This document shows, in pieces, positions 1 to 64,000 of a stretch of 64,000 nt of DNA. Positions within the stretch are counted from its first letter, which is position 1. Each line of letters starts with the position of its first letter. Under the pieces are notes generated by a model. That model was given only the letters and a program-made list of their open reading frames with translations, was not told the origin of the DNA and ran no database searches. Source of the stretch: Cirrosporium novae-zelandiae (Eukaryota). Both the position numbers and the translations under genes were made by a program. The stretch is taken from the NCBI GenBank assembly GCA_026023565.1, contig JAPETS010000063.1, forward strand, positions 1 to 64,000, in the 5' to 3' direction.

Positions 1-129
<129 letters not shown>

Positions 130-1058
130 AGATAACAAGGACAATAGTAATAGGTTGATATAATATAATGGATAATCTAATATTTTGGTTCTTTTTTTTT
201 ATACTGGGAAAGGGGGGCTAGGGATAAGGGGATTATTGAATTTTGGATGTGGGTTATGGGTAATGGGTTATGGGTTCCGAATCATTAGGACCCGAGCCAA
301 AGGCTAGCATTCTTCCAGCACTCCCACCTACCCAACCCAACTAACCCCAAAAAGATATAAACATGGGAATATCCATCCGTTTTCGCTATTTAAGCGGATA
401 ACCCGATGCAATGTTAGGATATACTTTGAGTCTAGCCTAACTACACCCATTCATCCATCCGTCTAACCATCCAACCTCTGCTATTCCGCCATCACCAGCA
501 ATCACAACGTCAAAGCGAAAGGAAAGGAAGGGAAAGGGAAGGGAAGGATTAGGCATGGGGCTCTTGTTTGAATGGTGGTATGTAAGTAGAGGGGAGGCTT
601 GGGGCTTGGGGTTGTATTTTGTTGTGTTGTGTTGAGCTGCTATGTAGGATTGTGCCATTATGCCATCATGATGATTCGTTCCGTTGTCAATACATCGCCC
701 CTGAGCTATGAAGGACACATTATTATACCATCATAACCTCGAGGTGAGCAATTCCTTCCTTCCTGGTCTTCAAGAGACCTCCAATCGATTGATCGATCCA
801 GCTTCAGACATGTTGATCCATTGTTGTTGTTTTGTTTTTTCAACTTTATTGGTGGGAAGTATCCTTGTTGGGTAAGTAAGGAACTGAGAAGGTCTAAATA
901 GTAAACTATGCGGTTAGGAGATGCGTTGTGGTGCTAGAAGGAGGGAGCTAGAGCGGTCTTATATAGAGAGAGAGCGAGAGAGAGTCCTTGATTCCCATCT
1001 TAATCTCAACTCTGAGTAAGTAGACCTAGGGTTAGGTTAATGAAATAATTCTAGACGC

Positions 1059-1336
1059 CCGAGGGTGGTTCGCATGTTTAAAGGTGCAGTCGCTTAATAA
1101 AAATGAAAGTGACTAGACCCAGAAAAGTGACCTTGAGGAGGCCTTCAAATAAAATCAGTTTTCAAATATCCGCAGCTGGTTTTTATTTGCTTTTTAGACT
1201 TTTGGGGAGGCCTTCAAATCGAAATTTTATTAAAAATTGATTTTGTTTGAAGACCTCCTCAAGGTCACTTTTCTGGGTCTGGTCGCTTTCATTTTTATTA
1301 AGCGACTGCACCTTTAAACATGCGAACCACCCTCGG
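1059..1336. mobile_element. MITE / non-autonomous DNA transposon, about 278 bp with about 100-bp terminal inverted repeats
   Basis: Starts CCGAGGGTGGTTCGCATGTTTAAAGGTGCAGTCGCT and ends AGCGACTGCACCTTTAAACATGCGAACCACCCTCGG; the arms differ only by a few transitions; non-coding; second copy at 8119-8317. No clear TSD. Confidence 0.9.
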
Positions 1337-2674
1337 CCCTTGGTTTCCAACATGAATAGTAATCAGTAATCATTCGGATGCGATATCTTGAGGCTCAAAA
1401 TCGGATCTCTGTATCACGTCATAGATTCAACACTTGGATACTCCGATGTGTGTTTATGTATGCTATTGATCCTTTATCTCGGATCGGTATTTCCATCAAT
1501 TCCTAGAACTCCGGAAGAAAGGTCATGATATGAAGTTCGGATCGGATAGATACAGTGAGCCTGCGTGATTACTGATCGTCCGTTGCGGAATATCTAACCT
1601 CGGCATCACATACGAGAATGCATTCCCTCTCCGTCTTTGCTACGGCCGTATTTCCTTTGCGTTTTTGAATTGTTCGAAGCTTCGTTGATTAATCATTGGG
1701 AAGTTTGGGTCTGGATGAGAGAGATGGAACTATGGTGGGTGGAAAGGTAGTAGAGGGGATATGGGCTGTGTGGTAGGGATAGCGTAGATGATTACGATGA
1801 CGATGATGTCAATGAGTTGGATATTGATAATAGAATCTTATTTTAGATGTAGGAGATGATAGCTTAGAAATGTCCTTGTAGATGAGTGTCTCTTTAGATG
1901 CAGAGATCGAACGCTGACTTGCATAGCTGGTAGCATCCTCTCCTTCAACGGAGTATGTCGCGGGATAGTACGTAGTCGCTCTGAAGAGACCTGGCTTACC
2001 TTGATACTGACCTAGTAACAGACTTTTGCCATCATTTCTTTCTAAAGAATGCAAAGTAGATGCAAGAGTAACGATTGCGATTCACAAGTATGAGTTGGTT
2101 ATTTTTAGCTTCGGCGACGGTTCTATAAGCCCTTAATAGCTTTGAAAATTGCCTAGTCTTTAAAGTGAAAGAAACTGTGATTCATCTCTATCAAATTTTA
2201 GTTGATATTGAAGGGTGAATACAGTTAGGAAGTACGTGGAGGAGAACGGAAGAGTACATGATATAATTCTCTTGGAGCCAATTGAATATCCAATTGCACA
2301 GACCTGGAAGGATTCTTTGATAGTGATGTTCGTCTACACAGCGACTGAGGTCTACATCATAGGCTTGCCTTAAAAATTGTTGGTTGCTATCTAGGAGAGA
2401 AAAAGAGGAATTGTGAAATAATTGTGGGTTAGGTATGAGATGCCATTGCAATTAAGTTAGACTAGATTGCCCTTCAGTCTTGGCGGGCCGCCACCGGCAG
2501 GTAGATAAGTTCCCCTGAAAGCTTCTTCCCCGTTACACTTGACAATCTATTTCCAACCTTTGGAATCCCCTAAAAGATACGTGGCACAATAAATCTTCTT
2601 GAATCCTACCCTACTTCCCACCCCGCCCTATTTCGTACCACAAGTCCAGCTAGGTGTCTGAAATGATTTAGGCC

Positions 2675-3100
2675 CTAGACTTCACGCTTCAAGGGCCTGT
2701 CCAATTCAACCCACTTGTCCATTTCTGGACCCATTTCCGGAGGATAGATTCCATTGGTTTTCCACAAGTCTCGAGGAGACTCGCTCACGTAGTACTCCCA
2801 GTCCATCCCCTTGGATTCAAACACCGGATTGAGAATCGAGTCGACATGATCCAAAAATCGTTTCTTTTGTTCATCGCTTTGGAACGACCGAGCAACGTGG
2901 TGGATGGTGATTGCTGTAAAGGTTGAACGCCCTTCCCCTCCGATGAATAGAGATGTTGGAGGGAACTCGGTAAATGTAACTTGGACGAAGAAACGAGGGA
3001 GTCCGAAGGTGGTGTATAATTTCGTGATTGTCTTGGCTAAATTCTCCTTCTCCTCCAAGGAGAATGCATTGGGGCCGTGGTTGAAGGCCCAGAGAGGCAT
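2675..3100 (-). CDS. Tautomerase-superfamily protein (cis-CaaD-like), 141 aa
   Basis: N-terminal Met-Pro (catalytic Pro1 after Met removal); LPxFFVQVxF, IHHVAR and DWEY..E.PRDLWKTNG motifs of fungal cis-CaaD-like tautomerases; single exon. Confidence 0.88.
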   Translation of the reverse strand: MPLWAFNHGPNAFSLEEKENLAKTITKLYTTFGLPRFFVQVTFTEFPPTSLFIGGEGRSTFTAITIHHVARSFQSDEQKKRFLDHVDSILNPVFESKGMDWEYYVSESPRDLWKTNGIYPPEMGPEMDKWVELDRPLKREV

Positions 3101-3602
3101 GGTGAATATGGTAGGCTAGACTTTGGTAATTGAATGAAAGGTGATAGAAAAGCTGGAGAGGTTGCTAATTAACATGCCGTAATCTTGGACAGTGCATCTA
3201 AGCTATATATCTTGACCTCTTTCATGATTTCGGGTAGATTACATATCAGAAACATGTTATGAACACTATTCAGCTCGTCATCTATAACGGTTTATACCAC
3301 CAATAACTACTTACAGTCGAAAAAAGGCTCGGTGCGGAGGTAGGACTAATCAAAAAGACATTCCAGAATGCGAATAATCACAAGAGATTACGGATATGCG
3401 AATAATCAGAAAACCATTAAATGCAATTTTTTTGAATATCACGTCAATTTCAATTGAGCACTTTCAATATGTATAAATGTGCCGCGCAATTGGATTCCTC
3501 CAGTACGTCCATCAGCAGATCAGATATCTTGTATATTCTACTACCCAAACAAAACCTTGACTTGTAAATTTTGATTCATCATTAACCACGAACAATTTCT
3601 CT

Positions 3603-4683
3603 ATGTCTTCCGGTCTGATATTCATTACGGGAGCCACAGGCTTCGTCGGTGGGACCACTGCTCATGAAGCCCTGAAAGCCGGTTACCACCTTCGAATTTC
3701 TGTCCGCAAAGAATGGCAGATCAAAAAGCTCAAAGGAATCTTCTCAGACTACCTCGATCATCTGGAATTTATCATTGTTCCAGACATCACCGAACATGCA
3801 GCCTTCGCAGGCAAGCTTGATGGAGTAGACTATGTCTTGCATCATGCATCACCGTTAGCGGGTGGGACCGATAAACAGCAACTTTTTCCTCCAGCGGTAA
3901 AGGGAACAACAAGAATCTTGGAGGAAGCAGCCAAGATCCCGAGTATTAAAAAGGTGGTCATCACGTCTTCAATTGCAGCCCTTGTACCCCTTGGCGGAAT
4001 TCCACCAGGGGGAATCATCAAAGGCAAGTAAATTTCAATCCATAAACCCATCTCATAGTCTTGCAGCGAGTTCTAACACCTACCTCTGATCAGAGGACAA
4101 TGGCTGGGATTTTTCCGTCGACCAAGATGCCGACTTCACCGGCGACAACGACGCAGTCACCGCCATGAAATTATACCAGGCGTCCAAACTTCTTGCCAAC
4201 CGAGCAAGCTGGGACTTTATGGAAAAGGAAAAGCCCCACTTCTCACTCGTGACCATACACCCTTCCTTCATCTACGGCCACAACATCCTGCAACTAACGG
4301 CCGAAGAGTTGAAAGGCAGTACCAACGGCATGCTCTTCGGCGCCATAATGACCGGTATCCCTACTGGCAGCCTCTCCTACGTCCATGTCCGAGACGTAGC
4401 CGAAGCGCACGTCAAAGCCCTCAATCCAAATATCAAAAACGGCTCCAAGTATCTATTATCTGGACCCAAAGTCTCTTGGAAAGACATCGTGGATATTCTT
4501 CAAAAGAAATATCCAAAGGTTAATTGGAAACTCAAAGCTGATACCCCAGGTGCCAGCTGGCCTACCGATACCACAAAAGCTGAGATGGAGCTCGGCATGA
4601 AATGGAGGAGTCTGGAGGAGATTGTTTCGGAGGTTATGGATCAGCAGTTGGGGTTTTTGAATAATAATGCTTCCAATATTTAG
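3603..4683 (+). CDS. NAD(P)-dependent epimerase/dehydratase-family aldehyde/keto reductase (GRE2-like extended SDR); exons 3603-4023, 4094-4683
   Basis: TGATGFVG Rossmann motif, HHASP, ITSS, catalytic YQASK, VHVRDVAEAH; the two ORF-track pieces join through a GC-AG intron at 4024-4093. Confidence 0.9.
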
Positions 4684-5427
4684 GTATCAGTCTTGGAGAA
4701 GAACATCGGTGATTGCATCCAATGCTCTTCCATTAGAATGAATGTGACGGTTGGTTATTAAGAAATATTGCCTTGTACGCAAATCGGACTTGTGCTTGTA
4801 GGTTGTAGTAGTGGAGAGCGGATAGTTGTAATGCACTGTGACGCTTTAGGGCTCCCACCGGTTGACCACTCAGGGGTGTACACCTCATTTCGGTACCATG
4901 TATCATCAACTTCCACTTCCACAATCCATCTTCAAGCTCAGTGGTTTCACTTCATTCGTTTCCGTGGAATGCGGAGAAGCTCTGGTACCGTAGCAAGTAG
5001 GAAAATATACCCTAGGGTAGAAGCTATAAGCTATCTACTTACTAACAGGCACCCTATACATATCACTCACTCTCTTGACGATAGGAGGTTATCGGTTTTA
5101 AAACCTACACGGACTCGGAAGCCGATTCCTCACTTGCCTCGGTACCGTAATGGGGTTGCTCACAAATCATGACGTGCAGGAAAGTAGGCCTGATTTACCG
5201 ATACCAGGGGCGGGAGAATTAATTATGCGCCTTAGTCCTGGTAGAGCATATATTCTAGAACCACTTCTATAGCTCCCCAGCTTAGATTCTGGATCTCAGT
5301 CTTTAATATCCACACCCGCATTTATGTTTTATTCTAGTTTTTTTCACTCTTGCTCATGTTGATTATTTTTTTGCTATTCATTGTTCAAGTCTCCTTAGCT
5401 CCTATCCGCTTCATGTAGAATTTGATC

Positions 5428-6290
5428 GTGTTAACTCTCCGTGCTGGTGTCTTCGTCGCCCCGAAGACCCTTTGGAGAAGGTGAAGCTGCATGGTCGTGA
5501 TAGTAGACTGTGGAGTGTAATCGCCTATTTTCTACACTTGCTCTCATATACGGCGATAAGGAGGTTGTTGTTGTTGTTGTTGTTGGCATACTGATGACAA
5601 CTGTATAAATAAAAGACTTGGGGGATTAGATGGAGAAGGCCATCCCTGGAAAGTGACTTACAACCATGTATATCGAACACGGCCACGGCGATCACTTTGT
5701 TGGCATTTCATCCTTGTAGATCGTTTCCTAGGTGCCGAATTAACCGATAACACGTGGAACCATCGAGCATATGGAACAACAAATCCAGTAGAAATTTTAC
5801 CGGAAATCCTAGGAATCTCAGTTTTAGGTCAGGTTGATAAACCCTTCTAATTAGTACAGTCACTTTTAGCTAGTAGTAAGTAGTGAGCTCTATCTAGATG
5901 GTCATGTACTGCGGGTAGTGGAGGTTAGATAGGTTGACATGCTGATTCGATCGTTCTATAGGTTCCGGATTTGAAGCTGGCGATATGCGACGAGGTTGTA
6001 TACAGAGACGTGCATTAAATGCTTGGGGAGACAAATCCAAAGGAAAAGTAAGCCGGCTAGATCGCGAGTATCAAGAGGTTGACGCCTTGAAGCTAGAACT
6101 CATTATGGCTAGGTATAAAAGGGCGAGTGAGCTGGATGGAGCATTGAGAAAGCCCGGAAATATATCGAAATTTTTGAAGAGCACTACTCTGGACGAGTAT
6201 ATATATTATGATGCGAGAATAGCTTCTAAGAATCTATAAGAGATTGGAGTATATATCGGAAGATAGCTGGAACAAAAAAAGCCAAATTGG
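5428..6290 (+). pseudogene. Metallo-beta-lactamase-fold hydrolase pseudogene
   Basis: Manual translation across stops and frameshifts: LRAGVFVAP..*SP..LIYGDKE..D*MEKAIPGK*LTTMYIEHGHGDHFVG..DRFLGA..LDGHVLRVVEV..VL*VPDLKLAICDEVVYRDVH*MLGE..ALKLELIMARYKR. HxHxDH motif at about 5678-5695; at least 8 stops plus frameshifts; ends approximate. Confidence 0.85.
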
Positions 6291-8118
6291 TTTTGGTTTT
6301 ACTTCCTCAAGTTTCTGCTTTCATTCTTGCTGCCATCTCTTGCTTCATTAATTCTTATTCGATTACCTAGATATGTGCCAATGTAAACAAAATGACAGTA
6401 TGGCATGTGAATCGCTTTACAAGAGCCAATAGCAGTGGGGCCACCATGCTGTAGTTCTATAGGATGTCAGGTTCGAACCTGGGTCTCTCCTATATCCACT
6501 AGGTGTAGCTCCTAGAATCTATTCCTTCACGCATGGGTGGCACTAGCTTGCGGCGACATGATTCCATCCGAGTCTTCATGTACAGCAGAACGGTAATATT
6601 AGTATTTCTTCCAGGCCGAGGAGCTGTTCACTAAAGTCTTCCGAGCTAGACGAGACGCTCAATCGGTATCGAATATGCCGCATCAAAGATGAGTTTGTAT
6701 CCCAATTATCTTTAGAGAAATAGTATTGTCTGCATCGATGCCAAGGGGTCCAGGAAGGTTGTCGAGATGAATTAAGGACGGCCGTGCCGAATTGCTATAG
6801 TGATTGAATACTAAACCTCTTGAGATGCACGCCGGAGGAATCTATCATTGCGATGGGATGTGGCGGGGTTGTATTGATCCGAAGTCCTATTCATGGGTAT
6901 TTGATCAGCCCGTTTCAGGGGTAACATAATGTAACAAAACAGGATGAGATGAGATGAGATGCGCTCCATCATAAGATCTCATGAAGCGCGCCATGTTTGC
7001 CCTCTAAGTTGTAATAACTGCGCAACGAAGATTCTAACACTCGAGGGCTTGACTTGGTAGGGATGACATATCCTACGACATTCATCCTATAGAGACTGGG
7101 GGTCTGTCGGTCTCGGCTCCTTGTTCTTGGGTATAATTCTCACAACACTCACAAACAAGAAAATTCTTGAAGAATCGGGGCAATCTCTTGCCGTCTACTT
7201 CGTGAAGCCGCAGTAGAGGACTATTAGTCAACAAAGGCATTCCCCACATCACGGGTGGTTTATTGTCCTGAGTATGTGACTCGGCAGTAGCAAAAGTGCC
7301 GAAGCCTCGGAGGTTTCTCTCATGAGAAATTATGGGAAAAGAGAACTGCACAACTGATATTTTTGTATATTCGAATGTATATTAATCACACAATTTTTGA
7401 GATACAGTTTAAATTGGCGGACACGTACCGAGGCTTTCTTTTCTTGTTCTCCCTTTGCTCTTAGAGATTGCAGCTTGGTATTACTTGGCTGCCCTTGATA
7501 AGATGTCTTATAGATGGTTAAGAGTACGAGGAGTCAAATCTTCTACATAGTCCAAAGCAACAAAGCTAATGCTAGCAACATGAAAGCTTTGAAAATTCCA
7601 AGTTCTTCAACTCTGAGCTACATTCAAATTAGCCCCTGTCTCCCTCGTTTAAGGAATTCACACCTATTGTAACGGTCTTTTGATTTTAACGGTCAACGAT
7701 GTCAAAGATCAGAAGTGAGATCAGCTCCGAAGAATGTTTCGCTTCGGATGTCAGGAATATCTGGATGAAAGGTAATCCGAGAGAGAAACTAGACGGAAAA
7801 TCCATTTGAAAAATAGGTAACAGGGTGTAAATGTGACCAATAAAGTACAGTATGTTAGAAAGTAGGAATATAAGGGTGGTAGAGTACTCGAATATAGACA
7901 TCGGAGTATTGCCTACTCCATTTTAGAATCTATGTCCTATGCAAATAAACTCATTCAAAAATTAACCAAGGTCTGAATATGATGCTGACTGCTTCTCCAT
8001 AATAAAAGCAGCTACGTCGGATAAGTTGTTCCATCCGCTTAGTCACTATAGTCAGTTCGGACGAGGATCTTATGCCTGAGTATCCAGGTACAGGATAGTT
8101 GTTGGAACGTATTTTATG

Positions 8119-8317
8119 GAGAGGCCTTCAAGCAAAATCAGTTTTTATATATTTACAATTGATTTTTGGCCTTTGGACTTTATAGGGAGGTCTTCAAATC
8201 GAAAATTAAAATTTAATTTTGTTTACAGGCCTTCCCAAGGTCACTTTTCTAGATGTAGTCGCCTTCATTTTTATAATTCAGCGACTGCACCTTTAAACAT
8301 GCGAACCACCCTCGGCC
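8119..8317. mobile_element. Second, left-truncated and diverged copy of the 1059-1336 MITE, same orientation
   Basis: GAGGCCTTCAAG-CAAAATCAGTTTT..GGAGGTCTTCAAATCGAAA..CAAGGTCACTTTTCT..AGCGACTGCACCTTTAAACATGCGAACCACCCTCGGCC matches the interior and right TIR of copy 1. Confidence 0.88.
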
Positions 8318-8856
8318 TGTGTGGTGTCAGGGGTTATACCCCAAATAGAACATAGCCGACCCCGCACCCGCAAGCCTACGAGGTACCGGAGGAGGGAACC
8401 TCGGCGCTGATACCGATTAGTATTATTTGCTTTCTTAATGGACAGAATACTGTACATAACCATCAGCTTAACCAGCTACCCCAGTTTTCCAAGTAGCTTC
8501 GAGAATCATCAGATTCTGTATCTCAAACTACCCCGTATGTCTATCAATCCTAGCATAGCCTTATCTTGCAAAATCATTCCATTCACATGCAAGCGAACGT
8601 TACCGTAAATCAAACAAATGTTTCTTTTAAGCCATCTCACATTCTAACTAAGTCAGCTTCACACCTCGGCCAGTCGGCTAGAGAAAAACCTTCACAGGGA
8701 AGCTCTTGGAGGTCGTGTCCATTATCTTCAATGGCTTTATAGTTGTCTTTTTACATTTTCTTCTACTTCACTACTCCCTCTCAGTATTTCTATTTCATTC
8801 ATTTCCATCCACTTGTAGACTTGCCGTTAGGCTTCACTCCACTTTTCTCTATTGCA

Positions 8857-10586
8857 ATGCCCCATCAAACCCTGACCCGCGCCGAAGTCGCGAAACACAA
8901 TACAGAAGACTCCCTCTGGTGCATAATTGACCACCGCGTTTACGATCTCACCGACTTCATCGATGCACATCCCGGTGGAAGCATCGTGCTCGCTCAAGTA
9001 GCTGGTCAGGATGCCACAACCGTATTCTATAACCTGCACCGACAGGAGGTTCTCGAAAAATACAAGAACAGCTTATGCCTAGGTGTTCTAGGCGGGGAGG
9101 CGCCGGAAGTTATCGAAAGCAATCCCGGCGACCTAAGCCCAGTTCCTTATGCCGAACCATTATGGCTACGTCCGCAGTTTCAGAATCCATACTATAAAGA
9201 TAGTCATAGGAAGTTGCAAAAGGCAGTAAGAATCTTTACGGGAAAATATGTTACACCGGAGGCGCAGGAGAAGGAGAAGGATGGAACATATATCAGTCAG
9301 GAATTGATAAACCGCATGGCCGAGGCCAACATATTGGCTATGCGCTTAGGTCCCGGTGAACACTTGCATAATCGGAAACTACTTGGTGGTGTTGTTGATG
9401 GGAAGGAGTTTGACTACTTTCATGATTTAGTGTTGGCACAGGAGATGGTGAGAAGCAATGCAAGAGGTGAGTTAGTTATTATTCGTGTATTAACTATAAT
9501 TTACGAAAATTATCCCACTTAATTTTATTTGCATTGGATAGGTTTTCAAGACGGAAATATGTCTGGCATGGTGATTAGCTTGACAGCTGTTCAGCATTGG
9601 CTAAACAATAAAGAGCTTAAGGAGAGGGTGACCGAAGAAGTATTATCGGGTAAGAAAACAATGTGTCTAGCAATTACAGAGGCATTTGCCGGGAGCGATG
9701 TCGCAGGTCTTCGCACGACAGCGGAAAAAACCCCCGACGGGAAGCATTATATTGTGAACGGAACAAAGTAAGTCTATAGTCCAGTTCTACTGGTATCATG
9801 GATGTAAACGCCTAACCACCACTAGGAAGTGGATCACAAACGGCATGTTTGCCGACTACTTCGTCACAGGCTGTCGGACGCCAAAGGGCTTCTCCGTGCT
9901 ACTAATCCCGAGAGGAGATGGAGTCGAAGCAACACCGATAAAGACTTCTTACTCCATGGCTGCTGCAACAGCATTCATTCAATTTGAGAATGTCAAGGTT
10001 CCAGTAGAGAACCTACTAGGAAAAGAGAATAAGGGTTTTGTAGTTATCATGAGCAACTTTAATCATGAGCGGCTGATAATGGTCTGCGCCGTCGTTCGCA
10101 TGTCAATGACGGTTGTAGAGGAGTGCATGAAATGGTGCAATCAGCGTATTGTTTTCGGCAAGAAGTTGATTGAACAGCCGGTTATTCGACAAAAGTGAGT
10201 AGTTCACCCGTATCTTAAGGGAAACAAGTAACTGACTACCCAATTACAGACTCGCCAGGATGATATCTCTATGTGAATCCAACCAAGCATGGCTCGAATC
10301 CATCGTTTACCAAATGTGCAACATGACATACGAACAGCAAGCGACTCACCTAGGTGGGCCCATCGGTCTACTCAAGTCACATACTACTCGCTCAGCTCAT
10401 AAAATCGCAAATGATGCGACCAACATCTTTGGGGGGCGTGGTCTCACGCAGTCGGGCATGGGAAGAACTATTGAGATGTTTCATCGCACTAACAAGTTTG
10501 ATGCGATTCTTGGTGGCACGGAGGAGATCCTGGCTGATCTAGGTATCAGACAGGCCATGAAGGGCTTTCCAAAGGCAATGTTGTAG
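8857..10586 (+). CDS. Acyl-CoA dehydrogenase with N-terminal cytochrome b5 domain; introns 9467-9541, 9768-9825, 10195-10249
   Basis: EVAKHN..W..VYDLT.F...HPGG (b5 heme motif); CLAITEAFAGSDVAG, NGTKKWITNG, NFNHER and ILGGTEEI ACAD motifs; GT-AG introns restore frame. Confidence 0.93.
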
Positions 10587-11241
10587 TGTTGGGATATTTT
10601 TATAGATGATCAATGTAAATTCACTAGAGCGTTGAAATTGTTAGCTTAGAAACCTGTGGGAAAGGTCTTGTATACCTAATTGCAACAATATCCAAGCCGG
10701 AATAGAATGCATTATTTGGGTAATTCCTGTAGTTGGTTGCTAGGAAACCCCTGAAGAACATGACGTCACTTGTTATTCGTTCTTACAAAACTTTATGTGG
10801 ACGGAGATTCATCACTCTTAAAGCTCTCATCAACTTCTAGAAGCCAACAGCAATATGATCACTTGCCAATTTCTCATCATGGTTTATCGTATCCTTCTTT
10901 TTAATGTAAGTAATACCTTATCAACTTAATTCCAAGCCCATACTTTAATCAGAAATCCCGCCATAGCATCTTCATAATACTCGATGAGATAACCGTTGCT
11001 GCAAAACATAATGTGGCATCAACCATATGAATATAATTGTAACGAGGTACAGGCCTATATCTAAGGTGTTTCCAGGTTGACAAACAACGGAATTCCCCAG
11101 CCGAGGTTGCGATATCCTCGAGTAAGATAGCACCTCGATGAAAGTCAACTCCAGATCAGATCAACTATTCGTATTTGAAACGTTACCGAAACGCTCTTAT
11201 AACCATCGATAGATATACTAGTAAACTATGATAACCTACAG

Positions 11242-11538
11242 TCATATTTTGTTGAGCTTTTCACTCCCTCCAGCCAGCGGCTTGCCGGCCCCGTTTCTAA
11301 ATTCAGCCAGCTCGGGAAGGCGTAGGGTTTTTCTCTCGAGACTATTCAAGTCTTCCCTATGGTATTCGTGACTGGATTAGCTGTACATTCTTTCCTCAAG
11401 AGTCTCTAGGTAATGATGGTAGATAGCAAATGGTAGAGCATCTCACCTGAGCCTATTCCAGCCAAGGATGAAACAGGTGGAAAGGATTATTATTAACAGG
11501 ACTCCCACGCAGATTGCCAGAATCAGGTTTTTGTCCAT
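11242..11538 (-). CDS. Predicted 68-aa single-pass membrane microprotein; exons 11538-11447 and 11356-11242 (not in ORF track)
   Basis: MDKNLILAICVGVLLIIILSTCFILGWNRLR|EDLNSLERKTLRLPELAEFRNGAGKPLAGGSEKLNKI*; 90-nt intron GTGAGA..GCTAAT..TAG containing an in-frame stop; ACC precedes the ATG. Confidence 0.6.
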
Positions 11539-11997
11539 GGTATCTTGTGGTTTCAAGATAGTAAGTTATTGGATGGTTAATTTATTAAAAAATTGGAACT
11601 GGAAATTGAATTAGATGTGATGTTGTCTATCGATGTGATGATTGTGAGCACACGACGGAGTCGTGTTGATTGAATAGATGAGGTTGGGTAGCATGAAGGA
11701 TAAAGAAGGGAGAATGAAGAAACCTATCTCCGCGTTGGCCAACGACGACGTCTACTTGTCAAGACAGTAAACATTAGGTACCTAGGTGCGAATTACCCTA
11801 GGGTAATGAGTGACCAAGCAACCAGACATCCAAGGGAAAAAAACAAGTGAAAGTCCTTTTGGCCCACCCAAGATTCGAACCACCCCCCTCCTTCCCACCT
11901 GTCCTATAAATATTACATTAAGTTCTATAATTTTCAACCGAACAGGAGGGTTGGTCGAGAGATCTTCCACCCCCACACAAATCGCATCTGTGTGGCA

Positions 11998-12070
11998 CCT
12001 TTAACCCGGGCTTGAACCGTGGACCAGTTGACCTGTGAAACCAATCCCCCATGATTGCCTTGAATAAAGG
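11998..12070 (-). pseudogene. tRNA-Val(CAC)-like degenerate element (pseudo-tRNA or SINE head)
   Basis: 73 nt: acceptor CCTTTAT/TTAAAGG, anticodon arm TTGGT-TTCACAG-GTCAA with CAC at positions 34-36, T arm CACGG-TTCAAGC-CCGGG; D arm and A-box degenerate. Confidence 0.35.
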
Positions 12071-12298
12071 ACCTCTAGTAGATAGAGTAGCAAAGTAGTG
12101 GGCCGATGAGTTTCGGATACCTCAGATCTATTCGATGCGAGCTGGGTATTCTTTTTGGTGGTTTTTTTGTTTCATCTTTTTTTATTCTATAGTACTATTT
12201 ACTCTCGAGCCCATTGGATGGACTTCCCCTCACCTCATGAGCCCCATACAGTCCATCTCACTTCCACAAGCAAACCTGACAACAACGAAAATGAAATC

Positions 12299-12818
12299 TC
12301 AAGGATAACATGAGACAGCCTTGATCCGAGCCCAACTAACACAACCTTAGCTTACACACACTCAACACCACCAACCACATCACCACTCCATTTTCCCGTC
12401 ACATATATCCCCGAACTACATACCTACCACGATAACCCAAACAACAGATCCCAATAACAACAGCAACACCACCACCACCACCACTACTCAATCGGCCCTT
12501 AACATATATATCCCTAACCTGCCTACCACAACAATCCAAACAACGCCCCCCACCACACACACCACCTCTTCCCCCTTCCCTCCCTACCCACCCACCTACC
12601 TACTCTACCTACCCCCTCCGACATCCCAAAAAGCACATCAAAACCACAACCACAACACCCACACACCCCACAATAAGTCCAACCCTATCGTAGGTAGATA
12701 GATCGCGTCTGGTGATGTTGTTGAGATGATCAACTGGCAAGGAGGATGTGTTGACTAAGCCGGTATTTATGAAGGCGAGGATTAGAGGAAGGTGGGAAAG
12801 GTGGGAAAGGGAGGACAT
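12299..12818 (-). CDS. Small signal-peptide/single-TM protein; 69 aa unspliced (12609-12818) or 80 aa if intron 12612-12336 is spliced
   Basis: Hydrophobic N-terminus, RR (Kex2-like) site, then DLSTYDRVGLIVGCVGVVVVVLMCFLGCRRG; possible exon 2 (WARIKAVSCYP*) after a GCTAAG..TAG acceptor. Confidence 0.5.
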
Positions 12819-13752
12819 GATATGATTAATTGATGGTGTGTTAAGTGGGCTTGGGGGTTGGGGATTGAGGAGTGGATTTCAAGACGATGACAGAATACAG
12901 GTTCAAGTAATAATAATAACAACAATAATAATAACGATATCCAATATCCAATATGTTTCTCCTTCTAAGAAAGAAGGGGAATTTCTAAAATCGGGACATT
13001 GGGTTCACGTTTATTTATCCACTCTTTTCCTTCCTTTTCCTCCCCCCTCCCCCCCTCTTTACTTTGAAGGCGAGGACATATATGTTTGTTTGTTTGCTTG
13101 TTCGTTCGTTCGTTTGTGCAAACAGACAGCCTAGCTAAGCCTCCTCCTCCAATTTTCACTTTTTTTGTTGAAAGGCAATCTAGAAAAGGAAAGGGGTTAG
13201 ATGCGAGAGTACTATATTTACTCACCAGAATATAGGATATGGGGTACGGATTACGGATTAATGAATCTCCAGTCTGTCGATCGATCGATTGATCGAAGTT
13301 ATTTGTATTTAACTAATTTAATTTATTTATTTATTTTTTCTTTATAGCACTACGACAGGGTTGGTGTGTGGATGACATCTTCCACCTTCAGCAGCCAGCC
13401 ATGACGAACGGCCTTTTCCTTTGTCTTTGCGGGAAGTCGACCGTTGGGTATCCTTATATATCTATCTGCATATTGTTACGAGTATAAATTCGAACTACGA
13501 ACCTACCTTCAGTTCAATTCGGTTAGTATGGATAGATAGTGATTTAATAGTACATAGGACATAGCATAGCATAGGATATAGACAGAGCCATTTATTGCGT
13601 CTTTAGGAAATCTTAAACCCCTCTCCCCCTCCGCCCCCCGAGCTATCCAGCTCCCTTGATTCTGGAGACAGTTGTAGTTGTAGTAGTGGTAGTGATAGTG
13701 GGCCGTAGGTTGTAAAGGAATGGGTATGGGATAGGAATAATGATTGTGTAGG

Positions 13753-13780
13753 TTTAGGGTTTAGGGTTTAGGGTTTAGGG
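13753..13780 (+). repeat. Interstitial telomere-like repeat (TTTAGGG)x4
   Basis: Four perfect TTTAGGG units in intergenic DNA. Confidence 0.8.
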
Positions 13781-14555
13781 GGATTTGATCTGTTTGTCTA
13801 TCTGTCTGTCTGTAGGCGAGATGGGTAGAATAGCCCTACGGAAATAGCACGTTAGGATTTATGGTTGTTGTGTTTGTTGATGGCTGGGAAGTGATATGTT
13901 AATTGAAGGCTCGGCTATTGAAGTTTGAACGAATCCAGCCCTATGATTCTTGGCAACGGACCTGTATTCTCTCGACTACATTGTTTTGGTAAATTAACTT
14001 CTGCTTACACCGACTTGATATTCAAGCTTTCATATTCGCTTCCCAGTCGTGTACTTCCTATTCCGACTAGGTGATTGCAATAATGTTAAATGCAAACCTC
14101 AAGGGTGTTCTAGGTTCTTGATATACCAAGAGGGGGGAATGAGTCGTAATAAACGACATGCGCATTTTCTCTACCTTTGAATATGGTAAATTTGTATCAA
14201 GGAGTATTAAAGGCCAAGCAATGACATTAATGATCGAGCAGGAAGTCAAGAGGGCTCAAGATGCCCGCTACAACGCGCTTTCCTCAACCCATCTCCATCC
14301 ATCATCTATCATGGCACTGGCAAGAGTCTTCCACCATAGATACTAGGAAGCCTTTCGGACTTTGTCCCTCCACTTGTTTTATCCTAGATGCTTTATTCCT
14401 TTACTCGTTCTCTAATCAAACTATTTTAATGGATATTCGGTTCTTGATACGGTTTTAATAGTTGAAGAATATACACTCTCAACCATTATACTTATCAATT
14501 CTATTGTGAAGTTATTTAGTGCATTCTATATTATTGCCTTGCTGACATAGCATCG

Positions 14556-15361
14556 ATGCTTCCTCGAAATAGCAGTAAGACAGTCTCATCAAGCCCGCCT
14601 CCCAGCACCCGAGAACTTACAGATGAAAACTATACAAATTACCCAACTCTGCCTCCCGACACTCCGGGCTTTAGGGATGAACAGAATTTGGATTCATTAA
14701 ATCTATTTCCCAACATCGAGCAGAGAGATGAAGGCTATATAAGTTACCCAAATCTGTCTTCCAATCCCCCGGATTTTACAGATAAACAGAGTTTGGATTC
14801 TAGGCCCCTGGGACCTACACCACGCCCACTTCCTAGCTTCCCGCAACCCATACCATTGCTTAACTCTGATAATTTTGCAGGTGAAATCAGTTTAGACTTA
14901 TCAGCTGTATATAATGGCGTCCCTCCATGGTCCATTCGGGAAATGGTTGGCTACAAAATTTCATAATCGCTTCGAAAATCCATGCACGTAGCAATTATTT
15001 TATACCTAGTCTGATAAGGATATATAATGAATTGATTTCTATCTTTCGCACACTAGTAGCAAAATTCAGGGGAACACGGTGTAGCATGGTCACCGATGAT
15101 CTTATGGACCAGGCCCATAAAGTCAACGTTGAGGCAAACCCATTATATATGTTGATGATCTGTGATAATATTAAATCCAAATATGAAGTTAGCTTGAAAC
15201 ACAGGGACTTTTGGGCTATTTACTATTCAAGCGTACCGCGTATAGTCAGCGAGGATCTGGTTATTGCGGTACAGGACTGGCGCCTGAAAGGGTTCTTCGA
15301 CGAGGAAATTGTGCACCTGTGCAATAAAAAGTATGGTGGTATTCAAGTGGAGGGTAGATGA
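14556..15361 (+). CDS. Hypothetical protein with an internal ~35-aa duplication; possibly frameshifted or a pseudogene
   Basis: Two overlapping coding-like ORFs (14556-14966, 14927-15361); repeat NYTNYPTLPPDTPGFRDEQNLDS / GYISYPNLSSNPPDFTDKQSLDS; no phase-compatible intron found to join them. Confidence 0.4.
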
Positions 15362-16168
15362 TGTTTTAACTACCCGGAACCTGTACTCATGTGCGGATTT
15401 CCTTACAGTGATCTAGAATAGTTGAAGGACTATCGGGCTGTGTATACCTGGCACAGCTCTTGGATTAATCTATGGATATTATTGATTAGGCTTCGGCCTC
15501 TTGAACATTCCAAATCTAACTCCCTTCTCACGTTGGAGTAAAGCTAGTGTACCTAGGTAGTGATATTAACGTCAACTAAGAAAGGTCACGGGAACTCCCG
15601 CCGTTACACAGGATAAAAAAAACGGGTTAGATGCAAGATAAGGATTTAAAGATGGAAAAGCAAAGCACATAGTCTATCACATCAACTTTAAAATATTCTG
15701 AAAAGTAAATATTTACAAAAAGAGAAGACGATTTGTTGATGGTTAAATTGGGTATAGATATAAATGACGATGTGTTGATGGCGGCAGTCGGGGAACAAAA
15801 ATAAGCCAATGGACGGTTCGGTGTCGTGGTTCATCCGAGTGGGCAAAGCTTATCAAGCAATTCATTCGTGCCACTGTCCGTTTTGCTATTGCGGAGATAA
15901 CTAATCAGCCAAAGTAGTCCCATATCTATCGAACCAAGGTCCATGGTCCATCCAATCTATGACTATGATGTGTCGAGCCCTCATTGATCTTCTTTCTTTC
16001 CGTTCTTCTAGCTCTTGTTCTTGTTCCTATATCTCTTGATTCAAAGTATTTCTGTTATCTAGTTATCATCCTCAGCTCAACTTGACCTGGATATCTTGAT
16101 TGATAAATGATCCGCCATTGTTTTGCTAATAGACCTTAGAAGCCCGGGAACAATCCTCAGGACATAAA

Positions 16169-18054
16169 ATGGCACCATCAGGGACAGAGACTAGGCCTCC
16201 CCCTCTTGACCTCTCCCACCACTTTTCAGACGTAACCAAAAATCGTGATGCCAGCTCCACCAAGAAGTTTTACAAATACTTCTCGATCCCCGGTATTGGA
16301 AACCTTGCTGGAGGTAAGAATCTCTATCCTTGTTGTGTACCTGAGGATAAACGATAAGCTCAAACTGAAACCTCAGGCCTACCAAACTGGAATTACTTTC
16401 CATACGACTCTCTTGAAGCTACCGTTGCACTCCCGGATCGATTTAAACCAACCCCCAACGAACCCGTCGATCCTCCCACCTCCTTCTTACGTAGGCTTTC
16501 CCTATCAAATGGGCCCGTCTCATCTCGATTGATTATTCCCAAGGACTCGAGTGAACCAGACATTCTCCGAAAGATTGACTTGAAAACAGCTCTTCAATAT
16601 GGCACAGCCCAGGGGTACCCACCTTTATATGAATTCCTCCACCAATTCACAACCGAAAATCTCCACCCAAATATTCCTTACGCCGGAGGTCCTGAGATAA
16701 TCCTATCATGCGGAAACACAGATGGCATGTCCAAGGCTCTCGAAGCTTTGACCAATGTCTGGATCGAGGGTAGAGATCCTATAACTAGCAGAGAAGGCAT
16801 ATTGGTTGAAGGGTTCACATATATGAATGCTATGACGAGTGTGAAACCAAGGGGTCTGAATATTGTTCCTGTCGCAGTTGACGATGAAGGGATGATGGCG
16901 TATGGTGAAGGTGGGTTAGAATATGTTTTGGAAAACTGGGATACCAGCAGAGGCAAAAGACCTCATCTTATATATACCATAACGTAAGTGTCTGACCCTT
17001 GGTTAACAAATCGAAAACCCAACGTCAACCTAGCATCGGACAAAACCCAACCGCCGGCGTCCTTGGTGTCCAAAGACGCAAGGAGATATACAGCCTTTGC
17101 CAAAAATACGACATTATCATCATCGAAGACGATCCATACTGGTACCTCCAATACCCCTCGGCAAATCCTCTTTCGGACACCGAATCCACAGACCCTCCCA
17201 AAGTTAACTACAATGCTGCTGGTAGATCTTCTGGCTTTGAGTTCCTCGACTCCCTCGTCCCCTCCTACCTCTCCGTTGACACCGAAGGTCGCGTCGTCCG
17301 TCTCGATACGTTTTCCAAAACCGTAGCCCCTGGGTGCAGACTCGGCTGGATTACCGCTCAACCCGCACTAATTGAGCGACTCCTCCGAATTACAGAATGC
17401 TCAACACAACAACCTTCCGGCTTCGTACAATCGATGATTGCACAACTAATCATGGGTCCCCCTCAAACCTCCAACGGGGCCCGAGGTGGCGCGAAAGACG
17501 GCCTCGGCTGGAAAGTTGACGGATGGGTACGTTGGCTGGCGGGACTCCGAGGCAACTATGAAAGACGTATGCAGACAATGTGCTCGGTTCTAGATGAGGG
17601 GAAATACCTCGTCAAGACAGGCCGACGACCCAGCATTAGCAGCATAAGCGACGAGGTATGGAGCGTTGTTGAGAAGACGAAGATGTTCGATTTCACGTGG
17701 CCTATGGGTGGGATGTTCCTATGGGTTCGAATCTGTCTAGAAACCCACCCATTATTCAGAAAAGTAGAACATGCAGATCTAGCGCAGGCGCTATGGGTTC
17801 ATTTAACGAAGCCACCCTATCTTATCCTAGCATCTCCAGGAACAATGTTCTCACCTACGGAGGAGATCAAAAATAGACGGGGGTGGAGTTACTTCCGATT
17901 GTGCTTTGCGGCGGTGGATGAACCCGATGTGAGGAAGACTTCGGAACGATTCGTGGCTGGATTCAAATCGTTTTGGAAGGTTAAACATCCTAGGGATATT
18001 GAAGAGGAGGCCAAGGTTGCAAAGGGAATGGATTGGACGCTGATGAGTTGTTAG
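16169..18054 (+). CDS. PLP-dependent aromatic amino acid / 2-aminoadipate aminotransferase (Aro8-like, class I); introns 16314-16376, 16984-17033
   Basis: GNLAGGLP..FPYD, ALQYG, GQNPT, IIEDDPY and RLDTFSKTVAPGCRLGW (PLP lysine) motifs. Confidence 0.92.
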
Positions 18055-19221
18055 ATGTATGTGTGGGATCTTATCGGCTCAACCACCCGTTTCGTTATCT
18101 TTCTTTTATTTTGATCTATTTATATTCCCAAATTACCAATACCATGAATCCAATTTAACTATCATCAACAATTCTCGACTTCCGGCATTATACCGAAAAC
18201 ACATACTCCACCGACCTATTTTCAACGCTCAACTCTCCAGCCTATACCTCATTCTATATTTAACTATACGCATAACGGACCACAATCCATAACCCACAAA
18301 CGTAAACTTCATCATCACAGATACCAAAACCTAACTTTTTCCCTCTTTTTCTTTTCTTTAAATATCATTCCCTAATAGAACCCCCCCCTTCCGAGCCCCA
18401 AGAAATAAAGCAAAAAAAAGTGTTTTTGGGTGGGGTGGTGATGCATACGTTAAGGAAATAAACTAAGGGATAGGAAGAGGAGAGGAGAAGATATGAAAGA
18501 TGTTTAGAGAGTGAGTATTTATATATATGTGTGTGTTTGTATGTATATAGGTAGATAGATATTGGGTGAGATGAACCCCCCTCCCCCCTCGTATATATTT
18601 TTATTATATACCTAGGTACCTAGGAAAGAAGATGGGGTTTTGATAAGTGTTACAACGCAGCCAGGTTATATATATATATCCTAACACTAACACTGGCTAA
18701 CCGCTCAAGTAGCGGATAATAATCCCACGTCCTTTTAGCTTAGTTACCTAGGTAAGAGTATTTGTTGGGCTGGTTTTTTCATAAATAGAAGACGTGAAAT
18801 GTTAAACGTGAAATGTGAAATGAAGAACTATTACAAGTATTGGGTTTAGTTTAAGCATTTGATTTCTCTCTCTCTCTCTCGTTGTTCGCTTGCTTGCTAT
18901 TCTACTAAGAGGACGTCAAGATAATTAGGTCATTTATCTTTCACCAGCTGAATAGGTTAGTTATATGGTAATTGATTTTGATTTTTTTTTTCTAAACCGA
19001 ACGAAATTTAATTTAGGCAACGTGTATGGTATGGTATGGTAAGGTATCACATCGCATCGCATCACATTTGAAATCCAAAACCCGGAAACGCCCTCGCTAT
19101 GCTAATAGATATGCCAATTGATCCATCACTCAACCAGGACCCCCCCCCAAGACCCCAAGATCATTTTTGTAGTTTTGTAAACAAAACAGCACGGCGATAC
19201 TTCCATGTCTCTCTCTCTCTC

Positions 19222-20007
19222 TCACAAGTCCCGCATAACCACCAAATTATCCTCCAAATCCGTAGCAGGTCCCACGCTCGACAACCTCGAAGATCCCTCT
19301 CCATCCGCCCCCGAGGCCTGAGGCGTAGATATCGCAGAATGGATCCCCCTATGGAATCTCTGTTTGTGTTCCCATTCCTGGATACTTTCGGCGGGTCCGC
19401 CTTCGATCTTGGGGATTCGGTCCTCGGCGCTTTTGCCAAGGACAGTGCCTTGGTAGCGGGATTCTTCGCCGGTTTTGCTGTGTTTTTTTTTGAGGGCTGT
19501 TTTTGGGATTAGTTGGGGTTGTTGGGGTTGTTTTTTTGTCGTAGGGTGTAGAATTTGTGTAGATGATGGTGGGAGGGAGATGTTCGTACCTGTCAAGTAG
19601 TCTTCTAGTTCAGCTTCGTCGGCGCCCACTTCCCCCTTGGTTGCAATCAGTCCTGCGATTCTTCTAATCTCTTTGTTTGCGTCTCCTCTCATCCACGTCA
19701 AAAACACTTCCACCCCCCTCAGGTCTTCTTCCCCCGTCATTTCTTCTTCCATGGCGCTTAGCTGTGGTCGTATGGCCCCAACATCCTGCAGCGCAGCGCG
19801 CACGTCGGAGATGTCTGGGATGGAATCATTGTGGGCACTGAGAGCATGGGAGGCGGTGTTTTCTGCCAGGAGAATGAGATAGCGAGCTGTGAGATCGACG
19901 AGGGTGTCGAGGACGGCGGGGCGGATGGCATGGAAACCTGCGGCGCGGAGGATGTGAAGGACTGGGGGACGGAGGAGGGAATTAAAGAGATCCCGTGGTG
20001 AGGGCAT
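19222..20007 (-). CDS. TAF3: Bromodomain-associated (BTP) histone-fold protein, TFIID subunit TAF3-like; probable intron 19497-19589
   Basis: LLRPPVLHILRAAGF...VLDTLVDL..RYLILLA histone fold; 93-nt GTACGA..CTAAT..CAG intron is in frame and stop-free. TAF3 rather than TAF8 is by recognition only. Confidence 0.7.
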   Translation of the reverse strand: MPSPRDLFNSLLRPPVLHILRAAGFHAIRPAVLDTLVDLTARYLILLAENTASHALSAHNDSIPDISDVRAALQDVGAIRPQLSAMEEEMTGEEDLRGVEVFLTWMRGDANKEIRRIAGLIATKGEVGADEAELEDYLTGTNISLPPSSTQILHPTTKKQPQQPQLIPKTALKKKHSKTGEESRYQGTVLGKSAEDRIPKIEGGPAESIQEWEHKQRFHRGIHSAISTPQASGADGEGSSRLSSVGPATDLEDNLVVMRDL

Positions 20008-20370
20008 GGTGGTTTGTTTAGCGAATTTGGAGATGATGTGGGTTTGATAGGGATGGGGAGGTAATTGACATTGTGAGGGAAGGAGAATGGTTTAGATGTA
20101 TTTATTCAAGGGAATTTCTTTAGAATATTCTCATCGTGTTTGGGTTATTGATGGGGTTCATGGCTGATGCATATGAGGCTCTTCAACCTTAATTTTTGGG
20201 GTTGTCGATCGCCGTCACGTCAGTCCAAGCTTCCTATCTAGGTACAATTGACTTCTTCACCACAAACACTTTGCGAAAACAACTACACCTAAGTCAGATA
20301 TGCTCAATACTATCGGTTCTTGACCACTTATTCATCGCCATATTCTAATCGACCTCAACTTCATCTCACC

Positions 20371-22044
20371 ATGTCTGAACCACCCCGAAAAATCCTCAAG
20401 CTAAAACTCAACACCGCCAGAATCAAAACAGAACCCAGCGGATCCGCGCCACCTCCTTCAGCTTCTTCAGCTTCTTCTCACCATCCTCGAATTCGCCTGA
20501 CTAATAAAACGACCAAGGTTGCCATAAAACAAGAGCCAAATCATGCTTCTCCATCTCCCAGCAGCGCCACCCCAAAACAAAAAATCACCCTGAAACTTGG
20601 TGGTAAAAACAACACACCTTCTGCCTCTACAAAGACACCTACCTCCAAAGCCACCAAAAAATCCAGCGCCTCTACGTCCAAAAAGCGCACCAAAGCGCAA
20701 TTTGATGAAGATGCCCTGACGGTGCCCACCGCTCATGAGCAACCTTCAGCTCACTCCTCTGGCCCGAAACGCCTCAAGCTTACGGCAAAACCCCATGCCC
20801 CGGCACACATGCGACTCAACATCAAAGGCAAACCTCCTGTTCGACCGGTAGGCAGTGGGTATGATTCGGAAGCCTCGGACACGGAGATTGACCCATACAT
20901 TGAAGAAGAGTTTATTTTTCGCATGCTTCCTGGAGAAGACTGCGAATATATCCGAAAAGCTATTGAAGAGAGGCGTCTTGGTCTACCTGTTCGAAAAGGT
21001 GGTGCGGATGTGCGATTTAAATTTCTTGATAAATCTGGTCATCGCATAGTGATCCGGGTGTGCGATCGCATCTACGCTGCTACAATGGTGGACCTCCCCT
21101 GTATCATTGAGGGCATGAAAAGCTGGGATAAACGTGGCTGGTGGAAAACAGCTGATATCTGTCAAATGCTACTTGTATTTCGCCAAGTGAAAAGTGAGGA
21201 CGAAGTTAAGAATATCCCCTTACCCAACGAAATCGACTCGACGACTGGTCAATGGCCGCATGGAATAACACCTCCAATGCACAATGTTCGCAAACGACGG
21301 TTCCGCAAGCGCATTTCTAACCGCACGATTGAAGCCGTTGAAGAAGAGGTGGACCGATTACTAGCGGAAGATGAGAAAGCCGTTGAACCAGCCAAATACG
21401 AATACCTGGACCTCGATCGTCTCGCCCGCGAAGAATCCGACATGCCTAGCGATAGTGAGGAACCAGAATATGGCTACGACAATGAGCAGGATGCCGAGGG
21501 CGACTACGAAGCTGAATACGATCTCGAAGGTGATCTAGCAGATGAACTTCTAAATGCATTCGAGAATGATGATGGCGATGCCATAGCAACAACCGAACAC
21601 AAAGGACAATCCCTACAATCACAATCTTCGACCCTACCTTCACGTCCCCAACTCCACATCCCACTCCCTCTACCCTTTCCCACAGCCTCCGCCATAATCG
21701 AACAAGCCCAATCCCTCGCAGTTCAAACCCCCGGCGCCGAGTCCTCTGTTCAAGAACCAACCTCGGAAGACGAAGGTTCCGGTTCCGACGACGACGAAGA
21801 CGCCTCAGGAGATGAAAACGATGCACCCGATGAAGAAGCCCTAGAGCGCCAACAGGCAATGCAGAGAATTCGGGATGAGCTCAGTGATATCAATCGGTTT
21901 ATTCAGGATGCGCAGGCCGAGTTTGAGAAACAGACGAATCCATTGCTGAAGAATAGAGTTAGTGAGAAGATTAGGGGGTTGATTCGTGAGAGGGATTTGA
22001 AGAGACAGGCACTTGGGGAAGGCGGGGACGAGGATGGAGCGTAG
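20371..22044 (+). CDS. TAF7: TFIID subunit TAF7 (TAFII55 N-terminal domain)
   Basis: IEEEFIFRM, YAATMVDLPCIIEGMKSWDK...KTADICQML, WPHGITPPMHNVRKRRFRKR; C-terminal coiled coil; first ATG at 20371. Confidence 0.93.
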   Translation: MSEPPRKILKLKLNTARIKTEPSGSAPPPSASSASSHHPRIRLTNKTTKVAIKQEPNHASPSPSSATPKQKITLKLGGKNNTPSASTKTPTSKATKKSSASTSKKRTKAQFDEDALTVPTAHEQPSAHSSGPKRLKLTAKPHAPAHMRLNIKGKPPVRPVGSGYDSEASDTEIDPYIEEEFIFRMLPGEDCEYIRKAIEERRLGLPVRKGGADVRFKFLDKSGHRIVIRVCDRIYAATMVDLPCIIEGMKSWDKRGWWKTADICQMLLVFRQVKSEDEVKNIPLPNEIDSTTGQWPHGITPPMHNVRKRRFRKRISNRTIEAVEEEVDRLLAEDEKAVEPAKYEYLDLDRLAREESDMPSDSEEPEYGYDNEQDAEGDYEAEYDLEGDLADELLNAFENDDGDAIATTEHKGQSLQSQSSTLPSRPQLHIPLPLPFPTASAIIEQAQSLAVQTPGAESSVQEPTSEDEGSGSDDDEDASGDENDAPDEEALERQQAMQRIRDELSDINRFIQDAQAEFEKQTNPLLKNRVSEKIRGLIRERDLKRQALGEGGDEDGA

Positions 22045-23053
22045 AGTTGAGCTGAGATGAGGAGATATGTATATGGGAGGGGGATTGTTAGGGATGGGTT
22101 AGGTTGGGTTCACTGGGGATGCGATGTCGAGGCAGGGACTGGCATGGTATCATGGTACGGGTCGGAGAGAGGATTGGAGTCAATAAACGAATAAATGAAT
22201 GGGTGGATCGGAATTCTTTAAACAGAATATGGAACATTGCACGTGGATTTTAACAAGGGGGCAGAGGAACTTTTTGTATCAAACTACTAATACGTGAGTA
22301 GTATACTACCCAGTTGTTGGTTCTCCATTCCTATTCGAGCTCTATGCTCTAAATCGAATATTTGAATACTTGGAAATATCTATCTACCTACCTACCTACG
22401 TACTAAGCACTCTTATTCATATCTATTATATATATGACGTTATTAACTCACTTCCCCTCCTCCTTTCTTCCCTCTATTTTTCTTTCCATTGATCCCTTTT
22501 ATCATCATTGCTGTTATGGGCATCATTCATACTATATTGCAATACCTCCAAGTACCTAGGTAGGCGGTCCAAAGTTTGTAGGTAAATTGATGGAATTTAT
22601 CTTTGTGTTGTACATATAATATACCTACATGCACCTAATGCAATAGCCACTACCAAGAAAGTGCGCAGCGGAGAGCTGAAGATGGATGACGTCGGCTCCA
22701 CAGGATCCCGTGTGTTAGCGTGAATGTGGCATTCCGGGGAAGCGGTTTGAAACATCCAGATAACGCTGAAGTGCACGTCCCCGGTCCCGATTGACAAACC
22801 CTCTCAAGTCCAAGAACTCCAAGGCCTCTCCTAATTAAGATATAGCTAACCTATAGTTCTTTAATTATCTCACCCTTTCCATGCCTTTCTTCAGCTTCCT
22901 ATCCTGCATTCTCACTCTCTCATCCATCAAGAATTATATCAATTGAATCATTACCTAGTTATTCTTCTTTTTACGATCGCATTTTGTTAAAAATCAAATG
23001 CGACGGGATATTGTCGCAAGCAAAAAAACCCTCGAAATAACACCAGCTCCATT

Positions 23054-26000
23054 ATGGCGCATAGGAAGCGCAGAATCGACGTTATTGACCTCACTGAAGA
23101 CGACGATGAACCCGTATTTTCTTCCCAATCTAGAAAGTATGCGAGATTGAGCTCGCCAACCCAGTCATCTCCACCCCGAAGCCAGGGAAGGACCTTGAAT
23201 TCGAATCTCAATTTAAGTCAGAGAAGCACCTCTGGTTCATCTCAGCCGCTGTCGCAGAATGATGGGTGGTCCAACTATGATGAAGAACATAACCTGGATA
23301 TTGTTGATTTGACACAAGGTTTTGATGATGATACATACAATGGATATGAACTCTACGGTATGCGATAAGCATGCAATCAATCACCTTGGAATTGATATTG
23401 ATTCTTGATATGGTTTGATACAGGCTCTATGGATACAAAGATTGTCGGTGTTCGTTATTACAGGGGTTATGCCACTGTGGGAGAGTTTGTTATTATTAGG
23501 AGAGAGCCGGCGAATCCATATGATAGCAATGCCATCCAAGTATTGAATGTTCAGATGGTTCAAATTGGTCACATTCCGAGGACAGTTGCTGCAAAGCTTG
23601 CGAGTTATATGGTAGGCCCTTTCGACCTTTCGCCAGGCTATCGCTAAGATCGATTCTTGTCCAGGATTCCAAAGATCTGCTTGTTGAAGGTGTTATCACT
23701 GGTAGGAAGGGTGAATTTGATTGTCCAATTGCGCTGAAGCTCTTTGGAACCAGCAACCCTGCTGCCCGTGAACTTCTTAAGCAACGGATGAGAAGGGATA
23801 GACTGCCTTTAGGTGATATTAATCGAAAGGAGAGGGAAGAAAGAATGGAGGCAGAGAGGAAAAAGCTAGAGGCTCTGAGGAATGCGAGCATACGAGGAGC
23901 TGGTGGCCGACGACCTATGCCAAATGCCGATCCTCAATGGGCAGCATCATCATCTCAAGGCGATGGCACCGGCGACGGTCCAAGCCTCGAAGATATGGTA
24001 GGAGATATGCAGAGATTTAATCCACGGGAGATTAGCAAGGTGGCAGAGAAATTTGGTGCAGGTGAGGAAATGCTATCGAAGATGCCAATGGCCGATCCAG
24101 TGAAAGCTCTCGTTACCACTCTTCTTCCCTACCAACGGCAAGGCCTCAAATGGATGCTCGATCAAGAAAACCCCACACTTCCACCCGTCGGATCTCAAGA
24201 TGTGGTTCAATTATGGAAAAGATCAGGTTCATCTAATGGCAGGTTTACTAACATTGCAACGAATTTCTCGACAAATGATCCAAAACTAGCAAGTGGAGGT
24301 ATACTGGCCGACGATATGGGACTTGGCAAGACAATCCAGGTTATTGCTTTGGTCGTTGAGGATAAATTGCGAAATCCATCTGCGGAACCAACTCTCATTC
24401 TTTCACCTCTCGGCGTAATGAGTAATTGGAGTGGACAGGTAAGTTGAACTCGTCACCTCCGCTTGGGAATTAGATTGGTACTAACTCTTATGCAGATTGC
24501 TTTTCATATTAAGCCAGAACACGCGCTGAAAGTCTTGACTTACCATGGATCTGGAAAGAAGACGATGGGGCCTGATGACTTTGCAAAATATGACGTTGTG
24601 ATTACTACCTATGGTGCAGCTACTAGTGAACTCTTCCCAAGATTAGAGAAAAAGCCCAACCCAGTTCCAGCTAAGCATGGACTATTCTCGACTTACTGGC
24701 GACGAGTAGTTCTAGATGAGGGACACAATATTCGCAATCCTAATACTAAAGCAGCTCAAGCAGCAACGACGCTAATGGCACGTTCACGATGGGTTTTGAC
24801 AGGTACTCCAATTATCAATAACCTCAAGGACCTTTACTCGCTCATCAAGTTTATCGGAATAACCGGTGGTCTGGAGAAACTTGAGTGTTTCAGCAGCACG
24901 CTTATACGACCACTAAATGCGAGCAGTAGTAGTGCAAACCTTCTCTTACAAGCTCTTATGAGTACATTCAGCCTTCGTCGCAAGAAAGAGATGGAGTTTA
25001 TCAATCTTCGTCTCCCTGAACTGTCTGAATATGTTCATCGTATCAGCTTCCGTGATGATGAAAAGGAGATATATGAGGCCCTGCAAGCGGAAGCAAAAGG
25101 TCTTCTTTACCGTGTCAGAACTGACGACAAAGGCAAAGCATATCGTGCGCTTCTGGAGATCCTTCTTCGGCTTAGGCAGGTATGTAACCACTGGCAACTT
25201 TGTAAAGATCGAGTGGTGAATATCATGTCCGAGCTAGAAGACCAAGGGACAGTCGACCTAACGCCAGAAAACAAACAAGCCCTTCAAGCAATGTTGCAAG
25301 TGGGTATCGATAGCCATGAAGATTGTCCAATATGCCTAGAGACCTTGCACAATCCGGTCATCACCCATTGTGCTCACACGTTTGGTCATGACTGCATTGA
25401 GAGAGTTATTGAGGTCCAGCATAAATGTCCGATGTGCCGTGCAGAACTTCCTAGCAAGGACTATCTAGTACATCCTGCCATGGAGCTTGGTGAATCCGTT
25501 GATGACCAAGATAGTAAAGACATAAAGGAAAGAAGTAGTAAAGTGGACGCTCTCTTGAAAATTCTCCAAGCATCACACAAAAAGCCTGAGAACAAGATTG
25601 TCATCTTCAGCCAATGGACATCCTTTCTTAATATTGTTCAAGCGCAACTTGATAAGGAAGGATATAACTATGCACGAATAGACGGCACCATGAACGCACA
25701 GAAAAGAGATGCTGCAATTACTGCTATTCAAACAGATCCCAAATGCACTATTTTACTTGCAAGTCTTGCAGGATGTTCGGTTGGTCTCAACCTTACATCA
25801 GCTAATCAAGTCATTTTGACCGACAGCTGGTGGGCACCGGCCATTGAAGACCAAGCCATCGATCGAGTTCACAGACTTGGCCAGACAAAACCAACGACTG
25901 TATTCAGATTGGTAATGGAGGATAGTATCGAGGAACAAGTGCTTGAGATCCAATCTCGCAAGCGCAAACTCATGAGTACTGCTTTCAGAGAGACCGGGGG

Positions 26001-26058
26001 GAAGAGGGATGGAGGCAAGGCTGCAAGATTGGCAGATATTACCAAGTTGTTGCAATAG
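23054..26058 (+). CDS. SNF2-family helicase with HIRAN and RING domains (Rad5/HLTF-like); introns 23358-23423, 23612-23664, 24439-24495
   Basis: HIRAN ([24 protein letters not shown]); [57 protein letters not shown]. Confidence 0.93.
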
Positions 26059-27777
26059 AGTGTTTGCCTGCCTTATTGGCGAACACGATCACTAGTATCG
26101 TTTATCGCGGTAGGTCTGTGAATAAATGGAATCCTTTACGGGGGTCTTCAAGGGGCGGGGGGGGGCTAATTCAAAAGTATTTTTCGGGTTTTCGATCTCT
26201 ATCTACCGCGCTATTAGGATTCGTAGGCGAGTCTGGAGCTATGTGGCTACTTTACTAGGGCTTATGAATAGGGACGGGACGGGACGAAACGGTCAAAGGA
26301 TTTTTTTATAAGGATTTTTTTGTGGATCACTTTCTTTGCTCTGGACTCTTTCGAGTCTTTGAGTCTTGACTGCGTATAGTAATTACACCCATTGCTTTTT
26401 TTTTTTTCAAGGGGTAAAATGAAAAAACAATATGGGCGTCACTCTCTTTGTCATTTTTTAGTTAGCTTAGTGGCAGTGGTGGTGGCAAATTGGTAGGATG
26501 GATAGGGAGGGATAAATATCGAGGAACAATCTATGCAATCAATACAATCAATCTCATCTCATTTCGTAGCAAAGAAAAGAAAAAAAGCTCGAAAGTTTTT
26601 TTCTTTTCCCCAGACACCCATGCCATGCCATGGCCATACACTTTTCGCTTTTCACTTTTTTCCCCAACCAAAAAAACAAAAACATAAAAAAAATTCTATC
26701 AGTTTACCTACCTTACCAAACCAATTAGTTGACATTATTATTCCATATGCATCCACTTTATCCGTAGCTACGGAACACATATCTAGAACATATCTATCGA
26801 TTGATCGATTCATTCGGATCGATTTTAGATCGGCAAGTATTTGTTTATTTGTTTGCTCAAATTTCCATCCCACCTCCCACATCCCACGGGATCGATCGAT
26901 CGTCCCTTATTACTTATTAGTGTAGCCCTATAATATCTTTGACATATACCTAAGCCACAAGTACCGTAGTCGAGTACGGGAAGGAAGCAAAAAAGGGGGG
27001 AAGGGGAAAGGGAGAAGAAATCTCCGGTTGGGGGGAATTTGGAATTTGGAATTTGGAATTTGGAATTGGGATTGAGATTGGTTCTAGACCTTGTGGTAAA
27101 TGGTGTTAATTATCTATGTAAACTTGGATTTAATTGGTGTTGGTGCATCAGAGGGAGCAAACAGGAATAAGCAGGTAAGAAAGCAAGCAGTTGAAATATT
27201 AACTGATGATCTATTCGAATTGTCGAATTGTTAGGGATAAGGGGGGGGATAGACTTTTAGGATCTTCATCTTCATTTGCATCATCATCATCATCATCATC
27301 ATTCATACATACACACATACTATGTACATCGATCAGATCGAATCAAGTCAAGCAACATTTGAACCTGGGCTAGGGACCTAAAAATGATTGGTTTTGGTTT
27401 TGTGGGTTTTGTGGGTTGAGGATTCATATGCCTGTTATACCTAAGTATCTACTCGAGTATATGCCAATCTCGCCTTGTTGTTGTTGTTGTTGTTGTTGTT
27501 TCGCTTCATTTTATTGATCTACTGTTACCATCTAACCTGGGTACTCGAAGTATAGAGCAAACAAACAAAACAAAATGGACAAAATGGACAAAAATGGACA
27601 AAACGGATAGACTAGGCCAGGTGAAGCAAAGCAAACATTGAAAGAAATGATGAAGGTGGTGATTGTGATGATCGTGACTCTGATCATGACTCTCTGATTA
27701 TGATTACTGATGATTACGGAGCTTCCTTAACTAGCTGTTAATTATCATTCAAGTACAAATACACTGAAGTAATTAAC

Positions 27778-27839
27778 TAATTAATATCTACCTAGGGACT
27801 CAGTTAATTAATATCTACCCAGGGACTCAGTTAATTAAT
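27778..27839. repeat. 27-bp tandem duplication
   Basis: TAATTAATATCTACC(T/C)AGGGACTCAGT repeated twice plus a partial third unit. Confidence 0.85.
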
Positions 27840-30781
27840 TCTCGGAGAAAAAAAAAAAACAAATCTCGATATACATGCATGTATATAATAAACCGCACAT
27901 AAGATCTAAAATACATGCATGCATGCATGGTTCCTAAACCCTCGAGGGGGGGGGGAGGAGACAACGGCATTGTACATTGACATTGACATTGACAGCGGGT
28001 CGGGTACCACAGCGGCAGTGGCTCGGTAACGGTACGGCAGTGGGATGGCTCGGCACGGCACGGCAGTGGGACGGCACGGCATTTAATTTAGAGATTAAAG
28101 AGGGGGAGGGGGGAGGGGAGATCTTTGGTTTTATTATTTTTTTTTTTTCTTTTCTTTATATTGGGTTTGGGGGTTTATTACTGTGTACCGTGTACTGTAT
28201 ACTTACTTATATGTATTGTAGGAGTAGTAGGTGTTTGTATAGGATTTTTTTTTTCTTCTAGGATAATGAATGAATGGGTGGGTTGGGTGTGATTTTTTTG
28301 GGGGGGGGGAAGGGGATGTTTCTGGGATGTCAATGTCAATTGTGAATGTACTTGTATAGATGTGAGTGAATGGAATTGAGGTTGGGGATGGGGGATGTGA
28401 GTGGATGGGAAGGAAGTAGAAAGGTTTTGTGCGCTGACTGGTTGATTGATTGACTGATTGATTCAACAGCGGCAATCGTTGCAAGAGAAAAAAAAAAAAA
28501 GAAAAAAATCTACAAGGAAGATAGAGATAAATAGAGAATAGCACCCCTATCCACCTCTCCATCTATTTCTATAGTATATAATGGGAAAAAAAAAAACTAT
28601 CTCCACTTCCACCACTTCTTCCACCTGTATTTCTTTTATTCCCCCCTCGGCATTGGAAATTCCCGTGGGTGGTGCAAGAGATGGGGAGTTTTTTTTTTTT
28701 TACTTTTTTGAGAGGTGGAGAGAACGAGAGCTGAGTGGTTGGTTAGTAGTTTTGTTGGGTATAGGTTGGTTATGGGTGGGTTTGGCTTTTATATGGTTAG
28801 GATGGATAGGATGGGTGGATGGGGGCTATAGAGAGAAAGGAAAGAATGGGAGAAGGTGAGGTTTTATATTCGAGTATACGTATATTATTCACGTACCTAC
28901 ATACTCCTCCCTCACAGATAACCAAAAAAATGATAAAATAATAAACTAGGAATCAATATAAACATACATACCTCTCTTCCTCTATACCTCTCTTCCTCTA
29001 TACCTCTCTCCCTCTATACATATCTATACCTATATATATCCTTAAACCAACTTCTTCTCTTTAAATATATATAAACCTCCTCCCTTCCCTTCCAAGATTG
29101 CAATCGGCCTGCTGCCTTTATGTGGCTGTGGCTGTGCAATGATCCGTAGAGTATGCGGTATTGCGTATGCATGTATTTCTCTATGTGTGTGTCCACAACG
29201 CACACACACGCGCGCGCATGCTCCTAGGTAGGTAAGGGTACTCGAGTAGCTTCCGCCCCACACAAAGAAAGTCCGCCGCGCCGTTGTGTGTGTGTGTGCG
29301 TGTGTGGTATGGTGCCCGCTAAGCCAAGCCTCCATTACCTGACGCTATGACCACTATGGGCGGAGACGCTTTGACGTTTTTATTGATGTAATTTGTGGAA
29401 CGGTAATGGTAATGTAATACCTAGTTAGTTGGAGGTAAGGATAATTATAGACTTCACAGCTGAGAGTCTGCGGTTCATGTACTTTCGAAAGTATACAAAT
29501 ACATAATTATCGGATGCCATTGAATGGAATTACCAACCTGGTTGGAGTGGGTTGGTTTGATTCCTAAGGGTAACTCGTTAATTGGTAATTGATCGATTCC
29601 TTGATTGATTCATTGGTCACACTGATTTGTTGGTATTTGTATCATCAGTACGTATCTTCTATCTAGGTAATTAACCAAATCGAAAAACAAATTTACTTTT
29701 CTTCAGGAAAATTTGGGGAAATGGAGGATGTAGGATATACTTTTTGACTTGGTTTGGTTTAGTTTGGATTGAATTGGTTGGATTGATTGACTTTTTTTTT
29801 TACTTTGGACAGTAAAAAGTAGTGGAAAGTAATATTGGGATTAAGTTAAATTAAATATCAAAAGTTAAATGGTTGGTTAGACGTTGTGTCTGTGGGTGGT
29901 GGTGATGATGATGAAAGCTGCTCATGTGTTTGATTGAGTGCGCGCTTTGTGAGCATTAGATAATGTTAATTATTGTAAAAATACGCAAGCAATACGTATG
30001 AAATAACAGTAATTAATAAAAACAGCAATAACAAATTCTCTTCTTCCCCCCACTCTTCTTTTTTTCTTTCTATTCTATTCTCATTCCATTGTCTTGGTAA
30101 CTAAGTACGGAAATCTCTTTCCCACCGGTTTATTATCTTTACTATCTTTCTTCATTCCATTGGTTCGATCATCATCAGCAACAGCTAGGGTGGAGTTCCT
30201 CGGGACCACGGCTAGGTTAGGCATGGCAGGATAGAGATAATGAACAGGGCACGCACGCGAGGAAATCGCCGAAGAACGGAGTTTGGTACCTTTTTAAGAT
30301 TGCTATTACCAATTGATAACTCTCTTTTCCTTTGCCTTTGACTGGGGATATCAAAAAATCATCTAGGATCCATTGTCTTTTCCATTCGTCCATTCGTCAG
30401 TTTAAACCTGCGTTCCCGGATCTCTGGGAATACCTTTCTTTTCGTTGCTGTATGTTGATTGTCGATTGGTAAGCTCTTCAGTTGCCTGAACCTTGTTGAC
30501 GATCCGATTTTTTCTTTGATTCTTGGGATATTTTATTTCTTCAAACTCATGGCCATCCATAAACTTTCGCTTCCAGCTCTTTTTTTGATTTGGGATTTTG
30601 TTCAACTATTATTTTTAAATATACATAGAAAAATGGTGGGCAGTAATGGCAACAGCAACCTGTAGCCTGTCGTAACAGAGGGGTATCAAAGAAAAACACA
30701 TAGAACCACCAGAGCGAGCTTTGCTGGACTTTTTCTAACACCTTCGTATCATCATTATTTCCCTCGGGATTTTCTCCCTCA

Positions 30782-32586
30782 TTATTTTCCCACATCGAAT
30801 TCCCTTTCACTCAAGTCCTTTTTGAACCCTACCCGACGAAGCACTACTCCAAGATTAGCATCAATCTCCGCCGTTCTTCTGGCCCAAAAAAGATGCGTCT
30901 TCCCCTTCCAGTTGTCTAGCCGGTAGCTCGTCGGCCCTTTGCTTGAACTTCTACTACTTGATGCTCGATTCTTGAACCCCCCGAGTATTTTGCTAGTCAT
31001 CTTGACGTACTTGCCGCCGGCATTATTCGACTTCTCCACCCATTCAAAGGCCCGAGGTATCATGGTTGCCTCGTAGGCGGAAACGGCGGAAAGGATCTGT
31101 GCGTTTGTGGGGTGATCTGTCTGGGCAAGGTTGGTCAGGGCGTCGCACACTTCGCCGGCATCGCACATCGCTTGGTTGCCTCCCATTGCTCTGAGTCAAA
31201 ATGGGTTAGTTCTCTAGTCTTAGGCTGATAGGTCCGTGCACCAGCACGGAGGAGGCCTTACCTTGTTGGAAGCATTGGGTGAATCGAATCACCGATGAAC
31301 CTGGGGACGTTAGCATGTGAAAAATTCTTTTGGATGCGAACTCAATTCGTACCAGATGCGAGGATGGCCTTTCCTGGGATCTATGAATTTCCCAAACCTT
31401 CCAGTATCCCTCCAATTAGACTCCGGGCACATTCCAACTCGACCGTAGAACCTATAAAACTCTTCCTCCGGAGTTGATCGTATGATATCATGACTGCAAG
31501 GGCATTAGTTGCTGCGTAAAAACCATACTTTCTCGGAAACTCATACATTGTTGGACTCCAATGAGAGATGATATCGATAACAAATTCAATCGGATCATCA
31601 ATATCCATGTCTTCCGGTAGCTTCTCCCGAGGAACGTTCATGTTCCACATTAAACTTGCAGCTGCTTCATCATAGCTGATATCTGTTTCATCACTAGAAA
31701 TGGACCGGCGAGACGTTGATCGGACAGACGACTCCGACGAAATGGACTGTTTCCAGTAATCACGAGGATCATGTAGCTGTACAAAGTCTTGTTGCTTATA
31801 AGTCTTCGGACGTGATGAGAGTTTATTCCGCTTTTTTTCGGGCAAATATGCCGACGCGATGAAAGATATGCCATTTTCTTCAATCACAATGGGACCAGCT
31901 CGAAGTTGACGTGGTAGCTGACGGAGCTTTGATACGGGAAGTTGGCACTTTGCAATGAAACCGCATCGTTCCTTGCGTTCCAGAATGTTATCGAGCCCTA
32001 CTTCTCGGTTGATCTGAGCGAGTCAGTTGCAACGTCCACGAGCACAAGGTAGTATTAACAAGGGATTTCATACCTTCGATCCAGACCCATCTGCTGCTAT
32101 CATGATATCCCCCTCGGCGGATGTACCGTCATTGAAATGGGCTCTTATTTTATCCCGTCCACCTTTTCCCGAAATAATCTCACATTCTACGTACTTCTTC
32201 TCAAAGTGAACTACCCGGGCCTTCTTCAACGGCTCGACCAAGGCATCCCTAAGAACAACTCGGTTGATCGGTGCACTCTTCGAATAAGGCTGGGTCTTAC
32301 CAAAACCCCTCAGTGGCTCCAGGTCTATGTTGTAAAGGACAGGAGTGGTGTAGATTTGGCCATTTGTTTTACCAAAGCGTGAGATGATATCTTGGCAGAG
32401 ATCGGTGTTGAGACAGGTATGGAAACCACGAAGAGACATTGCACCCAGTCGAATTTGATAGCCCTCGCGCTTGGAATCTTCGATATCTCTTTCATAAACC
32501 TCGACTTCGAGGTCATTCCGAATTAATCCATTAGCAAGTAATGATCCCGCCAAGCCGGCACCAATGATGATAACCTTAAGAGCCAT
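30782..32586 (-). CDS. FAD-dependent monooxygenase (group A flavoprotein hydroxylase/epoxidase type), at least 4 introns
   Basis: IIGAGLAG Rossmann motif, EGYQIRLG, IAADGSGSK (DG motif), spliced RIWFIGDSIHPMLPTRAMGGNQAMCD (GD motif); GT-AG introns restore frame; exact 3' exon structure uncertain. Confidence 0.9.
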
Positions 32587-34801
32587 TGGAAGGTAGAAGA
32601 GTGGAAATAAAAAGCAAAATAAAGTAGTCTGTCATGGCGATGAATATAGCAAGCAACAGATGGACAGGCTTCAATTTAAGTATCAAGGCGTAACAGAATG
32701 AGCGTGTTACCCAAAAGGGAAAACGTGCAATGAGGGTAGAAGCTCGGCCGGGGAAAGGACAGAGCTTGTGGTATCATTAGTATGGCGCTCCATGGATGTT
32801 CAAACATGCCATGGACACAATCGGGGAATAATACAAAACGGTTGAATAACGGTTAATAACGGTTGGTTATTGTTTAAAGAGGTCGAGATTGCACCATCCG
32901 AGCCGGGGTCTGCCGGTGAACAAGGGGATGCATGAATAGTATGGACATGAAGAGAATAGTTTGATAGGGAAATAATTAGAGGATGGATAATTGGATTGTG
33001 GATGTTGAATATGGTGAAAATGGGATCCAGCCCGAATGGTAGTAGTGTCAAGTAGTGGAGGAGGTCAGCGGAAGGTCGATGGATTCGCGTGTAGTGCTAC
33101 CCGTGAAACCCAAAAAAACTGTCGGGTTTTTTCTCCTTCAAGGCCTGCACAGACCAAGGAACAGCTTTGTTAGACGATCAATGCCGAATCAGTATATCGA
33201 GTTGTTGATTTAGTATATTGATGTGACTGATCGTCGCATGCAGCTGTCACTTTTTCTAAATCCAAGTATACAGCTCGGTGGCGTGTCATTTTGATTGCTT
33301 GAGAAGCCTACCTGGGAATTCTTATACTGCCCTAGCACCGAATGCCGATAGATCGATGGACATGGATAACCATCCTTGAATCACTTCCATCTGTTGAATC
33401 CTTGAATCCTTCCAGCGGAAACTGGCGGGAAGGACAGCCTTACCCTAAATACCGAAAGAGAATAGTCTCAAGGGTGGAGCAATAATGATACTGCCGCAAG
33501 AGGAAGAACGTCCTCCCCCCGCAATGCGCATCATTAGCAGAAATCATCAATTGCAGCTACCCGAGGCATTTAGTCCTTATACTATAATATACTATGTACC
33601 CTCGCTTCCCGTAGGTTCATTTGATATTTGCGTATGTGTGAAACATCCTCAATTGAACTCATCGAAACTCACAAACTCCACGAAATGTTGCAAAATGTCG
33701 AGCATATCAAACAATTGGACTTTTCAAGCTTGACCAAAGTCTCAAGTGGAGGCGGTACGTATTTCAGGGCCGCGTTTTTGACAGGGATTTATCCTGGTAG
33801 TCGGATCGTATTTGCATGAGCCAAGGCACTGCAGGTGGCCTGACTGTGATTGTGTCTTAGACTCCATGTGTGTGTTTTTTTGTTAATTGTTTTTTTTCTT
33901 TCGCTTCTTCGTTGTTTCCATTCGCTCTTCCGGGCAATTGTTCTGGTGGACAATGGCCATGGTAATTAGATGCTGGTTAAACCCAAGTCTATCGTGGCTT
34001 GATAGAATGCAGCCATGAAACCGACTTACCAAACACCAGGTCTTTGGATTCGCATGTACCTACCTTAGAAAATTTAGAGTGATAACAAGAATCGAGATTA
34101 GAGCCACGTCACGTTATACACTGGATAGTAGATCTGTAGTTATAGCATCAAGCCTCTGATACAAAAATCCTCAAGAGGCAATAGAGCAAGCTTTGGGGGA
34201 GGCAAACAAGCAGTACTCTCCGCAAATTTCTTAACAATAAGTTAATAATAACCCACGAGGGTCAAAAATCCAGTGTTTGATCATCATGGTGAAAAGTCAG
34301 GGGTGTTTCCAGGGATTGGGGATGCATATGCCAGATCCAGAAGCCCTGTAAGTTAGGATAGGAATTCAGTACTCGGGAAAGGAGTGATGGCAAGGTTGTT
34401 GATTCGATCATAACGACAAGATGTGATTAACAATATTCCAAGGGCTGGACCTTTATTGCTTTTTATGATAGTTCCAGGGTTTGTGAACCCTTAGGCAACA
34501 AACACCTGAGGAAGCTCTTCTGACATTTGACACCGACTTTTGACAACCTGAAGACTCCTAACCTTTCATCTCATCCGCAATTCCAGATTGATAACTCACA
34601 ATTAATATTGATGGGCAGTTGCAGTTCCCATTATACAGTCACCATGGATACAAACTGTAGAACTTGGCTTGTTCGATGGCCTCTAGTGCTTACTTTACAG
34701 AACTCTGGATGAATCCATGTCCTTATGCAGCCTTATTATACCCTTGGCATGAACTTTGGTACAAGTCAAAGACAACGTTCAGATTGAAAGGACAACAGGT
34801 G

Positions 34802-36598
34802 ATGGCCTTGCAAGTCCTTATCGTAGGCGCTGGTGAGTACCTTCAACCTCCTTGTAAGTCATAGCAGAGATCAATTAACCGGTTATTTGTAGGAATCAGC
34901 GGATTGGCTGCTCTCAAGCAATGCCTTGCCGATGACATCGCGCCGACGGTATTTGATGCCCTACCTCATATAGGCGGACAATGGCATTATTCCAAACCTA
35001 CATCCACATCTAACCTTGTGGTATCCTCGATATATGATGGTGTGGTAATCAATTCATGCCGCGATACTACAGCTTTCAGTGACTTTCCTATTGACCCTGC
35101 TCGATACCCACAATACTTCAGTCATCGCAAGTTCCTACAATATATTCATGAATATACCGACTACTTCGGGTTGCGGAAATACATTCGTCTAAATACAAAG
35201 GTCCTTAAGGCCATTCAAGTGGATGATGGGAAGTGGGAAGTTACATATCAAGAAAATGACAAAGAACCAACAACAAAAACATTTGATGCTCTGTTTGCTT
35301 GTACTGGCACCAATTCGAAGCCCCGTATCCCAGAATTTATTGCACTGGAAACCTTCCAAGGTCAATTTTTTCATAGCCATTATTATCGGACCCCGGCTCC
35401 ATATGAAGGGAAGAAGGTCGCAGTCATCGGAATTGGTAGCTCCGCCGTAGATATATCATCCGAAATTGCTCCATTTGCAGACGAATTCCATCTCATTACA
35501 AGGCGAGGAGGTTGGGTAATTCCACGCTTCGTGTTTGGGAAGCCTGTCGAAGCCTTTAACAGTATGTATCTAAATATTCTAGCCTTTGCCATAGGTTGGG
35601 TTAAGCCAATCAAGCTTGCTTTGAAGTCTTCTTTAGGCAGAAGTAAACTTGAGTTTGGCCCAATTCGACTTATTACCAATTCTAGTTTCGCGTTTGCGGG
35701 GAATAGTCACTGACATTTTATTCCAGGTAGGATTGAAACGGTTATCCCACCGGCCATCGCTGATTGGATTCAACAAAAAATCCTCAATATCGCCATTGGA
35801 CAACACCCAAAAGTGATCAAACCGAAGCACAAAATATTAGAAGCATCTCCTACTGTTCACAGCAACTTTCTTGAAAAAGTGCGTGTGGGTCAGATCAAAC
35901 CACACAGAGCAGGAGTAGACAGGTTTACAGAGGACGGCGTCATTCTAACAGATGGGACTAAATTAGCAGTCGATGTTGTCATCAGCTGTACAGGCTACCT
36001 GCTCGATTTTCCTTACCTTCCGCAGGACTCTTTTCATGCAGCTCAAAGCAAATTCATGCAGTCTGATAAATCACTGAACTTGTACCAGATGATCGTCCCT
36101 CCGAACTACCAAAATCTATTTTTCCTCGGTATACTCGAGAGTGATTCTGCACTTGCGCCTTGCGTCGAGCTACAGGCCAGATGGGCTACCGCTATTCTTA
36201 CCGGAAAGCTCACTCTACCTCGCCCTGAGAAGATGTCCGAGGAAATTGCAGCTCGTCAAGTCTCAATGTCAAAGCATTTTGTTCGATCTGACCGTCATGC
36301 TATCATGATCCATGGCATGCAGTACAATGACGATCTTGCTAGTCAACTCGAGGCTGCCCCAACCTTTGGACGCCTTTTATCCAATATATTCAAATCGAAT
36401 CCCATACGAGCCATATCATTGATGAAAGCTATATATTTCGACATGCCATCTGCTGCCCAGTACCGTCTATTTGGACATGGTGGATTGCCTGAACTTGGAA
36501 GTGCAACAGTCTTGAGGGTGGCTAATGAGGGAGAGGAATTGAGCCTGGAAGAAAAAGAAGCTCTCGAAGCATTATCTAGCTCGAGGATAAAAGCTTGA
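34802..36598 (+). CDS. Flavin-containing monooxygenase (group B FMO); introns 34833-34892, 35562-35726
   Basis: Spliced MALQVLIVGAGISG; GGQW; FMO fingerprint FQGQFFHSHYY (FxGxxxHxxxY); second Rossmann motif VIGIGSSA; ISCTGY; ELQARW. Confidence 0.92.
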
Positions 36599-39467
36599 TA
36601 TCTCAAAGAGGAAGTCATAACTATAAAGCATTCGATAAAAACTGCTGATGCGTTAGTGGGCTTTTAATGGTAATCCCATGTAGCTGCGCATTATCGTGCT
36701 AGCCTAGTTAGAAGCACAATTCCCTTGGATAAATAGAATAAAGACTCATGGGTTTGAACCTTTACAGATCTTTCACTCAGGAACCATCTGAATGTAGTTT
36801 TTTTTTACCAAGTTGCAATGGTGTTTTGGTCTTTAAGCTTTAGGCCTGACGGTGTGTTACCCTTGTACTTTAGGGGTAGACGCTCTTTATAGGTTAGTCA
36901 TGACAGTCAGAGATTAGTAGGGAGATATCGGGTGTGTGTGTGCGAATTAGTTAAGTTGATGGGGTAAAGAGGTAGATATGAATAGGTAGAGCTTTAATGC
37001 CAGTAAGTTGGCTTATGAGTCTGCCTGTGAGGTTTTCCGTTTGGCTCGTAAGATGCCTGCTGTACCTATGTACTTGTATGTATGAACGAAGTACTGGCAG
37101 GCACTTAAGCGTTGCAACGTGACCTTTCTAGGGCTGTGGCATGTACTAAACACTTGTACCATTGTATCTCCAGCTGGAAATTAAGACATGAGACATGATT
37201 CCGACAACCCAGTTACCTTGCGGCCATGAACTGATACCACTGGCCCGGTATAGAATATATTTGTTTCAAAGGTTCAGTAGCAGATGCTTCGTGGGTAGAA
37301 GCCGAGAGAACCCATAAAACCGAGACAGTTCGGTTCCTGTTATCCATGAGGTTGGGGTTTGCTTACCCTTCTCAGGTCAAGTGTTAGAAATTCCTTGAGG
37401 AACCTGTGCTTCCTGGGATACTTGCGAAATTATTATACGCCTAGCATATAGCTCCCTCGACGACATGCGAAAGAATTCAAAGCCGTCGGGAATAATAGAG
37501 CATGTACTTCGCATCCCCCCCCCCCCCCAAAAAAAAGACCAAATCAGACGATGGGTTTGCGGTTAATGGAGTTCGCAAAAGCTCCATAGGATAATTTCAA
37601 CTCCTGAATACTGGTAACACACCTTTCTGAACTTGAACTGATAAATCTTGTGTATTGCTTCAATATTGTCAATATATTACGGTATTTAGTCAAGGAGGAT
37701 GTACTGTTAAGATGCAGCATGATGGGTTTCGGCCAGAAAGGTTAGGGGAAATGGATGTATGGCAAGGGACTTTCAATGACTAAAGCATTGACCAAGGCTA
37801 TGTGCTTCGGCAGATACATACCATGTAGCCGATACCCACATTATTCATCCGAACTGTGGTTTAGACCTTTTCCCGTAATCGGCATATGGGTCCTATGATG
37901 GCTAGAAGCGTACAACTTATCTCGGTTAGAGAGTGTGGGGTATCAAAGAACCTATCAAATTCAGGTCATTCCTAAAATTCCCTTGCGCATGAAAGGAGTA
38001 ATGGGACATTTGCGAAAGCTTCGATTATTTCATGATACCTTGTTGGTACATCAAACTGCAAAAAAATGAATCCATGTCAGCTATTTCCTTAGATCGAGGG
38101 CGGTGAAGCTGATTCCACAGTATTCTTCAGTTACACAGCCGTTATAATGATCAGCTCTAATGCCCCTAGCAGTCTCCACTGATGATAGGAGCAGCCCACA
38201 GCCTGATCTAGGGAATTCCCGTAAGTTATTCTCCTGATTATAAAACTTTCGAAGAAAAATCGCATGCAAGATCACTTGCTAGGCGAGCCATAGCATTTGT
38301 GGCAGCTTCCTTCTCCACTATACCACCATATGAGCCCATGAGAGCCTTCGATGATGGGGAGTGGTTCTTTGATATTTTGTATTAAGCCCTTGAACAACCA
38401 AAACTGTGGACATGATTGGGTTCATAAGATACTTAAGCTTTTTGACATCCTGGGGCCAGTTTGATAGGCTACACGGTGGAAAGCGATGGTGGAAGATTAT
38501 CTTTGTCGTTCGTAGTCTTGGATTTGGACGCCGGGATTGTGATGGCAATGGGTGCTGATTAGGGTGGGTCAAGTCATGGCTGACTAAATCAAAATCTTGG
38601 TCGATCACAATTCCTGAAATAGTATATTCTTCCCTTCAGTAACTCTGAGGTGTGGTGGTAGGTGGTCGCAGGTCTCGTAAATCTCGTGAATACTTGGTAC
38701 CATCAAGTTTTAGAGATGAAGCTCAATCATTGGTTTTCAGTTCAGTTACATCGCTCATAGGTCTGGATTCTCTTTCATATATATCAATCAATGTAGCGAC
38801 TCGTGCTTCTCTTGTAAATCGTAGTCGGAAATTCGTGCTCGAGATGGAACAGATCGGCTATCGTTCGATGGAAGGAGGCAGGTGACGAGAGATGAATGAA
38901 GCTTAGCTGGTTGCAAATGTCACAGCTCTCATCATGGGTTTTAATGTGCTCATCTCATCATTTATTTTTCTTGCTATATAAGAAGAATTGTCATGTTAGT
39001 GGGCCGTTTAGATTGATAGGGAGCAAAGATTAGAAAGACGGAACTTACTTGACTCTACATATGTAACCTCTAGTCGGAGCTTTTCGGCGGTTGATTTCCC
39101 GAAAGGCTGTTACGGGAAGATATGCCGCGAAGATCTGCGACGTTATCTTTCACTATAGATTTCTTAGATGGAAAAAAGAGAAAAAGTGACTCATCTTCAG
39201 CTTGTGATTGAGAAGTATACAGTATGCCGTCCTATATACGCGTACTGTGTAGAATAGGCCAACTCCGATTTATCAGATATGGTGCGCAAGGCTTATCGTA
39301 AAACAATTAATTTAATTCAATATCTAAACGAGATAGAAGTAGAGAAATTTTGTTATTGTTAAGAACGAATTTTTTGCTAATATTTACACGCCAAATGTCA
39401 CTTACCTTTTTGTGTTCCTTTTCTCAATAATACCATAATGAAGTTGAAGTTGAGTAAGTGGTGGAAA

Positions 39468-42400
39468 TCATACTGATTTCAATGTTGGATCCATGCCTTC
39501 CCACACCATAGCTACCAGCCCTTCGACCTGGCGCCCGCCTTCCAAGAGCCCCATGAACGGTACATCCGCTTTTAGTTCCCGCCATGACCAGCTGCGCAGC
39601 TCGGCGCTGATCATACTATCCATACCAAACTCTGATAGCGGCCTCGACAACGAGGCCGCCAATTTTTCTACCGGCACCAACACTAGTTTGGAAAATTTCT
39701 GTAGTACTAGGTCACGTACTGCATCTTTAATTCCCTCTTTACCTGCTCGTTGCGCTCCTGCCGCTAGTACAGCAGACGTCTGTGATGCTGCCGTGGCAGA
39801 AACTTGCACGTCATCGTTGAAACCATCCATTGCCCCAATTACGCCGCGAAGGCGGTTGTCTTCGAGCCATTGAGACTTTCCGCCGACTTTGGGGAAAGAA
39901 ACTCGTCCGGGGTCTAAGCCTGCCACGAGATGTGATCGTGCGCAGTCGTCCCAACCCCATGTAGAGGGTCCAAAGTCTCGGCTTTGGCAAGCAAGTTCCA
40001 TCATTCGTAGGAATTCATCTTCGTCAATAGGATACATGCCATTCCGTCTCAAGGCGTCCGCGACATCTGGATGTGCTTCGACATGTCCAACTTCCATAAC
40101 CATACCAAGTGCGATGCACGTTGCTTGGAGTCCGAGGCTGTATCGATGTCGTGCCATGTGATCTAGAAAGGCGTTTGCCGCTGCGTAATTAGTTTGCGTT
40201 GAGGGACCAATCGCACCAAGCATAGAACTGGTCATAACGAAAAAGTCGAGCGGTTCATGCAATAGAGCTTTATGGAGATTGAGAGTTCCTTTGACCTTAG
40301 GGTTAGTTACGGCTTCGAAAGTTTGCAATGACATGTCATCGAATAGAGCATCCTATTACAAGGTTAGCGACTGTGATACTGATAATTTGAGTCAACATGT
40401 ATACACACCTCTAAATGCATGGCTGCTTGAATAACACCTCTGATTGGAGATTTGGCAATTGCAATCGCTCTGTCGACATCTTCAGGGACCGAAACGTCTC
40501 CACGTATTACCTCAACTGACATGCCTTCACCGAAGCTTTGCAACTTTTGCACAAAGGTGGCTGCCTCTGGCTTGTCGGTACCTGAACGAGCGAGGAAAAC
40601 GAAATTTCTAGCACCGCGACTCGCCATCCACAATCTGGGTCGTTAGCATATCCTTGTATACTTAAGGCAAGGACAGGACTTACGCGATACTACGTCCCAA
40701 GCCTCCAAGACAACCAATCATTAGATATGTGGCAGTAGGGCTGAACGCCAATGGTTTATGTGTAGTTTGGACCTGACGAGTAAGGGATTAGATGATGTAA
40801 GCTTATTTTACTGGATGGGCGTGCTTACGGGAACAATGCTTTGTGGACTGCATGTCAGTACGACTTTAGTGAACGCGTTGCCACGAGTAGCAGCTCCAAC
40901 CGCATTGGGGAGTTCTGAAATGTCAAACGTATCAACCGGACTAGATATTTGTATTTTACCATCTCTGTAATTATTCAGGACCTGGTGCATGAGTCTGAAT
41001 GCCCGATTGTTAGTTTATAGGAATTCTCATGTCAATTGAGATCATGGCATACCTTGAAGCTGTCTCGGGTTTGGTGCTAATCATCTCAGCAAAATCAAAA
41101 GAGGCGAAACTCGCACCCTTTCTGAAAATTGATACATCAAAGTGTCCCAAGTCTGGCACATCATCTCCTACAAATATGAACCTACCGTTTCTAGCCAGAC
41201 ACGTCCAAACATCCTGGAGAGCAGGGGCACCTGAAGCTGCAAGGACTATATCAACGCCTTTCCCTTCGGTGGCGGCTAAAACGTCATTGGAAAGGCCGGC
41301 AGAGTTTGCGGGCAATATACAGTTCTCTGGGATATTGAAAGTATTGTGAAGGTGTTCCTTCTCCTCATCAGAACCGGCGGTTATAAGAGTCTGGGATCAT
41401 TAGTGAAGACTCTAGTAAGAGCTTCGAAATAAAAGCAAACCTTGCAGCCAAAGATCCGAGCAAAAGTTACAGTAGCAGCATATATAGGTCCAGCACCGGT
41501 ATGAATCAAGACAGTCTAATATTATCAGCTTGAAAGAAATTTGTGGAGAGAATAATCCCTGATTGCTACCATACCTCTCCCTGACTCGCGCGGCCTAGAT
41601 CTTGCAACGCATACAATGCTGTGCAGAACGGAACCAGAAGTCCTACTATTTTCGTAGTATCTTCGTCTTCTCGAAGCAGCTCACATGCATACTCAGAGGC
41701 CACAAAAGAGCTGTCAAATTTTCCAGATGTCAAACAAATGACACGGTCACCAACCTTAACCTTAGTAACATCTGGGCCGATTGTGACGACAGTAGCTACA
41801 GCCTCGTGGCTAAAGGATTCGGCATCATGTTGACCTTTTAAGACCAACGCTTCCTGAAAAGACCTGCAATCAGTATTGTACCGCTCGAACTTCTTAGGCA
41901 ATACATACTGATTTACGTAAATTATATGCCTGAGGCTCCACAATGATCTGTCCGGTTTTGAGAGACGTATCGGAAGAAAGGTTCTGTTTGAAGTAAAAGC
42001 TATCCAGACGTCCAACTTGGAGAAAATCAAGCGACAGCTCTGGTTTAAAACTCTGCTTCTCTGGTATAGGCTTAAACTGCCGGCGGAAGTTGGTATTTTC
42101 TATATCATCAGTAATATAACGGCTGATGTACACCATACCATTTTTTTCAATTAACGCGGTATCAAGACTATGCTCTGAATCCTTTTGCCAGGCCAGTTCA
42201 TGCTGTAAGATTAAGTTGGCGGTGCGAACGTGGTCAGTTCCATCTGGATCAATATCGATGGTGGATAATCGGAAAGATGGCTGTTCTGTCACAATGGACT
42301 TGGCCATACCGAGGACAAGTGACTGTTCTGGATCTTTCCCGGTTAAGAGCCCCCCGCGTGTTACCCAAATTGCGGAGGAGACTGTCTTAATGAGCGCTTT

Positions 42401-45400
42401 AAGTGTTGTCATCTGCTCATCCTTCATCCTGGACAAGATTGGACCCTCCAGTTCGGCTAGCATTACGGCGCGTGAGTCTTTTGGTATTTTTTCTGAGGCA
42501 GCGAGGAGGGGAACGCTATGGACTTCAATCCCAGAATCTTGAGCAAGTTTCTCTATTTCTTTGACCACGGGATGCGGTTCGTTATAATATATCTAGGATA
42601 GTCAACAGTCTCCAACGTAGCAATGCGTTAAGATTTTACGTACCAACCAGAGAGGGGATTTTGGTAATTGGTCTGGGCTATTATCTCCATTCATTGTTGG
42701 GTTTGATGCTTGTACTGTGGAAACAATGACACTGGTAGAGCTAGCAGAGCCGTCGTAATCATCCAAGACAATATCATTACCGGAGAAGCCAGCCTGAATA
42801 AAACGATCGTTCCAGGCAGATTGCGAGATGAATGGTGTTGAATTGCGGCCATCCTTTTCACCTAGCCAGTATCCGGGGAGCGGTCCCTAAAAATAATCAG
42901 CCAAAGTTCTAAGCTGGCTCATAAAAAGCATTACCAGCATAAATCCTAAGGTAAGAAGATCTATAATATCGTTAATAAGCCGAATGGAGGAACTCCTGGG
43001 ATTATCTGACCTCTTGTGGTTTCAACAAGTATCATTTTCCCACCCTCTTTAAGCAAAGCCTTGCAATGCTGCAGGGAGGCGGTAATATTTTCTGTGGCAT
43101 GAATCACCTACAACTTATTAGATATGCTTCTCACGATGCGAATGTACTAACATTTGAAGCTAAAATTAGATCGAATGAATTCGCTTCAAACCCCTGGCCC
43201 ATAGGGTCATGCTCAATATTTAGAGCACGGTATTCAATGTTCTTGAAATCCTGAAACTTCTCTTGAGCAGTGCCTAGGAATGCTGTAGTCACGTCGGTAA
43301 AAGTGTACTGGGAATATTGTGGTGTTAATGAGTTTCCACCGAGTGCCTGCAGCATTGGTCTGGTAGCACCGCCGGTTCCAGCACCAACCTCAAGAACCTT
43401 GAGACAAGGCTCCTTATGTGCTAGAAGTTTCACAACATTGATAAGCTGTGGGTATGCTGCTTTGAAAGTAAATCCGTGCTCATAGAGATAATTCAGCAGC
43501 CCATCTTCAAACATTACATCCAATGCCCCAACTTTTCCACCTAGAATATCTGAGATTCGTTCACTCAGTCTAACGGTCATTCGTGCCTCGGGAACCTCAG
43601 CGGCCAGGCTTGATAGAAGCTCCTGGATACGCTCTTTGCGAAGGGTTTCTGATAGCTTCCCGGATTCTGTCTCGGTCAGTTTTTCTCCCTCAGATTGGAG
43701 CCACTTGGCAAATTTTTGCATGTGCGGAGGTTGGGCTTCCATATCAATGTCTTTTGGGACCCTGGGAAGGCTGTCTAATACGCAGAGCGCTGAGATTTCT
43801 TCCAGTTGCTTCAACAAAGTATTCCACTTTGGATCGCTGACCCCGTTGGGAAATAGTTTTCTAATAGGTGAGCCTTTCAATCTATCTATATCGGGCTTCC
43901 AGATGAGGCGGGTATATGGCTGGCGAGGTTTCTCGTTAGCTTGCTTAGAGAACCCACCCTCAAGGGAATAAAAGGTTCCTTTGGTCTCGACCAGAAGTTG
44001 TCCTTCATCATTGAACATTTCGGATGTGGCATGGGCTGACCGTAGACCGTGACGAGTCCCATGTCCCTGGATCAATCCATATTCAGGCAGTGGGGGTGAG
44101 TTGGGGCCCCGCCAAATGGTTAGGTTTTCTATCACTGTAGGAAGATACGCTTTGACAATGTTCTTCACGTTTCCCCACGCTCCCATGACAGAGAGCTGGA
44201 GGCAACCATCCAATGATGACGGATGAATTATATAACGTGATTCTCCCGACATTATGTCTTTTGTTGAGTGTAAAGCTATCCTTGCAGTGGCTTCATCGCG
44301 CTCTTCGATAGTATTTATATTAGAGACTGTTTGGAAGCTTGGTCCATACTCGAGGCCAATATTAGACAAGGCGGAGAACCATTGACGATCACTCTTCTCA
44401 TTTCCATGTGCACTACACTCTTTAAGGAGCGCTATATTGGAATTATTCTTCCCTAAATTGAAAAGGTTAGAAAACATAAATGACTAGTGGGAGATTATTT
44501 GTATACCGATGTTAGTTAAATGCACGGCAATTCTGCCAGCTGCATGTTCTGTCCACTTGTTATCCGGAGTGACAGAGCTGACTTTGAAGTCAAACCACCT
44601 TGTTGCCTCTTTAGAGTTTATGCCGTCAAGCACCAGTAAGTTGAATAGGGTCTCTACTTCCCCTTCTATCGGCAATACTAGAGGAGAGGTTATATGGAGT
44701 CCTTGGAGTGCGTATCCCTCTGGGATGGTTCCTCTGTCTTCTGCAACTTGGGTCACAGCCTCAATTGCCATGGCCATATAACCAGCAGCGGGAAATAAAA
44801 TATCGTCTCCCACCTGATCAAGCCTTGTGTTTCAGTAAATCGCCATTGCACTTGGAAAAGTTACGAACCTTGTGATCATGAAGCCATGGTACATTCTTTA
44901 ATTGCAAAATGTTACGCCACAGCGGGCTACAAAGTGAACTACCTGGATCACGGCTTCCAAGTATATCGTGGCGACAGTGCTTTCGGAAACGGATCTCGCG
45001 ACTAAGGCGCTTCTCCTTCCACGGGATGCTTTCATAGTTCCATTGGTAGGATGGCAGTTCAACCAGGTGAGATCCTGTTTTGTAAATAATTTCCTCCGAG
45101 GACCACGAAACGGTTGATTCAATGGAATTGATACGTTCTATGTTAATGGGATACCCACGGAGGAATAAAGATCCAGCTGTCTTTAACACGTTTTCGCCCC
45201 CATCTTGGCCTCTTATCAATGTTGGAATATAGTTTAGTCGTTCAGCATCAAATTCTAAGACTGATCTAATCTGTCTGATTGGACCAGCAAGGGCGGAGTG
45301 AGGCCCTATCTCAATTAAGTTATTCACGGTTGGATGAGCAGTAACTAGACTTTGCAAAGCCTCGTCAAAAAGTACCGGAGACTCGACGTTCTTGCGCCAA

Positions 45401-48302
45401 TACTCGATTCCAACGTCATTCTGGTTGCTAAGCACCTTTCCAGTGATGCAAGAAAACATTGGTACTTCGGACCTTCTAGGAGCATTGAGCAATGATGGAA
45501 GTGATGACTCGAAACATTCTTGATAGTATTTTCCGGCATCTCTTACAAGGTGCGAATGATAGGCATTTCCGAATGTCTTAAGTTTTCGAGCAAATATGCC
45601 ATCTTTTACCAAGGCTGCATTTATTTCATCAATTGCAGATTCTCCTCCACTAAGGGTGACACTAAAGGGAGAATTGTGGCAGGCGACAACCACATCTGGC
45701 TGGTTTTCGACATATGGCTGCACTTTGATGACACCAAGGCCAACTGCCATCATTGCACCGGGATGATGGCATTGAGTAACCGCAATACCACGATAATATG
45801 CCACTGAAATAGCTTCTGCGGCAGTCAAAAGTCCAGCAGCGAAGGACGCAGCGACCTCGCCTTTTTAGAATAGCTGTTAATACTAAAGGAGATAAGTAGA
45901 GATTAAAATAGAGCTCACCAGAAGAATGGCCAACGACCGCGGCTGGGTGAACCCCCCATGACCTTAGAAGCACTGTAACGGCAATTTGCACGGCGGTGCA
46001 AAGGGGCTGAGATAAAGCGGCATCTTGAACTCTGCTTGTCTTTGCTGGTTCTGCCAGAAGACCTAAAATGACATATGTGTCAATGTTCTACTACCGCGTA
46101 GGATTCTATTCACTGTGAATATCGTACCTATAAGAGTCCATTCTGGAGGTGGAGAGAGCATATCTAACACATCCTGAAGCTGATCAAATGTTTGGCGGAC
46201 AGAAGGATATTGCTGAATAAGGGAATATCCCATTTGTGGCCACTGGGCACCCTGGCCTGTAACCTTTAATATCAGCCTTCAAATTTCGCAAGAGATATTT
46301 CCAAGGCAGGTTTCGTAGTGAAAGTCAAACCATGCATGACAGCAGACCCCTTTGAAAGAATGAAACGTCGCATGAATAGATATAATTATAGAAAAGGGCA
46401 TCGATCCGAATTTTTAATTCTAGAATGGATTTCCTCATAGCATGCTGAAAAAATATCCGAGTAATGAAATTTAATTTGATATAGCTCAAATTTATCGCTT
46501 GACTTACCGGTGAATACAAAAGCCAGCACTGGCTCAGCTGAAGGCTGAGAGCCGTAAGTCACGTTGCTTTCTTGTAGCTGTGAAGCAATGTCGCTTCCCA
46601 TCGAAACACTAAAAGCACGATTATAGAGCTTGCTACGCCGAACACCCAAAGTATAGGCAATATCCAAAGCATCATACTTATGAGCAGACTTGGCTACTGC
46701 TTGAATGTTCCGATTTAGGGTAGGCTGGTCATGGGCAGAGAAAGCAAGCAGATATTTCTTTTCCTCCAAGGATTTGACTTGGATGTGCCCATTGGTCAGA
46801 GCCTCTCCTGTTTGCGATTGTTTCAAAGAAGTCTGGATTTTGAACCAGGTACCTCTGTTTTCAAGGAAGAGATCTGGTGCATCTATTATAATATGCGCAT
46901 TCGCTCCCCCATAGCCAAAGGAATTGACACCTCCACGGCGAGATTTGAAGAGCTCCGGCCAAGGAGTATTTGCGCGAACGACCTTAAGCCTACCGTCTCT
47001 GAAGTCGATATTGGGATTCAGTTTTTTTATACCGACAGTTGCTGGAATGCATTTGTGCTCGAGACCAAGAACGACTTTCATAACACTAGCCAGTCCACTA
47101 GCACCCTCAGTGTGTCCTAAATTTGTCTTGATAGATCCTATTAACAGTGGATTTTCTTCGCTTCTCCCTGAAGCAAATACGTTGCCAACAGCTGTTACTT
47201 CTATAGGATCTCCCACTGGCGTACCAGTGCCATGGCATTCGACGTATCCAGTCTGGCTAAAGTCCAACCCAGCCTTCCTATAAGCATCTCTGATTACAGT
47301 CTCTTGATCCGTTGAGCTAGGATGATTGATACCTGGGCTCTTTCCGTTTCTGCAATATCAATTAGTCCTTGTATTCTCAAAGGAAGTTGCTGATATTCTT
47401 CGTGTCTTACGCGTTAACGGCAGTCGACCTAATTATTGCACGAATAGGGTTCTTGTCAGCAATAGCAGCAGATAACTTCTTCACGTAAAGAGCAGCTATG
47501 CCCTCTCCTCTACCAAACCCATCGGCGCTCTCGTCAAAGGTATGGCATGTGGAAGTTGGGGATAATATGCCCAGTCTGACACTGTCAATGTGTTGTTCTA
47601 TTCCTAAGATGATGTTGGTCCCTCCAACAACTGCAGCCGTACAGTCTCCTGCAATTATACTTTGACATGCTAAATGAAGAGCATAAAGCGAGCTGGAACA
47701 AGCAGTATCGAGTGTCAGACTCGGCCCTTTCAGGTTAAATACGTAGTTAATACGATTGCTGAGGATCGTCATATCACTCCCAGTCATTTGATATGGGATA
47801 CCATACTCGGGATCTTTTGCGTTCATCTGAGAAAAGTCCCTTGTAAAGCAACCTACATAGCATGCGGTTTTAGATCCTGACAGATCTGCAAGTGTTGTAC
47901 CAGAAGACTCAAAGCTTTCATATACTACTTCCAGAAATTTTCTTTGTTGGGGATCCATACTAGCCGCCTCCAGCGGGTTTATCCCGAAAAACGAGGGATC
48001 AAATTCGCGGTAGCTCTCATCATGGCTCAGAAAATATCCACCTCGCGTTGGAATACTTCCAGGTCGCGAGCTATCTGGGTGGTACCATGCTTCCATATTA
48101 AATCGATTCTTTGGAATCTCTGACTGTGCTGACCGCCCTTCTTCAAGTAATTGCCATAACTTGGAGGGTGAAGAAGCGTCTCCTGGGAATCTGCAACCTT
48201 GAATGCTGTCAATTATGGTCCACTTGAATAGAATTTAGAGATGGTTTCACCCATTCCCACAATCGCAATTGGCTCAGGGGCCCCTCCATAATGGCCGTCC
48301 AT
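39468..48302 (-). CDS. Highly reducing iterative type I PKS, KS-AT-DH-cMT-ER(degenerate)-KR-ACP; 19 exons
   Basis: [76 protein letters not shown]; c[43 protein letters not shown]. 18 GT-AG introns traced by hand give a continuous frame, including a 26-nt micro-exon at about 42936-42961. Confidence 0.96.
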
Positions 48303-49320
48303 TGCTTTTGGTTTTTTATTAATATATGCAATTAAGATATAAAAAGAGAGTTTGATATGAAATATTCCCCTGCTTCATCCCATCAGACTCAATGTAGAGT
48401 CTCGGTTCTGATGGACGGGGTTTCCAGTCGAATTTGTGAATTCTAGAGGTATTACAGACGGACAGAGCAGGATAAGGAATAAAATCTGGAGATGCAGTTC
48501 CATCTTCCGGGAGAGACATCGCAATCGCGAGAATGAGGTGATAGCATTCGTGGCACTGCTATCCCCTTTGCATCATGCATATGCGCACACTTTGAACAGG
48601 CGACCACAGCTAGCTCTTAGACCGCATAATATCTTAATGTCACAGCGCCTAAACTATATCCTCAATTGTCATGTGCATATGTAGGCTTTCCTTGTCTCTA
48701 GCAACACTTTCCGGAGAATGAACTAGACGTGCTGAGTGGCGAAGCTAGGGAGGTTATGGTGAATGCTTGGTCAATTGCAGCACTAACTGTCTGGAAAACA
48801 AATAGATGGGGATAGTGCATTACTTACAGTATCTGAGGCATCTTCAATGAGTCTGATTGCATTACCCAGCTGTCCCACAGGACCAGGAATAGTCTTAGTT
48901 TATTCACTATCGGACATGGTTGAGTTTCAAAAGACAACTCATCATCCGCAGCTAGTTTTCGCATGTGGCACATAAACTACCGAGATTCAAACTTCACCTC
49001 GAATATTCTGTACTTAGTATATCAATTAACTCTGATCAACGCTACCCGCTACGGTCAGCCAAAAAAAGGAGCATCTCCTGGGGATGGCAGGTCGGTGTTA
49101 AAGAAATTCCAACATTCAGGTGCTGTCGATCAGCCCACACTAGGGAAATTGAGTTTTCTTCTTCCTACGAAGCATGGAGATGTTCTTTTGGTCACCCAAT
49201 AATGGATGTAGATCAGAGTTGCCTCTGAGTAAATGAATTGGTTGTATGGTAGGATTATTATAGCGTCTATGGATTGTCCAGCTCAGAGGTTGAGCTCATT
49301 CTCGTTGAAAGTGGAGTTGC

Positions 49321-49712
49321 TCATTCTAGTAAGCAAATCCGTGCTCGGACGGGTCGTTCATGAATATCCAATGCATCATGTACGGTATAAGGCCGTCGGG
49401 CTATCATAAAAAGGTGGGGATCGTTGGCCGACGGCCGTGATACGTCTGGAATGATTGGTGTAGAATGGTTCAGAGGGAATCGATAATGGTGGGTGTCTGG
49501 ATCGAGATGGAAAATCCCTAACAACTACAAATGATTATTGGGCAGCCACTATCAACGTTGATTCGAGAAATGTTTTCAATAAAATAACACCAGCGGCACA
49601 GCACTGCACCTAAAAATAATATATCACGATTGGAGAAATTTAGTAGGATTTCGTATTGAATTTGAAGTGTTATTGGGGGGGAAAGATGAAAGGTCGCATC
49701 ATTGCCAGCCAT
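49321..49712 (-). pseudogene. Possible F-box protein relic
   Basis: FHLSPPITLQIQYEILLNFSNRDILFLGAVLCRW resembles the F-box pattern L..LP.EI..EIL..L...DLL....VCR.W; followed by a stop and frame change. Confidence 0.35.
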
Positions 49713-50240
49713 GCGGAGGAAGGTGTGGAAGTTGTAGAAAGTGTGGAACTTTTAATTAACTGATAATCTTTTTTGAAAAGACTTGAATTCTAGACTTTTT
49801 GTATTTTTGATTTTTGAATATCCTCCTATCGGAACCTTGCCTAGTTACCAAGTGCTTATTAGTCTCCGCAGCTTCCGATACTAAATGACGCCTGCTTTTG
49901 TTGAAAATAGAGGATTAAGATGATCTCACTTTGGTAAATATTTAAGCGCGGACAATTGTCAATTGAAAGGAGGATTTTCTATAATGGGGTAGGGGTGGGT
50001 GGTGTGTTGTTTGTGATGATTATATTGGATGTGTTTGATTTGGCCATTGATGGTGTTTGGGCGTTGAAGATCTACGTAAAGGAAGGAATTAAGAAAGTCG
50101 ATGGAAGATGAGGAGTGGTGGGAGTTGGTGGGAAGTGGAAGAAGGGAAAAGCCGAGACAACCTAAGGGGTCACCTGGCGGGCACTAATTCGGCCGCTAGT
50201 TGGGGTGGCATTGATGAATGTGTGAGTGCACGTTGTTGAA

Positions 50241-50356
50241 ATAAAGCCCGACAAATCCACCAGAATCCACCGAATGCACCAAAACCCAACCAAATTCTCC
50301 CAAATCCCGCCAGAACCCACTAAAACCAACCAGAATCCCTCCAAATCCCATCAAGT
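50241..50356 (+). repeat. Degenerate ~10-bp periodic array (consensus about CCAGAATCCA), about 11 units
   Basis: ACAAATCCAC CAGAATCCAC CGAATGCACC AAAACCCAAC CAAATTCTCC CAAATCCCGC CAGAACCCAC TAAAACCAAC CAGAATCCCT CCAAATCCCA. Confidence 0.7.
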
Positions 50357-50953
50357 TATTCCTCGTGTCCACCAGCTTGGAAAAGACTACGTACCGAGGG
50401 ACCCAGAAAATACCCTAACGCGGGGCTTTGACCACAGCTATTATGGATATGCCTGTAACCAACACCCGCTAACCCCATAACCAGGAAAGTGTCCCAGTCT
50501 CTAGGGACATCAGATACGGGCAAAAGTACCCGGAAAATAATCGGACTGCTGGATAGCGTATTCTTTACATGGATACCTTTTCGTTATTATCTTTCCTCTG
50601 CTACATGCAGGCCCATCAAGGCCATGTGCATGTGTTTCGTGCTTCATGCACCTCAGTATCAAGTTATGTTCTGCTCCGTTCTACACATACGACATTGTCT
50701 GGCAACACTGAAATCTTGGTACTTGCTTTACGATGGCTTCGTTTCCTCATTTCCGCAATCTGGAAAGAGGCGTCCATCGCTCCACCTGTAAACGTATCAT
50801 GGACATTTCGGACATTCCAAAGCCTATCCATCACCGCATGTTAACATGGCTAGAAATTCTAGCTTTACATTGCGCCCCCTTCTCATACCAGGAATCTAAT
50901 AATTCGATATCACTTAATTCTCAACCCATTTTTTATTGAAGCTGCTCTCAAAA

Positions 50954-52931
50954 ATGGTATTCCAACCAGATGCATATTATGACATCCCTTTCGTGGATTT
51001 ATTGTCATGGACACTTGATAATCTTACCTATGATGAGGACAAGGACGTGAGCTATTTTCCCCTTGACCTTCCACCGTGTTGCTGAAGCATTGGCCTGACA
51101 TGTTGCTCCTTTGATTTCTAGATATTCATTGACGCCGCTGATGACACTCGCCGGCTCACAGCACGACAGGCCCGGACCCTAGTGCGAAAGCTTGTGGGTG
51201 GCTTAAAAGAAATTGGTGTTAAACCTGGTGACTGTATCTGCTTGCATTCATTCAACGATGTAAGTCTGTCAGAATGATATATCAATTGCTAGCTCTGATA
51301 ATTTACAGATTCTCTATTCTCCAATATATCTCGGTATAATAGGGGCAGGAGGACGCTTTGTTGGGTCTAATCCGGGCTATACATATCTCGAGTTGCATCA
51401 CCTTCTCTCCACTTCTAAAACTAGATTTATAATCGTGGAACCCGAATTACTTGAGAAGATCCTTCCTGCGGCACACGATTTCGGTATCCCTGATTCGAAC
51501 ATATTGATATTTAATCCCCGTCGCGCATCTATACCAGATGGCTTTGTTTCTTGGGAGACCTTACTTCAACATGGCGAGAGTGACTGGATAAGATTTGACG
51601 ACGAGCAAACGGCAAAGAATACAACGGCTGCTCTTCTATCTACAAGTGGGACAACAGGGTTACCAAAAGCTGCGGCAATTTCTCATTTTGCTCACGTTGC
51701 CCAAAGCAAGCTATTATATGATTCAAAAGATAAACCTTATCAGGTCTCACGACTTCTATGTCTTCCCCAGTTTCATGCATTTGCTGCCCCCTTGGTCCAC
51801 ATAGCACCTTTACGAGAAGGTCATACTACATATATCATGCGACGTTTTGATCTGGAGAAGTACATGGGCTGCATCAAACGATACCAGATCACAGAGACAG
51901 CTATGGTACCTCCAATAATGGCAAGCGTCTCTGAATCAGCTCTTGCAAAGACTGGATTGATTTCTTCACTTCGTTATATCTGGTGTGCTGGCGCACCCTT
52001 AAGTACTTCCATAAATCGACAAATGATGAATCTTCTCGATCCAAACGCTATAATCTCCCAGGTCTGGGGTATGACCGAAATTGGTTGGATTACCACATTC
52101 CTATTTCCCGAACGAGATGAGTCCAATAGTGTTGGAAGGCTATTGCCGAATATGGAGGCCAAGTGAGTGACCAAGAAATTGACCTGACTCGGAGTGCTCT
52201 ACTAACCTGGACTTTAGGCTCATTGACCGAAATGGCAAGGAGGTCACCAAAGAATGTTGCAGTGGTGAGATTTATGTCCGCGGTCCTTCGATCATGTCTT
52301 CGTACTTGGGGAATCCCGAAGCTACCTCGGCGTCGTTTGAAGATGGCTGGCTTAAAACAGGTGACATTGCATATTGCAAGTCCGGGAAGTGGTATATTAT
52401 AGACCGCGTCAAGGTTAGATTACCTATATTATCCTATACTATTGTAGTCCTACCTCTAACAGTATCTTTTTATAGGACCTCATCAAAGTCCGGGGCTGGC
52501 AGGTTTCCCCAGCAGAGCTAGAAAGTTGCCTCCTTATGCACCCTCGAATCATTGATGCCGCAGTTGTTGGTATTCAAAACTCCACCCACGACAGCGAACT
52601 GCCCCGAGCTTTCGTGGTCGTAGACCCCGACTCTCCATATCCAGTGAAAGAAAAGGAAATCAAATCCTTCGTGAGAGCACGCCTAGCTAAATACAAAGCC
52701 CTAGATGGTGGTGTTAGATTCGTCAAATCCATACCAAGGAACGCCAGTGGTAAAATACTAAGACCTATGCTAATAAACGGGACCATGATAGAATGGGAAG
52801 ACAAGTCAAATAGTCAAGGCCCTTCAAATCCGATTGCCAAGAAGAAGCTGAGGGTACGACTTAGTCGTCGGTTATTATCCTTTATGGGAAAGACGTCGAG
52901 GGCATTTAACTCGATGCGGGCGAAATATTAG
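50954..52931 (+). CDS. 4-coumarate-CoA-ligase-like acyl-CoA / acyl-AMP ligase (ANL superfamily), 4 introns
   Basis: Spliced start MVFQPDAYYDIPFVDLLSW; STSGTTGLPK (A3), QVWGMTE (A5), WLKTGD (A7), DRVKDLIKVRGWQV (A8), PRNASGKILR (A10). Confidence 0.93.
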
Positions 52932-53529
52932 TAGTGCTATGAAATTTCACCAATTAGGGAGCGAGGGATGGAGACATGGAGTGACAATTTAATTTCTTAA
53001 TGACTGCATGGAAAGGAGTTCGGGGGAGGCTAGGATTTCAAGGTATGTGAACATGTCCGGAATTGAACGAATGATGGTTATCCATTTGGAGTACACGAGG
53101 AATGATGATGATTTATTGCATGACAATGATACAAAAATATATAATGTCTGATGAATTTAACAAATATACCTCTATAACTTGATGGAGATCGTGACTATGA
53201 ATTTTGTCTTGAATTTATAATAAAGCAGGGGGTTACAGGAAGAGCTATAGAAAATCCCAAAGAATATTTAGGTAGGTAGATCTCCTGCACTCCACCTCTG
53301 TGCTGTCCAACAACCCCGGATGCTAAAGTAGAGGCTGAGGATAATTAATTAATTAATTAATTAAGGTCTGTGGTCAAAACTAATTAACTGAGGTTGCAAC
53401 GCGGATCACTCCCGCAGCATGGGTTCGTTCATTCTTGGTCCAGCACGGTCATTTCAACAACATGCAGACCTTAAATCCTTCAACATAATTTTATCTTTAC
53501 CAACTACCTATACTCACCCGTGTTGTTGA

Positions 53530-55743
53530 TGCCACAATTTCAACTTAGATATCCCTGCACCCCTCAAGAATGACGATAGGCGATTAGAGTTAATGCTCTT
53601 CTGCATCCCTGGTTGGGGGATTCAACTCAAATGTTCTACAGACTACAATAAGGAGCGTCTTGATCAAACTTCCTTGTGTGTTGCAGAGACTATTTAGCCT
53701 ACCGTTGGATTATCGTTGGTTTTTGCCAGCTGTCTTCTGGGATTTCATCAAGGATGACAGATGGGTATCTAGATACATTCTAGATGAACTACGTTCAAAA
53801 CTTCAAGCATGGGGGCAAACACCGTGTTCGGATCTAAATGTACAGATACTTGCAAAGCTGCAAGACCTATCATGGGACAATCTTTACGTGACAACATATA
53901 TTGATACAAATAATGTTCGGATATCCCTCTCCCGAAACTGATACATTACGATCCGTACTCTGCCCTCCAGTTGATGATGGCCACAAATTAGGACGAAGCG
54001 TACTTTGAGTATTTCTGTGGACAGCATGGCAACGTTCCATCATGCTTTACTTCTATTATATTATAGGAGTGCAACTTTACCAAGGGTTAACACCAACCTG
54101 GAACGTATTTCTAGCAATCCGAGGCATCCATAGATTAGAGTCGCTTTTATCTAAGGGCTATCGCTGTGAGAGTAGCGAATATCCGTGCAACTAGGGGTTT
54201 CAACTCCATTATACAAGTATCTTTGGCCTCCGACTTTCACGCCATGTTAAGTAGGTTCACAAACCACTTCAATAAGCTTAATGGCCGTTGTATCAAGGGT
54301 TTCCCCCTGTCTTGTCCTGGGGATCGACTAGAATCATGTGAGAGATTCACTGGAGCAGAAACAAAGGCGCAGTCTACCCATGCCAGTTCATGCGACGGGA
54401 CCTGCGTTAGGATTCGATGGGATGAAAAGTCGTATATCCACATACAAAGTTCTAGAGCTATTCTCGCGAATATAGACCATATTACGCTTTAATATTGTCC
54501 CGCTTCATCTACAACCCTTAAAATCTCCCATGTCTGGAGCCACAGCCAAGGCGGACGACCGGAGGACGGAATAAGTAGCTGTTTACATAAGCGATACTGC
54601 CATCTAGCTAAACTTCTGCATTGCAATTCCTACTGGATAGGCTCGGCATGCATACCCAATGATAACAGGCTGCAGCAAGAAGCCATCGCGACAATCAACA
54701 GAGTATTCACGTACAACAGAGTGGCTTTAGTGTGCAATAATGATCTGCAGTCTGTAGATTTCACAGAACCAACGACCCAAAAACTAGAGATCCTCCTGTC
54801 CATTCCTCTAGTTTGTGATTGGAATATTCAAGTGTGAACTATGCTAGAGGCAATCCGAGGATACAGGACCATCCACCTCTTATGTGGAAACGATCATGCT
54901 ACCTCTCTATTTAGCATCCTTAATCAACTATACTACTATGGCTTCATAGACCTGGTCGTCCTCAGCTCAGCTCAACATCTCCTCCCCTCCCAGAACCCCC
55001 GCATCTCCCACACGATCGAAGAATCCGACCACATCCTCAGCAAATGACAAACGTCTTGTCTTTCTGACACTATCGTAATCTGGTGCCTTTTAAGCAACTG
55101 CCCTGGTTTCAGAAACCCACTGGGTCTCTGGAAATCCCATCATCAAGTCAAAACCGCATATCTCCTACCCAGCGCCCCACGCACTGAGTGCTCATCAGGG
55201 TACACCTAGGCCCCTCTCACGCCATATATACGCCAAATCTCACGACCAGTAGAGCATGATGACCTGATCATCCAGAAGTATACCTTATGCTACCCCGTAT
55301 ACGACGATGACGGCAGCTTCATCGCTCACATTACTTCCGATGGCTTGCTAGTAGGGAGATGGCTTTTCTGGAACGTGACGTCCCAAGGCATTTTCGACTA
55401 TCGCTATGATCCTTACTACTAAAAGGTATCTTAACAGTATTTGACATCCCTATTATTGATGAAACCCTTTCCTCAACTTCGGGTACAGAAATAGAAATCT
55501 ACGAACAACTTGATGCAATCTATCTCTGCGATCTTGTCACTGAGCTCCTCAAGTCTGGGGCCGACGTACGCCTGTTGAGGGCACTAGCTGAGGATGGAGA
55601 AAGTGTTTATATGAGTAGCAAACTTTATGAACAAATCGCTACGGTATGCACTTCCAGAGACGGTGGGATAAACGTGGGAATGGAAAGGGGGTATTTTCAA
55701 TTACTTGTGGAAAATCAACATCCTGTGTGTAGAAGATGGATGA
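53530..55743 (+). pseudogene. HET-domain (heterokaryon incompatibility-like) protein pseudogene
   Basis: From about 54523: ISHVWSHSQGGRPEDG..CLHKRY..SYWIGSACIP..QEAIATINRVF..VCNNDL..VCDWNIQV*TMLEAIRG, matching HET motifs SHVW / WID..CI / W..R.WT..E; several stops (e.g. TAA 54490-54492, TGA 54835-54837, TGA 55045-55047) and frameshifts; start approximate. Confidence 0.8.
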
Positions 55744-58700
55744 AATGACGATCGTGTGAGGGGTACATGTACAAGGAAAGAGAGACTAAGTTCTTGTGCC
55801 CAAGAGATTATAATTATAAGAGAGACAGTGTAGACGGTGAATATTGATTGATATAACTTGAGTAAATTGATATCTCCCTCCCTCTCAAGTGTAAAATAGT
55901 ACATGTACATGTACATCAACCTCGCGAAGAAAATGGCCTACCTCTACATCTCTCATCCATCTATCCATCGAATCAATAAAATAACTCCCTTGGAACATAA
56001 CCAACCAACCCCTCCAACACCTTATTAGTCCCAATCCAACCTAGAAGCAACAAAAAAGATTAATTACCACCTACAGTATTATCCAATCCTTGTTCTCATT
56101 ATTTTATATACTAATAACACCATCTTCTATCTTCCATCTTACCTAACTTAGTCGAAAAGATCTTCTAAGGTCTTAAGAACTTTGGCATGTTTCTAGCTCT
56201 CTCTCTCTCCCTCTAACTACTATAGCGCCCTTATACCCAGACCGACCAAATAATTCACATCAGCTATTATTACCTCTTACAGAACCCCCCCCCCCCCCCC
56301 CCAAAAAAAAAAAAGAGCTAGATAGTAAATACAAAAGATTTCGGAACCGAAGCGGAAATGTTCAAGCATCTAGAACTGTCTGTAGAGTATGCTTTGAAGG
56401 TTTGGTTAGGTATTTATTTATGGGTTGGATATGGGGTTGGAGATGGATTATTGTAATGGTAGAGAGAGCACTGTAGTGTTGAACTTTTATTTGTATATGT
56501 ACTTGTAACGTGGAACGTGGAATTATAATGTTATTGCGATTGCGATTGTGGTAGGTAGTTATTTATTTATTTATCTTTAGGTTCTTGATGTCTGGTAATT
56601 AATAAAACGGGGATCGTGATGAGTGATAAGTGTATAAATGAAGGAGTTGTCATGTTTGCATTTTGTTGGGTGTTTTGCTTTTCTGACTGAAGTGTTTATT
56701 TCTCCGGGATCACTTCGATATAATTATACAGTAGTGGGCAAGAACATATATACTTTTGCCGCCAATTAAAAAAAACAAAAGAAAGGAAATAAAAGAAATA
56801 CGAGCTTTTGATTAAAGGTAAAAACATATTTATAATATAAAAAAGAAAAGTGGTAATTATGGGTTTATTGCCTTATACTCATGGTTGGTTAGTTGGACTT
56901 TCATATCATTCATATTGTTCATTATTTAGCTACCAACACAAATACAAACACAAAGTAAGGAGTTATGAAATCTAAAGTTGTTCTACCACCATCACCACCA
57001 CCATCATCTACCACTACCATTATCACGACGTTGCTTTATCCTTTGTATATATATATATATATTCAATACAATACTTGTAGTTTTATAGATATAACATCCC
57101 ATTTCGTACGAATAAAATAAAAAAAAAAATCCATAGATTGATACCTTAATCCTCAATCCATATTCTTCATATGAGTATTTATTTATCGTTATTTAGATAC
57201 AGTATACAACTCTGTGGTACCGATCATTTATCTACCATCTCATTTCCCATTTCTCATTCCCTAGTCTATCAATTCCCTTTCTTTTCCCTCTTTTTTCTTC
57301 TCTTTCTAGATTAGATTAACCACACATAATCATGTGACCTTCCCTAACCAACCAACCAACCAACCGACTGACTTCCTAACTTGGCTTTCCTTAACATCCA
57401 ACCGCAATCTCAAAACCCTAAAACCCAAAAAGCCATCTCCAAGCTCCTCCAGCTTCCAAAACCCACGTGCCACACTTTAAGTTCCCACGCCCCCAGCCAC
57501 GCCAGCCTCCTAGCCACCTAGCCGCCTAGCTCAGTATTTATCCACATACTGTGGTAGCCATACCATATACTTGATTTCGTGCAGCATACATATCCTAGTA
57601 TGTTGGAACCTACTTCCTTCACCATGGGCATGGGCATGGGGGTGACTTACTCGAGTACTGGGATCCTTCTTCCTGGATACATAGTACAGTATGTGGAATT
57701 AGGAAATCTAGATACCTTTTCTCCCCCACAACCCCCATAGCTACAGTAAAGCATATATCCTCGTACTCGCTTCCCCCCCTTGTCATGTAGTTATGTACAT
57801 GTACATGTACTTAGTTTGTTGGTCCAACCGAGGTCCATGGACTACATTTCTTTTTTTTTTGTCTTATCAGAGGAGATAAGATAGAACTAACTAACCAACT
57901 AATTAAACTGCATAGTATGTATTGCAGTACTCGAGTATAGGTATAGTATGTCCTCCTCCTCCTCTCTGAGATGGGGGAATTCATATGGCTAAGCCAGGAA
58001 GTACTGCTGTAGTATTTTGAGCACCCAGATGGGATTATTATTTTATTTTATTTTTTTAGAGTGCGTAGGTAGGTATTTGTATATTCTCTCATACCATCCC
58101 TTGGAAGTAATAGTAACGGATAGACTTGTGACCTGCTATAACTTAGAACAAACAATGTGTGAAGGTCTTTGCTTGTGTTAAAATTACCCCTACCATACCT
58201 CATGAGGACCGACCATAGAAAAAAAAAAGAGGCAGCGTTTCTTTCGTAGGGTTATGAGTTTGATTAGAGGGATTGGTAGACAGAACAGACAGACAGACAG
58301 ACAGACACCAGACCAAGACAAGGCAAAACAAGGGGGGCATGGAGTTTATATGTTTTAAACTTTAATTAAACAGTGTGTATGCCTGTCCTCGAATGCATAC
58401 CATGCCTATACTCGAGTAGTCAAAAACCGAAGGATTCATACCAACCTGACCTGATCTGATGTCTATCTCCCCTCGCCCCCCCCTCCCAGGGATCATAAAC
58501 CACCATGGGACTCCCATAGGAATAAAATGTTTATTTGGAGAAATTGAAATTGAGAAATTGAAAAATTACAATACTTGCAGGCATTATCCCGGCCCGGTAA
58601 GAAACTTTAACTTTATACACAGCATCGCAGTACGGCATTAAGCGTGCACGTGCGGGAAGAAAGCTTTTGCTACATCCTGTACTATAGTGCTTCTAAGATC

Positions 58701-58857
58701 AGCTCAGGGTATGTAGGGGTAGGGAGATTAGATCTGCCAAGTCATGTAAATATCTGCAAGGATAACGGTGGTGGGTTCCGGGGGTGAGATTTTGGGGTAT
58801 TATTAACATGTATGTGTGATTGGGGTTTCACTCGCTCGAGTAAATCGAGCGCAATGG

Positions 58858-58910
58858 GATGTGAGATGTGAGATGTGAGATGTGAGATGTGAGATGTGAG
58901 ATGTGAGATG
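58858..58910 (+). repeat. (GATGTGA)n 7-bp tandem repeat, about 7.5 units
   Basis: Direct reading. Confidence 0.95.
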
Positions 58911-58972
58911 CAGGTGGAGGATGCTGCTGGATATGTATTATTGGGGGTGGGAAGGCATTTAAATGTTGGAGG

Positions 58973-59073
58973 GAATGGGATAGAATGGGATAGAATGGGA
59001 TAGAATGGGATAGAATGGGATAGAATGGGATAGAATGGGATAGAATGGGATAGAATGGGATAGAATGGGATAG
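58973..59073 (+). repeat. (GAATGGGATA)n 10-bp tandem repeat, about 10 units
   Basis: Direct reading. Confidence 0.95.
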
Positions 59074-59903
59074 GATGGATGTGTTCGTGGATTGTTAATG
59101 GTCGATAGGGAGGGTTGTTTTGATGGGATGGGATGGAACTTGTGGAATGGGAATGGGAGTGGGAGTGGGAGTGGGATATATGATATGAAGTACAGTAGTT
59201 GAATCTAGGGAGGGCTTTTGCGGCCTGGGCTAGGATCAATGTTCGAATTATTAGGCTAGTGATAGTGATTCTCAAACATATTTGGATGAAATATCCTGCA
59301 GGGAATGAGTAGTTGCCGTTGGGATGGGATGGGTGGGTTGTCCTCTTGTATATACATTGATCGCTGCTGACAATGGAATGATTAGCTCGTCGTAATTCAA
59401 GAGTATAATATTCGGGCAACGGCACCACCCGTCACGCGTTTCTGAACTTCCCGGTGTCCGAATGGTTCTGCTGGGGTTTTACTGGTATCGGAGTAAGAGC
59501 AAGGGATTGGATAGCATAACTGGAAACTTTTTTGGTTTTGATTATCAGGTACGATAGGTATGTATGAGTAGGTGTTTTATACAGATGAAGGACATATAGA
59601 GATTGCATAGTCCTATTTTGATACATTAAGCTCGCCTGTTTGGCGCAGTCGTCCGGCCAGTCCAGCAGCCGAGGATTGTACACAATGTACATTGTTTTCA
59701 CCAAACACCCTCCCTAGTCTTCCATTACGCCCGGTGCTGATACTTGGCTAGCCGCTTAAATAAGGGAATCAATAAAGAATGACCTAAAAACTCCAGGTCT
59801 CCGGCTGAGTTCCTCGCCATAACAAGACTAAGCAATAGAAATTATACACAAGAGATGGTACAAGTACAATAATACATCATGATCATGGTGACAGGGTAAG
59901 AAA

Positions 59904-60941
59904 TCACGCGCTCCTACTCTTTCTTTTAGACACAAAACTAAATTTTCTTGATAACCCCTTCAAGGCAGCGTGTGAAATACTACCCGCTCGACTTCGTGAC
60001 GAAGACTTAGTGGTATTTATTGATAATGCTGTGTTGTGCCTTTCAATGGGTGAAGCGAATGGATCAAAGTCAAGGTAGCTCGAAGGGGTCGCCACAGACA
60101 TCGTGGATCGAGCAGGGGAGTTGACATCACCATCCGCGAATGGTCTTGCATTATACTCATAGTAATATTCATCGACTGATGTATCAAGTGGGAGTTTGGG
60201 CTTCTTATTGCGGTTGGAGAAAAGACTACTCGACCGGGGCCCATAAGGGTGAGCACTTGTTGGAGGTTGTGAGATGCGGTGGGAGAAAACCTGAGATCTG
60301 CGGGAGTCTTCTCTTTGTTTGCCGAAGAGATATACTGAGGTGGTTGAAGCAGTGTGAAGAGCGGCCAAAGGATGAGGCTCATGGTGGCTTAGCCCGGAAA
60401 ATGTCGCTCGAGAGATGGTCCTTGGCCGTGGTCGTGAATGGTTTTGCATAGGAGTAGTAGCATTGAGAACATCAATCACCAAGGGCTTGCCGCTAAAAAC
60501 CACATGAACAGCCTTTGCTTCATCGGTGGTGCTGTTGTTGTCATCGTCCCCGCTGGCACTGTCCTCGTCTTCATCTATGCCATCGTCAATTGGGCTATAA
60601 GTCTCTCCTTCGGTGCTCGAGTCATCCTCTTCATCGGACATGTACAAGTTGTGATAACGAACGAGCATTCGACGTCGGCTCTCCTTCCTGCGGATTGCCC
60701 TGTCCTTGAGTTCACGAGACTCAAAGTTCTGCTTTCTCCGGGAGGCAGAACCAAGATTGCGAGATTTCAGTTCAACATCCATGGTACAAGTAGATCTCGG
60801 TCGAGTGGAGCCAGTCCCGTTATCGAGAGGAAAGGAAAGACTGCTGGAGTCAGGAGAATCGAAATTGAAAGGTTTAGAGAATGAAAGTTCGAATGTGCTC
60901 TTTCTTCTGCGATTTGGTTGAGGAGGAGCAAGAAAAGACAT
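59904..60941 (-). CDS. Hypothetical Ser/Arg-rich, largely disordered protein (about 345 aa)
   Basis: Long single-exon ORF; first ATG at 60941; acidic tract and conserved-looking AKAVHVVFSGKPLVIDV and FDPFA segments; no recognised domain. Confidence 0.75.
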   Translation of the reverse strand: MSFLAPPQPNRRRKSTFELSFSKPFNFDSPDSSSLSFPLDNGTGSTRPRSTCTMDVELKSRNLGSASRRKQNFESRELKDRAIRRKESRRRMLVRYHNLYMSDEEDDSSTEGETYSPIDDGIDEDEDSASGDDDNNSTTDEAKAVHVVFSGKPLVIDVLNATTPMQNHSRPRPRTISRATFSGLSHHEPHPLAALHTASTTSVYLFGKQREDSRRSQVFSHRISQPPTSAHPYGPRSSSLFSNRNKKPKLPLDTSVDEYYYEYNARPFADGDVNSPARSTMSVATPSSYLDFDPFASPIERHNTALSINTTKSSSRSRAGSISHAALKGLSRKFSFVSKRKSRSA

Positions 60942-62513
60942 TTCTGATGCCAAGATTCTAGGATTGGGGGTTTAGAATGGCGTTTCAGAAATAGATGCGT
61001 GGATTTGCCGTATATTGAATATCAGGCTGGACAAGGACAATGCGCCGTAAATACCAAGTCAGGAATAACTTAGTGTAGTGTTAATTTGGCAGCGATATTG
61101 ACCTAAAAGGGTGGACTGCTGGTTAAGTTGGTTGGGGGGGATGGGGGGGGGAACAAAAGTTCAAGATTGGGCGATGGTTGGTTTCAGATAAATACGAAGC
61201 ACCAAGAGTGTGAACTGGAATTAACTGATTCACAGCAACAACCGATGCTACTGCATTGGTTTAAGAGATGGTCGTTGCAGATATGCCGTTGCTGTAATAT
61301 GGAGAAAGATGGAAATAGAAAGATTCTGAAGGATGAGAGACAGTTTGCGACGAACTTGAGGTACATTTCATTTCATGGACAGGGAAAGTGTCGAGGGGGG
61401 GGGGCGCGTCTTATCTTTTTTAATCTTTGCAATAATTTTAGATCATCTGTTATAATCACAAAATCCCCACAAAGTATCATCAGACCGTTTATGGCATCTA
61501 ACTACTTTGGAGAGCGACATTGACATTTGCCATTTCAGTATCTTGCTGATCCTCGGTGGATATGAAAAAAGTGGTGCTGAACCATGCTGCGAAGTTGCTA
61601 TAGCACGGTCTCTGGTCTTTTTATTTTCCCGTTGGCCTTGGCTTGCGTTGTCGTCATCTCACACTTGGGATTGGCCCTTCACCGTCACCTTGAAAGGGAT
61701 CTGGATAGATAAACCTGGTATGAGCGTTGATTGGATCTACATGCTCACCAGCCAATCCCCTTAGTTGAGCATAGCACTCAACTTTGAATATATTTGACTT
61801 TCCTACCGTGTCTCTCTCAAAAAAAAGACCCTGGAAGAAACCAAGTGTGACTAGGTCTGACACGCTCCATTTGTGCCAATATCTCCACTCATTGAAACAC
61901 GCGGGAAAGACTATCTAAACTATGCTGCCTTGTTGCCAATATGTCAATCACCAGCTATCCAACTCCCTAACTCCCTAGGTGCGCCTCGGCAGTTATTGTA
62001 TCGTCCATGTAAAGAATGCGCAAGCACTTTAATTCTAATTTCTACCCCTATATATATTATGTACAGTACTCTATGCATGTCAATTCAGCAGTCTTCATTG
62101 GTAACCTTTTCGCATTATTATTATATTTGTGATATGGAGTACCCGATACTCCATCCCAGTCATCCCCCACCCGTCCAACAAACGTACGTCTATCCGTCCG
62201 TCATCAGAACGCTGTACCCGCCCGAGTCGTGATGTCCATCCCCCCATAAAAAATTACAACACTGGAAAGGTGACTGAGAATTTACATGCGTACGTTCCAT
62301 CGTCCAAGTCCCTGCCCTATTCATCTCATCGCATCGTATCTCTCCAAACCATCCCAATTCTATCAGGCCATCCGAGAAATTAGAGATTCTGTGCGATCGG
62401 TGTGGGCTGTAGACGAATTGACGACGTTATCTAATGCCCTAAAGCAAAGGGTTTTAGATGATGATTGATCCGTCTTGGCAGATCTCATTCGCCTCATCTT
62501 GTGCTTCGTCCGT

Positions 62514-63725
62514 TCATGCCTTTCGGGATCTAATTGATCCATTGGTTTTTGCTGATCCATTGACCTCGGCTGAACCATTGACGTAACCATTCGCCGAAGC
62601 AACAATTTCTGTCGCCTGCCCGAGAGTGGGGACCTCAGCCCTCTTGAACTCATGTACTGCCTCTCCGGTGTTGCGGCGTGGTCGTCCTTTGGTACTCTTC
62701 TTGTATGTCGCAACGTAGAAGGAGATGAAGAGAAGGAGGTAGGAGCTGATAATGCCAATCCCAGCAAATGCAGCGAATTCTTCTCCAGCACAGCTACCGT
62801 AGGATGGCATCCATGGGAAGTAAGTCGAAGTGAAGTATGTGTAGGAAGCGAAGTAAACGAAACCTGTCGTCTGTTAGATTGTAAAGAGATGAAAGGATGT
62901 AGAGCGCAGTTACCTAGGTCAATCACGAATTGTAGAATCTGAAGGCGGGTGATCCATTCTTTCCACCAAATGCGAATGCCACGGGAACTCTGGAAGTAGT
63001 ACCAGTACATGACAACATGAACCATAAGGTTAAGAGTAATCACTACCCATGATACCGCCGTGTTACCAATGAGTTGAGTCCAGCAGAGAAGGGCCGTTGC
63101 TCCATGATGGTAGGTGTGGAGGAATGCTGAGGGCAGTTAGTTAAATTTCACTGGAAATCAACCTCGAGTAGACTCACTCAATGGCTTCTTCTTCAAAACC
63201 AAAAAGATGGTATCAATGAACTCGATGTACTTGACCAGGTAGTTGAGCTACAAACAAGGAAAAGTTATTAGCGAGGATCCTAAAAAGCCAGATTTCACTA
63301 CTAACATAGTATAAAGTTATGAGCTCTCTAGTCCAGCCACCTCGGTGGCTACAAATGGAGAAGAAAAGTCCATGATTCCACACGGTAGAAAGTAGCTGTT
63401 CGGTGAACAGTGCCAATAATATGGAGCTGATGCTCGTCAAGATAAAATTATGAAGTATGAACAAGGCGTTCAGTCGCAATGGCGTACGGTTCTTCATCAA
63501 CTCGCGACCCCCAAATATGATAACATAATACGCCACGAGCATACATGCAGTCCCCTTGAAGGTTGATAAAAGAGTATCATCCCGAATGAACTGAAAATCT
63601 TGTGGTGAATAGCCCGTAATGGCCGAGTAGACTTGGTCAAATATGGGCCATAACTTGATGCCAAAGGGATGGTCAATGGTCGGGTATGGTATGGACTTCC
63701 AGATATCGGTCGGCATGGTTGCCAT
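62514..63725 (-). CDS. FEN1: Very-long-chain fatty acid elongase (GNS1/SUR4 family, ELO2/FEN1-like), 3 introns
   Basis: [19 protein letters not shown], spliced [26 protein letters not shown] (HxxHH), [20 protein letters not shown], basic C-terminus RSRKA. Confidence 0.88.
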
Positions 63726-64000
63726 TGTGAGGCTGAGGGAATCTGTGGTCGTCTATAGTTATACCTGAATGGCGTCGGTTGGGGTAGAGTGATTAAAAAG
63801 ATTAAGAGCTCGTGAATCCGATGAATCTAGTTACCCTAGCAATGCCGAAAATGCGCGGGGCCGCGTGTAAGCAGCAAAAGCTGATTAAGAAAAGTAAATG
63901 AATGACAATAACTGTGAGACACGTCCGACGGATGGCAGCATCGAAGACTAAAGCAGAAGGATAAGAAGAATGGAGATAATTGGAAGGGGAAGAATGAAGA

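What the first reader, a model, noticed from the sequence alone, without database searches (positions are those of the whole stretch)
30782..52931. Candidate orphan polyketide cluster: HR-PKS + acyl-CoA ligase + two different flavin monooxygenases, as two divergent pairs
Seen: four intact-looking genes arranged as FAD monooxygenase <- -> FMO and PKS <- -> 4CL-like ligase, with no other intact gene between them and core genes or pseudogenes outside. Established: HR-PKS plus ligase is the lipoinitiation module of lipopeptide pathways (emericellamide EasB/EasD, pneumocandin); ligases also supply aryl-CoA starters (squalestatin, strobilurin); an HR-PKS with two flavin monooxygenases makes the epoxy-polyene depudecin. 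Inference: this window combines both logics yet shows no NRPS, acyltransferase, thioesterase, transporter or transcription factor. The product may be a methylated polyene acid that is CoA/AMP-activated or primed with an unusual starter and then oxygenated twice. I cannot match the gene set to a characterised cluster from memory.
Basis: partly seen in the sequence, partly recalled or inferred. Interest (0 to 1): 0.8.

Follow-up and report, generated by a model that had tools for sequence, protein, structure and literature searches.

The report
Orphan fungal polyketide–ligase gene cluster
Four intact fungal genes sit together; two of them (a polyketide synthase and an acyl-CoA ligase) also occur as a pair in another fungus and probably make and activate a methyl-branched polyene acid, while the two neighbouring oxygenases may or may not belong to the pathway.

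Summary
In detail: four intact, spliceable genes (group A FAD monooxygenase, 522 aa; class B FMO, 523 aa; HR-PKS, 2553 aa; 4CL-like ligase, 578 aa) form two divergent pairs. The PKS keeps its KS, AT, DH, cMT, KR and ACP catalytic residues, but its ER NADPH loop is degenerate, as in its whole clade, so a methylated polyene is likely. The PKS-ligase link is real: one independent fungal contig (L001) carries orthologues of both (56% and 48-61%), but with other tailoring genes (a non-orthologous FMO, an SDR, an epoxide-hydrolase-like and an O-methyltransferase-like gene). The oxygenase pair is unproven: neither is in L001, the FMO belongs to an old, apparently vertically inherited group whose orthologues lie far from PKS genes in 3 of 3 genomes checked, and the two promoters share no motif. 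Against pure chance, two flavin monooxygenases beside a PKS is about 0.1% under a uniform null. No characterised cluster matched, but the PKS search excluded proteins over 2000 aa. The scan's earlier notes held nothing on this locus. Verdict: a genuine orphan cluster core, new variant of a known kind, moderate interest.

The parts
30782..32586 (-). Group A FAD-dependent monooxygenase (cctM-like family), 522 aa, 5 exons; membership in the pathway unproven
   Evidence: model, 100% to P0121; Xylona heveae and Sarea resinae 57% and 53% full length, others about 40% or less, one named cctM; these three form a clade, support 1.0; model pLDDT 82.5, fold of 4hb9/TetX/TropB
32587..34801 (.). Divergent intergenic region (2.2 kb) between the two monooxygenases
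   Evidence: no excess of k-mers shared with the PKS-ligase intergenic region
34802..36598 (+). Class B flavin-containing monooxygenase, vertebrate FMO-like, 523 aa, 3 exons; possible tailoring enzyme
   Evidence: 100% to P0001 residues 43-565; FMO-like E 1e-53; closest structures are ancestral mammalian FMO2/FMO5, E 1e-75; single copy of its kind in G000; tree follows fungal groups
36599..39467 (.). Convergent gap (2.9 kb) with no recognisable gene
39468..48302 (-). Highly reducing iterative PKS, KS-AT-DH-cMT-pseudoKR-ER(probably inactive)-KR-ACP, 2553 aa, 19 exons
   Evidence: orthologue in L001 56% over 2578 columns; KS clade support 0.986 with L001, Aureobasidium melanogenum and unnamed metagenome PKSs
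48303..50953 (.). Divergent intergenic region (2.65 kb) between PKS and ligase; holds a stop-interrupted ORF-like stretch at about 48320-48915 (-) of no known family
50954..52931 (+). 4-coumarate:CoA-ligase-like adenylate-forming enzyme, 578 aa, 5 exons, no canonical peroxisomal C-terminal signal
   Evidence: best PDB hits are 4CL, E 2e-25; orthologue in L001 with introns at the same four places and in the same starred clade

Best explanation
The PKS and the ligase are the conserved core of a small biosynthetic cluster. The PKS extends an acyl starter with malonyl-CoA, reduces and dehydrates each unit, adds SAM-derived methyl groups and, having no working enoylreductase and no trans-ER beside it, leaves a methyl-branched polyene (residues shown; product inferred). 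The cytosolic ligase most likely activates the released acid as an adenylate/CoA thioester for a further reduction or transfer by an unlinked enzyme (inferred; about 60:40 over priming a non-acetate starter). The tailoring genes around this core are exchangeable: in L001 they are another FMO, an SDR, an epoxide-hydrolase-like and an O-methyltransferase-like gene; here they are absent and at least one of the two resident flavin monooxygenases, most likely the adjacent class B FMO, has taken over oxygenation (epoxidation or hydroxylation) of the polyene (inferred, about 55%).
For: Four intact genes. Catalytic Cys184/His319/His359 (KS), Ser650/His753 (AT), His981/Asp1166 (DH), SAM loop 1439-1445 with His1521/Glu1547 (cMT), Tyr2315 (KR) and Ser2505 (ACP) are present (their roles are recalled). 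In the ER loop Pro1971 and Tyr1973 stand where human FAS has glycines; the loop is also broken in L001 and the other clade members shown, and intact in 5 of the 7 outgroup PKSs shown. Precedent: the strobilurin PKS has an inactive ER, no trans-ER and makes a triene (PMC6158276, passages). L001 links the orthologous PKS (56%) and ligase (48-61%, same intron sites) within 3.6 kb; both group with the window's genes in trees. The two closest ligase paralogues in G000 lie on a contig without a KS match or about 290-500 kb from the KS matches of their contig and fall in another clade, some members of which end in a peroxisomal signal. Post-PKS activation by a CoA ligase is known for GloL/GloD and SQTKS/Mfm9 (PMC8902786, passages). 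L001 also has a class B FMO next to its PKS, and G000 has no close relative of it (best 34%). With at least 26 flavin-monooxygenase loci in 31.4 Mb and 8 PKS loci, two within 20 kb of any PKS has a uniform-null chance of about 0.1%.
Against: Only 1 of 78 metagenome loci was a true orthologue, so conservation rests on one locus, of which 6.6 kb upstream were not fetched. Neither window monooxygenase has an orthologue in L001. The FMO tree follows fungal groups and its orthologues ARB_01976, TRV_05781 and CIMG_05875 are 173, 100 and 304 locus tags from the nearest PKS/NRPS in Table 2 of PMC3091305. Its closest solved relatives are heteroatom-oxidising mammalian-type FMOs, not known polyene epoxidases. 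The two divergent promoters share no more k-mers than shuffles or other intergenic stretches. One flavin monooxygenase within 20 kb of some PKS has a 12% chance, and accessory genes are not spread evenly, so the null is too strict. No acceptor enzyme for an acyl-CoA and no release enzyme is in the window. The window's ER loop keeps two glycines, so inactivity is inferred, not shown.
Confidence: 0.5

Rival explanations
1. Two-gene core with bystanders: the PKS-ligase pair lies beside two older resident monooxygenases that serve other ends (detoxification or catabolism); the polyene acid or its CoA ester is finished elsewhere or not at all.
For: No orthologue of either oxygenase in L001; FMO single-copy in G000 and tree congruent with fungal groups, far from PKS genes in 3 of 3 genomes; Xylona and Sarea have the FAD monooxygenase orthologue but are absent from the 120 listed FMO hits, which reach down to 27% identity; no shared promoter words.
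Against: Needs two coincidences (FMO beside PKS, second monooxygenase beside FMO), about 0.1% under a uniform null; the sister cluster uses a class B FMO at the same rank. The neighbourhoods of the Xylona and Sarea genes were not seen.
Confidence: 0.35
2. The ligase acts before the PKS: it makes a non-acetate starter (benzoyl-, cinnamoyl- or medium-chain acyl-CoA) that the ER-less PKS extends to an aryl- or alkyl-polyene, as Str10 does for strobilurin.
For: Best solved relatives are 4-coumarate:CoA ligases; the strobilurin pathway joins an inactive ER with a dedicated starter ligase (PMC6158276); no acceptor for a finished acyl-CoA is in the window; a starter role explains why only these two genes stay together.
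Against: No PAL or cinnamate-shortening gene in the window or in the 20.8 kb of L001; similarity to 4CL is family-level; in the pathways read here the ligase more often acts after the PKS (GloD, Mfm9, proposed for Tri17).
Confidence: 0.3
3. Decaying or split remnant: the window holds what is left of a larger cluster of the L001 type (recalled to resemble the restricticin/lanomycin gene set), whose SDR, hydrolase, methyltransferase and FMO were lost, and the remaining genes make no finished product or work with partners elsewhere in the genome.
For: L001 has four tailoring genes that this contig lacks; in G000 the hydrolase-like gene was not found with this query and the SDR and FMO have only distant paralogues (36% and 34%); stop-riddled ORF-like stretches lie at 48320-48915 and 53500-55750.
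Against: PKS (19 exons, 7.7 kb coding) and ligase have no stop or frameshift and keep their catalytic residues; the relic stretches show no likeness to the L001 tailoring genes.
Confidence: 0.15

Closest known systems
Pneumocandin GloL/GloD and squalestatin SQTKS/Mfm9 (HR-PKS plus CoA ligase; PMC8902786, passages)
   Same: An HR-PKS without its own release domain paired with an acyl-CoA ligase.
   Different: Those pathways hand the acyl-CoA to an NRPS (GloA) or an acyltransferase (Mfm4) and make reduced chains; neither acceptor is in the window and the ER here looks dead. Sequence orthology to GloL, SQTKS or EasB/EasD was not tested.
Strobilurin StPKS1/Str10 (PMC6158276, passages)
   Same: Inactive ER, no trans-ER, polyene product, dedicated CoA ligase, flavin-dependent tailoring.
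   Different: StPKS1 has a dead internal and an active C-terminal cMT and comes with PAL and a non-haem iron oxygenase; the window PKS has an intact internal cMT and no PAL.
Depudecin cluster DEP2-DEP5 (gene list from PMC6177402, passages)
   Same: HR-PKS with two FAD-binding monooxygenases nearby.
   Different: No MFS transporter or regulator here, a ligase is added, and neither oxygenase retrieves hits named DEP2/DEP4. No direct sequence comparison with DEP proteins was possible.
Uncharacterised cluster on metagenome locus L001
   Same: Orthologous PKS (56%, cMT kept, ER loop broken) and ligase (48-61%, same intron sites), with a class B FMO beside the PKS.
   Different: Ligase in tandem rather than divergent; FMO only 25% to the window's; adds SDR, CtvD/AurD-like membrane protein and a probable O-methyltransferase; no group A monooxygenase in the 20.8 kb held; PKS nearly free of introns.
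Restricticin/lanomycin clusters (listed as PKS/NRPS with a CYP51 resistance copy in PMC13515044, passages; enzyme list recalled)
   Same: The L001 set (HR-PKS, SDR, FMO, epoxide-opening cyclase, O-methyltransferase) recalls this polyene-to-tetrahydropyran logic.
   Different: The window has no SDR, cyclase, methyltransferase, NRPS or CYP51; the primary paper was not held, so this is a lead only.

Membership tests
Fungal highly reducing iterative PKS | KS-AT-DH-(cMT)-ER-KR-ACP on one chain with catalytic residues | tested here: met
Fungal highly reducing iterative PKS | Active cis-ER (glycine-rich NADPH loop) | tested here: not met
   Pro1971 and Tyr1973 replace two glycines of the human FAS loop; clade members also degenerate. 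Places it with ER-inactive HR-PKSs; activity itself untested
Lipoinitiation module (EasB/EasD, GloL/GloD type) | HR-PKS and acyl-CoA ligase linked and conserved | tested here: met
   Window and L001; one independent locus only
Lipoinitiation module (EasB/EasD, GloL/GloD type) | NRPS or acyltransferase acceptor in the cluster | tested here: not met
   None among window ORFs or long ORFs of contig bases 64001-104000; none in the 20.8 kb of L001, whose upstream 6.6 kb were not held
Lipoinitiation module (EasB/EasD, GloL/GloD type) | Ligase activates the PKS product | not testable with these tools
   Needs an adenylation assay
Aryl-starter PKS pathway (strobilurin, squalestatin hexaketide) | PAL and benzoate-forming genes in the cluster | tested here: not met
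   No such ORF in the window or L001; the rest of G000 was not searched for PAL
Aryl-starter PKS pathway (strobilurin, squalestatin hexaketide) | Inactive ER without trans-ER, plus dedicated CoA ligase | tested here: met
Depudecin cluster | PKS with two FAD-binding monooxygenases adjacent | tested here: met
   (class level only)
Depudecin cluster | Orthology to DEP2, DEP4 and DEP5 | tested here: inconclusive
   0 of 120 listed hits named DEP4 and 0 of 120 named DEP2, but most names are generic; the PKS search covered only 465-2000 aa; DEP sequences were not in hand
Depudecin cluster | MFS transporter DEP3 in the cluster | tested here: not met
   No transporter ORF between or beside the four genes
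Restricticin/lanomycin cluster | NRPS and CYP51 resistance copy beside the PKS | tested here: not met
   Absent from the window; not excluded for the unfetched part of the L001 contig
Class B flavin-containing monooxygenase | Two Rossmann motifs and the FxGxxxHxxxY fingerprint | tested here: met
   Residues 9-14, 165-175 and 190-195 of the model (motifs recalled); Pfam FMO-like 311 bits
Group A flavoprotein monooxygenase | GxGxxG, DG and GD motifs and PHBH-type fold | tested here: met
Co-regulated four-gene cluster | Co-expression or shared promoter motif | tested here: inconclusive
   No shared k-mer excess, a weak test; no RNA data were available
Co-regulated four-gene cluster | Four-gene set conserved in other genomes | tested here: not met
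   0 of 1 informative loci; Xylona and Sarea neighbourhoods not seen

The most novel reading that the evidence does not exclude
A portable two-gene PKS-ligase cassette that makes and activates a methylated polyene acid has, in this little-studied fungal lineage, shed its usual tailoring genes and recruited two resident flavoenzymes, one of them from an old single-copy FMO group of unknown function that is shared with Onygenales, Eurotiales and Sordariomycetes. The locus would then be a cluster caught at assembly, would make a new doubly oxygenated polyene, and would give a first substrate for that FMO group and for the cctM-like family.
Probability: 0.3. Interest if true: 0.62.

Novelty: new variant of a known kind. 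Interest (0 to 1): 0.38.

Why it matters
Orphan HR-PKS clusters are common, so the locus alone is a routine mining lead. What lifts it a little is that the PKS clade (ER loop broken throughout, cMT kept in some members and cleanly deleted in Aureobasidium) has no product assigned in what could be searched here, that it travels with a dedicated non-peroxisomal ligase but no acceptor enzyme, and that the whole set is only four genes and easy to express. The experiment would show whether such a ligase primes or off-loads a PKS, and whether old single-copy oxygenases can be drafted into a cluster. None of the 8 papers listed for the genus name concerned its metabolites, judged by title and start of abstract.

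Tried and rejected
PKS homologue search covered only proteins of 465-2000 aa, so full-length characterised HR-PKSs could not appear; its fungal top hits are partial proteins. The rest of the L001 contig was not held. Shared promoter words: no excess over 30 shuffles at k = 8-12, nor over five control stretches at k = 9-10. Horizontal transfer by composition: GC3 of the four genes 0.42-0.48 against 0.42-0.53 for six neighbours, no signal. Hidden genes or relics of L001 tailoring genes in the gaps: none. Liamocin PKS1 as identity of the Aureobasidium relatives: could not be decided; PMC11905612 (passages and supplement passages) gives the accession AND82609.1 and a KS-AT-DH-ER-KR-ACP layout but no sequence, and a broken ER loop fits 3,5-dihydroxydecanoate poorly unless a fatty starter is used. 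Ramularia ligase CZT20000.1 beside a PKS: passages of PMC8998751, PMC4979122 and PMC4936691 did not say. Paper searches for a matching cluster: 0 papers with all 5 terms; 5; 2 reviews; restricticin; primary paper not held; none listed described this gene set. The single-sequence fold of P0121 failed (pLDDT 32.6); the alignment-based one worked. NCBIfam gave only sub-threshold generic matches. Earlier scan notes: 8 bacterial PKS notes sharing 3-5 of 180 words, nothing. The ligase tree is the quick IQ-TREE run, not the finished careful one (41 rows: window, three locus-derived rows, and those of P0436-P0499 and P0588 of 400 aa or more plus two shorter top hits). KS, FMO and FAD-monooxygenase trees are FastTree on search hits filtered by length (KS: at least 50% identity and 330 columns; FMO: at least 450 aa among P0002-P0070 plus six chosen distant rows; FAD: at least 400 aa, 80 rows), so their sampling is biased to near hits.

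Full report
Setting. The window is bases 1-64000 of a 105.9 kb contig of a 31.4 Mb fungal assembly, G000. Two of its proteins are identical to named records labelled Cirrosporium novae-zelandiae with consecutive locus tags; the genus forms an isolated Pezizomycotina lineage (PMC6712537, start of abstract in the search listing). G000 has 8 strong type I PKS loci.

Observation. All four genes are there and intact. Models from exon coordinates have GT-AG at 28 of 28 introns and no internal stop: FAD monooxygenase 32586-30782 (-, 522 aa), FMO 34802-36598 (+, 523 aa), PKS 48302-39468 (-, 2553 aa, 19 exons), ligase 50954-52931 (+, 578 aa). Pfam gives the full HR-PKS domain string, AMP-binding and FMO-like domains. 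The gaps of 2.2, 2.9 and 2.65 kb hold no recognisable gene. Core genes flank the set; the nearest Zn-cluster transcription factors are more than 40 kb beyond the ligase.

The PKS. KS, AT, DH, cMT, KR and ACP catalytic positions are present (roles recalled). The ER domain is present but its NADPH loop has Pro1971 and Tyr1973 where human FAS has glycines. The loop is also broken in L001 and in the Aureobasidium and unnamed metagenome members of the same KS clade, whereas 5 of 7 outgroup PKSs in the alignment keep a glycine-rich loop. The clade has support 0.986 in a FastTree of 61 KS sequences. The Aureobasidium melanogenum members share 55-57% over KS-AT-DH but lack the cMT domain. An inactive ER with no trans-ER gives a triene in strobilurin biosynthesis (PMC6158276, passages), so a methylated polyene is the reasonable inference; chain length cannot be read from sequence.

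The ligase. It is a 4CL-like adenylating enzyme (best PDB hits 4CL, E 2e-25). Nearest named relatives are from Tricladium, Ramularia and Pseudovirgaria (54%, 56% and 48% full length; 10 of 150 hits were looked up). In the quick IQ-TREE run it lies in a starred clade of 8 rows with the L001 ligase, apart from the two closest G000 paralogues, which group with Blastomyces-type enzymes. Three members of that other clade and the paralogue on L087 end in a peroxisomal-type tripeptide, and no member of the window's clade does, though two are fragments and the window's end is one residue off the consensus. This fits a cytosolic partner of the PKS (inference).

Independent evidence for the core. A metagenome scan returned 78 loci, of which one, L001, holds a true orthologue: 56% over 2578 columns. 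Within 3.6 kb upstream lies the orthologous ligase (48-61%), with introns at the same four places. Between and beyond them are a class B FMO only 25% like the window's, an SDR, a membrane protein whose predicted fold matches the C-terminal domain of FAD_binding_3 fusion proteins (TM 0.80; I read it as CtvD/AurD-like from recall, and PMC8902786, passages, names these as epoxide hydrolases), and the start of a probable O-methyltransferase (read by eye; Pfam dimerisation domain only E 0.074). A cyclin gene closes the other side. So the PKS-ligase link is conserved and the tailoring set is not. This rests on one locus, and 6.6 kb of its contig were not held.

The two monooxygenases. The FMO is a class B enzyme closest to mammalian-type FMOs among solved structures, single of its kind in G000 (next match 34%). 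Its hits span Onygenales, Eurotiales and Sordariomycetes, the best at 48-52% full length, and the tree sorts them by fungal group, with the window as a deep branch: an old, apparently vertically inherited gene, not a cluster-specific one. Its orthologues ARB_01976, TRV_05781 and CIMG_05875 lie 173, 100 and 304 locus tags from the nearest PKS or NRPS in Table 2 of PMC3091305 (section 9 read whole); tag distance is only a proxy. The second enzyme is a group A monooxygenase with the fold of 4hb9, TetX and TropB, in a family with one hit named cctM; close orthologues were found only in Xylona heveae and Sarea resinae (57%, 53%; clade support 1.0). These two species are not among the 120 listed FMO hits. 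Neither enzyme has an orthologue in L001, and the two divergent promoters share no more words than controls. On the other side, G000 has at least 12 FMO-like and 14 FAD_binding_3 loci (in one search only 18 of 44 candidates were scored); with 26 loci spread evenly, two within 20 kb of any of 8 PKSs has a chance of 0.1% and one of 12%. The sister cluster keeps a class B FMO beside its PKS, and G000 lacks a close relative of that gene. I put both oxygenases in the pathway at about 0.4, one of them at 0.15, neither at 0.35, and a non-working remnant at 0.1-0.15.

Mechanism. Shown: intact genes, domain string, catalytic residues, broken ER loop, conserved PKS-ligase linkage. Inferred: methylated polyene acid; activation by the ligase after release, as for GloL/GloD and SQTKS/Mfm9 (PMC8902786), rather than starter priming as for Str10, about 60:40; oxygenation by the FMO and perhaps the group A enzyme. 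Open: how the chain is released and what accepts the activated acid.

Comparison with the known. It works like a lipoinitiation or strobilurin-type PKS-ligase module, but fails membership of either (no NRPS or acyltransferase; no PAL). It resembles the depudecin cluster (DEP2, DEP4 monooxygenases, DEP3 transporter, DEP5 PKS; PMC6177402, passages) only by enzyme class: no listed hit is named DEP2 or DEP4 and there is no transporter. The L001 gene set recalls restricticin/lanomycin clusters (PMC13515044, passages; enzyme list from memory; primary paper not held). The claim that no characterised cluster matches rests on names and on paper searches; it is weak for the PKS because proteins over 2000 aa were not searched, and MIBiG was not available. 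The original depudecin, restricticin, liamocin and Ramularia PKS papers and their supplements were not seen and may bear on it.

Verdict. Observation confirmed; interpretation partly supported. A real orphan cluster core, seen twice, with a doubtful oxygenase arm. New variant of a known kind; interest 0.38.

Noticed in passing
L001:1-17662: An uncharacterised cluster: probable O-methyltransferase, CtvD/AurD-like membrane protein, SDR, ligase, class B FMO and HR-PKS; more complete than the window's and recalls polyene-epoxide-tetrahydropyran pathways (recalled).
   Followed up: partly
P0294, P0389, P0415, P0431 (Aureobasidium melanogenum) and P0295, P0296, P0310, P0327: Orthologous PKSs with the whole cMT domain cleanly missing and a broken ER loop, present in many A. 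melanogenum records; whether this is the liamocin PKS1 is untested.
   Followed up: partly
window 39468-48302 against L001:9953-17662: The window PKS has 18 introns while its L001 orthologue runs 2279 codons in one frame; the last intron position is shared.
   Followed up: no
window 48320-48915 (-) and 53500-55750 (+): Stop-interrupted ORF-like stretches, probably gene relics; no Pfam match and no likeness to L001 genes.
   Followed up: partly
window 34676-34801: The database model P0001 starts 42 codons upstream of the start that matches the homologues; probably an over-extended annotation.
   Followed up: no
L082:1125-10000 (G000:C89 about 95-104 kb): Two Zn-cluster transcription factors, another FAD monooxygenase and a carboxymuconolactone-decarboxylase-family gene near the contig end; a possible catabolic group and the nearest regulators to the cluster.
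   Followed up: no
G000:C75:98428-99123 (-) and C75:114856-115566 (+): Two PKS genes about 16 kb apart and divergent, a likely two-PKS cluster.
   Followed up: no
G000:C35:396528-397373 and C47:396527-397372: Matches with equal scores at near-identical coordinates on two contigs, suggesting duplicated contigs in the assembly.
   Followed up: no
window 2678-18054: Tautomerase-family, NAD-dependent reductase, cytochrome-b5-fused acyl-CoA dehydrogenase and class I/II aminotransferase genes 13-28 kb upstream, separated from the cluster by core genes.
   Followed up: no
window 19225-26058: TAF8-like and TAF7 genes back to back, followed by a SNF2/RING helicase; these mark the left boundary.
   Followed up: no
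window 26100-30700 and 56000-59900: Long gene-free, low-complexity stretches with short tandem repeats and strong GC skew on both sides of the four genes.
   Followed up: no
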